From Octopus vulgaris (taxonomy: Eukaryota): 64,000 nucleotides of DNA. Position 1 is the first letter of the stretch. The number at the start of each line of letters is the position of its first letter. The position numbers and the translations under genes were made by a program. Shown in pieces: positions 1 to 64,000 of the stretch. The stretch covers positions 47,616,001 through 47,680,000 of the forward strand of contig OX597823.1 in assembly GCA_951406725.2 (NCBI GenBank), in the 5' to 3' direction. The notes under the pieces are model-generated. The model ran no database searches, had not been told where the DNA came from, and saw only the letters and a program-made list of their open reading frames with translations.

Positions 1-847
1 TTAACTAAATTTCAGCGGCATTGCATTTCCTTTACACATCAGTCTGGCCTCGAGACAGCACAACAATCTTCATTTTAATGGCATTCCACTAAATCTCTTC
101 CTTTCCATATTCTGGTCCCAGTTAGTAATTCTAATATGAAATTTATTCATTATACTGCATTATTACATCATACAGGGAATTATCTTTCAAAGGTAAATAC
201 TATTGATAGAAACTCGACAAGAGAATGTACTCTTTGACTTATTGCCGATATTTCACACTACCTCTAATGCTACCTGACACAAGGAATAAAATTCAGCAAG
301 CATGATTGTGCAGTGAAATATATAAAATTACATATTCTACTAGCTTCCATCATTCTGCATTTGCTATCCCTGGAACAAATTTTGCCACTTTAGCATCCTT
401 TATATCAACATTATTCAGCGCTTCTTGTGATTTCTAGTGCAAATTTGCATAGCACTGCTCTATTGGTTTAGCTTTTATGACAGTACCGTTCTCTTACATT
501 TCACTGTTAACATGCATGGATACACTTTGGCATCGGCGTAGTTCTAGGAAAGTAGTAATGGTTATTTGAATACTGCGTTCACGAGAAACTGTTACACATT
601 GTTACACTAAATGAACTTTGGGAATATATTCTGGAATATGTTTATTTAAATTATTTTTCAATGTGCTAAGCATTTCATATTACTTGCATTGTGACTGAAT
701 GACAGAGAGAGATTTGAATGTTTTTGTTTCAGAGCTATAGTGTTAGTTGTATACGTATATTTGTGTATGTGCATGTGCACACACACATACATATATATAC
801 ATCATACATACATACACAAATATAAACACACAACTAAGCCTCTGTGC

Positions 848-903
<56 letters not shown>

Positions 904-1166
904 CACAGCACAGAGGTCTAGTTGTGTGTAACATGATACACTGATATATATATATATATACACATACACTTGCGTGTGTAATATGGTTTACATATATATG
1001 CTATTGAGGTGGCATCTTAGCAGTGTATGAGTCACAAAGTTTAAGTATTTTTATATTGTAGCATGCAAACTATCTTCTGAATGTCTTTGTAAAAGCACAG
1101 CTGCAATCTCTCTCTTGAAAGGCACATCCATATACATACAATTACACATATCTATATGTATATGCG

Positions 1167-1197
<31 letters not shown>

Positions 1198-4100
1198 TCT
1201 ACTAAACTAGTTACTGTCATGGACTCTAATGCTCTAATATAATGAATGCTGTGTAGTATACTGTAGTCAGGAATGCAGTATGTGTAACACAAATATTGCT
1301 GAGTAACATTCTGTACTTAGGAGTACAATATATGTGACACACAATGGTGTAGTGACAACTGGCTGTGCAACAGACTGTATTATTTGATAACTAATGTGTT
1401 GTGAAAGCTGAGAAATATAGAAATATTGTTTTAACTAAAATGTTTCAAGTTTCTGTGACATCTGAATTACTTTTTGTTTTAAAAGTTTTTCTATATTTGA
1501 TTTGTTTTATTGAAAACTCACAATAAACCAAAAATATAGTTTATTGAAAAATGACAACGATGTGTATTGACTTTTGGAAGCCATTGCTATAGTGTTCCAA
1601 AATAGCAGTTCTATAATAATTTTTCATTTGTTTTTATTACCAGTTGGTCTTTCTGTATTTTAGGCAAACGAAGCCTGAAGAATTCAAGGTGTAAAATGAC
1701 TTCTCTCTTTACTCTCATGAAACATGCTGATCTTGTTTAGAAGCTTAACATTTATCATCATTACTATTTTGTTTTAAATTCTATTTCTGTAGAGTTTTGT
1801 AAATGGTTTACAATTGTGATATGAATCAAATTGTTACATGGCTTTATTCCTGATTCCTCTTTACAAATGAGGGGTATTAAGTTTCATACGAGTCTTGTAT
1901 AATTAGTGTCACTCATTTGACTGTTCTTTAATGTTCAGAGATATTTATGGTTATTTAGTGTATCGTTGAATTAGTCTCAGTAAACTATAAAATCAACTTT
2001 CCTTTGAAACTTTGTCCTTTGCCACCCAAACATACATCTTACTTGCAAAAATAAAACAATCAAGATGTCAAATATCAAATGAAAAAATTTCTTTACCATG
2101 TGCACTAAGAGCAAGGCAGCTCTGTAGTACCAGAATCTGTCTTTCTCTTATTGTCTGTAGCCAAAAATCACAGAAGCAAGTGAATTGAAAATGTAAATTA
2201 GGCCAAGGTTTTAATTTAACAAGATATTACTATCACTTCACAGTGTCCAAAACTTAATATGCTTCCATTTCTCAAACAAATGAAAGCATTTGTCTTAGTC
2301 TTAAGGTTAACAAAATATTGGTTAATGTCATATCAGAAGAATGGATAATTAGATATGAAGTATATTTTAGAAATGTTAGTATTGAGTTGGGAAGCTAAAA
2401 CAAGCATTCTATTCATCTCTGTTTGAAAATACTTGTGTATTATGATGGTCAGATACTAATAAAATGCACTTCAGCAAAGTGAACACAGAGAAATCATGCT
2501 TTACAGTTATAATTATATTGGTCAATTGTGAAAATTAATAAGAAATATATATTGCATAGAGACATTGGAACTGTGACCAGCTTAACTGATCATCTACATC
2601 TGCAAAAATATTTTGAAGAAGCTACACACTTATATAGATGCATTTACAGTTTTGATCAAACTGAGTTCAGTCAATGATCTCAATAACTATAGATGTTCAA
2701 TATTCTCATTCAAAACATTTTAAGTGAATTCTTTTCAAAATATCCCTTGTATTATATATTGCTATGTAAATATTGCTGTATACTGATTGTATATCACTTC
2801 ATAACATAGTGTTAAATCAGTAATATTTAATAACCTAATATATCAATAAAATAGTATTTTATCATATACATTCTAAGATTTGAAAAGTACTTGCCATGTT
2901 CTGTTAGATTGCTGTGAAAATAGCTGGTATTCTAACTAAATAATGCTCAAATATTAAACACATTTACTAACACAGTAATTGGCATAGATAATAAAAATCT
3001 AGACCAGACGCTTGATTCAGTGATTCATCTTCCTATATTCTGCTCCCCATTGGACTTCATGTTAGATGTTCTTAGTATCGATCTATGGAAATTTCAATGA
3101 ATTATATCTTAGAAGAATTGGTTTTATGCTGAAGGAAGAAGAAAATACATAAATACTTTATTTAGTTTGAAATGTCTTGTGGTTAATTCATTAAATGCCT
3201 TAAATGTTATAAAAGACTTAAATATTTGGAAGAAAGCAGATATTCTGGGCAAGAACATTATACCATAATATAGACATAAATTATGCTTAATTAAAATATA
3301 TATTTTGCAGAAGAGATAAAAATGAAGTCTTCTCTGTTTGTATGAACTGTTCTTTGTTATAAGTGTGCTCGTGTGTTAATTGTGCATAAATGTGTCTTTC
3401 TTTATAAGTAGAGCAGTGTGTATATATCATTTCACTTGATTTTTTTTTTTTAGAATAATACCAGTAAAAGGGGAAAAAACAACAATTTAGACTTCATAGA
3501 AATAAAGTAGCCTTTAGCTGGTCAAAATATTCTTTTCTTTTTCTTGTTATTCCATACAGAAAATAACTTTTTGTGACATTGATTATTTTGGTTACTTGTC
3601 TTTTACTTCTAATTTCTCTATGCAATTCATCTCTAACCATCCAAACTATTCACTCATTTTTAAACCTCTTTTGCTTGGGTTTCTTCTTTTTTCTATTTTT
3701 TTGGGGGGTTTTTCTCTCTCTACCTTGATTTATGATAGCCTTGTTGATATCATTTTAGAAGTTTGATTTTTGTTTTATCAATGTTCTAAGCCTGCAATGG
3801 TTTAGTGTTGTAAATCTGACAATCTTGCTGCATCTCTAAGCACTGTCTATAAGCACCCAGACTGCTGCAGCATCATAGTTATAAAACATTGATTCAACGA
3901 TGTATTGTTAATATATATTCCCTTATAGATATTCAATATATAATGAACATGCCTGTACTTACTAAAATTATGACATGGCTAAGACACAAACCTAAATATT
4001 TAACACTTGCAATCAGAAGAACTCAGCAGTTACATATATAATTGTTATAAAGCTATGAACAAATGTGAGCTCTGTTATTATTTAAATATTATAACATTTG

Positions 4101-5457
4101 TGAAGCTTCTACCATGGAAATACATGCAAATGAATTTAGCAATGCTCTCTGAAATTAAACAAAGATTCTGGCATTCAAATATAAATTAATTATACAGAAA
4201 CTTTTGATGCAAAACTTAACTTATTTGCTTTATGTTATAACAATCTCATAAAAAAACCGTTTATTTTCAAATAATTATGTATCTTTAAAGTATTATTATT
4301 CTTTTCTTTTTCTATCTTAAAGTTATAAGAATGTAAGATTATCTATTATTCATTCCATTATAATTTTCCTCCAAAATCCATTTTAAATCATATCAAATTA
4401 AAACAATTTTAAATTGATGTTTAATTTTACAGTTTATTATTTCCTTGACTGCTACAATAAGACTATTTAAGTAGATGTCAAAGTTTCAAGTTATTTACTG
4501 AAGTTCCGTGTTTGCTTTTGGTACCTCATTTTTGGAAAAATAGTAGTATATGGTCAAAGTTTGGTACTCTTATATATTTGTCAAGTAAACTATGTTTTAA
4601 AACCTATTGTTTTTTGGGTTTTTTTTTTAGTTCTTTCATATGCTGAAAAAAAAAACGAAACAAGAAATATATATGGAAGAAAAATTGATATTTTAAATTG
4701 TAATATAAAAATACAGTTTGCATCCCCCCCGTCTCTTTCTCTCTCTTAATCTCTTCTCTATGTCTCTCTCTAAATATTTTGTCTTATATGAAATAAAAAA
4801 CAAACAAAAAGCGATAATTTATATGAAAGGAAAAATTCCTTACTTTTGTAAAATGAATAAAATAAAAAGCATTGACATGAAATTTTTTTTTTCTCTGGAA
4901 CAATGCTGTACAACTGTTTATTTAGTGAAAAATGTTAACAGAGAGGAAACTAATCTATTTTCCATTGTGTTCCACCACCTGAGTAAGTGCCACTGCATAA
5001 GTGAGCCTTGGTGAGTGATATTTCTGCATGAGGGAACTTTGTTGAGTGATACTTCTGTTGGAGAAAAACCACTATGAGTGATGCCATGGCATGGAACAAG
5101 GCTTAGTGAGGGCATTTCACCATGTATGTGAACACTAAAACATTCGGCATCATTATGGGAGGCGTTTTCAATAGGCGGTATTACCATGTGAGAGAAATTC
5201 CTTGAATGGTGGCATTATGTATCAGAGCCCGATGAATGGTGTTGCCAAGAGAGTGAAAAACTTCACCTTAATTAACTTCTCGTTAAGTTGATAAAACCCT
5301 AATTACTGTTTCTTTTCTAATTCTAACTGCAATTCTGATGCAAAATTTTTTTAAAAAATGGTATGTTCTATTTCAACAGATACATCAAATCTCATTTGCA
5401 TATGTACACATACACATGCACAGTATACATATAGATATGTGTGTGTATATATGTATG

Positions 5458-5500
<43 letters not shown>

Positions 5501-7019
5501 ATATATATATATTCACATACACATGCACACACTGATTTTTTTATTATTTAAAATCCCACTCCCCAGTTAAAGACAAAGAATCTAAAGAAGAAAATAAGTA
5601 TCCGAAAATCATTCACAATCAGGAAATGAAAAAACTGAAGATTGTGTAATCTGCTATTATTAATGTGTTGGTGGTGTTACACATGATGTACACACACACA
5701 CACACACATACATATGCACACATACAAACACATAATGTTGTCATTATACTCATTAAATCCAGAAATTAAAATCACTGTTGAAGCAGGGAATTTTATTTTT
5801 GTTTCAATTACTAAACAGGAATTTTTGGTAACAACTTTAAACTTAGTATAAAACTATTCATTCATGCCATACATACTATCATGATTACTATCATTTTATA
5901 ACAATAACTACTAATGCTGTTCTCATTACTATTACTACTATTATGGCGGTACAGATGATGCTGGTTGTAAGAAGCCGGATCACATCTGTTAAAGAATTTA
6001 GTTTGGTACCTTTCTGTTTCTGAATTCAGAATCCGCCTGGTCTGCTTTGCCTTTCATTCCTTTGGGATTGATAAAATAAGTAGCATTAAGTTACTGAGGG
6101 CTATTTTATTGAATATATCTCTTCCTTTTACAATACAGGCCTCATGCATAGTAAAAAAGAAATTATTATTATTATTATTATTATCATTATTATTATTATT
6201 ATTCCTAAGAATACAAAATGCAGGGAAATCCTTTTGTGGAATAATACCAAGAATTGTCTTCAAATTATTTTAAAAGCAGGGAAACAATTTACTACTCATT
6301 ATATTTTTCCTTCTCGTTAATTTAATGAAAAAGGAAAGAAAAAATAATCAACATCACCAGCACCAATTACCATATTAAAACAGGGTTTTCTATTTTTTTT
6401 TTTTCTTCAAAACCAATTTTTTTTTTATCTGTGCTTACATTCAACAAACATTTCTCTCCAAAGCAGGGACAGTCTTCTTTGTTCTCATGAGAAAATCATT
6501 TAAAAAATGTTTTCTTTTTATATCTGACAACAACACTTCGAACAGTTATCATTTGATATCCATCAAGTATCTGTAACTGAAAGTATACATAAAATATGAT
6601 TTTTATCTTATTTCCTTTGTGTTAATAAATAAAAAGGAAAAAAAAAACTAATAATAATAATAATAAAGGTTACTTTGGCAGACTGAAAAACAATTTTTTG
6701 CAAATTTCTGAATTCTCTCTCTCTTTTTCTTCTTTTTTTTTGAGAAATGGTAACAATTTTAAGTTTAATATATTATAGTATGAATATTGTTCCAGGAGGT
6801 AACTAAAAGATGAGTTGCTACTGATGTTACACTGGAAGCAAGTTGATGTATGTTTTATTTAACTGTACATGTTTTGTTCTTTAACTTGTGTGTTCTACCA
6901 GTTTTTGAAGTTTTTATGTACAAAGCTATATAAATAATGTATATATATATATATATTATATAAATGTTCAATATTTATATATATATATATTCATATATAC
7001 ATATTATATATATATAATT

Positions 7020-7086
<67 letters not shown>

Positions 7087-7235
7087 ATACACAATAATTA
7101 GAAATGAACCTTATACATGCTAACCTCACACAAAAATATCCATCTTCAGGGTATCACCACCATCACCACCTTCATTGGATGTATAATTAAGAAATCCACC
7201 CTATTCAAGAATATAGGTAGATAAATATATATATG

Positions 7236-7295
<60 letters not shown>

Positions 7296-7703
7296 AGTGT
7301 GTATGTATATATATAAATATATATATATGAATTTATATATGTGTGTGTCTGTGTGCATATATGTATATGCATATATATGATAATATATTATTAAATCAAC
7401 ATTAAATAGAGTGATGTATTATCTATGACTGACAGTAGAATATATAATTTTATTTTTGAATTATGTGAAGATCACAAACTGGGGTGATTTAAAACATATG
7501 TAACAAAAATATATAGATATATAAATAAAGAGCAGGGAAAAAAGTACCCTAATACACACATTTTTCTTGAGGTACATTGTATTTCTTTTGGATCTGTATG
7601 CATTTGATATGAAAATATAAATAAATATATTAATAAACATACACACAAACATTTGTGTAGATATATATATATCTAAAGTGTAATGGCTATATGAAATCAA
7701 ATG

Positions 7704-7736
<33 letters not shown>

Positions 7737-8498
7737 ATCTGAATGGATATGTGTATATTTATATTGATATACATACATACATATATATATGCATACACAC
7801 ACACATATACATACATATATATATATACACATACATGTGTATGTGCATGCATATATGTATATGCGTTACCCACATTATTCCATGACTAATAAAGTTCTTT
7901 TTTAAAAAAAACTCTTTAAAATAAGCTTGAAATGGGGGTTGAAGTATCATCCCAGTTTGCTACAGGTATTCCTGTTTCGTCTTTCTTTGAATCAATAGGA
8001 AACCTTCGTAGACATTGATCAATAATTGTTCTACATTCAAAAACTTTCACCAGATATAATAAGTTAATGAAGAAAAAAAAAAAAGCTATTCTCAAAACAA
8101 CTTTAGTCTTTAAGCATATGTGCAATTATGTCAGCGTTTGTCTTGCTATACATACATGAACATATATAATTATATCTCAGTATGAGTGTGTGTTTAATGT
8201 GTGTAATAGCATATATGCATTTCTAATCATGACAACATCTCTATCGTGTGATGAACTTGGAATAATTTTGTTCATAATCTCGCTTTTACATCATTTATTT
8301 TCATAATGAAATCCTAATAGCATTGATTTGGTATTTCTAACAAAAAAAAAGACAAAACAAAAATATGGGTTGGTGGGAAAGAATATTGATGTATTTTATC
8401 AAGAAATTTAACTATTGGATGACACTATAAATGCTACTTAACTGTAATCTTCTCAATAAGGAGGGGGTGGGTGCAATTCATATATATATATATGTTTG

Positions 8499-8531
<33 letters not shown>

Positions 8532-8846
8532 TATGTATGTGTGTATGCACAAATATATACATGTATATGTATATCTGTGTCTATGTATGTATCTATGTGT
8601 GTATGTGTATGTCTATATATACATATATATACACACACATATTTACACATGCATACATATATATATATATATATAAGTTCTTCAAGTGAATACATACAAC
8701 TGTATCCTTTTATGAGTTTCACCATCTCTGCTATGGCCAGGCTTTACCAGGCCACCGCCTTGACTTTACAGAGCATAGTGCAGGGAACTGCTTTGAGTAG
8801 GCATATAAATTCAATGCTTAGATATCCATATATATATATGTATATA

Positions 8847-8893
<47 letters not shown>

Positions 8894-10141
8894 TATGTGT
8901 ATATGTATATATATACACATACACACACATATATATTCATACATATATGTGTGTGTGTTTATATATATATATATATATATATATATGCCTGAATATCTGT
9001 CTGTTTGCATATATGCATGTGTATTTACACATACATATGTGTGTAGGGGGGGAATTCTCTCCATTGTAATTGCGTTTTATTTATACTGTTTTGTTGTATA
9101 TACATATATCTTGAAATGAGTTGATTCCTTCAGCAAGTTTTATACATACCTTTTAAAGAAGTTTTGTGCATACAATTAAGAAGAAATAGAAAAAAAAAAA
9201 AGCAACAAAAGTGAGAAAGCTGTCTATTTGATATTCTTTTATCACATGTGCATTTATGTTTAGTGAAACCAATCTTTTGTAGGATGTATATATATTCATA
9301 CCTGTCAAGCAAATAAATACAGTGTTATTTGGTTGTAATAATTTATTGTTATGTGACAAATTAATCAATGGAATTAGAATGTTTTTGTTCTTTTTACATA
9401 CATACCAAAAAAATCAGACAAACATATATACACACATACATATATATATATACAATATATATATATATTTATATATATATATGTTATACATACGTATACA
9501 TACATATATATGTGTGCATGTGTGTGAGTGAACGAAAAATTATAAAATGTTCTTGTCTCTTTTTCCATTAGTGTTTTAATCAAAGTAAACACAATTGTAC
9601 ACTCACACACATGCGTGCGCATGTACACACACTCACACACACACACATACACATACACAAAAAAACACAAATCTTTACACACCTAAATACATATGTATGT
9701 GTATTTGAAAAAAGATATTAAAAAAAGTGGAAATATATATCAGAATATAAAAAAAAATTCTCTAAAAAAAAGAAAAGAAAATTAAATCAAATTAAAAATC
9801 CAAAGCAAAGATAAGAAAATGGAAGTGTGAATATAAAAAAAAAAGCATGTGAATAAAGAGATATGTGCAGGGTTAATTGTTCAATGTATCCAAATTGGTT
9901 CTTCTCAGTAAACTGTGTTTTTTATTTGTTAAGGTCTCATCAACTGCACTCCAACGTTGTACATAAAATCATTAAAAAAAATCGAAGAAAAACAAATAAA
10001 ACTGGCTCACCTTCCTTTTATTTCAAGTGTAACTTATTGAGTGCAGACTCAGTGACTGTTGGGTTAGATGTATGATTACTATGTATCCTGCCTTGCTTCA
10101 TACAGTGTTATTTCCCAGTTCATATTCCATTGACCTGCAAG

Positions 10142-10915
10142 AAATGCAGTTCATTTCAGAACCATACATGTTATTACTACACAATTTAAGGTGGCAAGGT
10201 GGCAGAAATGTTAAGATGCCAGCAACATGCAGTTCACTTCAGAATCAAACATCGTTATTACTACACAATTTAAGGTAGCAAACTGGTAGAAACATTAAAA
10301 TGCCAGGTAAAATGTAGTTCATTTCAGAAGCAAACATGTCACTATTACCACACAATTTAAAGCGGCAAGCTAGGAGAAACATTAAATTGCCAGGTAAAAT
10401 GCAGTTCACCTCAGAATCAAACATGTCGTTATTACTACACAATTTAAGGTAGCAAGCTGGCAGAACGTTAACATGCCAGGTAAAATGCAGTTCATCTCAG
10501 AATCAAACATGTCGTTATTATGTGATTTAAGGTGGTAAGCTGGCAGAAACATTAAATCGCCAGGTAAAATGCAGTTCACCTCAGAATCAAACATGTCATT
10601 ATTACTACACAATTTAAGGTAGCAAACTGGTAGAAACATTAAAACGCCAGGTAAAATGTAGTTCATTTCAGAAGCAAACATGTCATTATTACCACACAAT
10701 TTAAGGTGGCAAGCTGGCAGAACGTTAACATGCCAGGTAAAATGCAGTTCATCTCAGAATCAAACATGTCGTTATTATGTGATTTAAGGTGGTAAGCTGG
10801 CAGAAACATTAAATCGCCAGGTAAAATGCAGTTCACCTCAGAATCAAACATGTCGTTATTACTACACAATTTAAGGTAGTAAGCTGGCAGAAATGTTAAA
10901 ATGCCAGGTAAAATG
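10142..10915 (+). repeat. Minisatellite of about 86 bp (about 9 units) built from a SINE 5' end plus flank
   Basis: Unit AAATGCAGTTCAYYTCAGAATCAAACATGTCGTTATTACTACACAATTTAAGGTRGYAAGCTGGCAGAAACATTAAA..GCCAGGTA. The last unit continues into a full SINE. Confidence 0.95.
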
Positions 10916-11312
10916 CTTAGTGGCATTGTGTCTGTCTTTACATTCTACATTTAAATTTTACGAAGGTCAACTTTGCCTTTTGTCCTTTCGGGGTTTATAA
11001 AATCAGTACCTGTTGAGCACTGGGGTTGAAGTAATTGACTTACACCTCCCCCAAATTTGTTGGCCTGGTGCTGAAATTCAAAGTCATTATTACTACACAA
11101 TTCAAGGCTGTGAGCTGGCAGAACCATTGACACACCAGGCAAAATGCTTAGTGATATATCGTCCTCCTTTATGTTCTGAATTGAAATTCCGTGATGGTCA
11201 ACTTTGCCTTTCATCCATTTTGATAAAATAAGTACCAGTTGAGCACAGGGGTCAATGTAATAGATTTACCCCTTATTCCAAAATTGTTAGCCTCGTACCA
11301 ACATTCAAAACC
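10873..11312 (+). mobile_element. Two tandem SINEs (family B, head GGYGGYRAGCTGGCAGAA)
   Basis: Both carry GGTCAACTTTGCCTTT..ATAAGTACCAGTTGAGCAC.GGGGT and a GCCTYGTRCC tail. They are separated and followed by CATTRTTACTACACAA. Confidence 0.85.
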
Positions 11313-11782
11313 ATTGTTACTACACAACTAGGGTGTTTTATGAATAGATTACTTTTATATTTGTGGTTAACCTTTTTAGCATTTAGATAGCTTTGTCAAA
11401 TGTATTGCTTCTTTATTCATATTGTTATGAATTAAGCATGCATTATCTTGTAGCTCCAAGATTTCAATGGTTTGTTTGTACATTTTTAGAATGGCATTGT
11501 ATGGTAGGTGTGAGAGGTCGCATCTGGCCAGCTTTAACATAAAACAGGTAGAATATATAACACTGGTTGCTTGGAGAGCGGAGGCTGGGATGCATTGGCG
11601 ACTGCTGGTCTTCCATAAACATCATTGCCCAGACTTATGCCTGAGAGGGTACCTTTCTAGGTGCAATCCCATAGTCAGTCATGACTGAAAGTGGTCTCAG
11701 CATATATATATATACAGTATATATATATTATATATATTAACTTAATGTTCCATAAAGGTAAGATCAACAAAAAAACATATTC

Positions 11783-12269
11783 TATCCAGTGAGAGATAAA
11801 TATCATTTAATGTACATCTTATGAAGATGAGGACTACTAATAGTTTCTTGCTATGAAGACACGGCTAGGCTTGTTTTTATAACATATCTTGTGTCTCCAA
11901 GTAATCTCCAGGCTCTGAGCACATGGTCTGTTCTATTTGAAAATCAGGATGCTGGTACATGAGAGATCACAAGAAAAAGACAAGAAGGTTGAGGCAAAAA
12001 GTGGAAGGGTGAATAAAAATGGAAAAAGAAAACAAATTCGTCAATTTTCTTTGCTTTCTTTTTTTCATTTTTGTTCACCCTTCCAGTTTTTGCATCAACT
12101 TTCTCGTTTTGTTTCTTATATACCAGCATCCCGATTTTCAAGTAGAATAATAGACCATGTGTTCAGAGCCCAGAGATTGCTTGGAGCTGCAAGGTACATT
12201 ATAAAAACCAGCCTAGTCTCATGTCTTCATAGCAAGAATGCATTAGTGTGCATTAAATGAGATGGATAT
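11783..12269. repeat. Long imperfect palindrome (arms over 200 bp) derived from Penelope-like terminal sequence
   Basis: CTTGCTATGAAGAC..CTCCAAGTAATCTC..GAAGGGTGAATAAAAATG is mirrored by CATTTTTGTTCACCCTTC..GAGATTGCTTGGAG..GTCTTCATAGCAAG. The left arm matches 47753-47995. Confidence 0.85.
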
Positions 12270-14002
12270 ATATATATATAGATAGATAAACAGAAGTAAA
12301 TGAACAAATAAGAAATTTAGTGCTCAACATATTTGGTTAGAGTTACATGTATTTAATAACAATCTGGCTTAACCCTTCATTACTTGATGTAAGGAACTGA
12401 TTTTACCAATTATGTCATCCTGCTGATTGCCTGTCTGCTTTATCATGTAGATTTATGAATAAAATGATGCTTCGACAGTAAAGACAACTACATTATGCAA
12501 ATTGAACAATGAAGGCCTAAATACTTAGAAGCGATTTTAAATTTTCACTGCTCTGTCTCCAAACATCTGATGAATTGGATAGGCCCACGAAAGTTTTAAG
12601 AAATGCTGAGCTGAGTCAAACTGTTAGCAAATATGTGTGTGTGTGTTCTGCACACACGTATTGTGATTATGCACACACACACACATATAAATGAAATACT
12701 TTCTCTCTCAAAAAAGAAAGCTAATTCGGATATTAAATATAGTTAAATTTGGAGGAAAATTTTAAGTCAACATTATACTATATATATTTAAATCATGCAA
12801 AATATATCTATAAAACACTTTGAGAGTCATCCCCACTGCACTAAATCGCAGCCTACCAGCAAACAAGCTGAGCAGATACATTGAGCATGTGTGTTCGATA
12901 ATACAAAATCACACACCTACAAACACTTTATTCATTTACATCTTCAAAATCATTAAGCAGCATTGTCCTATATTTTGCTATTGTTTGGAAAAAGTGTGTA
13001 TGTATGTGTGTGCACACAAACACACATATATAGAAATACATACATTGTTTCATGTCATTTCCTTCCCCACCACATAATCATCACTATAGTCTATCATCTG
13101 TGGAACTCTTAAGAATAAAATATTCTCAGAAGAAATTCTGTCTTTTAAAAATATATTGCATTGTTGTCAAAACCAGGAGTGATATTTTAAATATATATAT
13201 TTGGCTGATAAAAACTCACATTTGAATGACTTGAAAATATACAAAAAAAGAAATAATAAAAAAGGAAAGAAATAGGTACCAAATGGCTATGTGGAGGAAA
13301 TGAATAAAATGAAACAATTTATTAAGGAAAATAATGGAATTGTGAGAGTTATATTAAATATAAGGAAAAAATGTTCTTGTTTAATTATTGACCTTCTTAA
13401 ACAATGTTGAAGACTAGGTGGTTTCTTTGTTATGACATCCACGTATTGGATTTTCACACAGACAACTGGCATAAACATAATGAGAATAAGAATTAGTAAC
13501 CAGAAGGCTTTTAACAGTGTTCCCACCCTCTCTCTTTCTCTTCTCTCTCTCAGATTGAGATAATAATAAGCTTATATATTGGTTTCATATTTTGGCACAA
13601 GGCCAGCAATTTCGTAGGAGGGACTAAGTTGATTACATCAACCCCAGCACTCGGCTGGTACTTATTTTCTTGACTCTGAAAGGATGAAATGGAAAGTTAA
13701 CCTTGGCGGAATTTGAACTCAGAACATAAAGACGGACAAAATATGGCTAAGCATTTTGCCTGGCATGCTAACAATTCTGCCTGATTGCCTGCCTTAATAA
13801 GCTCATATATGAATTATATCATGAGTAAATGGCAAATAATTTTGTAGATACAGGCGCAGGTGTGGCTGCACAGTAAGAAGCTTGCTTCCCAACCATATGG
13901 TTGCAGGATCAGTCCCCATGGGAAAGTGTCTTCTACTATAACCTCGAACCAACTGAGGCTTTGTGTGTGGATTTGGTAGATGGAAACTGAAAGAAGCCCA
14001 TC

Positions 14003-14064
<62 letters not shown>

Positions 14065-14099
14065 CGGTGTCTTTGTGTCAATGTTTGTCCCAACTGTAT

Positions 14100-14325
14100 C
14101 CTGCACTGCCAGACTTGGTCATCAATGGTCATCTGTTGCCAGCATTGTTCTTGGATGTTGTCACATAGAGAGACAGCAAAGATTTGATGAAGACACCACA
14201 TTTGGAAAACCTTGAGCTTGTTTGAGGATGGTCCAGGTCTCAGTGCTATCTGGAAGAAGCCCAATATCTCCCTAAGGACCAAGAGCCATCCTTTCCATGC
14301 ACTGGTTCTGCCTGTCTTCAACAGA
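14100..14325 (-). mobile_element. Degenerate RTE-like RT C-terminal fragment
   Basis: KLKVFQMWCLHQIFAVSLCDNI resembles the RTE L.AFEMWC.RRIL.ISW.D motif. Confidence 0.5.
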
Positions 14326-15966
14326 GCTAGGACTTAATATCATTTTAGATGAAGAAACAGAAAGAATTAAACCAAGTAAAGGTTACACAGGAATAATGTA
14401 AAGAAAGTAAAGGTTACACAGGAATAATGTAAAGGACATCAGAAAAACTTGCAGGAACACTGTACCCTAACCAATTTTCTGCTAGCAGATAAATGATGTT
14501 CGTCTGATTCCCAGTTTGAGTAATTTTTCCTAACAAGTTACTTTTAATTTTCTTTTGTATTCTTTGTTTAATATATAAAGATGAATGGCGGTGCCCCAGC
14601 ATGGCCACAGCTCGTGTGCTGAAACTAGATAAAATAAAAGGAAATAAAATAGTATGCACTTACTTATTAAAGAAATTAGGGATAACTACAGAAGTGTGCT
14701 CCATGCCACCAATTTTGTTTCCTCATAACTTTCTTTGTCCCCTACCACTGTTTGATGACTGGTGTTGGTTTGTTTATGGCCCCATAATTCAATGGTTTGG
14801 CAAAAGTGACCAAGAGAATAAATATCAGGTTTTTTAAAAAAATAAGTCCTGGGGTCGATTCAATTGGTTAAAATTTTTTCTATGTGGTGTCACAGCCTAA
14901 TAATGACTGAAACAAGTTAAAGATAAATGATATATATAAATGACAAATGATATATATAAGCACTCGCATGGCTAAGTGGTTAAGAAGCTCACTTTGCATT
15001 CATGTGGTTTTTGTGTTCAGTCCCGCTGCATCATGCCTTGGACTTGGACAAGTGTTTTTACTATTGTCCCAGGTTGATCAAGACCTGGTGAGTGAATTTG
15101 GTAGATTGAAACTGTTCAGAATCCTGATGTGTGTGTACATGTGTGTGTGTATGCGTGTGTGTGTGTATGTGTGTGTGTGTGTTTGTGTAGGTGTCTCCCT
15201 GCCACCACTTGACAACCAGCATTGATTTGTTTATTTCCCTGTAACTTAGTGGTTTGGGAAAAAGTGACCAATAGAATAAACACCACACTTTAAAATAGAA
15301 TCGATTGATTCAACTACACCTTTCAAGGCAGTATCCCAGCATGGCCACAGTCCAAGGACTGAAACAGTTTAGTAAAGAAAACAATTAAAAGGAACATGGC
15401 TAAATTAGACAAAGAAATATTGGTTTCGATTTTGGCACAAGGCCAGCAACTTCAGGGGAAGGGGTATAATTACATCGACTTTCCAGAGATCAATTGGTAC
15501 TTATTTTATCGACCCTGAAATGATGAAAGACAAAGTTGACTTCAGTAAAATTTGAACTAGAACATAAAGGTGTACAAAATGCATACTAAAGATTCTGCCA
15601 GCTCACTGCCATATAAAAAGAGAAATATAACAAAAATTGCTTGAAAAAGTAGGACTCAATGGTATAACTGATGGATTCTTGATTATAGCATAGAGCCAAA
15701 TCCTTTCCGCCCACAAATGTTAAGGAAGCAGAATACATTTCAGTAACTGAAGAATATGTGGCGGTTAGGAAGAAACAATTAATTACATTTTCTCTGAAAT
15801 GTTGAAAGAAAATGAGTTTGTGTAAATGTCCACAGGAAAGATCTCGGAGAATGACAAAGCAAGCAGATTAACAGAGAGATTAAGATTAATCACCTAAATA
15901 TTGTCATCAAGTTGAAACAGGAAAGAAACTGCCATCTAATCTAAGCATCAGTCTCAATACATGTTA

Positions 15967-16220
15967 ATCGCGGTTTCGATTCCCAGACCAGCGTTGTGAG
16001 TGTTTATTGAGCAAAATCACCTAAAAGCTCCACGAGGCTCCGGCAGAGGGTGGTGGCGATCCCTGCTGCACTCTTTCACCACAACTTTCTCTCACTCTTT
16101 CTTCTGTTGGCCTGCTCGCTTAGCCAGCGGGGTGGCATCATTTGAAGGCTAAAACAATGCGAAGCGCATTGTGACCAGCGATGTGTAACAACATCTGATG
16201 GCCTGGTCGGTCACGGTGAT
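15967..16220 (+). mobile_element. SINE-like repeat (reverse partial copy at about 19190-19290)
   Basis: B-box-like GGTTTCGATTCCC. The block AAACAATGCGAAGCGCATTGTGAC recurs inverted at about 19226. Confidence 0.65.
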
Positions 16221-17611
16221 AACAAAGAATTTAGTAAAATAACTTAGTTATGATTAAGCTAGTTTTAGGAACATAAATTGTGACTAAGGTTTGGTGGAAG
16301 ATTTTAATTTAGAACTTCTGAAAACAAGAAATTTATACTACAGAGCCAGAGCAGGTTTATAATAATGGTTTCAAATATTGGCACAAGGCCAATCATTTCA
16401 GAGGAGGGTTTAAATCGATTAAATCAACCCCCAGTTTTCAATAGGTACTTAAGGCAAGGTCAATCCTGGCAGAATTTGAACTCAGAATGTATAGATTGTC
16501 AAAATACCCTTTAAGCATTTTGCCCAGCATCTTAGCAATCCTGCCAGCTCACTGCCTTCACACTACATATAATATTAGTTTCAAATTTTGGCACAAGATC
16601 AGCTGTTATGGGAGAGGGGTAAGTTGATTAAATCAACCCCAGTGTTCAACTGGTACTTATTTTATTGATTCTGAAATGCTAAAAAGCAAAGTCAACCTCA
16701 GCAGAATTTGAACTCAGCACGTAAAGTTGGATGAGATGCTGCTAAACATTTTGCCCAGAGTGCTAATGATTTCTGCCACCTTGCCATCCTGCGGTACTTA
16801 TAATATTAACAGATGGTTTGGGAAATCATTAAAAAAAAAGATACTGGAAGTAAACACTAAAAACCATAACCCCAAGACTTACCGAGATGAGACTATTAGA
16901 CATGACAGTATGGACACTGATGATTGGTCAGAGCAGACAGGATATTGAACCTGTTTAGGCAACGGTGCCTTTTGGCTCTAGAAGCAAACATACACGCATG
17001 CACAGCATGCAGAAATATATACAAGGTCTGATGGAAAAGTATCAGGACTGTTACTATTGTAACAAATCTAAAATATGCAGAGTGAGGCCACAGGGTACAG
17101 ATTGACCTTGATCTCTGTTGGACATCACTCTAAATTATAACGTTCTCATTTACATCCATTGCTTATGGCAGTACTTGGAAGTAAAGTGTGTATGGTGTGG
17201 TCATTACACCACAGAGGTTCCATCAGTGAGCATGATATAGGAAATTGAATGTGTGTATATGGTTGTATGTGTATGTGTGTCTGTATGCGCGTGTGTATAT
17301 AGGGGAGAGAGAGAGCGGGGGGGGGGGCATGCGTGCATAGAAAGAAACATGGCATGAAGGTTATTATGGCCAAAAATCTTTGAAAAAGATCAAATTCCAC
17401 TGCAAAGGAAGAAGATTTTAAGACATTGAGGAAACCTAAAAGAATGCAGCTGCTCACCATCAGAAGAGAGAGAACCAAAGAAGCTTGATATAACATTTGG
17501 TGTCAAGTGAGTCAGCATCAATTCAGCAATACCAAGTGTGGTGAGGTCAGGGTGGTGGAAGTAGCAAAATGGCTGTGCCGTAAGATCTCATACCCAAGTC
17601 TTACAAATGTG

Positions 17612-17945
17612 AACAATCATTATCATCATTGTTCGACCGTGGTCGAGACAATGGAATTTACCATGCTACGCCAGACTTCACGGTCCATCATGGCATTACG
17701 GAGGTCCTGTTGCTGGATGCCTGTATCCCTGGAGATTACATCAGGGTAGGAGAGTGTGCACCCTCTGGTATTGCGAGTAGATGGCTTCCAGAGGAGAAGG
17801 GTAGAAATTACTTCTTTTTCAGCTCTACAACAATGTCCAGCAAACTGGACTCTCCTACCTTTCACAAGAGATGACACAGGTGGTAGTTTCCCATATATTT
17901 GCATTTTGGTTGGATGGCGCTTCCACGAGAGATTTTGAACAAGCA
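17612..17945 (-). mobile_element. 3' fragment of an RTE/RTEX-type LINE
   Basis: RRVQFAGHCCRAEKEVISTLLLWKP...MMDREVWRSMV followed by a (TGA)n-like tail. Confidence 0.8.
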
Positions 17946-18605
17946 GGCATAGGAAATAAGGTGTAACTGTCGGTTAAGAAGGTTGCTTCCTAGCCACATG
18001 GGTTCACTTCAATCCTACCGTGTGGCAAGTGTTTTCTACTATAGACTCAGGCTGATCGAAGAATTGTGAGTGGATTTGGTAGACGGAAAATATATCGTGT
18101 GTGTGTGTGAGTGCGTGTGTATAAGTGTGTGTGTGTTTATGTTTGTGTTTGTCTCCCACCTTGCTTGAAACCCGGTGATGGTGTCTTTACGTCCCCTTAA
18201 TCTAGCATTTCAACAAAAGAGAACAATAGATTAAGTGACAAGCTTTAAAAAAAAAAGACAAGTACAGGGGTCGATTCCTTCCACTAAAAATTCTTATTTC
18301 TTTATTGCCCACAAGTGGCTAAATACAGAGGGGACAAACAAGGACAGACAAAGGGATTAAGTCAATTGCATCGACCCCAGTGCGTAACTGGTACTTAATT
18401 TATCGACCCCAAAAGGATGAAAGGCAAAGTCGACCTCGGCGGAATTTGAACTTGGAACGTAACAGTAGACGAAATACCGCTAAGCACTTCGCCCGGCGTG
18501 CTAACGTTTCTGTCAGCTTGCCGCCTTCTCATTCAACTAAAAATTCTTCAAGGCGTTGCTCCAGCATGGCTGCAATCTAATTATTCAAATCAAGTAAAAG
18601 TTAGA
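17944..18605 (+). mobile_element. SINE family A interrupted by a family B SINE
   Basis: The family A body is split at ACTAAAAATTCTT, which is duplicated on both sides of the insert. Confidence 0.85.
18296..18527 (-). mobile_element. SINE family B with the CTTGTGGGCAATAAAG tail, flanked by TSD
   Basis: Minus-strand full-length copy. TSD TTCMACTAAAAATTCTT at about 18279-18295 and 18532-18548. Confidence 0.88.
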
Positions 18606-19605
18606 AGATGATAAACACTAATATAACAGCAACACCGAAACAAAACACAGCAACACAGCACCTGCCAAATACACTCATAACTATTCTTGGTAACTTAGTG
18701 AAAACATAATAAAAAACAAACAAGCAGATTAGCATAAACCAATAATGGAAACTAAAATTTCACAAACCAGTAATCTGAATGTAATGTCAACTAATTAAAT
18801 TATTAATAAAAACTATCTTTAATAAAAAGAGACGTGTTAAAGGCGTGTTATGGCCTCTGATAGCATAATTTTCTAATGACTATCTGCATTGAAAATTGAG
18901 TATGCTATTGAAGAAAGATTCTAACACAGTCATTTAACCTGCTAAATTGTGACTAAATCTTGTATGTCTTTGACAACAAATCTAAATATCTCAGGTTTTG
19001 AGTCTGTATGTTGTATGAGCAGACATTCTATGTCCATAATTTGTGTATGCAACATTTAACTTATGTGGCACACACACACACAAGTTTCATTTCTCAATCA
19101 CCACCTGATCTACTAATAAGATGTAAACACATGTTAAATAAGAATGATTTCTAACATGGGTATAAGTCCACACACCACACTAGCACAGTGTCGACCAGAA
19201 TATCGGTTGTTGATATACATTGCTAGTCACAATGCGCTTCGCATTGTTTGAGATTCCGAATGAAGTCACCCCGCTGGCTAAATGAGGAGGGCAAAATTTC
19301 CCCTTAATCTGAAGGCTGTTCCGTCACAAGGTTACCCATTTACAGCTGAGTGGACTGGAGCAATGTGAAATGAAGTGTTTTGCACAAGACACCGCCCGGT
19401 ACTGGAACTGAACTCATGATCTAGCGATTGTAAGTGCAATACCATAATCACTAAACTACCCACCTGCACGTAATCCACTTATATGGACTCCAATACTTGA
19501 CAGGTATTTTATTTTGTCTGTTATGGAAGAGCAAAAGACAAATTTGACTCCGGGTGAGGCTGGTATAAATAAATACCACAGCGTATTTGCTATTATTTCA
19601 CTATA

Positions 19606-20087
19606 CTGTAAATCCTCGAGTATAGTCCGCCCTTGAGTATAATACGCAGGGGATTTTTAGGAGGCTGTACCTCTGAAAAACCTAAATCTTGTGTATAATA
19701 CGCACCCCTTCTCTAATTTGAGTCAAGGAGGGCTATATTAACGTCATTGGTTTGTAAAACTGTATACGGTAACGTCCTTTATTATTATTGTATATATAAC
19801 ATAATGCAAACATGTAGCTTTTTTGTGCAGTTTGTCTGCAGAAAATAAAGAAATAACAGTAATAACATTTAATAAATGTTGCTAACTGCAAGTTTTGGAT
19901 GATTTAAGGTATTTTCGCGCTCGACATCACAAAATGCGTCTGAATAAACATTGCCGGACAGCAAATAGAGACTCGGACATTGCTTAAAAAATGATTTTCA
20001 TTTTTAACCTCGTATATAGCACGCACTAGGGATTTTGACCTTTAAATTTTTGGGGAAAAAATGCAGATCATACTCGAGGATTTACGG
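19606..20087. mobile_element. Tc1/mariner (pogo/Tigger-like) MITE
   Basis: TIRs CTGTAAATCCTCGAGTAT / ATACTCGAGGATTTACGG with TA on both sides. Confidence 0.85.
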
Positions 20088-20094
20088 TAAATAA

Positions 20095-20330
20095 AGACCG
20101 TGAGCTGGCAGAATCATTTGCACACTGTGCAAAATACTTAGTGGCATTTCGTCTGTACCTATGTTCGTTCTAAGTTCAAATTCTGCCGAGGTCGACTTTA
20201 CTGTTCATCCTTTCAGAGATGATGAAATAAGTACCAGTTACGCAGTGGGGGTCGATGTAACCAACTAGCCCCCCCCCCTTCACAATTTCAGGCCTTGTGC
20301 TTTTAGCAGAAAGGATTATTTATTATTATT
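20095..20330 (+). mobile_element. SINE family B with GGCCTTGTGC..AGAAAGGATTATT tail
   Basis: Same head and body as 39094 but a different tail. Other family B copies at about 13580(-), 15420(-), 16365(-), 16575(-), 39370, 40354(-) and 43095. Confidence 0.85.
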
Positions 20331-20358
20331 ATAATACATACATACATACATACATATA

Positions 20359-20521
20359 GGCGCAGGAGTGGCTGTGTGGTAAGTGGCTTGCTTACCAACC
20401 ACATGGTTCCGAGTTAAGTCCTACTGCGTGGCATCTTGGGCAAGTGTCTTCTGCTATAGCCCCGGGCCGACCAAAGCCTTGTGAGTGGATTTGGTAGACG
20501 GAAACTGAAAGAAGCCTGTCG

Positions 20522-20570
<49 letters not shown>

Positions 20571-20771
20571 TTGTGTTTGTCCCCCTAGCATTGCTTGACA
20601 ACCGATGCTGGTGTGTTTACGTCCCTGTCACTTAGCGGTTCGGCAAAAGAGACCGATAGAATAAGTACCGGTCTTACAAAGAATAAGTCCCGGGGTCGAT
20701 TTACTCGACTAAAGGCGGTGCTCCAGCATGGCCGCAGTCAAATGACTGAAACAAGTAAAAGAGTAAAGAGT
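20359..20771 (+). mobile_element. Full-length tRNA-type SINE family A with internal (TA)/(TG) microsatellite
   Basis: GGCGCAGGAGTGGCTGTGTGGTAAG head (A/B-box-like), GTGGATTTGGTAGACGGAAACTGAAAGAAGCC body, and TGACTGAAACAAGTAAAAGAG tail. Confidence 0.9.
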
Positions 20772-20971
20772 ATTGCTTTACTTCTCAGAGTGCTCGATCT
20801 TGTTTGCTCTGGTTGATTCTGTGGGAGTGGACAACAGCCTGCAGTCAGAAGTCTCACAGGGTCTCTTTCCTCACACTGTAAAGCTTTGTACTTGGTTTTT
20901 TAATTATCGTACGTGACATTCAGCATCCAACTACCAAAGCATAAAAGAATATATATATATATGTATATATC

Positions 20972-21022
20972 AGCTTCCTGATGATTTCATTTGAATGAAA
21001 CAGTTCTAGTCCTGTAGAAGCT
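20972..21022 (+). ncRNA. Type I hammerhead ribozyme motif
   Basis: AGCTTC-CTGATGA-TTTCATTTGAAT-GAAA-CAG-TTCTAGTC-CTG-TA-GAAGCT. Stem I AGCTTC/GAAGCT, canonical CUGAUGA and GAAA cores, stem III ACAG/CTGT, GUA cleavage triplet. Stem II is weak. Confidence 0.75.
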
Positions 21023-21148
21023 CCTTCTATAAAATAAATTAATTTACTCTGCTATGTATTGAGTACCTTATTTACTGTGGTTAACCCCGACTCAACCCGG
21101 GACCTACATATATGTATATATATATATAGGCATACACACACACATACA

Positions 21149-21184
<36 letters not shown>

Positions 21185-21193
21185 TACATACAG

Positions 21194-21247
<54 letters not shown>

Positions 21248-21297
21248 CTTTGTATGTAATTTATGTATATACATATGTATGTATGTTTGTATGTATG

Positions 21298-21331
<34 letters not shown>

Positions 21332-21660
21332 TGTATAAGACCACCTTGACGTATATGATAGGAGAGAACAGATGATCGATAGAGTCTGGAGTAATTTTCT
21401 TACTAACCCACTAATGTGTACGGTCAACAAGTCTATCAAGGGTGAGGGTGTGGTCCCGGTTGTATAATTAGCATAGATAACACACAACATGCTCTGAACT
21501 TAATATTTTATTGACCACATTTTTGTCTTGTTAAACAGCCTAATCAACCTTTTCAATGTCAAATGTATTTAGGCGACGCCCTTTCTGTAATTTCTCAGAC
21601 TTTTTTACAAATTCTTGATTCCTTGGGCAACAAACTTGTTATTTATAATGTAGAAATATT

Positions 21661-23600
21661 CTAGAAGCTTGCTTTCCAGTGTGCAATGCCAAACGGCTCC
21701 GATAGGTGGCCGTTTACTTTGACCAATAAATAGGTGCCACTGTGCATTGCAGCGATCCAGCCTCTGTAAACGGGTCCGAAACCGCTTGCTTTCCAGACGG
21801 CTTCCAAGTAGCCATGGTCGACCCTATCGAATGCTTTTGATTGATCCAAATTGATGAGAACATCCCCGAAGCCGGCTGTGGTCCCAGCCCTCTCTATGAT
21901 GTATCGCATAAGGTGGGGGTTGTCGCGGATAAACCAGCTCGGGATTACGCATGTTTGTGCTTCTCCGACCAGGCTACCGACAACAAACGCTAACCTTTTC
22001 GCTAACACCTTGGCCAAAACCTTAAATTCTGTGTTTAGCAGCAAATATGACATGAATACAGAATTAGTAGCGAAGATCATCAAAATCGGGCGATCCGCGA
22101 CTTGTGCAATCGCTCATCACCTCCCAAATTTCAGCGGCTGTTATCGGCCTCTCACATAACCTCATGTCAGCTGCTGAGAGCTGCGGCAAGCTGTCCAAGT
22201 ACGAACTTTAGTCCAGTACCGTCGTTGACTCTTCGCCTTCTCCAGACAGTCGCGCGAAGTGCTGCTGAAAAGTCACACACATCTGCGCAGAGTCGCGTAG
22301 CACGCGCCCATCCCGATCCGTCAAAGACCTGATCGTGTTTTTGATTCCACGTCGTGTCTCCACTGTTCGAGCGAACGGGCCTTAGCTCTAACAACGCAAC
22401 CTTCATGTTTCGCTTCGAATAAACGATCAAGAGTCATTCTCGCCGCTAGCACATCGGTCGCAATGCTCTTTTTAATCGCCTGTTCTAATTTGCTAACTAG
22501 TTCACCCTCTAATCTAGAGGGTGAACTAGTTCACCCAGCTTCTGTCGGGGCATAGACGACCACCAATCTAAGGGCGCCACTTTCGCTACCATTCAATTCT
22601 AAGACCACCAACCTACCGCCCGGATCTAAGATCATTGCCTTTACTTCGAGATCTAAGGATTTTCAGAATAGCACTGCTACACCACCAGACAGACCACATG
22701 ATGAGAATATCTCATAGTCATCGAATATGGGTGCTAATGCTTGCACATTAGAAATCCTTATCTCGCTAATTGCAGCCACATCTAAATCGACCGACCTGAG
22801 GTTGTTTAGCAAATTACCTTTCTTCCAAGCTGACTCCAGGCTACGAACATTCACACACCTTACTCTGAAAACAACCATGTTTATCAGAGAAATAAATAGA
22901 AGGTCACTTACCTTAAATTTTGAGAGGGTCGGCTGATTCAGCTGTCTCGTCTGACACATTAGCATTAATGAAGGGCCTTCCTAAAGTCCTCTTAAAATTC
23001 TTAAGTTCGTGTCGGGAGTTTATGGTGTATCTATGTCGGCCGCCTGTAGGGATGGTCTGGCGTTGCTTGTTTCCACTGCTTCAGTTGTTGGTGCCATTGT
23101 GGTGATGGGATTCCGTTGTGGAAAGTTATGCTTTAACGGCTGTTGCTGCACTGATTGTTGTTGCAGCTTTTGGCCTTCTTGAGGTGGTAGTGGTAGCTCG
23201 TTTCTCGAGCTCCATTTTGTGGATTTTGTAGGCAGCCGACCTTCAAATGGGCGTTAGACCCACAAGTGTAGCACCTTGCTCCGTTGAGCAGCTCTATAAG
23301 GTCGGGGACCTTGTCCAGGGATTTCGGTTTTATCTGGATCAAAATCTCCAACTCGATTCCGGATCAGTTCTCCTTCCGATATTTTTTCATTTCTAGAAGC
23401 GAATCCGAGCCTTCGACCACAGCGCAAACAACCAATTACCAAATGTCTAATTCTGGTGGCACTATTTCAACTTTCACCACTCGCCGTCTAAGGTATGTGG
23501 GAAAATAATCTGCCGCTTTCAAAACAAAAACAAAAAAACGATATCAAAACTACCAAACTGCAAAGCGGCAGGACCAGACGGAATTCAAGGCTACTGGCTC
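21661..23600 (-). mobile_element. Decayed, internally deleted Tx1/L1-clade LINE (ORF1 knuckle, APE endonuclease and RT remnants)
   Basis: Minus-strand translations. ORF1: YFPTYLRRRVVKVEIVPPELD and RCYTCGSNAHLKVGC. Endonuclease: NVRSL..LDVAAISE..SGGVAVLF..DPGGRLVVLE..VVYAPT. RT: LLNTEFKVLAKVLAKRL..EAQTCVIP..LDQSKAFDRVDHGYL..VKVNGHLSEPF. Stops and deletions throughout. Confidence 0.9.
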
Positions 23601-23654
23601 AAGTGGTTTAGGTTAATACACAATTGCGCTGCAATTAGGCAATTGCCTAAAGAG

Positions 23655-23847
23655 CATTTAAATGAACAATGCAATCATTACATCAATTTAAATGCAGGGT
23701 CATCCTCAGATGCTTAAATAAATAGAATTTTTTGATCAGTCGGACACATTAATATAATTTTACTTAAATTCTCTAATAGTGCATGAAGAGGGAAAAAGTC
23801 CATGTTGCATTTAAAGTGATGTAATGATTGCATTGTTCAATTAAATG
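23655..23847. repeat. Inverted-repeat element (MITE-like), arms of about 42 bp
   Basis: CATTTAAATGAACAATGCAATCATTACATCAATTTAAATGCA pairs with TGCATTTAAAGTGATGTAATGATTGCATTGTTCAATTAAATG. Confidence 0.75.
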
Positions 23848-23983
23848 GAGTCGCTTGAAACGGTCGTACGGCATCACCTCTTGATATCATGTTTCTTATT
23901 TTGATTTTGTTCACCTTACATTGAGTAGTACGGACAATACCACACTGACTTGGTGCTTAAAGTACCTAATTCAACTGAATCTC

Positions 23984-24020
<37 letters not shown>

Positions 24021-24330
24021 CATGCATAATACATTATGCATATACATATACACACACACACATATATATATATATGTGCATATATATGTATACGTGCGCG
24101 CATGTACGCACACACATAATACGCTACTATCGAACAGTGAGAATAAGTGCTCAACTCCGCATTGGTGGATAAATAGTCTTTATTTGTAAATTAACAAGGC
24201 TATCAATGATTGCATGTAGAAAGAAATCTCTCAAGTTATCAAGCAAATCACATGGAAACATTGGTATGTTGTCTCCACCCTGGATGAGAATACATCTGTC
24301 TATCTATTTATCTAGCTATTTCCCTCCCTC

Positions 24331-24378
<48 letters not shown>

Positions 24379-24389
24379 GGTGTCCTTCC

Positions 24390-24462
<73 letters not shown>

Positions 24463-24792
24463 CGGGTTTCCTTTTGTTTCCGTCTACCAGATCCTCTCAC
24501 AAGGTTTTAATCAGCCCGGGGCTTTAGTAGAAGTCACTTGTCCCAGGGTCCCACGCAATGGAATTGAACTCAGCACCATGTGGTTCGAAAGTAAACTTTA
24601 AAGCTTTCAAGCATAACCCTGTACTGGTAGTTTTCGACTTACAACCAATCCAATGACATTTATAATGAATACCTGGGGATTAATGTTTTAAATGTTGTTA
24701 ACACAAAATACAGTCAAAAATATGTGACTTAAAAATGGGCATATTTCTTCCGCTGTTTAACGAATTTTTCATTAGAAATGATTAGCCTTAAT

Positions 24793-25211
24793 ACTCTTTA
24801 CTCTTTACTCTTTTACTCTTTTACTTGTTTCAGTCATTTGACTGCGGCCATGCTGGAGCACCACCTTTAGTCGAGCAAATCGACCCCGGGACTTATTCTT
24901 TGTAAGCCCAGTACTTATTCTATCGGTCTCTTTTGCCGAACCGCTAAGTGACGGGGACGTAAACACACCAGCATCGGTTGTCAAGCAATGCTAGGGGGAC
25001 GAACATAGACACACAAACATACACACAAATACATATATATATACATATATACGACAGGCTTCTTTCAGTTTCCGTCTACCAAATCCACTCACAAGGCTTT
25101 GGTCGGCCCGAGGCTATAGTAGAAGACACTTGCCCAAGGTGCCACGCAGTGGGACTGAACCCGGAACCATGTGGTTGGTAAACAAGCTACTTACCACACA
25201 GCCACTCCTGC
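24793..25211 (-). mobile_element. Full-length SINE family A
   Basis: Near-identical reverse complement of 20359-20771. Confidence 0.9.
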
Positions 25212-25656
25212 AGTTCTTCTATTTAACTTATGCGCATTGGCTCGAGAACGAAGTTTGCTTAGTGGGTGCAAACCTAGGTACAACATTTATCACAAACAAG
25301 ATCCTTATGATCTTTTTCGCTTCATTTATTTTTGTTCTATGTTCTTTGAGAAGAAACTTAACTTCAAGCTATTTCTTACGCATCACATTTTTTTTAAAGC
25401 AATGTTTTCTAAACCTTAGAAAAGTAAGAAGGAATGCAAAGTTTCATTTTACAGCCAACAAAAAAATTTTAGGAGGAGGTGCACTTGCATACCCTGCAAG
25501 CCCCTGTTCCAGGGCCCATGCTTAAATGTATGACTGGCATAAGCCAATGAAATAAACGAAAGTATCTTAGTGTTTTAATGTCTTTTGAACCTAGTTAGAA
25601 AAGTTTGTCACCTGAGGAAATGGAAATTTGTGTAAATTTTGAATAGTGATGCAAAA

Positions 25657-25719
<63 letters not shown>

Positions 25720-25744
25720 ATATCAAACATACTACATATATATA

Positions 25745-26139
25745 TCTTTATATATAAAAGTAAGGTTGTGTGTCTGTCTCCTACGATTTAGATTTCTATC
25801 TACTCCCACATTTTGCGGTGCAGTGTAACCAAAAGCGGGTATCTTATAGTCGTGATTCATATCGAGCCCTTCTGGGTATTAGCGCGCGTCTACGCTGAGT
25901 CTACGATTTTAAAAATAATTTACCATAATTTTTTTCCATTTTAATGCATATTTTTTTTAATATAAGGGAAGTAACTTTCTAAAAATGTCTACAATGAGTC
26001 AACGATTTAAAAAAAAATTTACCATAATTTTTTTTCCATTTTTAATGCATTTTTTTGCTATTTTTTGGCTATAACTCTCTAAAAATGCTTTATAGTTATT
26101 TCCCTTACAAACCCGAGCAACGCCGGGCGATACTGCTAG
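25745..26139 (+). mobile_element. Non-autonomous Helitron
   Basis: A|TC start (TCTTTATATATAAAAG), subterminal hairpin CCCGAGCAACGCCGGG, CTAG|T end, no TSD. Homologous to 47329-47723. Confidence 0.85.
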
Positions 26140-26269
26140 TAATAAATAAATAAATTTATTTACCTATCGCACCCTGTTTATACACATACATAGATATATA
26201 CTCTCTCTCTCTCTCACACACACACATACATCGTCTTCATCATCTTCATCACCATCATCATCATCATCA

Positions 26270-26690
26270 TCATTTAACGTCCATTATCCATGCTGGCATT
26301 GGTTAGACTGTTTGACCAGGGCTGATAATCTGAGAGACTGCACCAGATTCCAGCCAGATTTGGCATGGTTTCTGGATGCTCTTCCTAACACCAATCACTC
26401 TGAGGGTGTAATGACTGCTTTTACGTGTCACCAGCCCGGGTGCCAGTCGCGTGACGCCAGTATCTGCCACGACTACAATTTTCAGTTGACTTGATTGGTC
26501 TCCTACTCAAGCACGATGTATTGCCAAAGGTATTGGTCATTTATCATTGCCTCCGTGAGGCCCAACGTTCGAAAGGTGTTTTTTATGTGGCAGCGATATG
26601 GGTGCCAATTATGTGACACCGACATCGGCCACGGCTACGATTTCACTTGGCTTGACGGGTCTTCTCAGGCACGGCATATTGTCACTAGTC
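26270..26690 (-). mobile_element. Interspersed repeat with (TGA)n tail, probably RTE-related (copies at about 37500, 37815, 38170 and 45110)
   Basis: Shared (CAT)n-TTTAACGTCC..TCCATGCTGGCAT..CTGGATGCCCTTCCTAACACCAA. Confidence 0.7.
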
Positions 26691-26700
26691 AAATCATAAA

Positions 26701-27794
<1,094 letters not shown>

Positions 27795-27930
27795 CGAGTA
27801 TATACTTGCAAACATGCATACAAATGTGTGTGTAAATACATATATACATATGTATCAGTATGCGAACATACATAATACACACACACTCACACACGGATAT
27901 ATATAAACATATATATCTATGTATGTATAT

Positions 27931-27971
<41 letters not shown>

Positions 27972-28779
27972 TCCAGTCTGTAAGTATTACACTAGCTTGG
28001 TATCATGGTTGGATGGTATCGTGTTTGGAATTTTATTCTGCTGAGACAGATATTGTTACCGTTTTCAAATGTATCTTAATTTTTATTTTTAATTCTAGAA
28101 TTTATGAAAACCTTTCATGTAGATTTTGAAAAAAAAAACTGCTCTATAAATAACTTCGTGGAAGTCAGTAAACATTTATTTTGCACTAATTAAAAACGTA
28201 TTTACAGTTTGTCAAGGATTGTGAATCAAATATAAATCATGCTTTTCCGTTTCTGTATTTCAAAAGAATAAAAATTTCTTTGAAACAAAGCAAAGAATAG
28301 CTAAAGACTTTCCTATTGGACAGATATATGCATTAATTTATTGGAATCGATAGGAACAAGCAAATAAGAATGACAGTTAGCATAATATAGGCGCAGGCGT
28401 GACTGTGTGGTAATGTGGTAAGAATTTCATATCCCAAGCACATGGTTTGAGGTTCAGTCCTACAGCGTGACACCTTGTGCAAGAGTCTTCTACTATAGCT
28501 CTGTGCCGACCAAACCCTTGTGAGTGGATTTGATAAACGGAAACTGAAAGAAGCCCGTCGTATATGCGAAGGCGTATGCGTCTTTGTGTCCGTGTTTGTC
28601 CTTCCACTGGTGTTGATGTCCTTACATCTCCATGACTTAGTGGTTCGGCAAATTAGAGAATTGGGAGCGATTCGTTCGGCTAAGATTCTTCAGACAGGTG
28701 CCTCAACATGGCTGTAGTCCAATGATTGAAACAAGTTAAAGGATACATACATCAAAATATCTCATTTCATTTCATATTC

Positions 28780-29940
28780 TTCATCTAATGGGAGAGTCGT
28801 GGGGGAAAAATCTCCAAGCACGCCTTCCATCTGGTCCTTTCTGAAATAATCGCTTCCAGTAGACCCGGCTGGATCCCCTAACGGGACCAACTGAGCTCGT
28901 GGGTGTTGTCTAACCATCTTACTTGTGGTTTACCCCTGAGTCTCCAGTAGGTGGGTTTTACCGTCCGCAGTATCGGAGCTGTGATCTCTCAATTCGGAGA
29001 AGTAGCAGCTCTACCTGGAGTCCCTTTCTGATTTCTGATCTACATACTCTATTGACTAACGCTATTCCAAAGAATTCTCTCTGAGGAACTCCATCTCGGC
29101 TGCTTGTACTCACGATGGTATTCTTTCGGTCATTACCCAAGATTCATAACCATCGTAAGGGTAACCACGAATCATGTGCGGTAAGTATATCGTCATCATT
29201 TTACCGCAGGGTAAGTTCGCCATCATCAATTCACCGCTTTTTTTTTCTTCAATAAAACAGTTTTTAACTATTAATGGTGAGATACTATAGATATATTTTT
29301 ATATTTTCTCAGTAAACTTTTCTAGTGGAAAGTTACTATACGTAAATTGATGGCAGCGAACTTACTTGTAATCTGCTATATCAAACGGAAGATAGCGAGT
29401 TTGTTTTTACACCTATCTCTCTTCTTCTTATGATCAAATGTTGAAGCAGGCGTGTTACTGCACCATGTCCTGCAATTATTGTATTTAACTGAGCCTCCTG
29501 CCTTCCATTACTTGTGAAAACGGCCCTGAGATACTTGAAATTTTCCATCTGCTTCAGTGGAACTTCATTCACATGTAGAGTGCATTGTGCAGGCTTCCTT
29601 GAGAGGATAGAGGAGAAGTGTCTCAGTCTTTGCAGTACTGATTTTTCATTCCTACCAAACAGCCCTCGACAGTGAATCTATCACGTACATGACGGAGATC
29701 ACAGTAAAGACGTCCAAGGTTAAGACATGAGAGGACTTTGGGATTAAGCTACAATCCGACTTCAGATCATCAAATAAAATATTCTGTAAGACCAACGGTC
29801 GACTTCGTAGTAAGAAATACCCTTCTATGCCCACTATCAGGAATCACTTGAGGTCCTTCTGTCTGAAAAGAAGTACATCTTCGCGAGGTGGAGAGAATAC
29901 TTTGCTGATCTCCTAAACCCGGTCATATTTTCTAACGTAC
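28780..29940 (-). mobile_element. Decayed RTE-clade LINE with inverted 5' segment
   Basis: Minus strand: MKISTAKTE, LKQMENFKYLRAVFTSNGR, LQVELLLLRIERSQLRY. Plus strand 29650-29940: LLSEKKYIFARWREYFADLLNP. Confidence 0.8.
29207..29369. mobile_element. Small MITE inserted in an RTE fragment
   Basis: Inverted repeats GTAAGTTCGCCATCATCAATT / AATTGATGGCAGCGAACTTAC. Confidence 0.65.
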
Positions 29941-30505
29941 TTGAAGTGCTTTTAATAGCGATGCTAAATGGACACCTTCCGGGCGAACAAACAACCAGGC
30001 ACCAAACAGCGGCAGTGTGTGGGTGAATGAAGTACCAAGTGACAGTGTTAGCTCTCAAGAAAGCTCGTACATAAAAATAATATGGCGTCGATTTCAGTCA
30101 TATCTAGATGTGAGGCACTATTTATCTTAGTAGTTGTGAATACGATAACCTAAAACTTTTGCCGTTTAATACAAAGATGGTAAAAACAAAATGACACTCT
30201 TCGGATAAAAGTCAAGATGCATGTAATAGCAACTAACCAAGTCGGGGAAATCAACTAAAGCTGGTTATGAGGATCATTGCTATATACACAGATACAGTGA
30301 CAAGACAGGAAACAAGGGTTAGCTACTGCAAGTTGCGGAACTATCATGAGAAATTCTGGTGGATTTTTTAAAAATTGAATAATGATCTGTATGAATAGTA
30401 CAAAAAGGTTGAGGAAGTTAACTCGGTTAGTTATATAAAAAGGATGACGAGGGAGCTAAAGGGATTCGAAATACTTTAATTATTCACATTTCAGTGCCAA
30501 ACAGG

Positions 30506-30648
30506 CAATAGCGTAGCTAGAGTGTGTGCCGCCCCAGGACCCCACAAAAAAAAACCACGTATTGCCTACAGCAGACCCAAAAGTTCCGCCCCTTTAAAAG
30601 TGCAGCCCGGAGCGGACCGCACCCACCCTCCTCTCAGATACGCCGGTG
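30506..30648. mobile_element. hAT-type MITE
   Basis: 8-bp direct repeat CAAACAGG on both sides (30498-30505, 30649-30656). Imperfect TIRs CAATAGCGTAGCT / AGATACGCCGGTG. Confidence 0.75.
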
Positions 30649-30804
30649 CAAACAGGTACAGCAGATAGCCATCTTCCTTTTAAAAAATGCTGCTCTTTCT
30701 ACAGACTATCAAAACGCACATTTGTGACACCTTGGGCAAGTGTCTTCTACTATAGCCTCGGACCGGAAACTGAAAGAAGCCTGTCGTATATATGTATATA
30801 TATA

Positions 30805-30884
<80 letters not shown>

Positions 30885-32050
30885 TTGTATATATGTATTT
30901 ATGTATGTATGAATGTGTGTGTGTGTATGTTTATGTGTCTGTGTTTGTCCCCCAACATCGCTTGACAACCGATGTTGGTGGGTTTACGTCCTCGTAACTT
31001 AGTGGTTCGGCACAAGAGACCGATAGAATAAGTATTAGGCTTACAAAGAATAAGTCCTGGGGTCGATTTGCACGACTAAAGGCGGTGCTGCAGTATGTTT
31101 CAAATGACTGAAACAAGTAAAAAAAAATAATAATAACTAGTGGATTCTTTTTTTGAAGAAACCAAGAGGAATACGACCCACGACCTAAGTGACAGCAATA
31201 ATAACAACACTGAAACAAGATTGCTGTCATTACACGTAGAGCAGTAACTGTTTTACAATTTTTTTTTTTAACAAAAAGAAATAAGTGATGAATATAAACA
31301 ACTCGGCGAAATTCAGACTAAACTTCATCATTTGCACGAATAAACTTGATTATTAGCTTATAAGAACGTACTATCTCGATAGTATCCGCTATCGATCAAG
31401 TTACTAAAGAACTCTTGATACGAACTGAAATTCTCAACTGTAAGACACTGAATGTCCTGCATTGTTTTGTAGTTAGAGTTTGTCAGCAAATGGGAATAAC
31501 AACGATCAATTGCAACGGAAAACATAGGCAAAATGGATCACCTCACTCCAAAAGAGCATCGATGGAACCAGAAAAAATATTGGACAATTGAATACTATCA
31601 TTTAATGCGAAATATATAATAAATTCACGAACCACAGCTGTGGCATTATATTAGATTATTGAAGGTAGACTGGAAATGTCGACAAAAGATGTTCTTACTG
31701 CTAAACACGAATTGCAAACGGTAAGTCAAAAGTATCGTTAGCGTAAGAAATTCCTAAAACATAGAATCATTAGTACCACGTTTGCATTAAACTACAAGCG
31801 GTATATCCAGAATGAAAGCCATACTATCAAGGACATAAAAAAGCCTGTTAGGGGAATGTAAACGCTACATGATAGTATCTGCCGAGGAAAGAGAAATTAA
31901 TGTCACTTCCATCTTCTTTGTTTTTTTTTTGATGACATTCATCTACATTTAAGTAATCAAACAAAGACTCGGTTAAAACAGGTCACTCGATTCTCATGTG
32001 ACAGCAATGGAGGTTAGGATAAGTATGCATATTTGCATGTGTCTATATGC

Positions 32051-32111
<61 letters not shown>

Positions 32112-32216
32112 TTAATCCAAACAAGAAAACACAGAAAAAAAGAGAAAAAAAACACAGCAACGCAGGACGTGGAACAATTAAAGTATTATTGACGCTCAGG
32201 AAAGAAGGGAAGGAGG

Positions 32217-32251
32217 GTTTAACGTTTCGAGCGGAGCTCTTCGTCGGAAAC
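32217..32251 (-). ncRNA. Minimal hammerhead-like motif of the Penelope-associated type
   Basis: Minus strand GTTT-CCGACGA-A-GAGC-TCC-GCTC-GAA-ACGT-T-AAAC. Stem I GTTT/AAAC, stem II GAGC/GCTC, palindromic ACGT stem III. The core has U4>C. Confidence 0.5.
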
Positions 32252-32304
32252 AAGGAGAAGGAAAGATCCCAAGAAGGGAAGACAGAGGAAAAAATATTTG
32301 AGCT

Positions 32305-32389
<85 letters not shown>

Positions 32390-34395
32390 ATGTATACATA
32401 TATATGTATATATACATGTGTATATATGTATGTATATATATTTATATGTATGTATGCATGCATGTATATATAGGGAAATCATGCATGCATGTATATATAG
32501 GGAGCGAGATAGAGAAAGTGGTTTTAATGTGTGTGTGCGCACGTTCATACATACAGGCATACACGCACAAATAATCCTTTTCCATGCTGATAAGAGTTGA
32601 ATTAATGGACTCAATGAAAAACGATACTCCGACAGCGTTGCTGAATTTACATTTGTGAAGAGTAGAGATCGTGAAATACTGTATGACAGATAATACTACA
32701 AGAACATGGAAAACCATATGAAGGGAATAACGCCAAACATTAATACATACACTAACAAATAGATACACTCGCACATTAACTGTGTAAGAAAATAATTGTT
32801 TTGTAATACTTGTATGACTGAATATTTTTATTGATGCAAGTAGGAATGTTTTCAGAATGGCAGTAACAAGATATTGATTTAAAAAAAACGAAACAACAGC
32901 ACTCCATAGAGTAAATATTGCAGTGGTTATTGTTCTCCACATTGCCTTTAGCTTTAGAAGATATATTTCACTATGGTGTTAAAATCTAATTTAATGGCCA
33001 AATGTGAAACCGAGGGTTTTTTTTATTTACTTTTTTGAAGCGTTTCTGAAGGAATGCCTGTGACGATACATACGAATTTAAAGGAGTTTCAGTTCATACC
33101 GACATAAGCTTTAAAGTTGCTGTTAATAACTAAACCTTGGTGCTGCTCTATAGCTTTAGCAAAGCGTAGTTGTTGGTAGCAATGCTATAATATGTGTTGG
33201 TGTACTGTTGACCCCTGATTTTGCTTATTCATGTTTTTAGAATACATTGAATTATGATTGGGGAAAAATGAGGGATTAAAAAACATCTGTATTAGCTGGA
33301 TAGGATCGCTGTTCAGCGAGGATATGGATATGCTTGAAGTTTTATGATTTAAATTATTTTATTTCTTTGAGAGGTATGAAAAATGTTCCTCCTTTCATTG
33401 AGTCTGTCCACTGATTAGGTTATTATGTTTAGCTTCCGTGTTAAACGAGGTTGCGCCTGCAGCCTCGCCAATAATATTTGTTCATAGTAATGATAAACTA
33501 ATTTATTGGCTGAGTGACTGTTCTACGTTCCTATAAAAACCGTACGAATTTGGAAACCGACGTAGCACGGACCTTCTTTTAATCTCAGTGCGTATCTTTT
33601 CTTAAATGAGTTTCCTGTAAGACGAATATAAATCTTTACCGTTTAAATCGGGGATGTTGGATCTGTGTAACAGTTCTTTTTCAGGGCATTTGTTCAGAGG
33701 ACAGTTTTCTGAAAATTTGAAGTCGCATAGACATTGTGGAGAGTATCTTGCTGGCGTACGCATTAATATTTTCATATAATTTTCTATGTCCTTATCCATA
33801 ATTTTCTATATTCTTAAACCATCTCCTACTTAGAGTATTTCATATTTATCACCCTTAACATTCGGAAAGCATCATGTCGATCTACAATGTTTTTTTTTCA
33901 GACTTGGAATCAGTTACCATCTTGACCAATATGGAGAAGCTGTGTGGTAAGAAGCCTGCTTCCCAATCATATGGTTCCGGGTTCAGTACCACCGCATGGC
34001 TTCTCAGGCAAGTGTCTTCTACTGTATTCTCAGGCCGACGTAACATAGCAGTTCAGCAAAAGAGACCGATAGAATAAGTTCTAGGCTTACAAAGAATATA
34101 TTCTGGGATCGATTTGTTCGAGTAAAGGCGGTGCTCCAGCATGGCCGCAGTAAAATGACTGAAACAAGTAAAAAATATGAAGAATACATACACGCACGCA
34201 CACACACACACATACACACACACATATAGCTATTGGTAAAATCTCAGTAAGAGATGGGAGTAGTGACTATATTAGCTATACTAAATCCGTGGGCTGCACA
34301 TATCACCAGCTGGCGGAAGATCTGCCTGGAGTGAAACTAGTTGTAACATTGATCAGCCATATTGATGTGGCGATTAACTTTATTTGTTATATGTG

Positions 34396-34454
<59 letters not shown>

Positions 34455-35199
34455 CATACACAGGCACACACACAGATATATATACATATATGCATACATA
34501 TACACACATACACACACATATACACGTACACATATATACATTTATAAATATAGACATACACTCTCACGCATATATAAAATAATACAAGCATGTACATATA
34601 CCTACATACGTACACATTCGTATATACATACATATATACACATACGCATGTGTATGTGTATATCCATACATATAATCGCTTACACATTTCATATATATAT
34701 ATACACTCACACACACACACACACATATATATGCATATACACGTCACATGTCACACACATATACATATATGTCAGAATCTATACATACTTATACATATAC
34801 ATGTATGAGTAATAGTGCGTTAATTAAGTGTACGCTCCTACGGACATGTATATGATTAACTTCATTACCTTAAGAAATAAGAGACAACATATACCGCTAC
34901 TTACGTCCTGTTGGACCAATGTGGGCATCCCGAGTTATGTGGAGTCGTATGTGCATATGATTTGCTTGGTTGTTGACTTTAATCTATCTAAGGGATATAT
35001 GGAAATGTATATATATATAGTTATTGGTATGTATAATTCTCTTCTTTAAACCTTATTCCTGTAAGTGAACCTTATTTCTGTAATTAGGTCACTCTACAAA
35101 TGATGTTTAGGCAGGTATTCTTTGTGACTATTACAGTTGCTAATCGTAGGACATTTATGTAATATTACTAGAATGTGTTAAATGAAGAGTTATTTAATA

Positions 35200-35830
35200 T
35201 TATGGTAGAATTATTCAAAGTTAGAGTAGAGGGGTAAGAGGTGAGAGGTTGTTGTGCTTAGTTATTTTCAGGAAAAGACTCAGTGTTACCGTTCAGTGGT
35301 TATGTCTTAAAGAAGAGAATTTGGTAGAATCCAGCGGTACAGAGTTGGGAAGATTTGTAGTTTGCTTGGTATCATTGATCATGGAACAGTGCTTTCTAAT
35401 TAATGATAAATGGTGTAATTTTTAACTTTAGAGTCCATATATGTTTAGATTGCGAAATGTTATTCTTCCTGTCTAGGTTGCAGAAAGTATGCGTGGGTTG
35501 GTTGTATTGTATTTTGAACTCGCTTGTTGTTAATCGTATATATGCGTGACTGGACTGTGGTTGGCGTTATAGTGTTCGTGGTTTGTGTTGCCCTATAGGG
35601 TATGTTATATGTGAAACAATTTTCGTTTAGAGAACGGATTGAACGGGTGTTACAGTTGCAGCTGGTGGTGTTAGGAGTGTGGTTTTGGTTTTCATATTCT
35701 AAAAGATTTTGGCAGTTATAATTTAGCTACAGTTATTTTCGAAGTTGTTAGTTGTGGAGTATGAAATTTTTATGTTATATTTATTTATTAGCTTGGCTGA
35801 GGGGATAGTTTTTTTAAGTACCTTGAAGGA
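35200..35830 (-). mobile_element. Penelope-like GIY-YIG region remnant
   Basis: Minus strand reads INKYNIKISYSTTNN, SCNCNTRSIRSLNENC..NIPYRA, AYIRLTTSEFK and SKHIWTLK, degenerate versions of Penelope-like linker/GIY-YIG motifs. Confidence 0.65.
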
Positions 35831-36599
35831 TAAACTTGCTTTGGTGTGGGGTCTTGTATGTAGAAGGAGATATTGAACAAGATAACTTTTCCCTTGAAAC
35901 ATTGTCAAAAAGGAGCAATGCTTTGATGGAAATATTATGTTTGGCACTGAATATTTTTACAGCAGGACAAAAATGATTGCAAACCACTCTTTAAAAAGGC
36001 TCTTAGTTATTCATGCCTTCTTATCTAAACGCTGAATTTGATTCAAATTAAATCTTGCACAACTCTTGATAGCCCTCGTATTTTTGGAAAGATCAGTAGC
36101 ATTTCATTCACTTTTGAATACACTAGGGTACTACATTATGTCATGCCAATATCTTTTAATATATATATGCAGTTCCTTAAATTGTTCATACTAGTGTTTC
36201 TCTTGTTGCTAATCATTAAGGAGTTGTGGATTGATACTGGCTACGATGGTACTGTGTTTTTTTTTTGTGTTGATGACAAATAGCAGTAGTGGTGACAGTT
36301 GATATACACACATACGTGCACGCACGCACGCACACACACATATATGTACACACACATGCACACACACGCACACCATACACGCAAACACATATTTGTATTA
36401 TCGTGACGGTAGTTTTTCAAATTGCTAACTATGATTTGATCTCAGCAAAAGGTGCTGAAATGCATTCTTTTGGCTAAGAAGACAGAATAGATTTTTATAA
36501 AGTTATCCAAGTTTCCATGAGGTCCAAATCTACAGACCTTATCCAGAAATTAGGGTACATTTACAATTTACTTTACAATTTACATAAGTAGGAGTCCCA

Positions 36600-36895
36600 T
36601 AACCTATAAAGAGTAAAGAGCCCCTTTAATCATGACTGACCATGGGATTGCACCCAGAAAGTAACCCTCCAAGGCACAAGTACAGACACAAGTCCATGCC
36701 ACCGATGTTATCCAGGGAAAGGCAAAGACCAATACGGCTTGGCACCACAACTCATTTTTACAGCTGAGTGAACTGGAGCAATGTGAAATAAAAGTCATGC
36801 TCAAGAACACAACACACATACTGGTCCGGAAATCAAACTCACTACCTCATGATTGAGTGCCTGACACACTAACCACAGAGCCATGCACCTTCACC
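36600..36895 (-). mobile_element. Third SINE family (related pieces at about 11570, 19330 and 46590)
   Basis: Shared blocks TTTACAGCTGAGTGRACTGGAGCAATGTGAAAT and CATGACTGACCATGGGATTGCACC.AGAAAG. Confidence 0.7.
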
Positions 36896-38339
36896 TATAA
36901 CCTATATATGTAAATATATGTGCACAAAATCTCTCTCATTGTATGACAGGTACCTAAATTGGTAAAAATCTATTGCAGGAACAGTTTCAAATTCATATCT
37001 TTAAAATCCTTGAACTACAGATACATTCTCCACTTCATTGAGAAGCAGTGCTTTGGTGTCCATCTTCATTGTACAATAATTATGTGTACATCCATCTTGT
37101 TTATCCGAAATTATTTTCTGCCAAAGAACAAAAAAAAAAAAAAGAAAAGAAAATGAATGATTTAGATCTGATTGCAGTGTCTAATCTACTTTCATAATCA
37201 ACTGCTTCGCTCTTCACCAAATATACAGCAGATATTTGAATTAGTGCATAATAAATACAGCACTGTAAAAAGTCTATACTTCATTTTTTTTTGTGACACT
37301 ACACAACGCCTACACATGCATATGTATGCATGTGTGTTTGTGTGTGTGTGTGTATGCATATATATATATATACACACACACACATACACGCATATATATA
37401 TATATACATCCATATATGTACATGTATACATATCTATATCTATATATATACATATTCACACACATATCATCATCATCATCCTCAACATCGTCAGCCTCAT
37501 CATTATTTAAGTTCTGTTTTCTATACTGGCATGGGTCAGACGGTTTTGACAGGGACTGGCAAGGCCTGGAACTGCACCCAGTTCCATTGCGTGTTTTGAC
37601 AAGGTTTCTACAACTGGATGCCCTTCCTAACACCAATCACTTTACAGCGTGTACCGGGTGCTTTTTATGTAGCACCATTACAAGTGCATTTGATATGTCA
37701 TCAACTCCAGTGCTTTTTATGTGGCACTAGCATTAGTGCTTTATATATATGCAGTAGTATACTATATTATATATACATTAGTGTATGATATATATATATA
37801 TACATCATAATCATCAACATTTAACATCCGTTTTCCATGCTGGCATAGGTTGGACAGCCTGACAGAAACTGGGACGGCTATGGGCAGCACCAGATTCCAT
37901 AGTCTGTTTTGGCCTTGTTTCTATGGTTGGATGCCCTTCATAATACCAACCACTTTGCAGAGTGTAGAAGGTGCTTTTTATGTGGTTGTGGCACCATCAC
38001 CAGTGCTTTTTACATGGCACCAGCACCCATACTGATGCTTTCTACCTGGCACCTTAGATTTAAGATCTCAATTCTGTTGTGGTGGGTAGGTTTTCTGAAA
38101 TATATGTTAGTGTATTATATATTATAAATACATATATGATATACAAATTTACATTATATGTGAGTATACCCACTACACTCTTGGAATGGTTGGCGTTTGG
38201 AAGGGCATCCAGTTGTAGAAACTCTGCCAGATCAAGATTGAAGCCTGGTGCAGCCATCTGGTTCGCCAGCCCTCAGTCATTCGTCCAAGCCATGCTAGCA
38301 TGGAAAGCGGACGTTAAACGATGATAATAATGATGATGA

Positions 38340-38381
<42 letters not shown>

Positions 38382-39093
38382 ATATTTATATAAACATATG
38401 TGGGTGTGTGTGTAATTTACATTATATATAGTATTATATGTATATATGTATACAGATAGGTAGACAAACAGATAGACAGACAGATGCAAGTAACAATAGC
38501 CTATTTAAGACTCCTGTGTTGGAAATTCTATGATTCAATAGGCAGTCTGCAATAATAATTAAGATCAGTTGATCTCAAGTTATAAAAACAAGCAGCATTA
38601 AGAAAGATGATTGTCTGATTCAATGATTGAGAATGTGAATGCTCATACAAATACACATGAGTGGCAGTGGAAGGCAAAGTACAATACACATAAAATGGAC
38701 ACATTAAAGCTTTGCCAGCTGACACGGTAGACGTCCACAATATTATTCCTCATCTTTGTATTCCATAATCATTTTGTATTCCATATGTCTAGCACCCGTG
38801 GGCATGCTTACAAAGTAAAAAAAAACAGCACAGCACCCATGACTTTCGGAAATATTTTTCACATTCAGTAGTTGGCTGTTGGGATATTACATCTTTCAAA
38901 ACTTTCACTCTTCCCAAAATTCATAAACAGTTTACCCAATGTCCACATCAACTTTTTATTAATGACTCGTTCAGTTTACTTCATGCACATTATTCTATGT
39001 ACTGTACGTACCCTTTTTTGTTACCTTTCCCAATTAGCTGTAGTGCACTTGAGCACTGTATTCAATAAATTTATCATCATAAATTTATTATCA

Positions 39094-39330
39094 AGGTGGT
39101 GATTTGGCAGAAAGGTTAGCACGCAGGACGAAATGCTTAATGGTATTTCGTCTGCCGTTACGGTCTGAGTTCAAATTCCGCCGAGGTCAACTTTGCTTTT
39201 CATCCTTTCGGGGTCGATTAAATAAGTACCAGTTATACACTGGGGCTGATGTAATTGACTTAATCCCTTTGTCTGTCCTTGTTTGTCCCCTCTATGTTTG
39301 GCCCCTTGTGGGCAATAAAGAAATAAAATA
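39094..39330 (+). mobile_element. SINE family B with the GGCCCCTTGTGGGCAATAAAG tail
   Basis: Full-length copy whose last ~47 nt match the 3' end of the array units. Confidence 0.88.
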
Positions 39331-40965
39331 AATAAATAAATAAATTTATTATCATTACATAGCTGAATAAGGTGGTAAGCTGGCAGATTCATTAGCATAC
39401 TGGACAAAATGCCTTACATTCTGAGTTCAAATTCAGCTCAGGTCGACTTTACCTCTCTTTCTTTTGGAGTCAATAAAATAAGTACCAGTTGAGCAGTGGA
39501 GTTGATGTAATCCACAGGTCCATCCCCCAAATTTCAGGCCTTGTGCCTATTGCAGAAAGGATTATTACATATATGAATAAAGGAAGTTTATTATTATTAT
39601 TATACTGGACCCAGTACCAAGAACAGAATAATTAGTTTAATCAATTAGTTGTCCTAGTTAATGAATTAAATCTTCAATATAATAAACTAAAAGAATTAAA
39701 TGAAGGAAAACTATGGAAAATAAAACAACAAAAATTAAGATAGAATCAAGTGCTTCAAAGAATATGCTTTATTTGCAGTCAAGTAAGAAAGCAAAATGCA
39801 TATCGAAAATTATTATGAAACAACTATTGAAAGACAACTATGTATGCTCAAATCTTTGTCACGGTATATACCAATATCATGGGATGGGAACTTGGATCTC
39901 AATGTATCAAATATATAGAGACCTACAAGAATGACTATCAAAATATCAAAATAAGCCAGTTTATTGTTTGTCCTCAGAAAGCTTAAGTCAAACTGGGAAT
40001 AATATTTTTTCATAGGCATTTTCTCTGCTAACCCCCAAAATATTAAACAAACAAAAATAGCACTGTTGCACTAAATGATTGTATCAAATGTTTGGTAACA
40101 ATCTGTTGTGACAAGACACTAATCCTATATTTAATACAGAGACTCTTTAATATTAAATATTTAATATTTTACATTTAGTATCAAATATATTAAAGGTAAA
40201 TATATTAACACATGTATTAAAATATTTTAATATTTATTACTAAATTCTGGCCTTGTGCCAAAATTTGAAACCAATATTTATTACCAATATTTATTGCTAA
40301 ATTTCAAATTTAACAGTAAGCTACTGATATTAATCATATTAACAGGTAATATATTGGTTTCAAATTTTGGCTCAAGGCCAGCAATTAGGGGGAAGGTGGT
40401 AGGTTGATTACATTGACCCCAGTACTTAACTGGTACTTATTTTATCAACCATAAAAGGATGAAAGGCAAAGTCAACCCTGGCAACATTTCAACTCAGAAC
40501 ATAAAATCAGAAGAAATGCCGCTAAGCATTTTGTCTGGTGCAGCAACAATTTTGCCAGATTGCTACCCATTAATAGATATATATATATTAAAATATTTTG
40601 ATATTTGATATTATTTAATATCAAATACATTAAGTGTTATAACATAAGACAAATAACACATTTGTGCTCATATAATAACTTTATAAATGCACAAAGAAAA
40701 CATGGAAACAATTCCAAACTGAAGTGCAAAATGGTGAACTGTAACTTCAATTGTCCACGATGCAAAATGAACTGTCTATACCATGGTAAGTGTGCTAAGG
40801 TGAAAAGAGTAAGTCCACAACAATAAATCAATGTAAATCTAACATCACCTGATAGACTCCATAAAGTGTCCCCCTGGATGAATTGATGTAAACTTAAATA
40901 ATAGACAATCTGGGAGTGAAAAATATCACATGACAAAATCGTGTCCATTGATTGGATGACACTAA

Positions 40966-41353
40966 TCTCTATATATATATAAAACTGAAGTTGTCTGTGT
41001 ATGGCAGGTTTGGTAGCCTTCAACTAACACTATCTCCTCCGAGACCCTGCAGTGCAAGTTGACCAAAATAGAGAGAATGATAGAAGAAGGCTTGCTCTTC
41101 CTTCCGTAGAAGAAAAAATTCAAATCGAACCATGTTAACACCAAAATTTATTTACACCAAAAAGGTGGGGGTTTTTTCTATGAAAATCCCTATTTTTTAC
41201 GATTTTTTGACTGCCATTTTTCGGTGTATTTCAACCAGAAAAATGTTCACTTAAAGAGAATAACAAGCTACGTAATGCAAAATTTTTACTTTTCAAAAAT
41301 TCCAATTCTAAAGAGTCGAAACAAACCCAAGCAACGCTGAGTGATACTGCTAG
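40966..41353 (+). mobile_element. Non-autonomous Helitron (different body, same 3' end)
   Basis: A|TCTCTATATATATATAAAACTG start, ending ACAAACCCAAGCAACGCTGAGTGATACTGCTAG|T. Confidence 0.8.
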
Positions 41354-41539
41354 TAAGTGATGTTTTGTGTTGAGACAACTGGAGTTGTCTCATTAAGTAT
41401 ACTAACTTGGCCTGTTAAGTCTATATCATTCAAAGGTTTTCCCTTCAATTACCTACTGATTCTCTTTACTTTCTTATAATGACTATTCCAGAATATACAG
41501 GTAGTATTTCATGCTACTGACATTGCAATTTACTTTCTT

Positions 41540-41960
41540 GTTATACTTCCAACTCATCAGGCGCAACAGTACTCTAATATTAACTACACGACAAGATCTC
41601 TTCTAATCATAGCTAAAACAGCATCACAAAGACTAACAGCCCTCTTAAGAGTCAGAACCATTCCATCCATGCCAGCAAACAACGACTGATTCTTTATAAA
41701 GCTAAAAGGAGAAAGATGATAGAGTACTGCTCCTACATCTGTTCCAGATGGTGTTGCTGCTATACATGCAGATGTCTTAGATGAGCATCCAAAGAAACGA
41801 CGCTCAACTAGTTGGCATGAAGTCACTCAGCAGTGTACTCCGACATCTGTTTCCCCTCTCTTTATTTATCCACTGCTATCACAGTGCCTTTTGATTTTCA
41901 GTTCTGTCTAATTTTGTACCACTTTCCCTCATGCACACTTAAACTGATTATTTCACCTCC
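41540..41960 (+). mobile_element. Degenerate CR1/Jockey-group LINE RT C-terminal fragment
   Basis: Plus strand IAKTASQRLTALLRVR..(frameshift)..RLILYKAKRRKMIEYCSYI resembles the L..LYK..IRP.MEYCS.IW motif. Confidence 0.6.
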
Positions 41961-42327
41961 ATTGTGTCCATCGTCAAATCCTTCCCTAACAACTATGACT
42001 ACACTACATGAAAATGATGGTACTCCTGGAATTCCCTCCCTTTACATGGTTTTCCTGATGTTTTTTACTTGCTACTATTTTAGGATGAATGTTAACTGTC
42101 TGACTCAGTGGTCGGTGGAGTTCGTATGCCTCTTGAGGGTCTACAAAAAATTTTGCTAAAAATTATGTGCAATAAATTGCTTATATTTCTTCAATACTCA
42201 AAATATTTTAGCAGGTTTTTTTTTCACACAATTCCTAAAATCTAATTACAAAAATATAATGTAATTTTTTTAATAACACTGAATGGCTATGAGGGTCCAG
42301 TAGAGCAATATAGATATTAAAAGGATC

Positions 42328-42746
42328 CGCAGGAGTAGGAGTGGTTGTGTGGTAAGTAACTTACTTATGAACCACTGGTTCTGGGTTCAGTCCCACTGCA
42401 TGGCACCTTGGGCAAGTGTCTTCTACTATAGCCTTGAGCCAACCAAAGCCTTGTGAGTGGATTTGGTAGATGGAAACTGAAAGAAGCCCGTCGTATATAT
42501 GTATATATATATGTATGTGTGTGTATATGTTTGTCTGTCAGTGTTTGTCCCCTCCCCCCAACATCGTATGACAACCAATGCCGGTGTGTTTAAGTTCCTG
42601 TAACTTAGCAGTTCAGCAAAAGAGACTGATAAAAGAAGTACTAGGCTTACAAAGAATAAGTCCTGGGGTCTATTTGCTCAACTAAAGGTGGTGCTCCAAC
42701 ATGACCACAGTCAAATGACTGAAACAGTAAAATAGTAAAAGAGAGT
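42328..42746 (+). mobile_element. SINE family A
   Basis: Same head, body and tail as 20359. Further partial copies at about 13853, 14965, 24460(-), 28390, 30727, 33930 and 51419. Confidence 0.88.
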
Positions 42747-43485
42747 AGGCAATGTATTACTTGTAAACTTTGACAGCAAAATCTTATATGGACCCTGATT
42801 GAGAACGACTGATCTAAACAATTGTATTGATCGGTTTGCTGTGTAATGCTATTTTGCATAAGAGGTGGAGCACAGCTAAGTCATGAGAGTTACTATATAT
42901 AGAAGTCAAACGGCTGATGATTGCATGAATGATAACTATGGCGATATGGACATATGAAGTGAATGGTAGTTATGTACGAACACTAGACACTACCAATGGC
43001 TGAGTTAGACTAAGAAAGAAGAGGTAATATCAAATTGTTGGATGCTGAGCAACACAGACGAGATGAAATGGGTTCAAGATGGGTTGTATTAGCATTAAGA
43101 TAGTAAACTGGTAGAATTGTGAGTACTGCAGTCAAAATATTTTGTGGCATTTAGTCTGCCATCATGTTCTGAGTTGAAATTTGGCCAAGGTCAACTCTGC
43201 CTTTCTTTCTTCTGGGGGGGATCAATGAAATAAGTACCAGTTGAACACTAGAGTCGATGTAATCAGCTTACCCTCTCCTCAGAAACAGCTTGCCTTGTGC
43301 CAAAAATTTGAAGCTTATATGTTGTATTAGCAGACATATTCATCTTATACCAACATGACAAAAAGAAAAGGCATAAAAACAAGAAGGACGATGATGATGA
43401 TGATGATGACGCCGATGCCGACGATGATGATGATGATGACGATGGTGGTGGTGGTGGTGGTAGACTAACTTTCTTGTCTATTCAT

Positions 43486-43886
43486 AATCCTTTCTACTAG
43501 AAGCACAAGGCCTCAAATTTAGAGGAAGGGATCAAGTTAATTACATCGACCCCAGTGCATAACTGGTACTAATTTTATCGACCCCGGAAAGGATGAAAGG
43601 CAAAGTTGATCCCAGCAGCATTTGAACTCAGTACATTAAAACAGATGAAATACCTATTTCTTTACTACCCACAAGGGACTAAACACAGAGAGGACAAACA
43701 AGGACAGACAAACGGATTAAGTTGATTATATTGACCCCAGTGCGTAACTTGTACTTATTTAATCGACCCCGAAAGGATGAAAGGCAAAGTCGACCTTGGT
43801 GGAATTTGAACTCAGATCATAGTGGCAGACAAAATACTGCTAAGCATTTCACCTGGCGCGCTAACATTTCTGCCAGCTTGCCACCT
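43486..43886 (-). mobile_element. Compound/dimeric family B SINE within one TSD
   Basis: TTTCTTGTCTATTCATAAT on both sides. Two bodies with different tails lie between. Confidence 0.8.
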
Positions 43887-44818
43887 TTTTCTTGTCTATT
43901 CATAATGAACACAGGGAAGGAATGCGATGGTTATGATTTGAAAGCTGTGTATCTGTATTAACCTCTTGTCACACTGATTAAGAACAACACTCAGAATTAT
44001 TTAACCAAAGTTTTACAACCAAAATTCTTATGAACAATGTTAACCAAACTTATAAAGAATAGTAGTGATAAACCACTGGAGATGGTGATGTTAACCTCTT
44101 ATAATATTTACTGAGAGTAAATGATTGGTGTTATCTCTGTCTTGATAGTAAGTTAGAGAAAAACAAGAAAAACTGAAACAAGTAAATTTAATTTCCATTC
44201 CCTAGATTTATATGAATTATTTTCAGAGAATTTCTTAAAGAATGGTTAATATTTTTGCTAATGACAGAGAATTAAGGTGAATATTATTTTTATCAAGTTA
44301 ATAAATTGCTTGTAATAATGATGTCACAATTGAGTTCTGGTTTCTTTATATAATTTGATTGGAATTTTGTGTGTCCTTGTAGACAACTAAACATGGTTAC
44401 GTTAACTGTCCAGCAGGTTTACAATCATTAATCTATTTAGTATTTCCTATCAGATTTTGTCTGGGAAATCTGTTTGATTTTTTTACCATTTCAGGAAGAT
44501 ACTTTCCTGAGAACTATTTTGCTAATTCATTTATTTATTTTCATTTATTTTTTTAATCTTTCTCAGTCACATGAAGAATTCTTGCTGCTGCCGAATGGTA
44601 AAGATGCACTTCTATTTACTCTCTTCTCATGGTCTCAGACCAACTTAACATATCCCACTTGTCTCTTAACCCTTTAAGCATTTAAGCCAGCCATATCCAG
44701 CCAAAATATTCTACCTGCTTTATGTTCAAACAGACCATGTCATTCTAAAAGTAAACAATCACATCATCAAAATCTTGAAGCTATGAGATAATACGTGGTT
44801 AATTCAAAACAATGTGAA

Positions 44819-45108
44819 TCATCATCACCACCACCACCACCACTGCCGCCACCACCACTACCATCATCATCATCACCACCACCACCACCACCACCACCAC
44901 CACCACCACCACCACCACTACCACCACCGCCGCCACCACCACTACCATCATCATCATCATCATCATCACCACAACCACCACTACCATCATCATCATCATC
45001 ATCATCATCACCACCACCACCACCGCCGCCACCACCACTACCATCATCATCATCATCACCACCACCACCACCACCATCACCACCATCATCATCAGTAGCA
45101 GCATCATC
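44819..45108. repeat. Compound (CAC)n/(CAT)n trinucleotide microsatellite
   Basis: Directly visible. It produces the spurious poly-Pro, poly-His and poly-Met/Val ORFs. Confidence 0.95.
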
Positions 45109-45604
45109 ATAATTTCGTGTCTGTTTCCCATTACAGCAAGGGTTAGATTGTTTGACTGGAAACTAGTAAGCTAGAGAGCTGTTCCAGGCTCCAGTCTGAT
45201 TTGGTTTGGTTTCTATGACTGGATTACCCTTCCAAATGCCAACTGCTCCGAGAGCGTAGTGGGTGCTTATTTATGTGCCACCAGCATGGGTGCCTTTTTA
45301 CATGTCACTGGCATGGGTGCCTTTTATACATCACTGGCACTGGCTATGACTACGATTTTATTTGGTTTGACATGTCTTCTCAAGCACAGCAAATCACCAA
45401 AGGTGTTGATCACTTGTCACCACCTCTGTGAAACTCAACGTCTAAAGAGCATGCTTCACCACCTTGTCCCATGTTTTCCTGGGTCTCCCACTTCCAATGA
45501 TGAAGGAATAATCTGAACACTATATTAATTACTCTGCTGATCTTGATATACTAAATGGGAAAATGTCTGTTTGTTTGTCTGTTTATCTATCTAACAGACT
45601 GTGT

Positions 45605-45639
45605 TTATCTGTCTATCTGTCTATCTATCTGTCTATCTG

Positions 45640-45715
<76 letters not shown>

Positions 45716-45798
45716 ACTATTTGTCTGTCTGTCTATGTATCTATTTAGCTATCTATTTGTCTATCTGTCTGTCTGTCGATCTATCTATCTGTCTGTCG

Positions 45799-45861
<63 letters not shown>

Positions 45862-45878
45862 AATCAATCAATCAATCA
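45605..45878. repeat. (TCTA)n/(TCTG)n/(TCAA)n tetranucleotide microsatellite
   Basis: Directly visible. Confidence 0.95.
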
Positions 45879-46517
45879 AATAGCTGGTATTTCAACCAAC
45901 TAATTAATAAAATCAATTAATCAAAACCGAGCTTAAATACAAACAACAACACCCCACAGCGGACTGTCTTCAAAACAATAATCAAAGTTAATGTAAAACA
46001 GTTAATGTCTATTTTATTTCTTGAAGCAATAAACATCTTTACACATCATTGCAATGGCAGAGGATGTACATACATTCGGCAACAACATAATAAGGAACAT
46101 CTTTATCATTTCAATATCATTAACATTGCAAAATAAGAGAAAAAATAAATAATTATTGTCAAAATAAAGGAAATCATCAGAGTATGGATAGTCAAGTCAA
46201 CAGAGAATACTAAACAATCAACAAACAGGTCAGTCATTTATATTGTGTTGAAAGCAATACATTGTATCAATGACGAAATTGTTTAATTTTTAGCAATTAA
46301 ATTTCCCTATCTTTAACCAGGTGGTACTGTACCTAGATAGTACAGTTCAGTGTATGATGACTTTTGTGTGATGATAGGTGGCAGCTTGCAGTGCTGAGTC
46401 TTTTACATTTTGTGATAAAAGTATTCAACACAAGAATTATCATTATACTAAAATTCCTTGGATAAATTCATTTTCAGGATTTTTTTCCTTGGATAATTTT
46501 CCCTAAGAGAATAAAGT

Positions 46518-46567
<50 letters not shown>

Positions 46568-47328
46568 ATATATTAATAAAGGATAAAAAGGGTAAGGACC
46601 CCGCTTCGGTCATGAATGACCATGGGCTTACACCTAGAAAGTTTCCCCCACTGAGACACAAGTCCGGGCAAGGTTGTTTTATGTAAAACCAGCAGTCATC
46701 CATGCATATCAGCCTCCCTTCTCCATGCCACCAACGTTATTCCAAGGAAAAGGCAAAGGCTGATGCAGCTTGGCACAGATGCACAGAATAATAGCAATCA
46801 AATAACAACAGCAGAGTGCACAACAAACATCAGTGATCTGACTGTTGCCTGTCCTCTTGACAAGAGATGCCAGTTAGTCTTTTACACCAATCAGGCTCAT
46901 TTGTATTAGCCCAAGTCGGTGGGTAATTTTTCGTTCCTTTAAGAATATTGTAGAATGGAAGCTTTTCATATATTGGAATTTAAATTCTAATCTCTATAGA
47001 AATTTATTATTTCAATAAAAAATTGAATTTGAATTACGTTTAAATTTAACAACCTAGGGCTGTAATTTCTGAGCCTGAGTCAGGCACGTGTGAACAATGA
47101 TATTTTTTGACAAAGGGTACTGCTAAGATGACTGCCTGATGCTGAATGAAAAAAACAAACTGTGACCAGGCTCAGTGAAAGGAGTCAGAGTTATTGGCTG
47201 CAGTTACATACTTGAAGTCAGTGTTGGTAGACATTAAATCAGCTTGCAAATACACATTCACTTTATTAAATGAATTTATACTTGGACTAAGCCCAAACAG
47301 CCCAAGTTCCAGAATCACCACTGATATA

Positions 47329-47723
47329 TCTTTATATATAAAAGTGAAGTTGTGTGTCTGTCTCCTACGATTTAGATTCCTAACTACTTCCACATTTTGC
47401 AGTGCAGTGTAACCAAAACCGGGTATCTTATAGTCGTGATTCATATCAAGCCCTTCTGGGTATTAGCACGCATCTACAATGAGTCTACGATTAAAAAAAA
47501 ATTTACCGTCATTTTTTCCCATTTTTAATGCATTTTTTTGCTATTATATAAGGAAAGTAACTCTCTAAAAATGTATTATTAAATCTCAGAACGTAAAAAG
47601 CTACAGTAACACCCCCCCTTTGTGGTTAGCCATATTGAGATAGCTATTATACTTTACATCTCTAAAAATGCTTATATAGTTATTTCCCTTACAAACCCGA
47701 GCAATGCCGGGTGATACTGCTAG
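47329..47723 (+). mobile_element. Non-autonomous Helitron, same family as 25745-26139
   Basis: A|TC start, CCCGAGCAATGCCGGG hairpin, CTAG|T end. Confidence 0.85.
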
Positions 47724-47752
47724 TACATATATATATATCAACAAAAAAGTAC

Positions 47753-48998
47753 TCCATCCAGTGAGAGATAAATACCATTTAATGCACACAAGTATAAAAT
47801 TATGAGCTACTAATACAGATATAGTCTAGGCAAAATTTTATAGCATGTCTCATGTCTCCAAATAATCTCTGAGCTCTGAACACTTGGTTTATACAAGTTA
47901 CAAATCAGGACAATTGAACAAGAAGAATCATGAGAAAAAAATGAAAAGGCGGATGAAATGAGCAGAAGGGTGAATAAACATAAGAAAAGAAAAAAGAATT
48001 AGAACTATGTCGCCTTTGACCGAAATGCCATAATAAAGTTAGTTGTTCTAGAATGAATCAAATTCTGCTATACAACTACTCAATTTGGAGAGGGTGGTTT
48101 CCTCCAATTTGCCAAAGAAATTTGTCCATCTTTGCATTTTCTGAATTCAGTAGTGTGGTGGAATACTTAGATCTTTCAGTCATGCATAAGTTGCATTTCT
48201 TAAATCCATTAACATATAGCATGGATTTGTCAACGATTTCCCACTTTATTATATGTGGTGTGGAGTTGGTCTTCAAACCCTATACAAGGCTAACCAACTC
48301 TGTGGCTTTACTTTTGTCCCTGTGCCAGAAAGAAGATAGGCGATTAGCATAGCATCTTTTGAAGTCATTTTACATGATCTGATGTAATCCTTCTCTTTGG
48401 TAAGGTTATCATGTAGCATTGCTATAACTTCTGCCTCATACATGGTAGAGTTTATCATGGTCAAGTGGGCACACCTGGTCAAGTGGGCAAGTTTGAAGGT
48501 CAAGACAGTTACAACTGGGAATAAGCTTTTGGTGATGTTTACGGGTGATGATGTTCTTCATACTGGCTTGGCAGCTATGTGATAATTTAAGTGAGCATTT
48601 GTTGAAGATCTTGCTGTATTTGGGATTTTCTGGGAAATCCTCATCTAAAAGAAACAGGAATGTCTTACCTACATTAGTGTTAACATTTAGAGAGAGGACA
48701 AAATCGTTTCCCTTGATCTGTTTTTAGGATTACTTTTATGGTTCATATTTTTATTAGAAGGGTTGTAATTTATCTTAACCTTTGGACCACTCTTAGTTAA
48801 GCTATTTTTATAGTAGGGGGCTGCCTTGCTATAAAATTTCTTTAGAAGAAAAGAGGTTGGATATCCTATTATTCATGTTAGCTATCAGGTTTTCAGACAC
48901 TATAAGGGGTGGCAGGACTGTTTGTGTACATAGAAGAGTTTCTTGTCAGGCTTATGGTAAGTTTATAAGTATGTGAGTTTAGATCTAGGGAAACACCT
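47753..48998 (-). mobile_element. Penelope-like element remnant (RT thumb/linker, GIY-YIG region and terminal sequence)
   Basis: Minus-strand motifs HKPDKKLFYVHKQSCHP, NRISNL, AAPYYKNSLTKSG, TNVGKTFLFLLDEDFP..KIFNKCSLKLSHSC and IKWEIVDKS..KKCNLCMTE are typical of Penelope-like ORFs. Frameshifted. Confidence 0.8.
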
Positions 48999-51535
48999 GG
49001 ATACATACATACATACATACATACATACATACATACATACATACATACATACATACATACATACATACATACATACATACATAATACACACATGCACACA
49101 CATACATACATACACATGTAAATACATACATACATGTATGTATGTATGTATATATAATACATACACCCACACGTGTGTGTGTGTGTACATATACAGAAGA
49201 CTGCTTTAGCTGTATGTTGAGACTCTTTACAAGGTTTTGGCTGACACAATTACAATGTTTAGAAATTATTAAAAGCAAATTAAAAAGTAATTTTTCATCT
49301 TCTGAAAATTATTCTGTTAAATTAATAATAAAGGATTCTTGTGTAACACATTCAAAGTGGCAAGATGTTTAGATTCCTGTATTTCATTGTCAAATAATTA
49401 ACTTCTGTGTTTCATGTCATTGATTGTTATTGATTCTCAGCTACCCACAACCAAATATTGCTCCTATGTCTATTGCTGCTGTGTGCATAGACTCCCTAGG
49501 CTACATCCAGAAAAGGGCTACCCTACTAATTAGCATAAAGGTACTCTCAAACATGCTCCAACCTCTGGGCCACTAGCAAAGTTCTCTCTCTTCCTTTTTG
49601 GCCAACACTATAATGATATCTGCTCCTCAAAGCTAGCTGGGCTCAAGCCATCTGTATTCAGCCATTTGTGATACCCTCTTCTATTTTCTCTGATCATCTT
49701 TGTGTCTACCTCACACCAATAGCCTGCTCTGTCCCTAATGCCTGGTCCTATCTTCCAAAACTATCATCCCTCTGAAACTTCCTCTTGGCTCATGTCTTTT
49801 TTACAGGTCCTTGCAATGGTTCAAGAGGAATTTTTATGACACCAGTCGCACAGGCCTTAGGCAGCTAGTGAAGGCCATGGACACTGTCCATTTCTTCAGA
49901 CAAATGAATTTTTAGACACAGAGGACACGGTATTCTTATTAGATATAACAACAACCTTTAGATTAATCTGCAAGAATACTCATAATAAATTTATTAGTTC
50001 TTACCTTAGCTATAGACATCTATAGCTACATCATACAAAGGTTGTCTTTGATAGTAAAATAAATGCAAACGAAATGATTGAAATCAAAAAGCAATCCTTG
50101 CTTACTAGTGTTATAGTAACTATATGTCAACATTTCTGAGACAAAATATTGTATTAATATTTTAAATTTCCTGGAATATTAACTGAATCTTTTGTATTTT
50201 TATGTTTAACACTAGATTTGTCAAAAATTCTTTCATATAATTTTACATCATAACATTAAAACCTTTTTCTTTATGCAGTTTTCATTTCAGTAGATGATAC
50301 CAAATTTTTAAAAACATAACATATTTTCAAAGTAGATATATTTTCAAGCATCAATTATGCAGCACCAAAAATATAAATACAAAATTTTATGAACATAGAT
50401 TTTGGAGCTGTTTAAAATATTAACTGATATGTTTTACATATTTTTAAACATAATGATTTATTTCATTTGTCAAACAGTAAAGTTTACAGTCAGCCAATAT
50501 ATGCTTTTACTCAATTCTATCTAAGTGAAACACTGAAAGTCTTGAGACCTTTCACTGGGCAATAACCTAATTTTAACCCTAGTTTTATGTCAAACATGAC
50601 ATAAATGCAATTATCTATGTGATTCGACTCAAGCAAGAGAAAATAATTAACAGAAAAGTTGATCAGTGTCTCACACCATCAATGAACAACTCATTAATGT
50701 CTCAACTATTCACCAACTGGTGTGATGAACCATTGACAAAATAAATTTTAGTACAATTACTACAAGATGAAGAATACGATTCCCTGGCAGCCTTCTATTC
50801 ATCAGTCAGCTCAATGCTGATCATAAATAGACTTTTCCTTTCACTTGCTCTCCTACCTCTCTCTCTCCTTCCCTCCCTCCAAATCTCTCTCCTTCCCTCC
50901 TCTCCAAATCTCAAATTTCTATTTCTCAATCACTGTAGCCGCTCACCTTCCATCTTTCTCTCACTTTCTTCCTCTTTCTCTCAAGAACAACAAGAACAAA
51001 CTAAGAAGAATAGATAATTTAATAGATCTGGAGTATAACTGGAAATTAGATATTTATTATACTACTCATAGGTTACTGGAATCAGTGTGTTGGCTTATGA
51101 TATAAGATCTGTAATATCAGACTACTAGTTTGTAGAATTAAGGAACTAAACTATGAGGTCCTGCATTGCATGAATATATTAAATGCAGGAGGCTGCAAGT
51201 GGGTACAATAACTAGAACATTTCAGAGAGGATAAACAGGAATCTATCCTCCCTGAGACGCTTCATTCTAGCTTCATACATTTTACCTTTCATATCATTCT
51301 CCTGACTATTAACAACAGTGAGTTCCAGTTATTCTGCCTTGGTATCTCTTTCTTTCCCTCATTTTGTGACATCATTTGCTGCTTCATCGCCTCCAATCAT
51401 TTAGAATATTTTTTATCAGGTGCAGGAGTGGCTCTGTGGTAAGAGGTTTGTTTTCCAACCACATGGTTCTGGGTTCAGTTCCTCTGAACCCAGAGCTTTT
51501 TTCAGTGGATTTGGTAGACAGAAACTGAAAGAAGC

Positions 51536-51614
<79 letters not shown>

Positions 51615-51836
51615 ATATACATATGTTATAATTTAGAACAAACAGTAAAAGGTTTTCATTATAGTACTCGGAGTTTAGAATGCTGGAGTGAAGAGCTACA
51701 ATACATTCTCATCAACTATTAATAGCAACAAATATAATGAATATATGTTAAATATAAGGGAAGTAACTCTAATAGGTGGTAAACGAAAAAAGAAAAAGAT
51801 AAAAAACACTATAAAAATATATAAAATATATATATA

Positions 51837-52376
51837 TCATTATATATATAAAACTGAGAATGTGTGTGTGTGTCTGTCTGTCTGTGTGTTTCCCTAAAAC
51901 TTGAGAATTACACAACCAATTTCATTCAAATTTTACACATGCCTTACTTAGGGTCCGAGGAGTGTCATCGGCAAAAAAAATGTTCAACTTCTTGCCTAGA
52001 GCAAGCCCATAGCAATATCATATCTTCTCCACTATTTCAGTATTACGTGTTAAAAGTGAAACAAAAACATTTCTCTATTTTATGTCAGATACTTTCACTT
52101 TAACAATAAAAATAATAATAACAATTGAATTATATGTAGTAAGTATTAATTAAAATCAAACTAAAGTATAATATAATCGTAACATAACAAAAGTAAAAAT
52201 AGCAATTGGTATAAAATTGCATCAATGACTTGAACTTGAATGAGTGGTTTCACATGAATGGGAATAAATTAAGAATAAAATTAGCGTGCAGAAATGGAAT
52301 AGTCCAGATGGATAATAGAAAATTAAATTAAAGAAAAGACTATTATCTATAAAGTATAGAATGTAGAGAAAAAAGG
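51837..52376 (+). mobile_element. Helitron-like 5' end immediately upstream of the array (no 3' end seen)
   Basis: A|TCATTATATATATAAAACTGAGAATGTGTG..GTCTGTCTG..CCAATTTCATTCAAATTTTACAC resembles the 5' end at 40966. Confidence 0.5.
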
Positions 52377-52558
52377 ACGTGGTTTTTTCGGCTCTGTGTT
52401 TTTTGCTCTCTGTGAAATTCGGTAAAAAGAAAAAAGAACAAAAAGTGAATGGTTGTTGGTGTAAAATTTTGAACATAGTTGATGAGGTTTCGCGTCTCAC
52501 TGGTTCTGCGCGTTACACTTTTTCGGTTCGGGAGGCCGTTTCTCGGCCGGAGGCGACT

Positions 52559-53887
52559 ATGAGCCGCCTCCATCAAGCGGAGGAGATGGAAGGGAGAATT
52601 TACTCTGAAATTTCGACGGAAGTATCGACATCTGAGGAGGAGTTGGCGGTGAAAAAGATGGAAGGCACCTACGCAGGTGTAACGAAGAAGTCAACGGAAA
52701 GAGAGATAGACTTGGCTAAGTTGGCGGGCCTCCAGGAATTTGTGAAGGAGGACGAGAACGGTGAAGTTGAGCTGCTGCATCCAGTAGGGTGCGGAGACTG
52801 GTTCCATCGTAGAACCATTAAATATATAGTATTTATGAATGGAGGTAGAAAGATGGAAGTAATCAACATGGAAGCAATTGAAGAGGCTCTCAAGCAGACA
52901 GGAGAGGAAATTGTGTACATGACAAAAGGATTACAATACGGAACGATAACGGTGCAATTTAAAAGCGAAAAAGCAGCCAGGAATGTAGCAGCCAAGGTGG
53001 TGAGTACAGAAAAGATTTACTTGTTACCCTCGTATCTGAATAGGCGGACAACTAGAATTAGGGTGGAGGGAATACCTCCACACCTAGAGGGCGAATTAAT
53101 AACGGCTGCGGTTATAAAAGGAAATGAAGATAAAGTGGACATCCTCCACGCCATTATGAAGTATGAAGGCGTGAGAGGTGCCACACTAGTTATGAACATT
53201 CAAGCGGAGGCGGATGTTATAGAGAGGATTACGGACAGCATAAAAACTGGAAATATTATTATGAGAGTGTGGGTGGAGGGTAGGGCGCCCAGGTGCTACA
53301 AGTGTGGCCAAAGGGGTCACATAAGAGCCTACTGCCCTCCCCCACCAAAGGAAAAAGAAAAGGAAAGCGTTGAGGAAGCCTCGGGAGAGGAAGAAAATAA
53401 ACAGAAACAAACAGAGAAGGAAACGACAGAAGAAGAGGAGATGCAACAAGAGTGGAAAGAAGCGGGAACAAAGAGAAAAAGAAGGAAAAAGAAAAACTGT
53501 GCGAAGCCCCAACCCACCCCGACACCACCCATACCCTTGGAGTCCCATCCTTCCCCTGCAAACAGTAATTCCACCCACTCCCCGCCTACAAGAAGAATAA
53601 AAACAGACACACAGAGCAAAGAAAGTCCCAAGACCCATTTTTTATTTGTTATACATGGGAGAGACGTACAAAACGTTAAAAAACTGGTGTTAACCAAGTG
53701 GTACGAACACGAAGAGTGGAGCTACACGGCTGTGGATGGTGATGATACGGGTATATTGGCGACAAGGTTAGAGGAAGAGGGTGTGTGTTGGAAGTCAGTG
53801 GAAATGAAAGATGAATGGATAGAGAGGGCTAAAAGAAAAACGAATGTTGTGATGGTTAAAACAGGAATACTAATTGAAAATGGGTGA
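52559..53887 (+). CDS. Array copy 1: 442-aa LINE ORF1p-like nucleic-acid-binding protein with CCHC zinc knuckle (intact)
   Basis: ATG at 52559 to TGA ending at 53887. CX2CX4HX4C knuckle RCYKCGQRGHIRAYC at 53294-53335, preceded by VEGRAPR. An RRM-like segment GTITVQFKSEKAA lies upstream, and an acidic/basic/Pro-rich linker follows the knuckle. Confidence 0.8.
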   Translation: MSRLHQAEEMEGRIYSEISTEVSTSEEELAVKKMEGTYAGVTKKSTEREIDLAKLAGLQEFVKEDENGEVELLHPVGCGDWFHRRTIKYIVFMNGGRKMEVINMEAIEEALKQTGEEIVYMTKGLQYGTITVQFKSEKAARNVAAKVVSTEKIYLLPSYLNRRTTRIRVEGIPPHLEGELITAAVIKGNEDKVDILHAIMKYEGVRGATLVMNIQAEADVIERITDSIKTGNIIMRVWVEGRAPRCYKCGQRGHIRAYCPPPPKEKEKESVEEASGEEENKQKQTEKETTEEEEMQQEWKEAGTKRKRRKKKNCAKPQPTPTPPIPLESHPSPANSNSTHSPPTRRIKTDTQSKESPKTHFLFVIHGRDVQNVKKLVLTKWYEHEEWSYTAVDGDDTGILATRLEEEGVCWKSVEMKDEWIERAKRKTNVVMVKTGILIENG

Positions 53888-54232
53888 AGAAGGACAGATA
53901 AGTGATGCTGGCGGATGGGGCCGTCGGTATCGCTCTCATATATCATTTTCATATTCCATTTTGCTCATATATATGTAATTGTGATGTTCCATGTCCCCAT
54001 GTCTTGTAATGTCCCCCTCTTCGTTGGCCCCTTGTGGGTAATAAAAAATCACGTGGTTTTTTCGGCTCTGTGTTTTTTGCTCTCTGTGAAATTCGGTAAA
54101 AAGAAAAAAGAACAAAAAGTGAATGGTTGTTGGTGTAAAATTTTGAACATAGTTGATGAGGTTTCGCGTCTCACTGGTTCTGCGCGTTACACTTTTTCGG
54201 TTCGGGAGGCCGTTTCTCGGCCGGAGGCGACT

Positions 54233-55562
54233 ATGAGCCGCCTCCATCAAGCGGAGGAGATGGAAGGGAGAATTTACTCTGAAATTTCGACGGAAGTATC
54301 GACATCTGAGGAGGAGTTGGCGGTGAAAAAGATGGAAGGCACCTACGCAGGTGTAACGAAGAAGTCAACGGAAAGAGAGATAGACTTGGCTAAGTTGGCG
54401 GGCCTCCAGGAATTTGTGAAGGAGGACGAGAACGGTGAAGTTGAGCTGCTGCATCCAGTAGGGTGCGGAGACTGGTTCCATCGTAGAACCATTAAATATA
54501 AAGTATTTATGAATGGAGGTAGAAAGATGGAAGTAATTAACATGGAAGCAATTGAAGAGGCTCTTAAGCAGACGGGAGAGGAAATTGTGTACATGACGAA
54601 AGGATTACAATACGGAACCATAACGGTGCAATTTAAAAGTGAAAAAGCAGCCAGGAATGTAGCAGCCAAGGTGGTGAGTACAGAAAAGATTTACTTGTTA
54701 CCCTCGTATCTGAATAGGCGGACAACTAGAATTAGGGTGGAGGGAATACCTCCACACCTAGAGGGCGAAGTAATAACGGCTGCGGTTATAAAAGGAAATG
54801 AGGATAAGGTGGACATCCTCCACGCCAGTATGAAGTATGAAGGCGTGAGAGGTGCCACACTGGTTATGAACATTCAAACGGAGGCGGATGTTATAGAGAA
54901 GATTACGGACAGCATAAAGACTGGAAATATTATTATGAGAGTGTGGGTGGAGGGTAGGGCGCCCAGGTGCTACAAGTGTGGCCAAAGGGGTCACATAAGA
55001 GCCTACTGCCCTCCCCCACCAAAGGAAAAAAGAAAAGGAAAGCGTTGAGGAAGCCTCGGGAGAGGAAGAAAATAAACAGAAACAAACAGAGAAGGAAACG
55101 ACAGAAGAAGAGGAGATGCAACAAGAGTGGAAAGAAGCGGGAACAAAGAGAAAAAGAAGGAAAAAGAAAAACTGTGCGAAGCCCCAACCCACCCCGACAC
55201 CACCCATACCCTTGGAGTCCCATCCTTCCCCTGCAAACAGTAATTCCACCCACTCCCCGCCTACAAGAAGAATAAAAACAGACACACAGAGCAAAGAAAG
55301 TCCCAAGACCCATTTTTTATTTGTTATACATGGGAGAGACGTACAAAACGTTAAAAAACTGGTGTTAACCAAGTGGTACGAACACGAAGATTGGAGCTAC
55401 ACGGCTGTGGATGGTGATGATACGGGTATATTGGCGACAAGGTTAGAGGAAGAGGGTGTGTGTTGGAAGTCAGTGGAAATGAAAGATGAATGGATAGAGA
55501 GGGCTAAAAGAAAAACGAATGTTGTGATGGGTAAAACAGGAATACTAATTGAAAATGGGTGA
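54233..55562 (+). pseudogene. Array copy 2 ORF1-like, +1 frameshift in an A-run
   Basis: A6 instead of A5 at 55026-55031, otherwise full length. May be a homopolymer sequencing error. Confidence 0.7.
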
Positions 55563-55906
55563 AGAAGGACAGATAAGTGATGCTGGCGGATGGGGCCGTC
55601 GGTATCGCTCTCATATATCATTTTCATATTCCATTTTGCTCATATATATGTAATTGTGATGTTCCATGTCCCCATGTCTTGTAATGTCCCCCTCTTCGTT
55701 GGCCCCTTGTGGGTAATAAAAAATCACGTGGTTTTTCGGCTCTGTGTTTTTTGCTCTCTGTGAAATTCGGTAAAAAGAAAAAAGAACAAAAAGTGAATGG
55801 TTGTTGGTGTAAAATTTTGAACATAGTTGATGAGGTTTCGCGTCTCACTGGTTCTGCGCGTTACACTTTTTCGGTTCGGGAGGCCGTTTCTCGGCCGGAG
55901 GCGACT

Positions 55907-57235
55907 ATGAGCCGCCTCCATCAAGCGGAGGAGATGGAAGGGAGAATTTACTCTGAAATTTCGACGGAAGTATCGACATCTGAGGAGGAGTTGGCGGTGA
56001 AAAAGATGGAAGGCACCTACGCAGGTGTAACGAAGAAGTCAACGGAAAGAGAGATAGACTTGGCTAAGTTGGCGGGCCTCCAGGAGTTTGTGAAGGAGGA
56101 CGAGAACGGTGAAGTCGAGCTGCTGCATCCAGTAGGGCGCGGAGACTGGTTCCATCGTAGAACCATTAAATATAAAGTATTTATGAATGGAGGTAGAAAG
56201 ATGGAAGTAATCAACATGGAAGCAATTGAAGAGGCTCTCAAGCAGACAGGAGAGGAAATTGTGTACATGACAAAAGGATTACAATACGGAACGATAACGG
56301 TGCAATTTAAAAGCGAAAAAGCAGCCAGGAATGTAGCAGCCAAGGTGGTGAGTACAGAAAAGATTTACTTGTTACCCTCGTATCTGAATAGGCGGACAAC
56401 TAGAATTAGGGTGGAGGGAATACCTCCACACCTAGAGGGCGAATTAATAACGGCTGCGGTTATAAAAGGAAATGAAGATAAAGTGGACATCCTCCACGCC
56501 ATTATGAAGTATGAAGGCGTGAGAGGTGCCACACTAGTTATGAACGTTCAAACGGAGGCGGATGTTATAGAGAAGATTACGGACAGCATAAAGACTGGAA
56601 ATATTATTATGAGAGTGTGGGTGGAGGGTAGGGCGCCCAGGTGCTACAAGTGTGGCCAAAGGGGTCACATAAGAGCCTACTGCCCTCCCCCACCAAAGGA
56701 AAAAGAAAAGGAAAGCGTTGAGGAAGCCTCGGGAGAGGAAGAAAATAAACAGAAACAAACAGAGAAGGAAACGACAGAAGAAGAGGAGATGCAACAAGAG
56801 TGGAAAGAAGCGGGAACAAAGAGAAAAAGAAGGAAAAAGAAAAACTGTGCGAAGCCCCAACCCACCCCGACACCACCCATACCCTTGGAGTCCCATCCTT
56901 CCCCTGCAAACAGTAATTCCACCCACTCCCCGCCTACAAGAAGAATAAAAACAGACACACAGAGCAAAGAAAGTCCCAAGACCCATTTTTTATTTGTTAT
57001 ACATGGGAGAGACGTACAAAACGTTAAAAAACTGGTGTTAACCAAGTGGTACGAACACGAAGATTGGAGCTACACGGCTGTGGATGGTGATGATACGGGT
57101 ATATTGGCGACAAGGTTAGAGGAAGAGGGTGTGTGTTGGAAGACAGTGGAAATGAAAGATGAATGGATAGAGAGGGCTAAAAGAAAAACGAATGTTGTGA
57201 TGGTTAAAACAGGAATACTAATTGAAAATGGGTGA
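55907..57235 (+). CDS. Array copy 3 ORF1-like zinc-knuckle protein, 442 aa (intact)
   Basis: 1329-bp open frame from the conserved ATG (MSRLHQ) to TGA. Confidence 0.8.
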   Translation: MSRLHQAEEMEGRIYSEISTEVSTSEEELAVKKMEGTYAGVTKKSTEREIDLAKLAGLQEFVKEDENGEVELLHPVGRGDWFHRRTIKYKVFMNGGRKMEVINMEAIEEALKQTGEEIVYMTKGLQYGTITVQFKSEKAARNVAAKVVSTEKIYLLPSYLNRRTTRIRVEGIPPHLEGELITAAVIKGNEDKVDILHAIMKYEGVRGATLVMNVQTEADVIEKITDSIKTGNIIMRVWVEGRAPRCYKCGQRGHIRAYCPPPPKEKEKESVEEASGEEENKQKQTEKETTEEEEMQQEWKEAGTKRKRRKKKNCAKPQPTPTPPIPLESHPSPANSNSTHSPPTRRIKTDTQSKESPKTHFLFVIHGRDVQNVKKLVLTKWYEHEDWSYTAVDGDDTGILATRLEEEGVCWKTVEMKDEWIERAKRKTNVVMVKTGILIENG

Positions 57236-57578
57236 AGAAGGACAGATAAGTGATGCTGGCGGATGGGGCCGTCGGTATCGCTCTCATATATCATTTTCAT
57301 ATTCCATTTTGCTCATATATATGTAATTGTGATGTTCCATGTCCCCATGTCTTGTAATGTCCCCCTCTTCGTTGGCCCCTTGTGGGTAATAAAAAATCAC
57401 GTGGTTTTTCGGCTCTGTGTTTTTTGCTCTCTGTGAAATTCGGTAAAAAGAAAAAAGAACAAAAAGTGAATGGTTGTTGGTGTAAAATTTTGAACATAGT
57501 TGATGAGGTTTCGCGTCTCACTGGTTCTGCGCGTTACACTTTTTCGGTTCGGGAGGCCGTTTTCGGCCGGAGGCGACT

Positions 57579-58907
57579 ATGAGCCGCCTCCATCAAGCGG
57601 AGGAGATGGAAGGGAGAATTTACTCTGAAATTTCGACGGAAGTATCGACATCTGAGGAGGAGTTGGCGGTGAAAAAGATGGAAGGCACCTACGCAGGTGT
57701 AACGAAGAAGTCAACGGAAAGAGAGATAGACTTGGCTAAGTTGGCGGGCCTCCAGGAATTTGTGAAGGAGGACGAGAACGGTGAAGTTGAGCTGCTGCAT
57801 CCAGTAGGGTGCGGAGACTGGTTCCATCGTAGAACCATTAAATATAAAGTATTTATGAATGGAGGTAGAAAGATGGAAGTAATTAACATGGAAGCAATTG
57901 AAGAGGCTCTTAAGCAGACGGGAGAGGAAATTGTGTACATGACGAAAGGATTACAATACGGAACCATAACGGTGCAATTTAAAAGTGAAAAAGCAGCCAG
58001 GAATGTAGCAGCCAAGGTGGTGAGTACAGAAAAGATTTACTTGTTACCCTCGTATCTGAATAGGCGGACAACTAGAATTAGGGTGGAGGGAATACCTCCA
58101 CACCTAGAGGGCGAAGTAATAACGGCTGCGGTTATAAAAGGAAATGAGGATAAGGTGGACATCCTCCACGCCAGTATGAAGTATGAAGGCGTGAGAGGTG
58201 CCACACTGGTTATGAACATTCAAACGGAGGCGGATGTTATAGAGAAGATTACGGACAGCATAAAGACTGGAAATATTATTATGAGAGTGTGGGTGGAGGG
58301 TAGGGCGCCCAGGTGCTACAAGTGTGGCCAAAGGGGTCACATAAGAGCCTACTGCCCTCCCCCACCAAAGGAAAAAGAAAAGGAAAGCGTTGAGGAAGCC
58401 TCGGGAGAGGAAGAAAATAAACAGAAACAAACAGAGAAGGAAACGACAGAAGAAGAGGAGACGCAACAAGAGTGGAAAGAAGCGGGAACAAAGAGAAAAA
58501 GAAGGAAAAAGAAAAACTGTGCGAAGCCCCAACCCACCCCGACACCACCCATACCCTTGGAGTCCCATCCTTCCCCTGCAAACAGTAATTCCACCCACTC
58601 CCCGCCTACAAGAAAAATAAAAACAGACACACAGAGCAAAGAAAGTCCCAAGACCCATTTTTTATTTGTTATACATGGGAAAGACATACAAAACGTTAAA
58701 AAACTGGTGTTAACCAAGTGGTACGAACACGAAGATTGGAGCTACACGGTTGTGGATAGTGATGATACGGGTATATTGGCGACAAGGTTAGAGGAAGAGG
58801 GTGTGTGTTGGAAGTCAGTGAAAATGAAAGATGAATGGAGAGAGAGGGCTAAAAGAAAAACGAATGTTGTGATAGGTGAAACAGGAATACAAATTGGAAA
58901 TGGGTGA
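57579..58907 (+). CDS. Array copy 4 ORF1-like zinc-knuckle protein, 442 aa (intact, variant C-terminus)
   Basis: ORF track 57579..58907. C-terminus VVIGETGIQIGNG rather than VVMVKTGILIENG. Confidence 0.8.
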   Translation: MSRLHQAEEMEGRIYSEISTEVSTSEEELAVKKMEGTYAGVTKKSTEREIDLAKLAGLQEFVKEDENGEVELLHPVGCGDWFHRRTIKYKVFMNGGRKMEVINMEAIEEALKQTGEEIVYMTKGLQYGTITVQFKSEKAARNVAAKVVSTEKIYLLPSYLNRRTTRIRVEGIPPHLEGEVITAAVIKGNEDKVDILHASMKYEGVRGATLVMNIQTEADVIEKITDSIKTGNIIMRVWVEGRAPRCYKCGQRGHIRAYCPPPPKEKEKESVEEASGEEENKQKQTEKETTEEEETQQEWKEAGTKRKRRKKKNCAKPQPTPTPPIPLESHPSPANSNSTHSPPTRKIKTDTQSKESPKTHFLFVIHGKDIQNVKKLVLTKWYEHEDWSYTVVDSDDTGILATRLEEEGVCWKSVKMKDEWRERAKRKTNVVIGETGIQIGNG

Positions 58908-59251
58908 AGAAGGACAGACAAGTGATGCTGGCGGATGGGGCCGTCGGTATCACTCTCATATATCATTTTTCATATTCCATTTTGCTCATATATATGTAAT
59001 TGTGATGTTCCATGTCCCCATGTCTTGTAATGTCCCCCTCTTCGTTGGCCCCTTGTGGGTAATAAAAAATCACGTGGTTTTTCGGCTCTGTGTTTTTTGC
59101 TCTCTGTGAAATTCGGTAAAAAGAAAAAAGAACAAAAAGTGAATGGTTGTTGGTGTAAAATTTTGAACATAGTTGATGAGGTTTCGCGTCTCACTGGTTC
59201 TGCGCGTTACACTTTTTCGGTTCGGGAGGCCGTTTTCGGCCGGAGGCGACT

Positions 59252-60578
59252 ATGAGCCGCCTCCATCAAGCGGAGGAGATGGAAGGGAGAATTTACTCTG
59301 AAATTTCGACGGAAGTATCGACATCTGAGGAGGAGTTGGCGGTGAAAAAGATGGAAGGCACCTACGCAGGTGTAACGAAGAAGTCAACGGAAAGAGAGAT
59401 AGACTTGGCTAAGTTGGCGGGCCTCCAGGAATTTGTGAAGGAGGACGAGAACGGTGAAGTTGAGCTGCTGCATCCAGTAGGGTGCGGAGACTGGTTCCAT
59501 CGTAGAACCATTAAATATAAAGTATTTATGAATGGAGGTAGAAAGATGGAAGTAATTAACATGGAAGCAATTGAAGAGGCTCTTAAGCAGACGGGAGAGG
59601 AAATTGTGTACATGACGAAAGGATTACAATACGGAACCATAACGGTGCAATTTAAAAGTGAAAAAGCAGCCAGGAATGTAGCAGCCAAGGTGGTGAGTAC
59701 AGAAAAGATTTACTTGTTACCCTCGTATCTGAATAGGCGGACAACTAGAATTAGGGTGGAGGGAATACCTCCACACCTAGAGGGCGAAGTAATAACGGCT
59801 GCGGTTATAAAAGGAAATGAGGATAAGGTGGACATCCTCCACGCCAGTATGAAGTATGAAGGCGTGAGAGGTGCCACACTGGTTATGAACATTCAAACGG
59901 AGGCGGATGTTATAGAGAAGATTACGGACAGCATAAAGACTGGAAATATTATTATGAGAGTGTGGGTGGAGGGTAGGGCGCCCAGGTGCTACAAGTGTGG
60001 CCAAAGGGGTCACATAAGAGCCTACTGCCCTCCCCACCAAAGGAAAAAGAAAAGGAAAGCGTTGAGGAAGCCTCGGGAGAGGAAGAAAATAAACAGAAAC
60101 AAACAGAGAAGGAAACGACAGAAGAAGAGGAGACGCAACAAGAGTGGAAAGAAGCGGGAACAAAGAGAAAAAGAAGGAAAAAGAAAAACTGTGCGAAGCC
60201 CCAACCCACCCCGACACCACCCATACCCTTGAGTCCCATCCTTCCCCTGCAAACAGTAATTCCACCCACTCCCCGCCTACAAGAAAAATAAAAACAGACA
60301 CACAGAGCAAAGAAAGTCCCAAGACCCATTTTTTATTTGTTATACATGGGAAAGACATACAAAACGTTAAAAAACTGGTGTTAACCAAGTGGTACGAACA
60401 CGAAGATTGGAGCTACACGGTTGTGGATAGTGATGATACGGGTATATTGGCGACAAGGTTAGAGGAAGAGGGTGTGTGTTGGAAGTCAGTGAAAATGAAA
60501 GATGAATGGATAGAGAGGGCTAAAAGAAAAACGAATGTTGTGATAGGTGAAACAGGAATACAAATTGGAAATGGGTGA
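59252..60578 (+). pseudogene. Array copy 5 ORF1-like, two 1-bp deletions
   Basis: C4 instead of C5 at 60032-60035 and G instead of GG at 60231. Both lie in homopolymers. Confidence 0.7.
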
Positions 60579-60923
60579 AGAAGGACAGACAAGTGATGCT
60601 GGCGGATGGGGCCGTCGGTATCACTCTCATATATCATTTTTCATATTCCATTTTGCTCATATATATGTAATTGTGATGTTCCATGTCCCCATGTCTTGTA
60701 ATGTCCCCCTCTTCGTTGGCCCCTTGTGGGTAATAAAAAATCACGTGGTTTTTCGGCTCTGTGTTTTTTGCTCTCTGTGAAATTCGGTAAAAAGAAAAAA
60801 GAACAAAAAGTGAATGGTTGTTGGTGTAAAATTTTGAACATAGTTGATGAGGTTTCGCGTCTCACTGGTTCTGCGCGTTACACTTTTTCGGTTCGGGAGG
60901 CCGTTTCTCGGCCGGAGGCGACT

Positions 60924-62253
60924 ATGAGCCGCCTCCATCAAGCGGAGGAGATGGAAGGGAGAATTTACTCTGAAATTTCGACGGAAGTATCGACATCTGA
61001 GGAGGAGTTGGCGGTGAAAAAGATGGAAGGCACCTACGCAGGTGTAACGAAGAAGTCAACGGAAAGAGAGATAGACTTGGCTAAGTTGGCGGGCCTCCAG
61101 GAATTTGTGAAGGAGGACGAGAACGGTGAAGTTGAGCTGCTGCATCCAGTAGGGTGCGGAGACTGGTTCCATCGTAGAACCATTAAATATAAAGTATTTA
61201 TGAATGGAGGTAGAAAGATGGAAGTAATTAACATGGAAGCAATTGAAGAGGCTCTTAAGCAGACGGGAGAGGAAATTGTGTACATGACGAAAGGATTACA
61301 ATACGGAACCATAACGGTGCAATTTAAAAGTGAAAAAGCAGCCAGGAATGTAGCAGCCAAGGTGGTGAGTACAGAAAAGATTTACTTGTTACCCTCGTAT
61401 CTGAATAGGCGGACAACTAGAATTAGGGTGGAGGGAATACCTCCACACCTAGAGGGCGAAGTAATAACGGCTGCGGTTATAAAAGGAAATGAGGATAAGG
61501 TGGACATCCTCCACGCCAGTATGAAGTATGAAGGCGTGAGAGGTGCCACACTGGTTATGAACATTCAAACGGAGGCGGATGTTATAGAGAAGATTACGGA
61601 CAGCATAAAGACTGGAAATATTATTATGAGAGTGTGGGTGGAGGGTAGGGCGCCCAGGTGCTACAAGTGTGGCCAAAGGGGTCACATAAGAGCCTACTGC
61701 CCTCCCCCACCAAAGGAAAAAAGAAAAGGAAAGCGTTGAGGAAGCCTCGGGAGAGGAAGAAAATAAACAGAAACAAACAGAGAAGGAAACGACAGAAGAA
61801 GAGGAGATGCAACAAGAGTGGAAAGAAGCGGGAACAAAGAGAAAAAGAAGGAAAAAGAAAAACTGTGCGAAGCCCCAACCCACCCCGACACCACCCATAC
61901 CCTTGGAGTCCCATCCTTCCCCTGCAAACAGTAATACCACCCACTCCCCGCCTACAAGAAAAATAAAAACAGACACACAGAGCAAAGAAAGTCCCAAGAC
62001 CCATTTTTTATTTGTTATACATGGGAAAGACATACAAAACGTTAAAAAACTGGTGTTAACCAAGTGGTACGAACACGAAGATTGGAGCTACACGGTTGTG
62101 GATAGTGATGATACGGGTATATTGGCGACAAGGTTAGAGGAAGAGGGTGTGTGTTGGAAGTCAGTGAAAATGAAAGATGAATGGATAGAGAGGGCTAAAA
62201 GAAAAACGAATGTTGTGATAGGTGAAACAGGAATACAAATTGGAAATGGGTGA
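60924..62253 (+). pseudogene. Array copy 6 ORF1-like, +1 frameshift in the same A-run as copy 2
   Basis: A6 at 61717-61722. Confidence 0.7.
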
Positions 62254-62599
62254 AGAAGGACAGACAAGTGATGCTGGCGGATGGGGCCGTCGGTATCACT
62301 CTCATATATCATTTTTCATATTCCATTTTGCTCATATATATGTAATTGTGATGTTCCATGTCCCCATGTCTTGTAATGTCCCCCTCTTCGTTGGCCCCTT
62401 GTGGGTAATAAAAAATCACGTGGTTTTTTCGGCTCTGTGTTTTTTGCTCTCTGTGGAATTCGGTAAAAAGAAAAAAGAACAAAAAGTGAATGGTTGTTGG
62501 TGTAAAATTTTGAACATAGTTGATGAGGTTTCGCGTCTCACTGGTTCTGCGCGTTACACTTTTTCGGTTCGGGAGGCCGTTTCTCGGCCGGAGGCGACT

Positions 62600-63928
62600 A
62601 TGAGCCGCCTCCATCAAGCGGAGGAGATGGAAGGGAGAATTTACTCTGAAATTTCGACGGAAGTATCGACATCTGAGGAGGAGTTGGCGGTGAAAAAGAT
62701 GGAAGGCACCTACGCAGGTGTAACGAAGAAGTCAACGGAAAGAGAGATAGACTTGGCTAAGTTGGCGGGCCTCCAGGAATTTGTGAAGGAGGACGAGAAC
62801 GGTGAAGTTGAGCTGCTGCATCCAGTAGGGTGCGGAGACTGGTTCCATCGTAGAACCATTAAATATAAAGTATTTATGAATGGAGGTAGAAAGATGGAAG
62901 TAATTAACATGGAAGCAATTGAAGAGGCTCTTAAGCAGACGGGAGAGGAAATTGTGTACATGACGAAAGGATTACAATACGGAACCATAACGGTGCAATT
63001 TAAAAGTGAAAAAGCAGCCAGGAATGTAGCAGCCAAGGTGGTGAGTACAGAAAAGATTTACTTGTTACCCTCGTATCTGAATAGGCGGACAACTAGAATT
63101 AGGGTGGAGGGAATACCTCCACACCTAGAGGGCGAAGTAATAACGGCTGCGGTTATAAAAGGAAATGAGGATGAGGTGGACATCCTCCACGCCAGTATGA
63201 AGTATGAAGGCGTGAGAGGTGCCACACTGGTTATGAACATTCAAACGGAGACGGATGTTATAGAGAAGATTACGGACAGCATAAAGACTGGAAATATTAT
63301 TATGAGAGTGTGGGTGGAGGGTAGGGCGCCCAGGTGCTACAAGTGTGGCCAAAGGGGTCACATAAGAGCCTACTGCCCTCCCCCACCAAAGGAAAAAGAA
63401 AAGGAAAGCGTTGAGGAAGTCTCGGGAGAGGAAGAAAATAAACAGAAACAAACAGAGAAGGAAACGACAGAAGAAGAGGAGATGCAACAAGAGTGGAAAG
63501 AAGCGGGAACAAAGAGAAAAAGAAGGAAAAAGAAAAACTGTGCGAAGCCCCAACCCACCCCGACACCACCCATACCCTTGGAGTCCCATCCTTCCCCTGC
63601 AAACAGTAATTCCACCCACTCCCCGCCTACAAGAAGAATAAAAACAGACACACAGAGCAAAGAAAGTCCCAAGACCCATTTTTTATTTGTTATACATGGG
63701 AGAGACGTACAAAACGTTAAAAAACTGGTGTTAACCAAGTGGTACGAACACGAAGATTGGAGCTACACGGCTGTGGATGGTGATGATACGGGTATATTGG
63801 CGACAAGGTTAGAGGAAGAGGGTGTGTGTTGGAAGTCAGTGGAAATGAAAGATGAATGGATAGAGAGGGCTAAAAGAAAAACGAATGTTGTGATGGTTAA
63901 AACAGGAATACTAATTGAAAATGGGTGA
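62600..63928 (+). CDS. Array copy 7 ORF1-like zinc-knuckle protein, 442 aa (intact)
   Basis: 1329-bp open frame from the conserved ATG to TGA. Confidence 0.8.
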   Translation: MSRLHQAEEMEGRIYSEISTEVSTSEEELAVKKMEGTYAGVTKKSTEREIDLAKLAGLQEFVKEDENGEVELLHPVGCGDWFHRRTIKYKVFMNGGRKMEVINMEAIEEALKQTGEEIVYMTKGLQYGTITVQFKSEKAARNVAAKVVSTEKIYLLPSYLNRRTTRIRVEGIPPHLEGEVITAAVIKGNEDEVDILHASMKYEGVRGATLVMNIQTETDVIEKITDSIKTGNIIMRVWVEGRAPRCYKCGQRGHIRAYCPPPPKEKEKESVEEVSGEEENKQKQTEKETTEEEEMQQEWKEAGTKRKRRKKKNCAKPQPTPTPPIPLESHPSPANSNSTHSPPTRRIKTDTQSKESPKTHFLFVIHGRDVQNVKKLVLTKWYEHEDWSYTAVDGDDTGILATRLEEEGVCWKSVEMKDEWIERAKRKTNVVMVKTGILIENG

Positions 63929-64000
63929 AGAAGGACAGATAAGTGATGCTGGCGGATGGGGCCGTCGGTATCGCTCTCATATATCATTTTCATATTCCAT

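Follow-up and report, generated by a model that had tools for sequence, protein, structure and literature searches.

The right-hand part of the window (the whole 64,000 nt stretch of Octopus vulgaris contig OX597823.1 analysed here) carries seven head-to-tail units of 1671–1675 bp, with pairwise identities of 98.09–99.94% within the window (Table 1). As the original prediction had it, these are units of ~1.67 kb, each with a single CCHC-type ORF of 442 aa that is intact in units 1, 3, 4 and 7 according to the ORF list. The frameshifts in the remaining units are due, as assembled, to one additional A within an A-run (units 2 and 6) or to two missing single bases (unit 5). A tblastn search of nt 52376–64000 with ORF2 of the partner LINE (described below) gave no match at E ≤ 1, in agreement with the claim that the units lack endonuclease (EN) and reverse transcriptase (RT). 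The AATAAA plus A-run at the end of the unit is a fixed terminus, AATAAAAAATCA, and not a variable poly(A) tail. The left edge of the array, which the original prediction had placed at an apparent transcript boundary, is an insertion point within a dispersed host repeat.

Table 1. Features of the array and its left flank (positions in the window).
Feature	Position	Strand	Basis or remark
Host repeat H, 5' half (5' TC, CTGT microsatellite)	51837..52375	+	repeat matches, termini read by eye
Element 5' terminus doubling as regenerated target	52376..52388	+	junction comparison
Unit 1 (family A, ORF1-only element)	52378..54051	+	unit alignment
ORF1 of unit 1, 442 aa, intact	52559..53887	+	ORF list, domain search, fold prediction
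3' tail common to families A, B, C, D and the autonomous LINE	54004..54051	+	tail alignment
Unit 2	54052..55726	+	ORF from 54233, frameshifted
Unit 3	55727..57399	+	ORF 55907–57235, intact
Unit 4	57400..59072	+	ORF 57579–58907, intact; opens 4-unit block (units 4–7)
Unit 5	59073..60743	+	ORF from 59252, frameshifted
Unit 6	60744..62418	+	ORF from 60924, frameshifted
Unit 7, cut by window end	62419..64000	+	ORF 62600–63928, intact

The right boundary, which the original prediction had left to be found, lies ~32.7 kb past the window, where the assembled array ends in a full LINE. The array in the window thus forms the 5' end of a train that spans 44.3 kb and contains 24 elements: 20 ORF1-only A/B units, three members of a third ORF1-only family (D) and one full APE-RT LINE, in the order units 1–7, seven more A, then B, A, B, A', A'', B, D, D, D and LINE. 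The train interrupts H, a Helitron-like repeat of ~1.0 kb, at one site: the 5' half of H precedes the 24 elements, and the 3' half (hairpin, CTAG end) resumes after them at G000:C10:47,712,694. Outside the window, and so missed by the original prediction, were the Helitron-like target repeat, the autonomous LINE that closes the train, the further ORF1-only families and the copies with A>G hypermutation described below.

Non-autonomous Helitrons have a 5' TC and a 3' CTAG with a subterminal hairpin, and insert between A and T. H has ends of this type, with A before TC at 51836–51838 and, at locus L133, a hairpin and CTAG followed by T (read by eye in a few copies). There are 243 candidate copies of H, with at least 40 scored matches at 96–100%, and 16 of 30 fetched copies are empty, running straight into the 3' half. 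The LINE, D and many A/B copies occupy the same position of H. Of 38 regions chosen because they resemble A, 33 are flanked by H or adjoin a LINE 5' end; site specificity is nevertheless partial, since H and LINE are both absent from the other five, one of them a long array on C5, and the target sites of ten divergent relatives did not match H.

All of 30 LINE 3' ends abut a 6-nt motif, ACATGG in 28 cases and ACACGG or ATATGG otherwise, and the sequence past them is H in 24, another LINE or D head in five and elsewhere in one. The motif is recreated at junctions, before LINE and D by a 12–14-nt duplication, and for A/B by the element's own GGTCGTG- or GGTCGCG-T-run head; the CGTGG-T-run motif of the 5' terminus is also found after internal 3' ends. 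Target-derived pieces of H (18–67 nt) lie between elements, and these spacers match the outer junction, while 9–12 target bases are missing and element heads are seamless. In the eight trains with both junctions parseable, the junction variant is common to the outer and first inner junctions in five (permutation p = 0.004) and differs in three. Flanking duplications, which the original prediction had suggested looking for, were found as direct repeats of 13–43 nt in seven of the ten divergent relatives, and duplications also flank two of four non-H arrays.

Genome-wide, similar trains and solo copies were found on many contigs (at least 150 scored matches, 12144 candidate protein matches), so the question of dispersed versus tandem copies is answered by both, with solo copies and mixed trains alongside arrays. 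Train composition differs from one train to the next, the LINE usually being 3'-most. Family A haplotypes are common to different chromosomes, while blocks are duplicated locally.

The ORF1 protein is predicted to fold into two RRM domains (about residues 77–240) followed by a CCHC knuckle (residues 245–260; Pfam E = 0.0012, just below the curated cut-off) and a low-confidence C-terminal part. With ORF1p only and no EN/RT, the unit has the make-up of a half-LINE, and its predicted RRM-RRM-CCHC architecture is type I as defined in PMC5203782. HAL1 proper was considered and rejected, as there was no Pfam match to Transposase_22 (the L1 type II ORF1). A full HMMER search with the ORF returned 253 relatives and a word-indexed search none at E ≤ 0.001; a PDB sequence search with the ORF1 alignment returned mostly zinc knuckles, and the fold search generic RRMs, with no L1 ORF1p among the matches listed. 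The similarity to LINE ORF1 expected by the original prediction is present, at 37% identity over 203 aa with the partner LINE (E = 1e-42). The ORF1s of A/B, C and D are only 28–37% identical to each other and to LINE ORF1, so none of these families arose recently by deletion from this LINE. The ORF1 tree gave no resolved sister relation to the LINE (unit–LINE identity 34–37%), and judging from these sequences a helper other than this LINE is possible. The ORF1 core is under purifying selection in elements that lack ORF2, with dN/dS of 0.09–0.20 between unedited A subfamilies (ORFs of at least 400 aa).

ORF2 of the LINE, open for 1131 aa in this train, contains Exo_endo_phos, RVT_1 and zf-RVT domains. 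This combination of APE endonuclease, L1-related RT and C-terminal zinc motif is that of the Tx1 clade, and the best solved relative is human L1 ORF2p (E = 4e-65, versus 5e-26 for R2). The spacing of the CCHC residues and the way it aligns with the A core mark its ORF1 as type I, and the 3' junctions above show its target preference. No named Tx1 element occurs among the 120 homologues listed, and the partner is therefore termed Tx1-like. The available text of PMC13282606 reports 13 recently active L1-Tx1 families in O. vulgaris and does not describe such trains. The last ~45 nt of the unit (1628–1672/74) match LINE 3' ends at 84–89%, and this shared tail is likely the RT recognition signal. 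The five families' 3' tails gave no common MFE structure. LINE ORF2 was absent from inside the element in all ten divergent relatives.

The most surprising part is the apparently edited genomic copies. Among 162 elements of 1.4–2.2 kb with three other-locus neighbours, ten are hypermutated, with 323 A>G against 13 T>C changes, and none shows the reverse bias. The A>G clusters lie on the sense strand and, within a train, affect individual elements only. Between the core of one such copy and that of its neighbour there are 62 non-synonymous differences. A 5' G is depleted at the A>G sites (29/322) and a 3' G enriched (126/323). The same neighbour-base pattern characterises ADAR, some retroviruses are known to show A>G hypermutation, and this animal group is known for heavy RNA editing. 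No A>G excess was seen in 30 copies of H (14 A>G versus 11 T>C) or in LINE copies (4 versus 2), the latter having been chosen as near-identical, which excludes edited ones. Clustering on the sense strand together with a neighbour-base bias is what ADAR-edited retrocopies should show, and the clusters are likely ADAR-type RNA editing written back into the genome. The literature searched, which covered few subscription journals, yielded no paper on ADAR-edited genomic retroelement copies, and the available text of PMC2873906 discusses G>A as the editing of genomes, and A>G at the level of RNA. The A>G bias in element copies requires an RNA step. The flanking duplications and strand-specific A>G changes point to RNA-mediated insertion, and the unit has the duplications, shared tail and A>G signature expected of a half-LINE inserted in this way.

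From these comparisons it is probable that the ORF1-only trains at one site of H were copied from RNA by the EN/RT of a Tx1-like LINE and re-inserted at the regenerated junction, with long runs block-duplicated. The supposition that the unit is a non-LTR element with ORF1 alone, which is akin to a Tx1-like LINE and inserts beside itself, is thereby supported, and trans-mobilisation by the co-resident LINE is likely. LINE ORF2 would recognise the shared ~45-nt tail, reverse transcription would be primed at a nick just before the (A)CRYG-like motif, and the next element would insert at the motif recreated by the previous junction. The 5' join might form by annealing to a resident homologous head or H-derived leader sequence, which would account for the seamless heads, the missing target bases and the H pieces. 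ORF1 would be required in cis to package its own RNA, and ADAR would edit the RNA ahead of reverse transcription. The contig sets of two presumed-RNA runs covered H far deeper than the unit, as did DNA runs (runs with small word shares were excluded), and because of this DNA-like excess they are uninformative on transcription.

Trains might alternatively arise in single events, with RT, on reaching the 5' end of an RNA, jumping to the 3' end of another, or with multi-unit read-through RNAs retrotransposed whole. The 3'-most position of most LINEs would fit, as would a spacer peculiar to the array at C2:158.83 Mb that turns up again within the C3 train, and an internal junction (about position 118) that recurs in four regions. 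No significant age gradient was seen along trains, as this route would allow: the 3' element was more diverged in 15 trains, less in eight and tied in five (p = 0.21; Spearman 0.13, p = 0.11), which favours neither direction of growth. Template jumping and 5' transduction have also been named for SINEU extensions in the available text of PMC4494074. Spacers that derive from the target and match the outer junction argue against it, however, as do the restriction of editing to single elements inside trains and the solo ORF1-only copies that fill H without a LINE (L101, L105, L107, L110 and L118). This route is unlikely to explain the trains, and is likely a contributor rather than the main route.

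It is considerably less likely that the 14-unit run stems mainly from one or two insertions amplified in tandem at the DNA level, by unequal crossover or gene conversion, into a coding satellite that may be partly assembly-inflated. Trains in which four families and the LINE are mixed would be unexplained, a head-to-tail joint is present in an independent DNA run, and unit 3 has no substitutions relative to a copy on another chromosome (G000:C8:~9.624 Mb) while the nearest copy in its own train differs by 0.6%. Amplification does explain some of the run and forms one component of the RNA-based explanation: units 4–7 differ from units 8–11, beyond the window, by 0–0.06%, the C8 run has a similar block repeat, and the exact A–A junction occurs 31 times at only five loci. 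The longest uniform runs were likely extended through local block duplication.

The original prediction also offered co-option, with a cluster of domesticated ORF1 genes that help or restrict the LINE on behalf of the host; this is now very improbable. The family is dispersed and mobile, lying inside a transposon, with solo copies, flanking duplications and mixed trains; there is no single conserved, immobile locus of the L1TD1 type, and the presumed-RNA runs carry no expression signal distinct from the DNA runs. In keeping with domestication are the purifying selection on the core, the many intact ORFs (at least 400 aa in 69 of 107 A-class elements) and the 14 non-synonymous and no synonymous changes between units 1 and 4 in the C-terminal part of the ORF; but selection during transposition yields the same dN/dS. 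Least credible is capture and spread of the elements as cargo by the Helitron-like host, since, for all the abundance and Helitron-type ends of H, every train differs in composition, copies with their own duplications exist outside H, and the A>G bias requires an RNA step and is not seen in the 30 H copies.

HAL1 elements are dispersed and poly(A)-tailed, and are not known to be site-specific. In Drosophila HeT-A/TART/TAHRE, an ORF1-only element forms head-to-tail arrays with an RT-bearing partner, but these are telomeric and added to chromosome ends, whereas the octopus units are interstitial and their sites, inside a repeat, would be cut by an endonuclease. As far as the available texts go, the ingredients have further parallels. 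TRE5-A.2 of Dictyostelium discoideum is ORF1-only, mobilised in trans by ORF2 of the full element TRE5-A.1, site-specific and found in tandems at occupied targets (PMC5391098), as is proposed for the A units. TRE5-A targets positions ~50 bp upstream of tRNA genes, while the octopus units target a sequence in the Helitron-like repeat, and three target loci gave no Rfam match. TRE5-A.2 is moreover a direct derivative of its helper, whereas octopus has at least three deeply diverged ORF1-only lineages with one apparent helper, and trains of up to 24 elements. Crocodilian Tx1-Mar and SINEU share one preferred site in a non-autonomous DNA transposon and, as in octopus, tandem insertions sandwich a TSD, 5' extensions derive from the target, and the target is both duplicated and truncated (PMC4494074). 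SINEU is short and non-coding, with snRNA heads and a Mariner target, whereas the octopus partners are very young elements that encode an ORF1 under selection and are arranged in multi-kb trains. Mammalian HAL1, of several origins, is likewise non-autonomous and encodes only ORF1p (PMC5753468), but derives from mammalian L1 with its type II ORF1, unlike the type I (RRM plus CCHC) protein of octopus. Xenopus Tx1L in Tx1D is a LINE targeted to a non-autonomous DNA transposon (cited in PMC4494074, whose available text mentions no ORF1-only partner or long trains for it). By this comparison each ingredient has a precedent in TRE5-A.2, HAL1 or Tx1-Mar/SINEU; for the combination none was found in the literature searched, which took in few subscription journals. 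Repbase, Dfam or the supplement or repeat library of PMC13282606 may hold consensus entries for these families.

Octopod databases list the unit ORFs among host genes; they should be classed as transposons instead. More tentatively, at somewhat less than an even chance, octopods would harbour a lasting guild of several ORF1-only lineages that share the RT of one site-specific LINE, their 5' heads serving as targets of that LINE, so that every insertion would seed another and HeT-A-like trains of tens of kilobases would grow inside a Helitron, while germline ADAR would hyper-edit their RNA and the edited copies would be fixed as a heritable, datable record of A-to-I editing of retrotransposons. 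The system is a natural setting in which to ask why an ORF1 is retained in cis when ORF2 is missing, and its EN/RT is young, intact and site-specific, with a short target. If the clusters are ADAR edits, at least 6% of the sampled copies (10/162) record germline hyper-editing of retroelement RNA, and ADAR restriction of LINE-type elements in the germline would become testable from genome sequence.

Seven units lie head to tail in the window, the first starting at nt 52378; they are 1671–1675 bp long and 98.09–99.94% identical to one another, in agreement with the original prediction of tandem units of about 1,674 bp. The 442-aa ORF is, as predicted, intact in copies 1, 3, 4 and 7, while single-base indels frameshift it in units 2, 5 and 6. 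The unit had been said to lack reverse transcriptase (RT), and ORF2 of the partner LINE, a full element with ORF1 and ORF2, finds no match anywhere in the array. The AATAAA/A-run described at the unit end stands as part of a constant terminus, AATAAAAAATCA, found on every unit, and not as a poly(A) tail. Elsewhere the window carries a degraded two-ORF relative of the LINE (ORF1 31% identical to family A, ORF2 pieces 41–50%) and a short-period tandem repeat.

The window units belong to family A and open a 44.3-kb train of 24 elements that continues beyond the right end of the window: 14 A, then B, A, B, A', A'', B, three D and a 5.26-kb LINE. Three other families, B, C and D, likewise encode ORF1 alone and are 1.75–1.8 kb in length, with identities to A in the ORF1 core of 59%, 31% and 28%, respectively; all four families share a 3' tail of about 45 nt with the LINE. 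In the train the LINE ORF2 is open (1131 aa); it has endonuclease, RT and zf-RVT domains, and its nearest solved structure is human L1 ORF2p. The LINE is called Tx1-like here, its clade having been assigned from architecture. The expected similarity of the unit protein to a LINE ORF1 was recovered (37% identity over 203 aa) with a LINE that adjoins related units. Units and LINE probably operate like TRE5-A.2 with TRE5-A.1 and SINEU with Tx1-Mar, and the unit can be classed as a HAL1-like half-LINE, yet is not HAL1 itself.

A full HMMER search with the unit ORF1 returned 253 relatives; seven of ten looked up could be named, all from Octopus species or Argonauta, which makes an octopod the likely host. 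Pfam places the CCHC knuckle at residues 245–260, and AlphaFold2 (95-row alignment) modelled about residues 51–260 with pLDDT mostly above 90. The top Foldseek match of the model was a two-RRM Sex-lethal structure (E = 1.3e-5), and alignment with the La RRM gave Z = 10.1 (VIA-align). With its predicted RRMs and CCHC knuckle, the protein is of the type I architecture, known from Tx1-clade elements (PMC5203782). Core dN/dS is 0.09–0.20 between unedited A subfamilies and 0.11–0.13 for A against B, a comparison in which dS approaches saturation; for pairs with very few changes the ratio is unstable, up to 0.6. The low core values indicate that ORF1 stays functional without ORF2, and its function is likely retained in cis. 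The C-terminal part, in contrast to the core, changes rapidly, and subfamilies have exchanged it; between units 1 and 4 (window 53345–53887 and 58365–58907) it shows 14 non-synonymous and no synonymous changes.

On its left the array is preceded by 540 bp that form the 5' half of H, a dispersed repeat of about 1 kb with Helitron-type ends, whose 3' half resumes directly past the terminal LINE of the train. Thirty H copies were fetched: 16 have no insertion, 11 (including the window) run into an A/B head, D follows in one and a likely truncated LINE in another, and the last is internally deleted; being the copies most like the window's H, they do not give a genome-wide rate. In exact searches, one empty-site pattern matched 73 times and one filled-junction pattern 34 times, and the reversed control patterns gave no match. 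ACATGG or a one-base variant directly follows the LINE 3' end in 30/30 cases examined, and the sequence beyond is H in 24, another LINE or D head in five and something else in one. In 38 regions selected for similarity to A, an H flank or neighbouring LINE head was present in 33 and neither in five. ORF1-only copies also occupy H without other elements. Other arrangements include an array outside H (spacer of about 40 nt, four-unit higher-order repeat) and LINE–LINE tandems joined by the duplicated target (L159, L162, L164, L168).

A duplicated target of 12–14 nt precedes LINE and D heads, so that insertion recreates the site. A/B heads start with GGTCGTG or GGTCGCG and a T-run, and inner junctions start inside that head. 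In 5/8 trains the outer-junction variant equals that of the first inner junction (p = 0.004; among these is a variant confined to one locus), as expected if a new element inserts at the resident's head and duplicates it. Some elements are separated by 18–67 nt of H-derived sequence, which suggests leaders or displaced nicks together with 5' joining guided by homology; the SINEU extensions (PMC4494074) offer a comparison. The age gradient along trains is not significant, and the 18-nt spacer peculiar to the array at C2:158.83 Mb recurs at a junction in a C3 train (L090/L091, G000:C3:~20.089 Mb); read-through or template jumping therefore probably contributes. In four regions (L093, L095, L117, L119) and in sequencing run X3, a 3' end joins about position 118 of the next leader, possibly a second nick site. 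Units 4–7 recur as units 8–11, and an identical copy of unit 3 lies on another chromosome, which argues for both local duplication and fresh insertion. The repeated block could instead reflect assembly inflation, but a head-to-tail joint is present in an independent DNA run.

In none of ten divergent relatives (53–71% amino-acid identity) does the element contain the LINE ORF2, although an RT fragment of unrelated type lies about 700 bp beyond the 3' end of one. Direct repeats of 13–43 nt flank seven, two of which resemble copies of one locus; of the others, two have no detectable 3' end and one has no repeat. For 162 elements the private substitutions were tallied, hypermutation being defined as at least 15 sense-strand A>G changes and at least four times as many as T>C. 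Ten elements qualified (pooled, 323 A>G versus 13 T>C), and none of the 162 had the reverse bias or a G>A cluster. The most uniform copy has A>G at 48/48 changes, and element 15 of the window's train at 16/18. The other 152 elements gave 315 A>G versus 162 T>C, and 30 copies of H gave 14 versus 11. ADAR prefers adenosines with G depleted 5' and enriched 3'; here G is rarer 5' of the changed A (29/322 versus about 31%) and commoner 3' (126/323 versus about 28%). From these sequence patterns, we read the clusters as probable A-to-I editing ahead of reverse transcription. About 940 bp of one B element are inversely duplicated, and read-through there would yield a long hairpin that might serve ADAR or a small-RNA pathway as substrate.

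Locations of features in the window and in genome contigs (G000; C10 holds the window); L numbers are fetched genomic regions
Feature	Location	Strand
A>G hypermutated copies, ADAR-like neighbours	G000:C10:73.267 Mb, C2:150.145 Mb, C8:37.45 Mb, C10:47,691,816-47,693,542, six more	sense
Inversely duplicated B element (L039/L040)	G000:C1:74,680,138-74,682,818	
Non-H array of 17 full units (L086-L089)	G000:C5:100.951-100.980 Mb	
Degraded two-ORF LINE relative	window 21679-23504	-
Period-87-bp tandem repeat, 9.1 copies	window 10142-10916	

Literature searches on such elements and on edited retrocopies turned up no description of this combination. The system stands out for its several coding ORF1-only lineages, the length of its trains, its Helitron-like target and its probably edited copies.

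Follow-up and report, generated by a model that had tools for sequence, protein, structure and literature searches.

Features of the locus

The window, that is the whole stretch of 64,000 nucleotides which we have analysed, belongs to contig OX597823.1 of Octopus vulgaris; all positions are counted from its first letter. Its last part is an array of tandem units with a single open reading frame, which end in a short tail that is also found in a SINE family of the same window. The array has the following features:

52377..64000, + strand: head-to-tail array of ORF1-only units of about 1,674 bp (1.67 kb)
52559..53887, + strand: ORF1 of unit 1, 442 aa, with RRM-like domains at about aa 78–162 and 161–243, a CCHC knuckle at 245–260, a low-complexity linker and a small C-terminal region
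53888..54048, + strand: 3'UTR of unit 1, 161 nt, without a recognised ORF2 remnant
53973..53981, + strand: 9-nt match to a segment common to all versions of the SINE
53985..54048, + strand: tail version A in unit 1 (C-rich tract, hairpin, AATAAA and a run of A); its repeats end at 55723, 57396, 59069, 60740 and 62415
54027–54030 with 54036–54039, + strand: 4-bp stem of unit 1, around the CUUGU loop at 54031–54035

There are six complete units and a seventh one truncated at the end of the window, with 97.9–99.3% identity to unit 1. The tail is identical in all six complete units. The only ORF of the unit is homologous to the ORF1 of LINEs and no remnant of ORF2 is found in the array: ten ORF2 queries compared with the window match only at 21679–22854. 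In this the unit is like the ORF1-only non-autonomous LINEs. Four of the seven units have a full ORF1; the frameshifts in the remaining ones are single-base indels in short homopolymer runs and could be read errors.

The borders of the units are very regular. All six internal junctions are identical and consist of the tail plus 2 nt, and the first unit of the array begins at the same place: its 5' flank has six A plus 2 nt ahead of the unit start, matching the internal junctions. This one boundary would fit self-targeting of the array in the window. The units are mosaics of haplotypes, which show later DNA-level exchange between them. Gene models related to the unit are present on several O. 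vulgaris chromosomes. Two gene models of this species (P0022 and P0197) match the C-terminal region of ORF1 (window 53600–53884) with a near-identical stretch joined to two copies of a diverged version, a layout hinting at mixed-family arrays elsewhere.

The protein of the unit

An exhaustive protein search gave 253 relatives of ORF1, and a word-indexed search with the ORF of the unit gave no relative among 5,733 candidates. We looked up 22 of the 253; ten of them carry a species name, nine from Octopus and one from Argonauta. HAL1 proper, which derives from mammalian L1, is ruled out: the named relatives are those just given and the ORF1 has the order RRM-RRM-CCHC. The zinc knuckle scores slightly below the Pfam cut-off, and zinc knuckles are the only matches in a sequence search of the PDB. 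Folding of the single sequence was uninformative (pLDDT 40). A model built from an alignment of 60 sequences has a pLDDT of 69.5 overall and about 84–96 across the core; proteins with RRMs in tandem resemble it (best E=2.5e-5 in one comparison, and best Z 9.4 with rmsd 2.5 and 82 aligned in another). In the ESM Atlas, CCHC and ZCCHC3-type clusters appear at 0.87–0.92, which we take as a lead only.

The two parts of the protein differ in their variants. Variants common to at least two units are nine synonymous and two non-synonymous in codons 1–262 (omega 0.06, p=4e-5), as against none synonymous and 12 non-synonymous in codons 263–442 (Fisher p=7e-5 between halves). The RNA-binding half is under purifying selection, and the C-terminal part is possibly under relaxed or diversifying selection.

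ORF1 is related to that of complete ORF1+ORF2 elements (tblastn E=2e-13, 26% identity over 176 aa) and to the ORF1 remnant of a decayed LINE in the window (23232–23504; 31%, E=1e-7). The ORF1 tree has 43 rows (thinning at 90% identity). One of its clades, of 16 rows (100/100), includes both the window LINE and the unit, in separate subgroups. These comparisons support the view that the unit is an ORF1-only element of the Tx1-like LINE group, whose natural 3' end would be the common tail.

A SINE family with three tail versions

We have aligned 15 SINE copies with the same head and body. Three of them have the tail of the unit, which we call version A, and the rest have tails of type B or C. 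The presence of three tail versions on one SINE had not been noticed in the preliminary description of this DNA. The copies discussed here are:

39094..39325, + strand: SINE copy with tail A, flanked by a 15-bp direct repeat
18296..18527, - strand: SINE copy with tail A, flanked by a 20-bp direct repeat with 2 mismatches
43655..43887, - strand: SINE copy with tail A, joined to a tail-B copy at 43484–43654; one 19-bp direct repeat lies around the pair
39369..39563, + strand: SINE copy with tail B, loop at 39540; best match of the LINE-tail models described below
about 20294 (+) and about 43509 (-): further B tails
13577..13795, - strand: SINE copy with tail C, loop at 13601
near 11060 (+), 11290 (+), 15441 (-), 16387 (-), 16600 (-), 40252 (+), 40375 (-) and 43295 (+): further C-type tails

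The SINE is about 230 nt long. Motifs like box A and box B were seen by eye only; ARAGORN finds 0 tRNA genes, and no tRNA is present among the matches listed (150 of 193 Rfam matches). The Rfam matches in the window are microsatellite artefacts. The body may be of Deu/Nin type. Direct repeats scoring at least 10 surround eight of 14 SINE copies or composites, with boundaries set by hand, as compared with 3.2% of 500 controls; their length is 12–25 bp. Target duplications of 15 bp are reported for an L1-type enzyme and of 5 bp for an L2-type one (PMC4245944). The long duplications around the SINE fit the L1 type better than the L2 type. RTE elements likewise make long duplications.

SINE copies often adjoin head-to-tail, as in 39094–39563, 16360–16788, 10874–11318 and 43484–43887; they may have inserted in the manner of the LINE arrays described below. 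About nine tandem copies of 87 bp containing the 5' head of the SINE are found in 10142–10916, directly upstream of two SINE copies. A fragment of tail C without the SINE body is found alone at 40244–40270 (+).

The likeness between the unit and the SINE had been recognised at the unit end (54003–54048) and in the SINE tail at 39278–39324, and we find both there, with the same 21 identities in 22 nt. The tail is also present on the minus strand at 18296–18345 and 43654–43705, as claimed, with 19 of 22 in each case when counted by eye, so that the figure quoted earlier was that of the best copy. A blastn comparison of the 48-nt tail with the three SINE copies gives E=3e-6, 0.002 and 0.006. The last 59 nt of the unit reach a score of 49 against the window outside the array; none of 300 dinucleotide shuffles does so (maximum 33), and other windows of the unit score at most 37. 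Over the last 62–64 nt the unit tail is 69–74% identical to the SINE-A tails, with gaps, whereas the SINE-A copies are 89–94% identical among themselves without any gap.

Complete relatives of the unit

Relatives with both ORFs were collected by a scan of contigs with an alignment of ten reverse transcriptase (RT) relatives: 127 pattern matches gave 99 confirmed ones, of which 80 were kept, in 66 loci. The loci overlap, and 51 of the 66 (L001–L050 and L056, in contigs CAXXMW01) come from a single record. That record is filed as a bacterial MAG, yet many of its contigs are mostly tandem full-length LINEs of eukaryotic type. Their ORF2 is near-identical while their ORF1 and 5'UTR vary. They are likely host DNA of another animal, not octopus, contaminating a reference genome set. 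The elements have ORF1 and ORF2 and are arranged head-to-tail; the ORF2 of L001 has an endonuclease, an RT and a zf-RVT domain, which is the autonomous form, as in the Tx1 clade.

Of the 51 loci examined, three are too short; the other 48 have 800 nt or more beyond the ORF2 stop, and all of them have a hairpin 591–699 nt downstream of this stop. It has a stem around CU(U/C/A)GU, a C-rich tract ahead and AATAAA behind, and it occurs in 17 distinct tails of two divergent families. Every type of tail has a junction sequence of its own behind it. At the end of three arrays (L013:7448, L021:7423, L040:3594) we find the tail plus 11–17 nt of its own junction and then unrelated DNA, which suggests insertion at a target repeated by the element's own 5' end (self-targeting). 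In the 15 more distant loci, several of them without a complete 3'UTR, the hairpin model has no match under E=1. Three distant Tx1-like elements (L052:7054, L053:4750, L059:7220) end directly at the 5' end of U1 snRNA inside U1/U2/5S repeat units.

The decayed LINE of the window should be placed among these elements:

21679..23570, - strand: decayed Tx1-like LINE with internal deletions and the 3' half missing; ORF1 remnant at 23232–23504, endonuclease remnant at about 22534–22854, RT remnant at 21679–22056

It is interrupted inside the RT, about 500 codons short of the end: of the 912 residues of its closest ORF2 relative (P0155), the alignment goes no further than number 415. The RT tree (34 rows) places it with the tail-bearing LINEs (18 rows, 98/99), away from its neighbours, which are frog RT proteins with a fused ZCCHC3-type domain and the elements that end at U1 snRNA genes. 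Membership of the Tx1 clade is putative, as the rows of the trees include no named reference Tx1 element.

This LINE had been considered as the direct partner of the unit, which is not borne out: its ORF1 is only 31% identical and belongs to a different subgroup. For the same reason we have rejected it as the direct parent; a shared ORF1 clade with different subgroups makes it a cousin. A 12/13-nt echo of the tail had also been mentioned downstream of it, at 21507–21519. It is present at chance level: 147 of 978 overlapping control windows equal it (best of four tails), although one fixed 13-mer pattern of this kind is expected no more than 0.32 times per window. We discard it as evidence of a tail; it is also without the 5' arm of the stem and the C-rich tract and lies about 160 nt past the break of the LINE inside the RT. 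A 42-bp inverted repeat (95% identical) is found just upstream of the decayed LINE, at 23655–23696 and 23806–23847. In 28800–29700 (-) we have seen by eye a putative decayed C-terminal RT fragment of another LINE type.

The hairpin in LINE and SINE tails

In tails A, B and C alike, a C-rich tract is accompanied by a CUUGU loop closed by a 4-bp stem. A small stem-loop had been proposed for the tail, and it can indeed form: the pair probability is 0.5–0.8 in the full 3'UTR or the full SINE, as against 0.02–0.15 in fragments of 60 nt. Folding of whole tails of 81 nt shows no gain over shuffles (13 tails).

The octopus tails differ in their relation to the LINE tails. A profile made from LINE tails alone gives octopus B and C tails the first six places (16.2 bits at best, and 8.5 for the best of 30 shuffles), and a covariance model from ten LINE tails has them in its top four rows. 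Tail A is retrieved neither by the profile, searched to E 50, nor by the covariance model, searched to E 10. A weak profile match at 20012–20057 (-), with 8.2 bits, is inside the shuffle range. In the stem, 97.5% of the cells are paired across 20 distinct rows (slid controls 30–59%) and three of the four pairs change on both sides; the rows were anchored on the loop by hand, the number of independent events is small, and three two-sided pairs are also reached by 129 of 500 shuffles. The two inner pairs are G-C in the LINE, B and C tails but C-G in A, and the outer pair is A-U, U-A or G-C. Sites with this loop and at least three G-C pairs number eight in 1–54048, all of them at these tails, as compared with 0.36 in 100 shuffles, for a descriptor which was chosen post hoc with the data in view. 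Tail A thus appears to be tied to the LINE tails through the loop and the flipped stem pairs only, and tails B and C by their sequence.

Tail A could come from an unrelated LINE clade or be a convergent hairpin, only B and C being derived from Tx1-like elements. Its absence from the results of both models would agree with such an origin, as would the lack of a second stem in A and its longer pyrimidine tract. We consider it quite improbable, since tail A has the same 5-nt loop, the same closing pair and the same place on the SINE, with two adjacent pairs flipped together, and the post hoc descriptor has a chance of about 1e-4 per 40 nt. Furthermore, the element that ends in A has an ORF1 of this lineage.

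Origin of the tail of the unit

The relation between unit and SINE could also be explained by a passive insertion. A SINE truncated at its 5' end might have landed passively behind a stray fragment of ORF1 and been amplified as a satellite, the tail having no role for the unit. DNA-level exchange does take place in the array, as the mosaic haplotypes and the identical junctions (6/6) show. Yet such an accident is very hard to reconcile with the other data: 2 nt separate the end of the tail from the boundary that the first copy of the array defines, a coincidence of about 0.3% in 1,674 nt; ORF1 is under purifying selection; related gene models are spread over several chromosomes; and the complete relatives, too, are arrayed head-to-tail, their hairpin being in the same place. 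The divergence between the tails of the unit and SINE-A argues against it as well.

A more elaborate possibility is that template switching gave the ORF1-only element the last 75–80 nt of an old SINE-A RNA, which now serve as its functional 3' end, so that the tail passed from the SINE to the unit and not from a LINE to both. The 9-nt match at 53973..53981 is in its favour: it extends to the part that all SINE versions have in common, at 58 nt ahead of the loop in the unit and 56 nt in the SINE, with a chance of about 0.003. So is the rest of the 3'UTR of the unit, which has no convincing match in the six LINE 3'UTRs tested (8 to 83 of 200 shuffles score equally). On the other hand the unit tail is far more diverged than the SINE-A copies are among themselves, so any capture would have to be old, and the 9-mer itself could be derived from a LINE, in an alignment which is only suggestive. 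On balance we regard a capture as rather unlikely.

A LINE origin explains the data better. The tail probably belongs natively to the 3' end of LINEs in one branch of a Tx1-like (L1-group) lineage of invertebrates; the unit would be an ORF2-less derivative and the SINE tails would come from different branches. This reading is built on what can be established from sequence, namely the sharing of the tail, the ancestry of ORF1, the hairpin 3' of the complete relatives and the flips of the stem. The RNAs of the lineage would end in a C-rich tract, a stem of 4–5 bp with a CUNGU loop and AATAAA. As a non-autonomous derivative, the unit would have kept the 5'UTR, the selected ORF1 and the 3' end and lost ORF2; its RNA would make ORF1p and borrow ORF2p from an autonomous octopus family, presumably one carrying version A. 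ORF2p would bind the hairpin and prime at an A/T-rich nick, giving target-primed reverse transcription. Template switching with several such families could have given the SINE its tails A, B and C. The array may have started by insertion at the element's own junction sequence, a target repeated by its own 5' end, to be reshuffled later by unequal exchange. For O. vulgaris, 421 near-full-length insertions are reported from 13 L1-Tx1 families with recent activity (PMC13282606), so candidate autonomous partners exist.

The preliminary description had suggested a system of three parts with one tail: an autonomous Tx1-like LINE, the ORF1-only element and the SINE. It stands in so far as the ORF1-only Tx1-like unit does end in the tail and the hairpin is present in complete relatives from the same RT clade; the echo and the window LINE as partner do not form part of it. 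The tail was expected after full LINEs with ORF2: the hairpin is there, the match by sequence concerns B and C and is found across species only, and tail A was seen on none of the autonomous elements covered.

A wider reading, which we offer tentatively as somewhat short of probable, is that the invertebrate Tx1-like lineage has kept stringent recognition through a hairpin with a CUNGU loop across distant animals. Octopus branches with different stems would each drive one tail version of the SINE, and one of them would also support a selected ORF1-only element which stacks at its own junction into arrays like those of HeT-A.

Comparison with known systems

L1-group elements are the textbook case of the relaxed type of recognition. 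No report of this tail, of a LINE partner for an octopus SINE or of an ORF1-only Tx1 element was found in the literature covered; one may exist in Repbase, in Dfam or in subscription papers such as that of 1994 on octopus SINEs. The octopus SINEs OK, OR1 and OR2, and the tRNA-Core and tRNA-Deu classes, may be comparable with the SINE described here, which is abundant, about 230 nt long and by eye has motifs like box A and box B. The share of SINEs in the O. vulgaris genome is given as 11.6% (PMC13282606).

Other ORF1-only elements resemble the unit. HAL1 (half-L1), HeT-A and Ag-Sponge are described as coding only for ORF1p and having a LINE-like end (PMC5786205, PMC5753468), and HeT-A also as being arranged head-to-tail (PMC10088271). 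They derive from mammalian L1, Jockey and CR1 respectively, whereas the unit would derive from a Tx1-like octopus lineage and has a structured tail in common with a SINE.

The tail itself is comparable to those of the stringent SINE/LINE pairs of L2, CR1 and RTE (UnaL2, ZfL2-1/2), for which the accounts consulted describe a short 3' stem-loop with a conserved loop and a variable stem, as well as swapping of tails on one SINE body (PMC4176376, PMC4824008). They differ in that the octopus partner would belong to the L1 group, with a putative recognition of the tail. Within that group, LINE1-1_ZM with ZmSINE2/3 and L1-1_CR with SINEX-3_CR are similar: a hairpin tail shared with SINEs, compensatory changes in the stem and a conserved loop (PMC3472496, PMC3747384). 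The three SINEs with L1 tails given in that survey are from plants and a green alga, none from animals (PMC3472496, PMC3747384). In crocodilians, SINEU elements are thought to be mobilised by Tx1 (Tx1-Mar) and have tandem insertions around a target duplication; there the link was drawn from target preference, and in that account no LINE matches the 3' half of SINEU-1 (PMC4494074).

Our best reading is thus a tail sharing of the stringent type in an animal L1/Tx1 lineage, among a LINE, an ORF1-only element like HAL1 or HeT-A and a SINE. If it is true, the partner of the abundant octopus SINEs would have a name, and an animal L1-group system would be at hand for testing the transition from stringent to relaxed recognition. 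The natural variants of the 4-bp stem, present in LINEs, in SINEs and in an ORF1-only element, would provide ready constructs to study the choice of template by L1-group RTs and whether stringency is ancestral.
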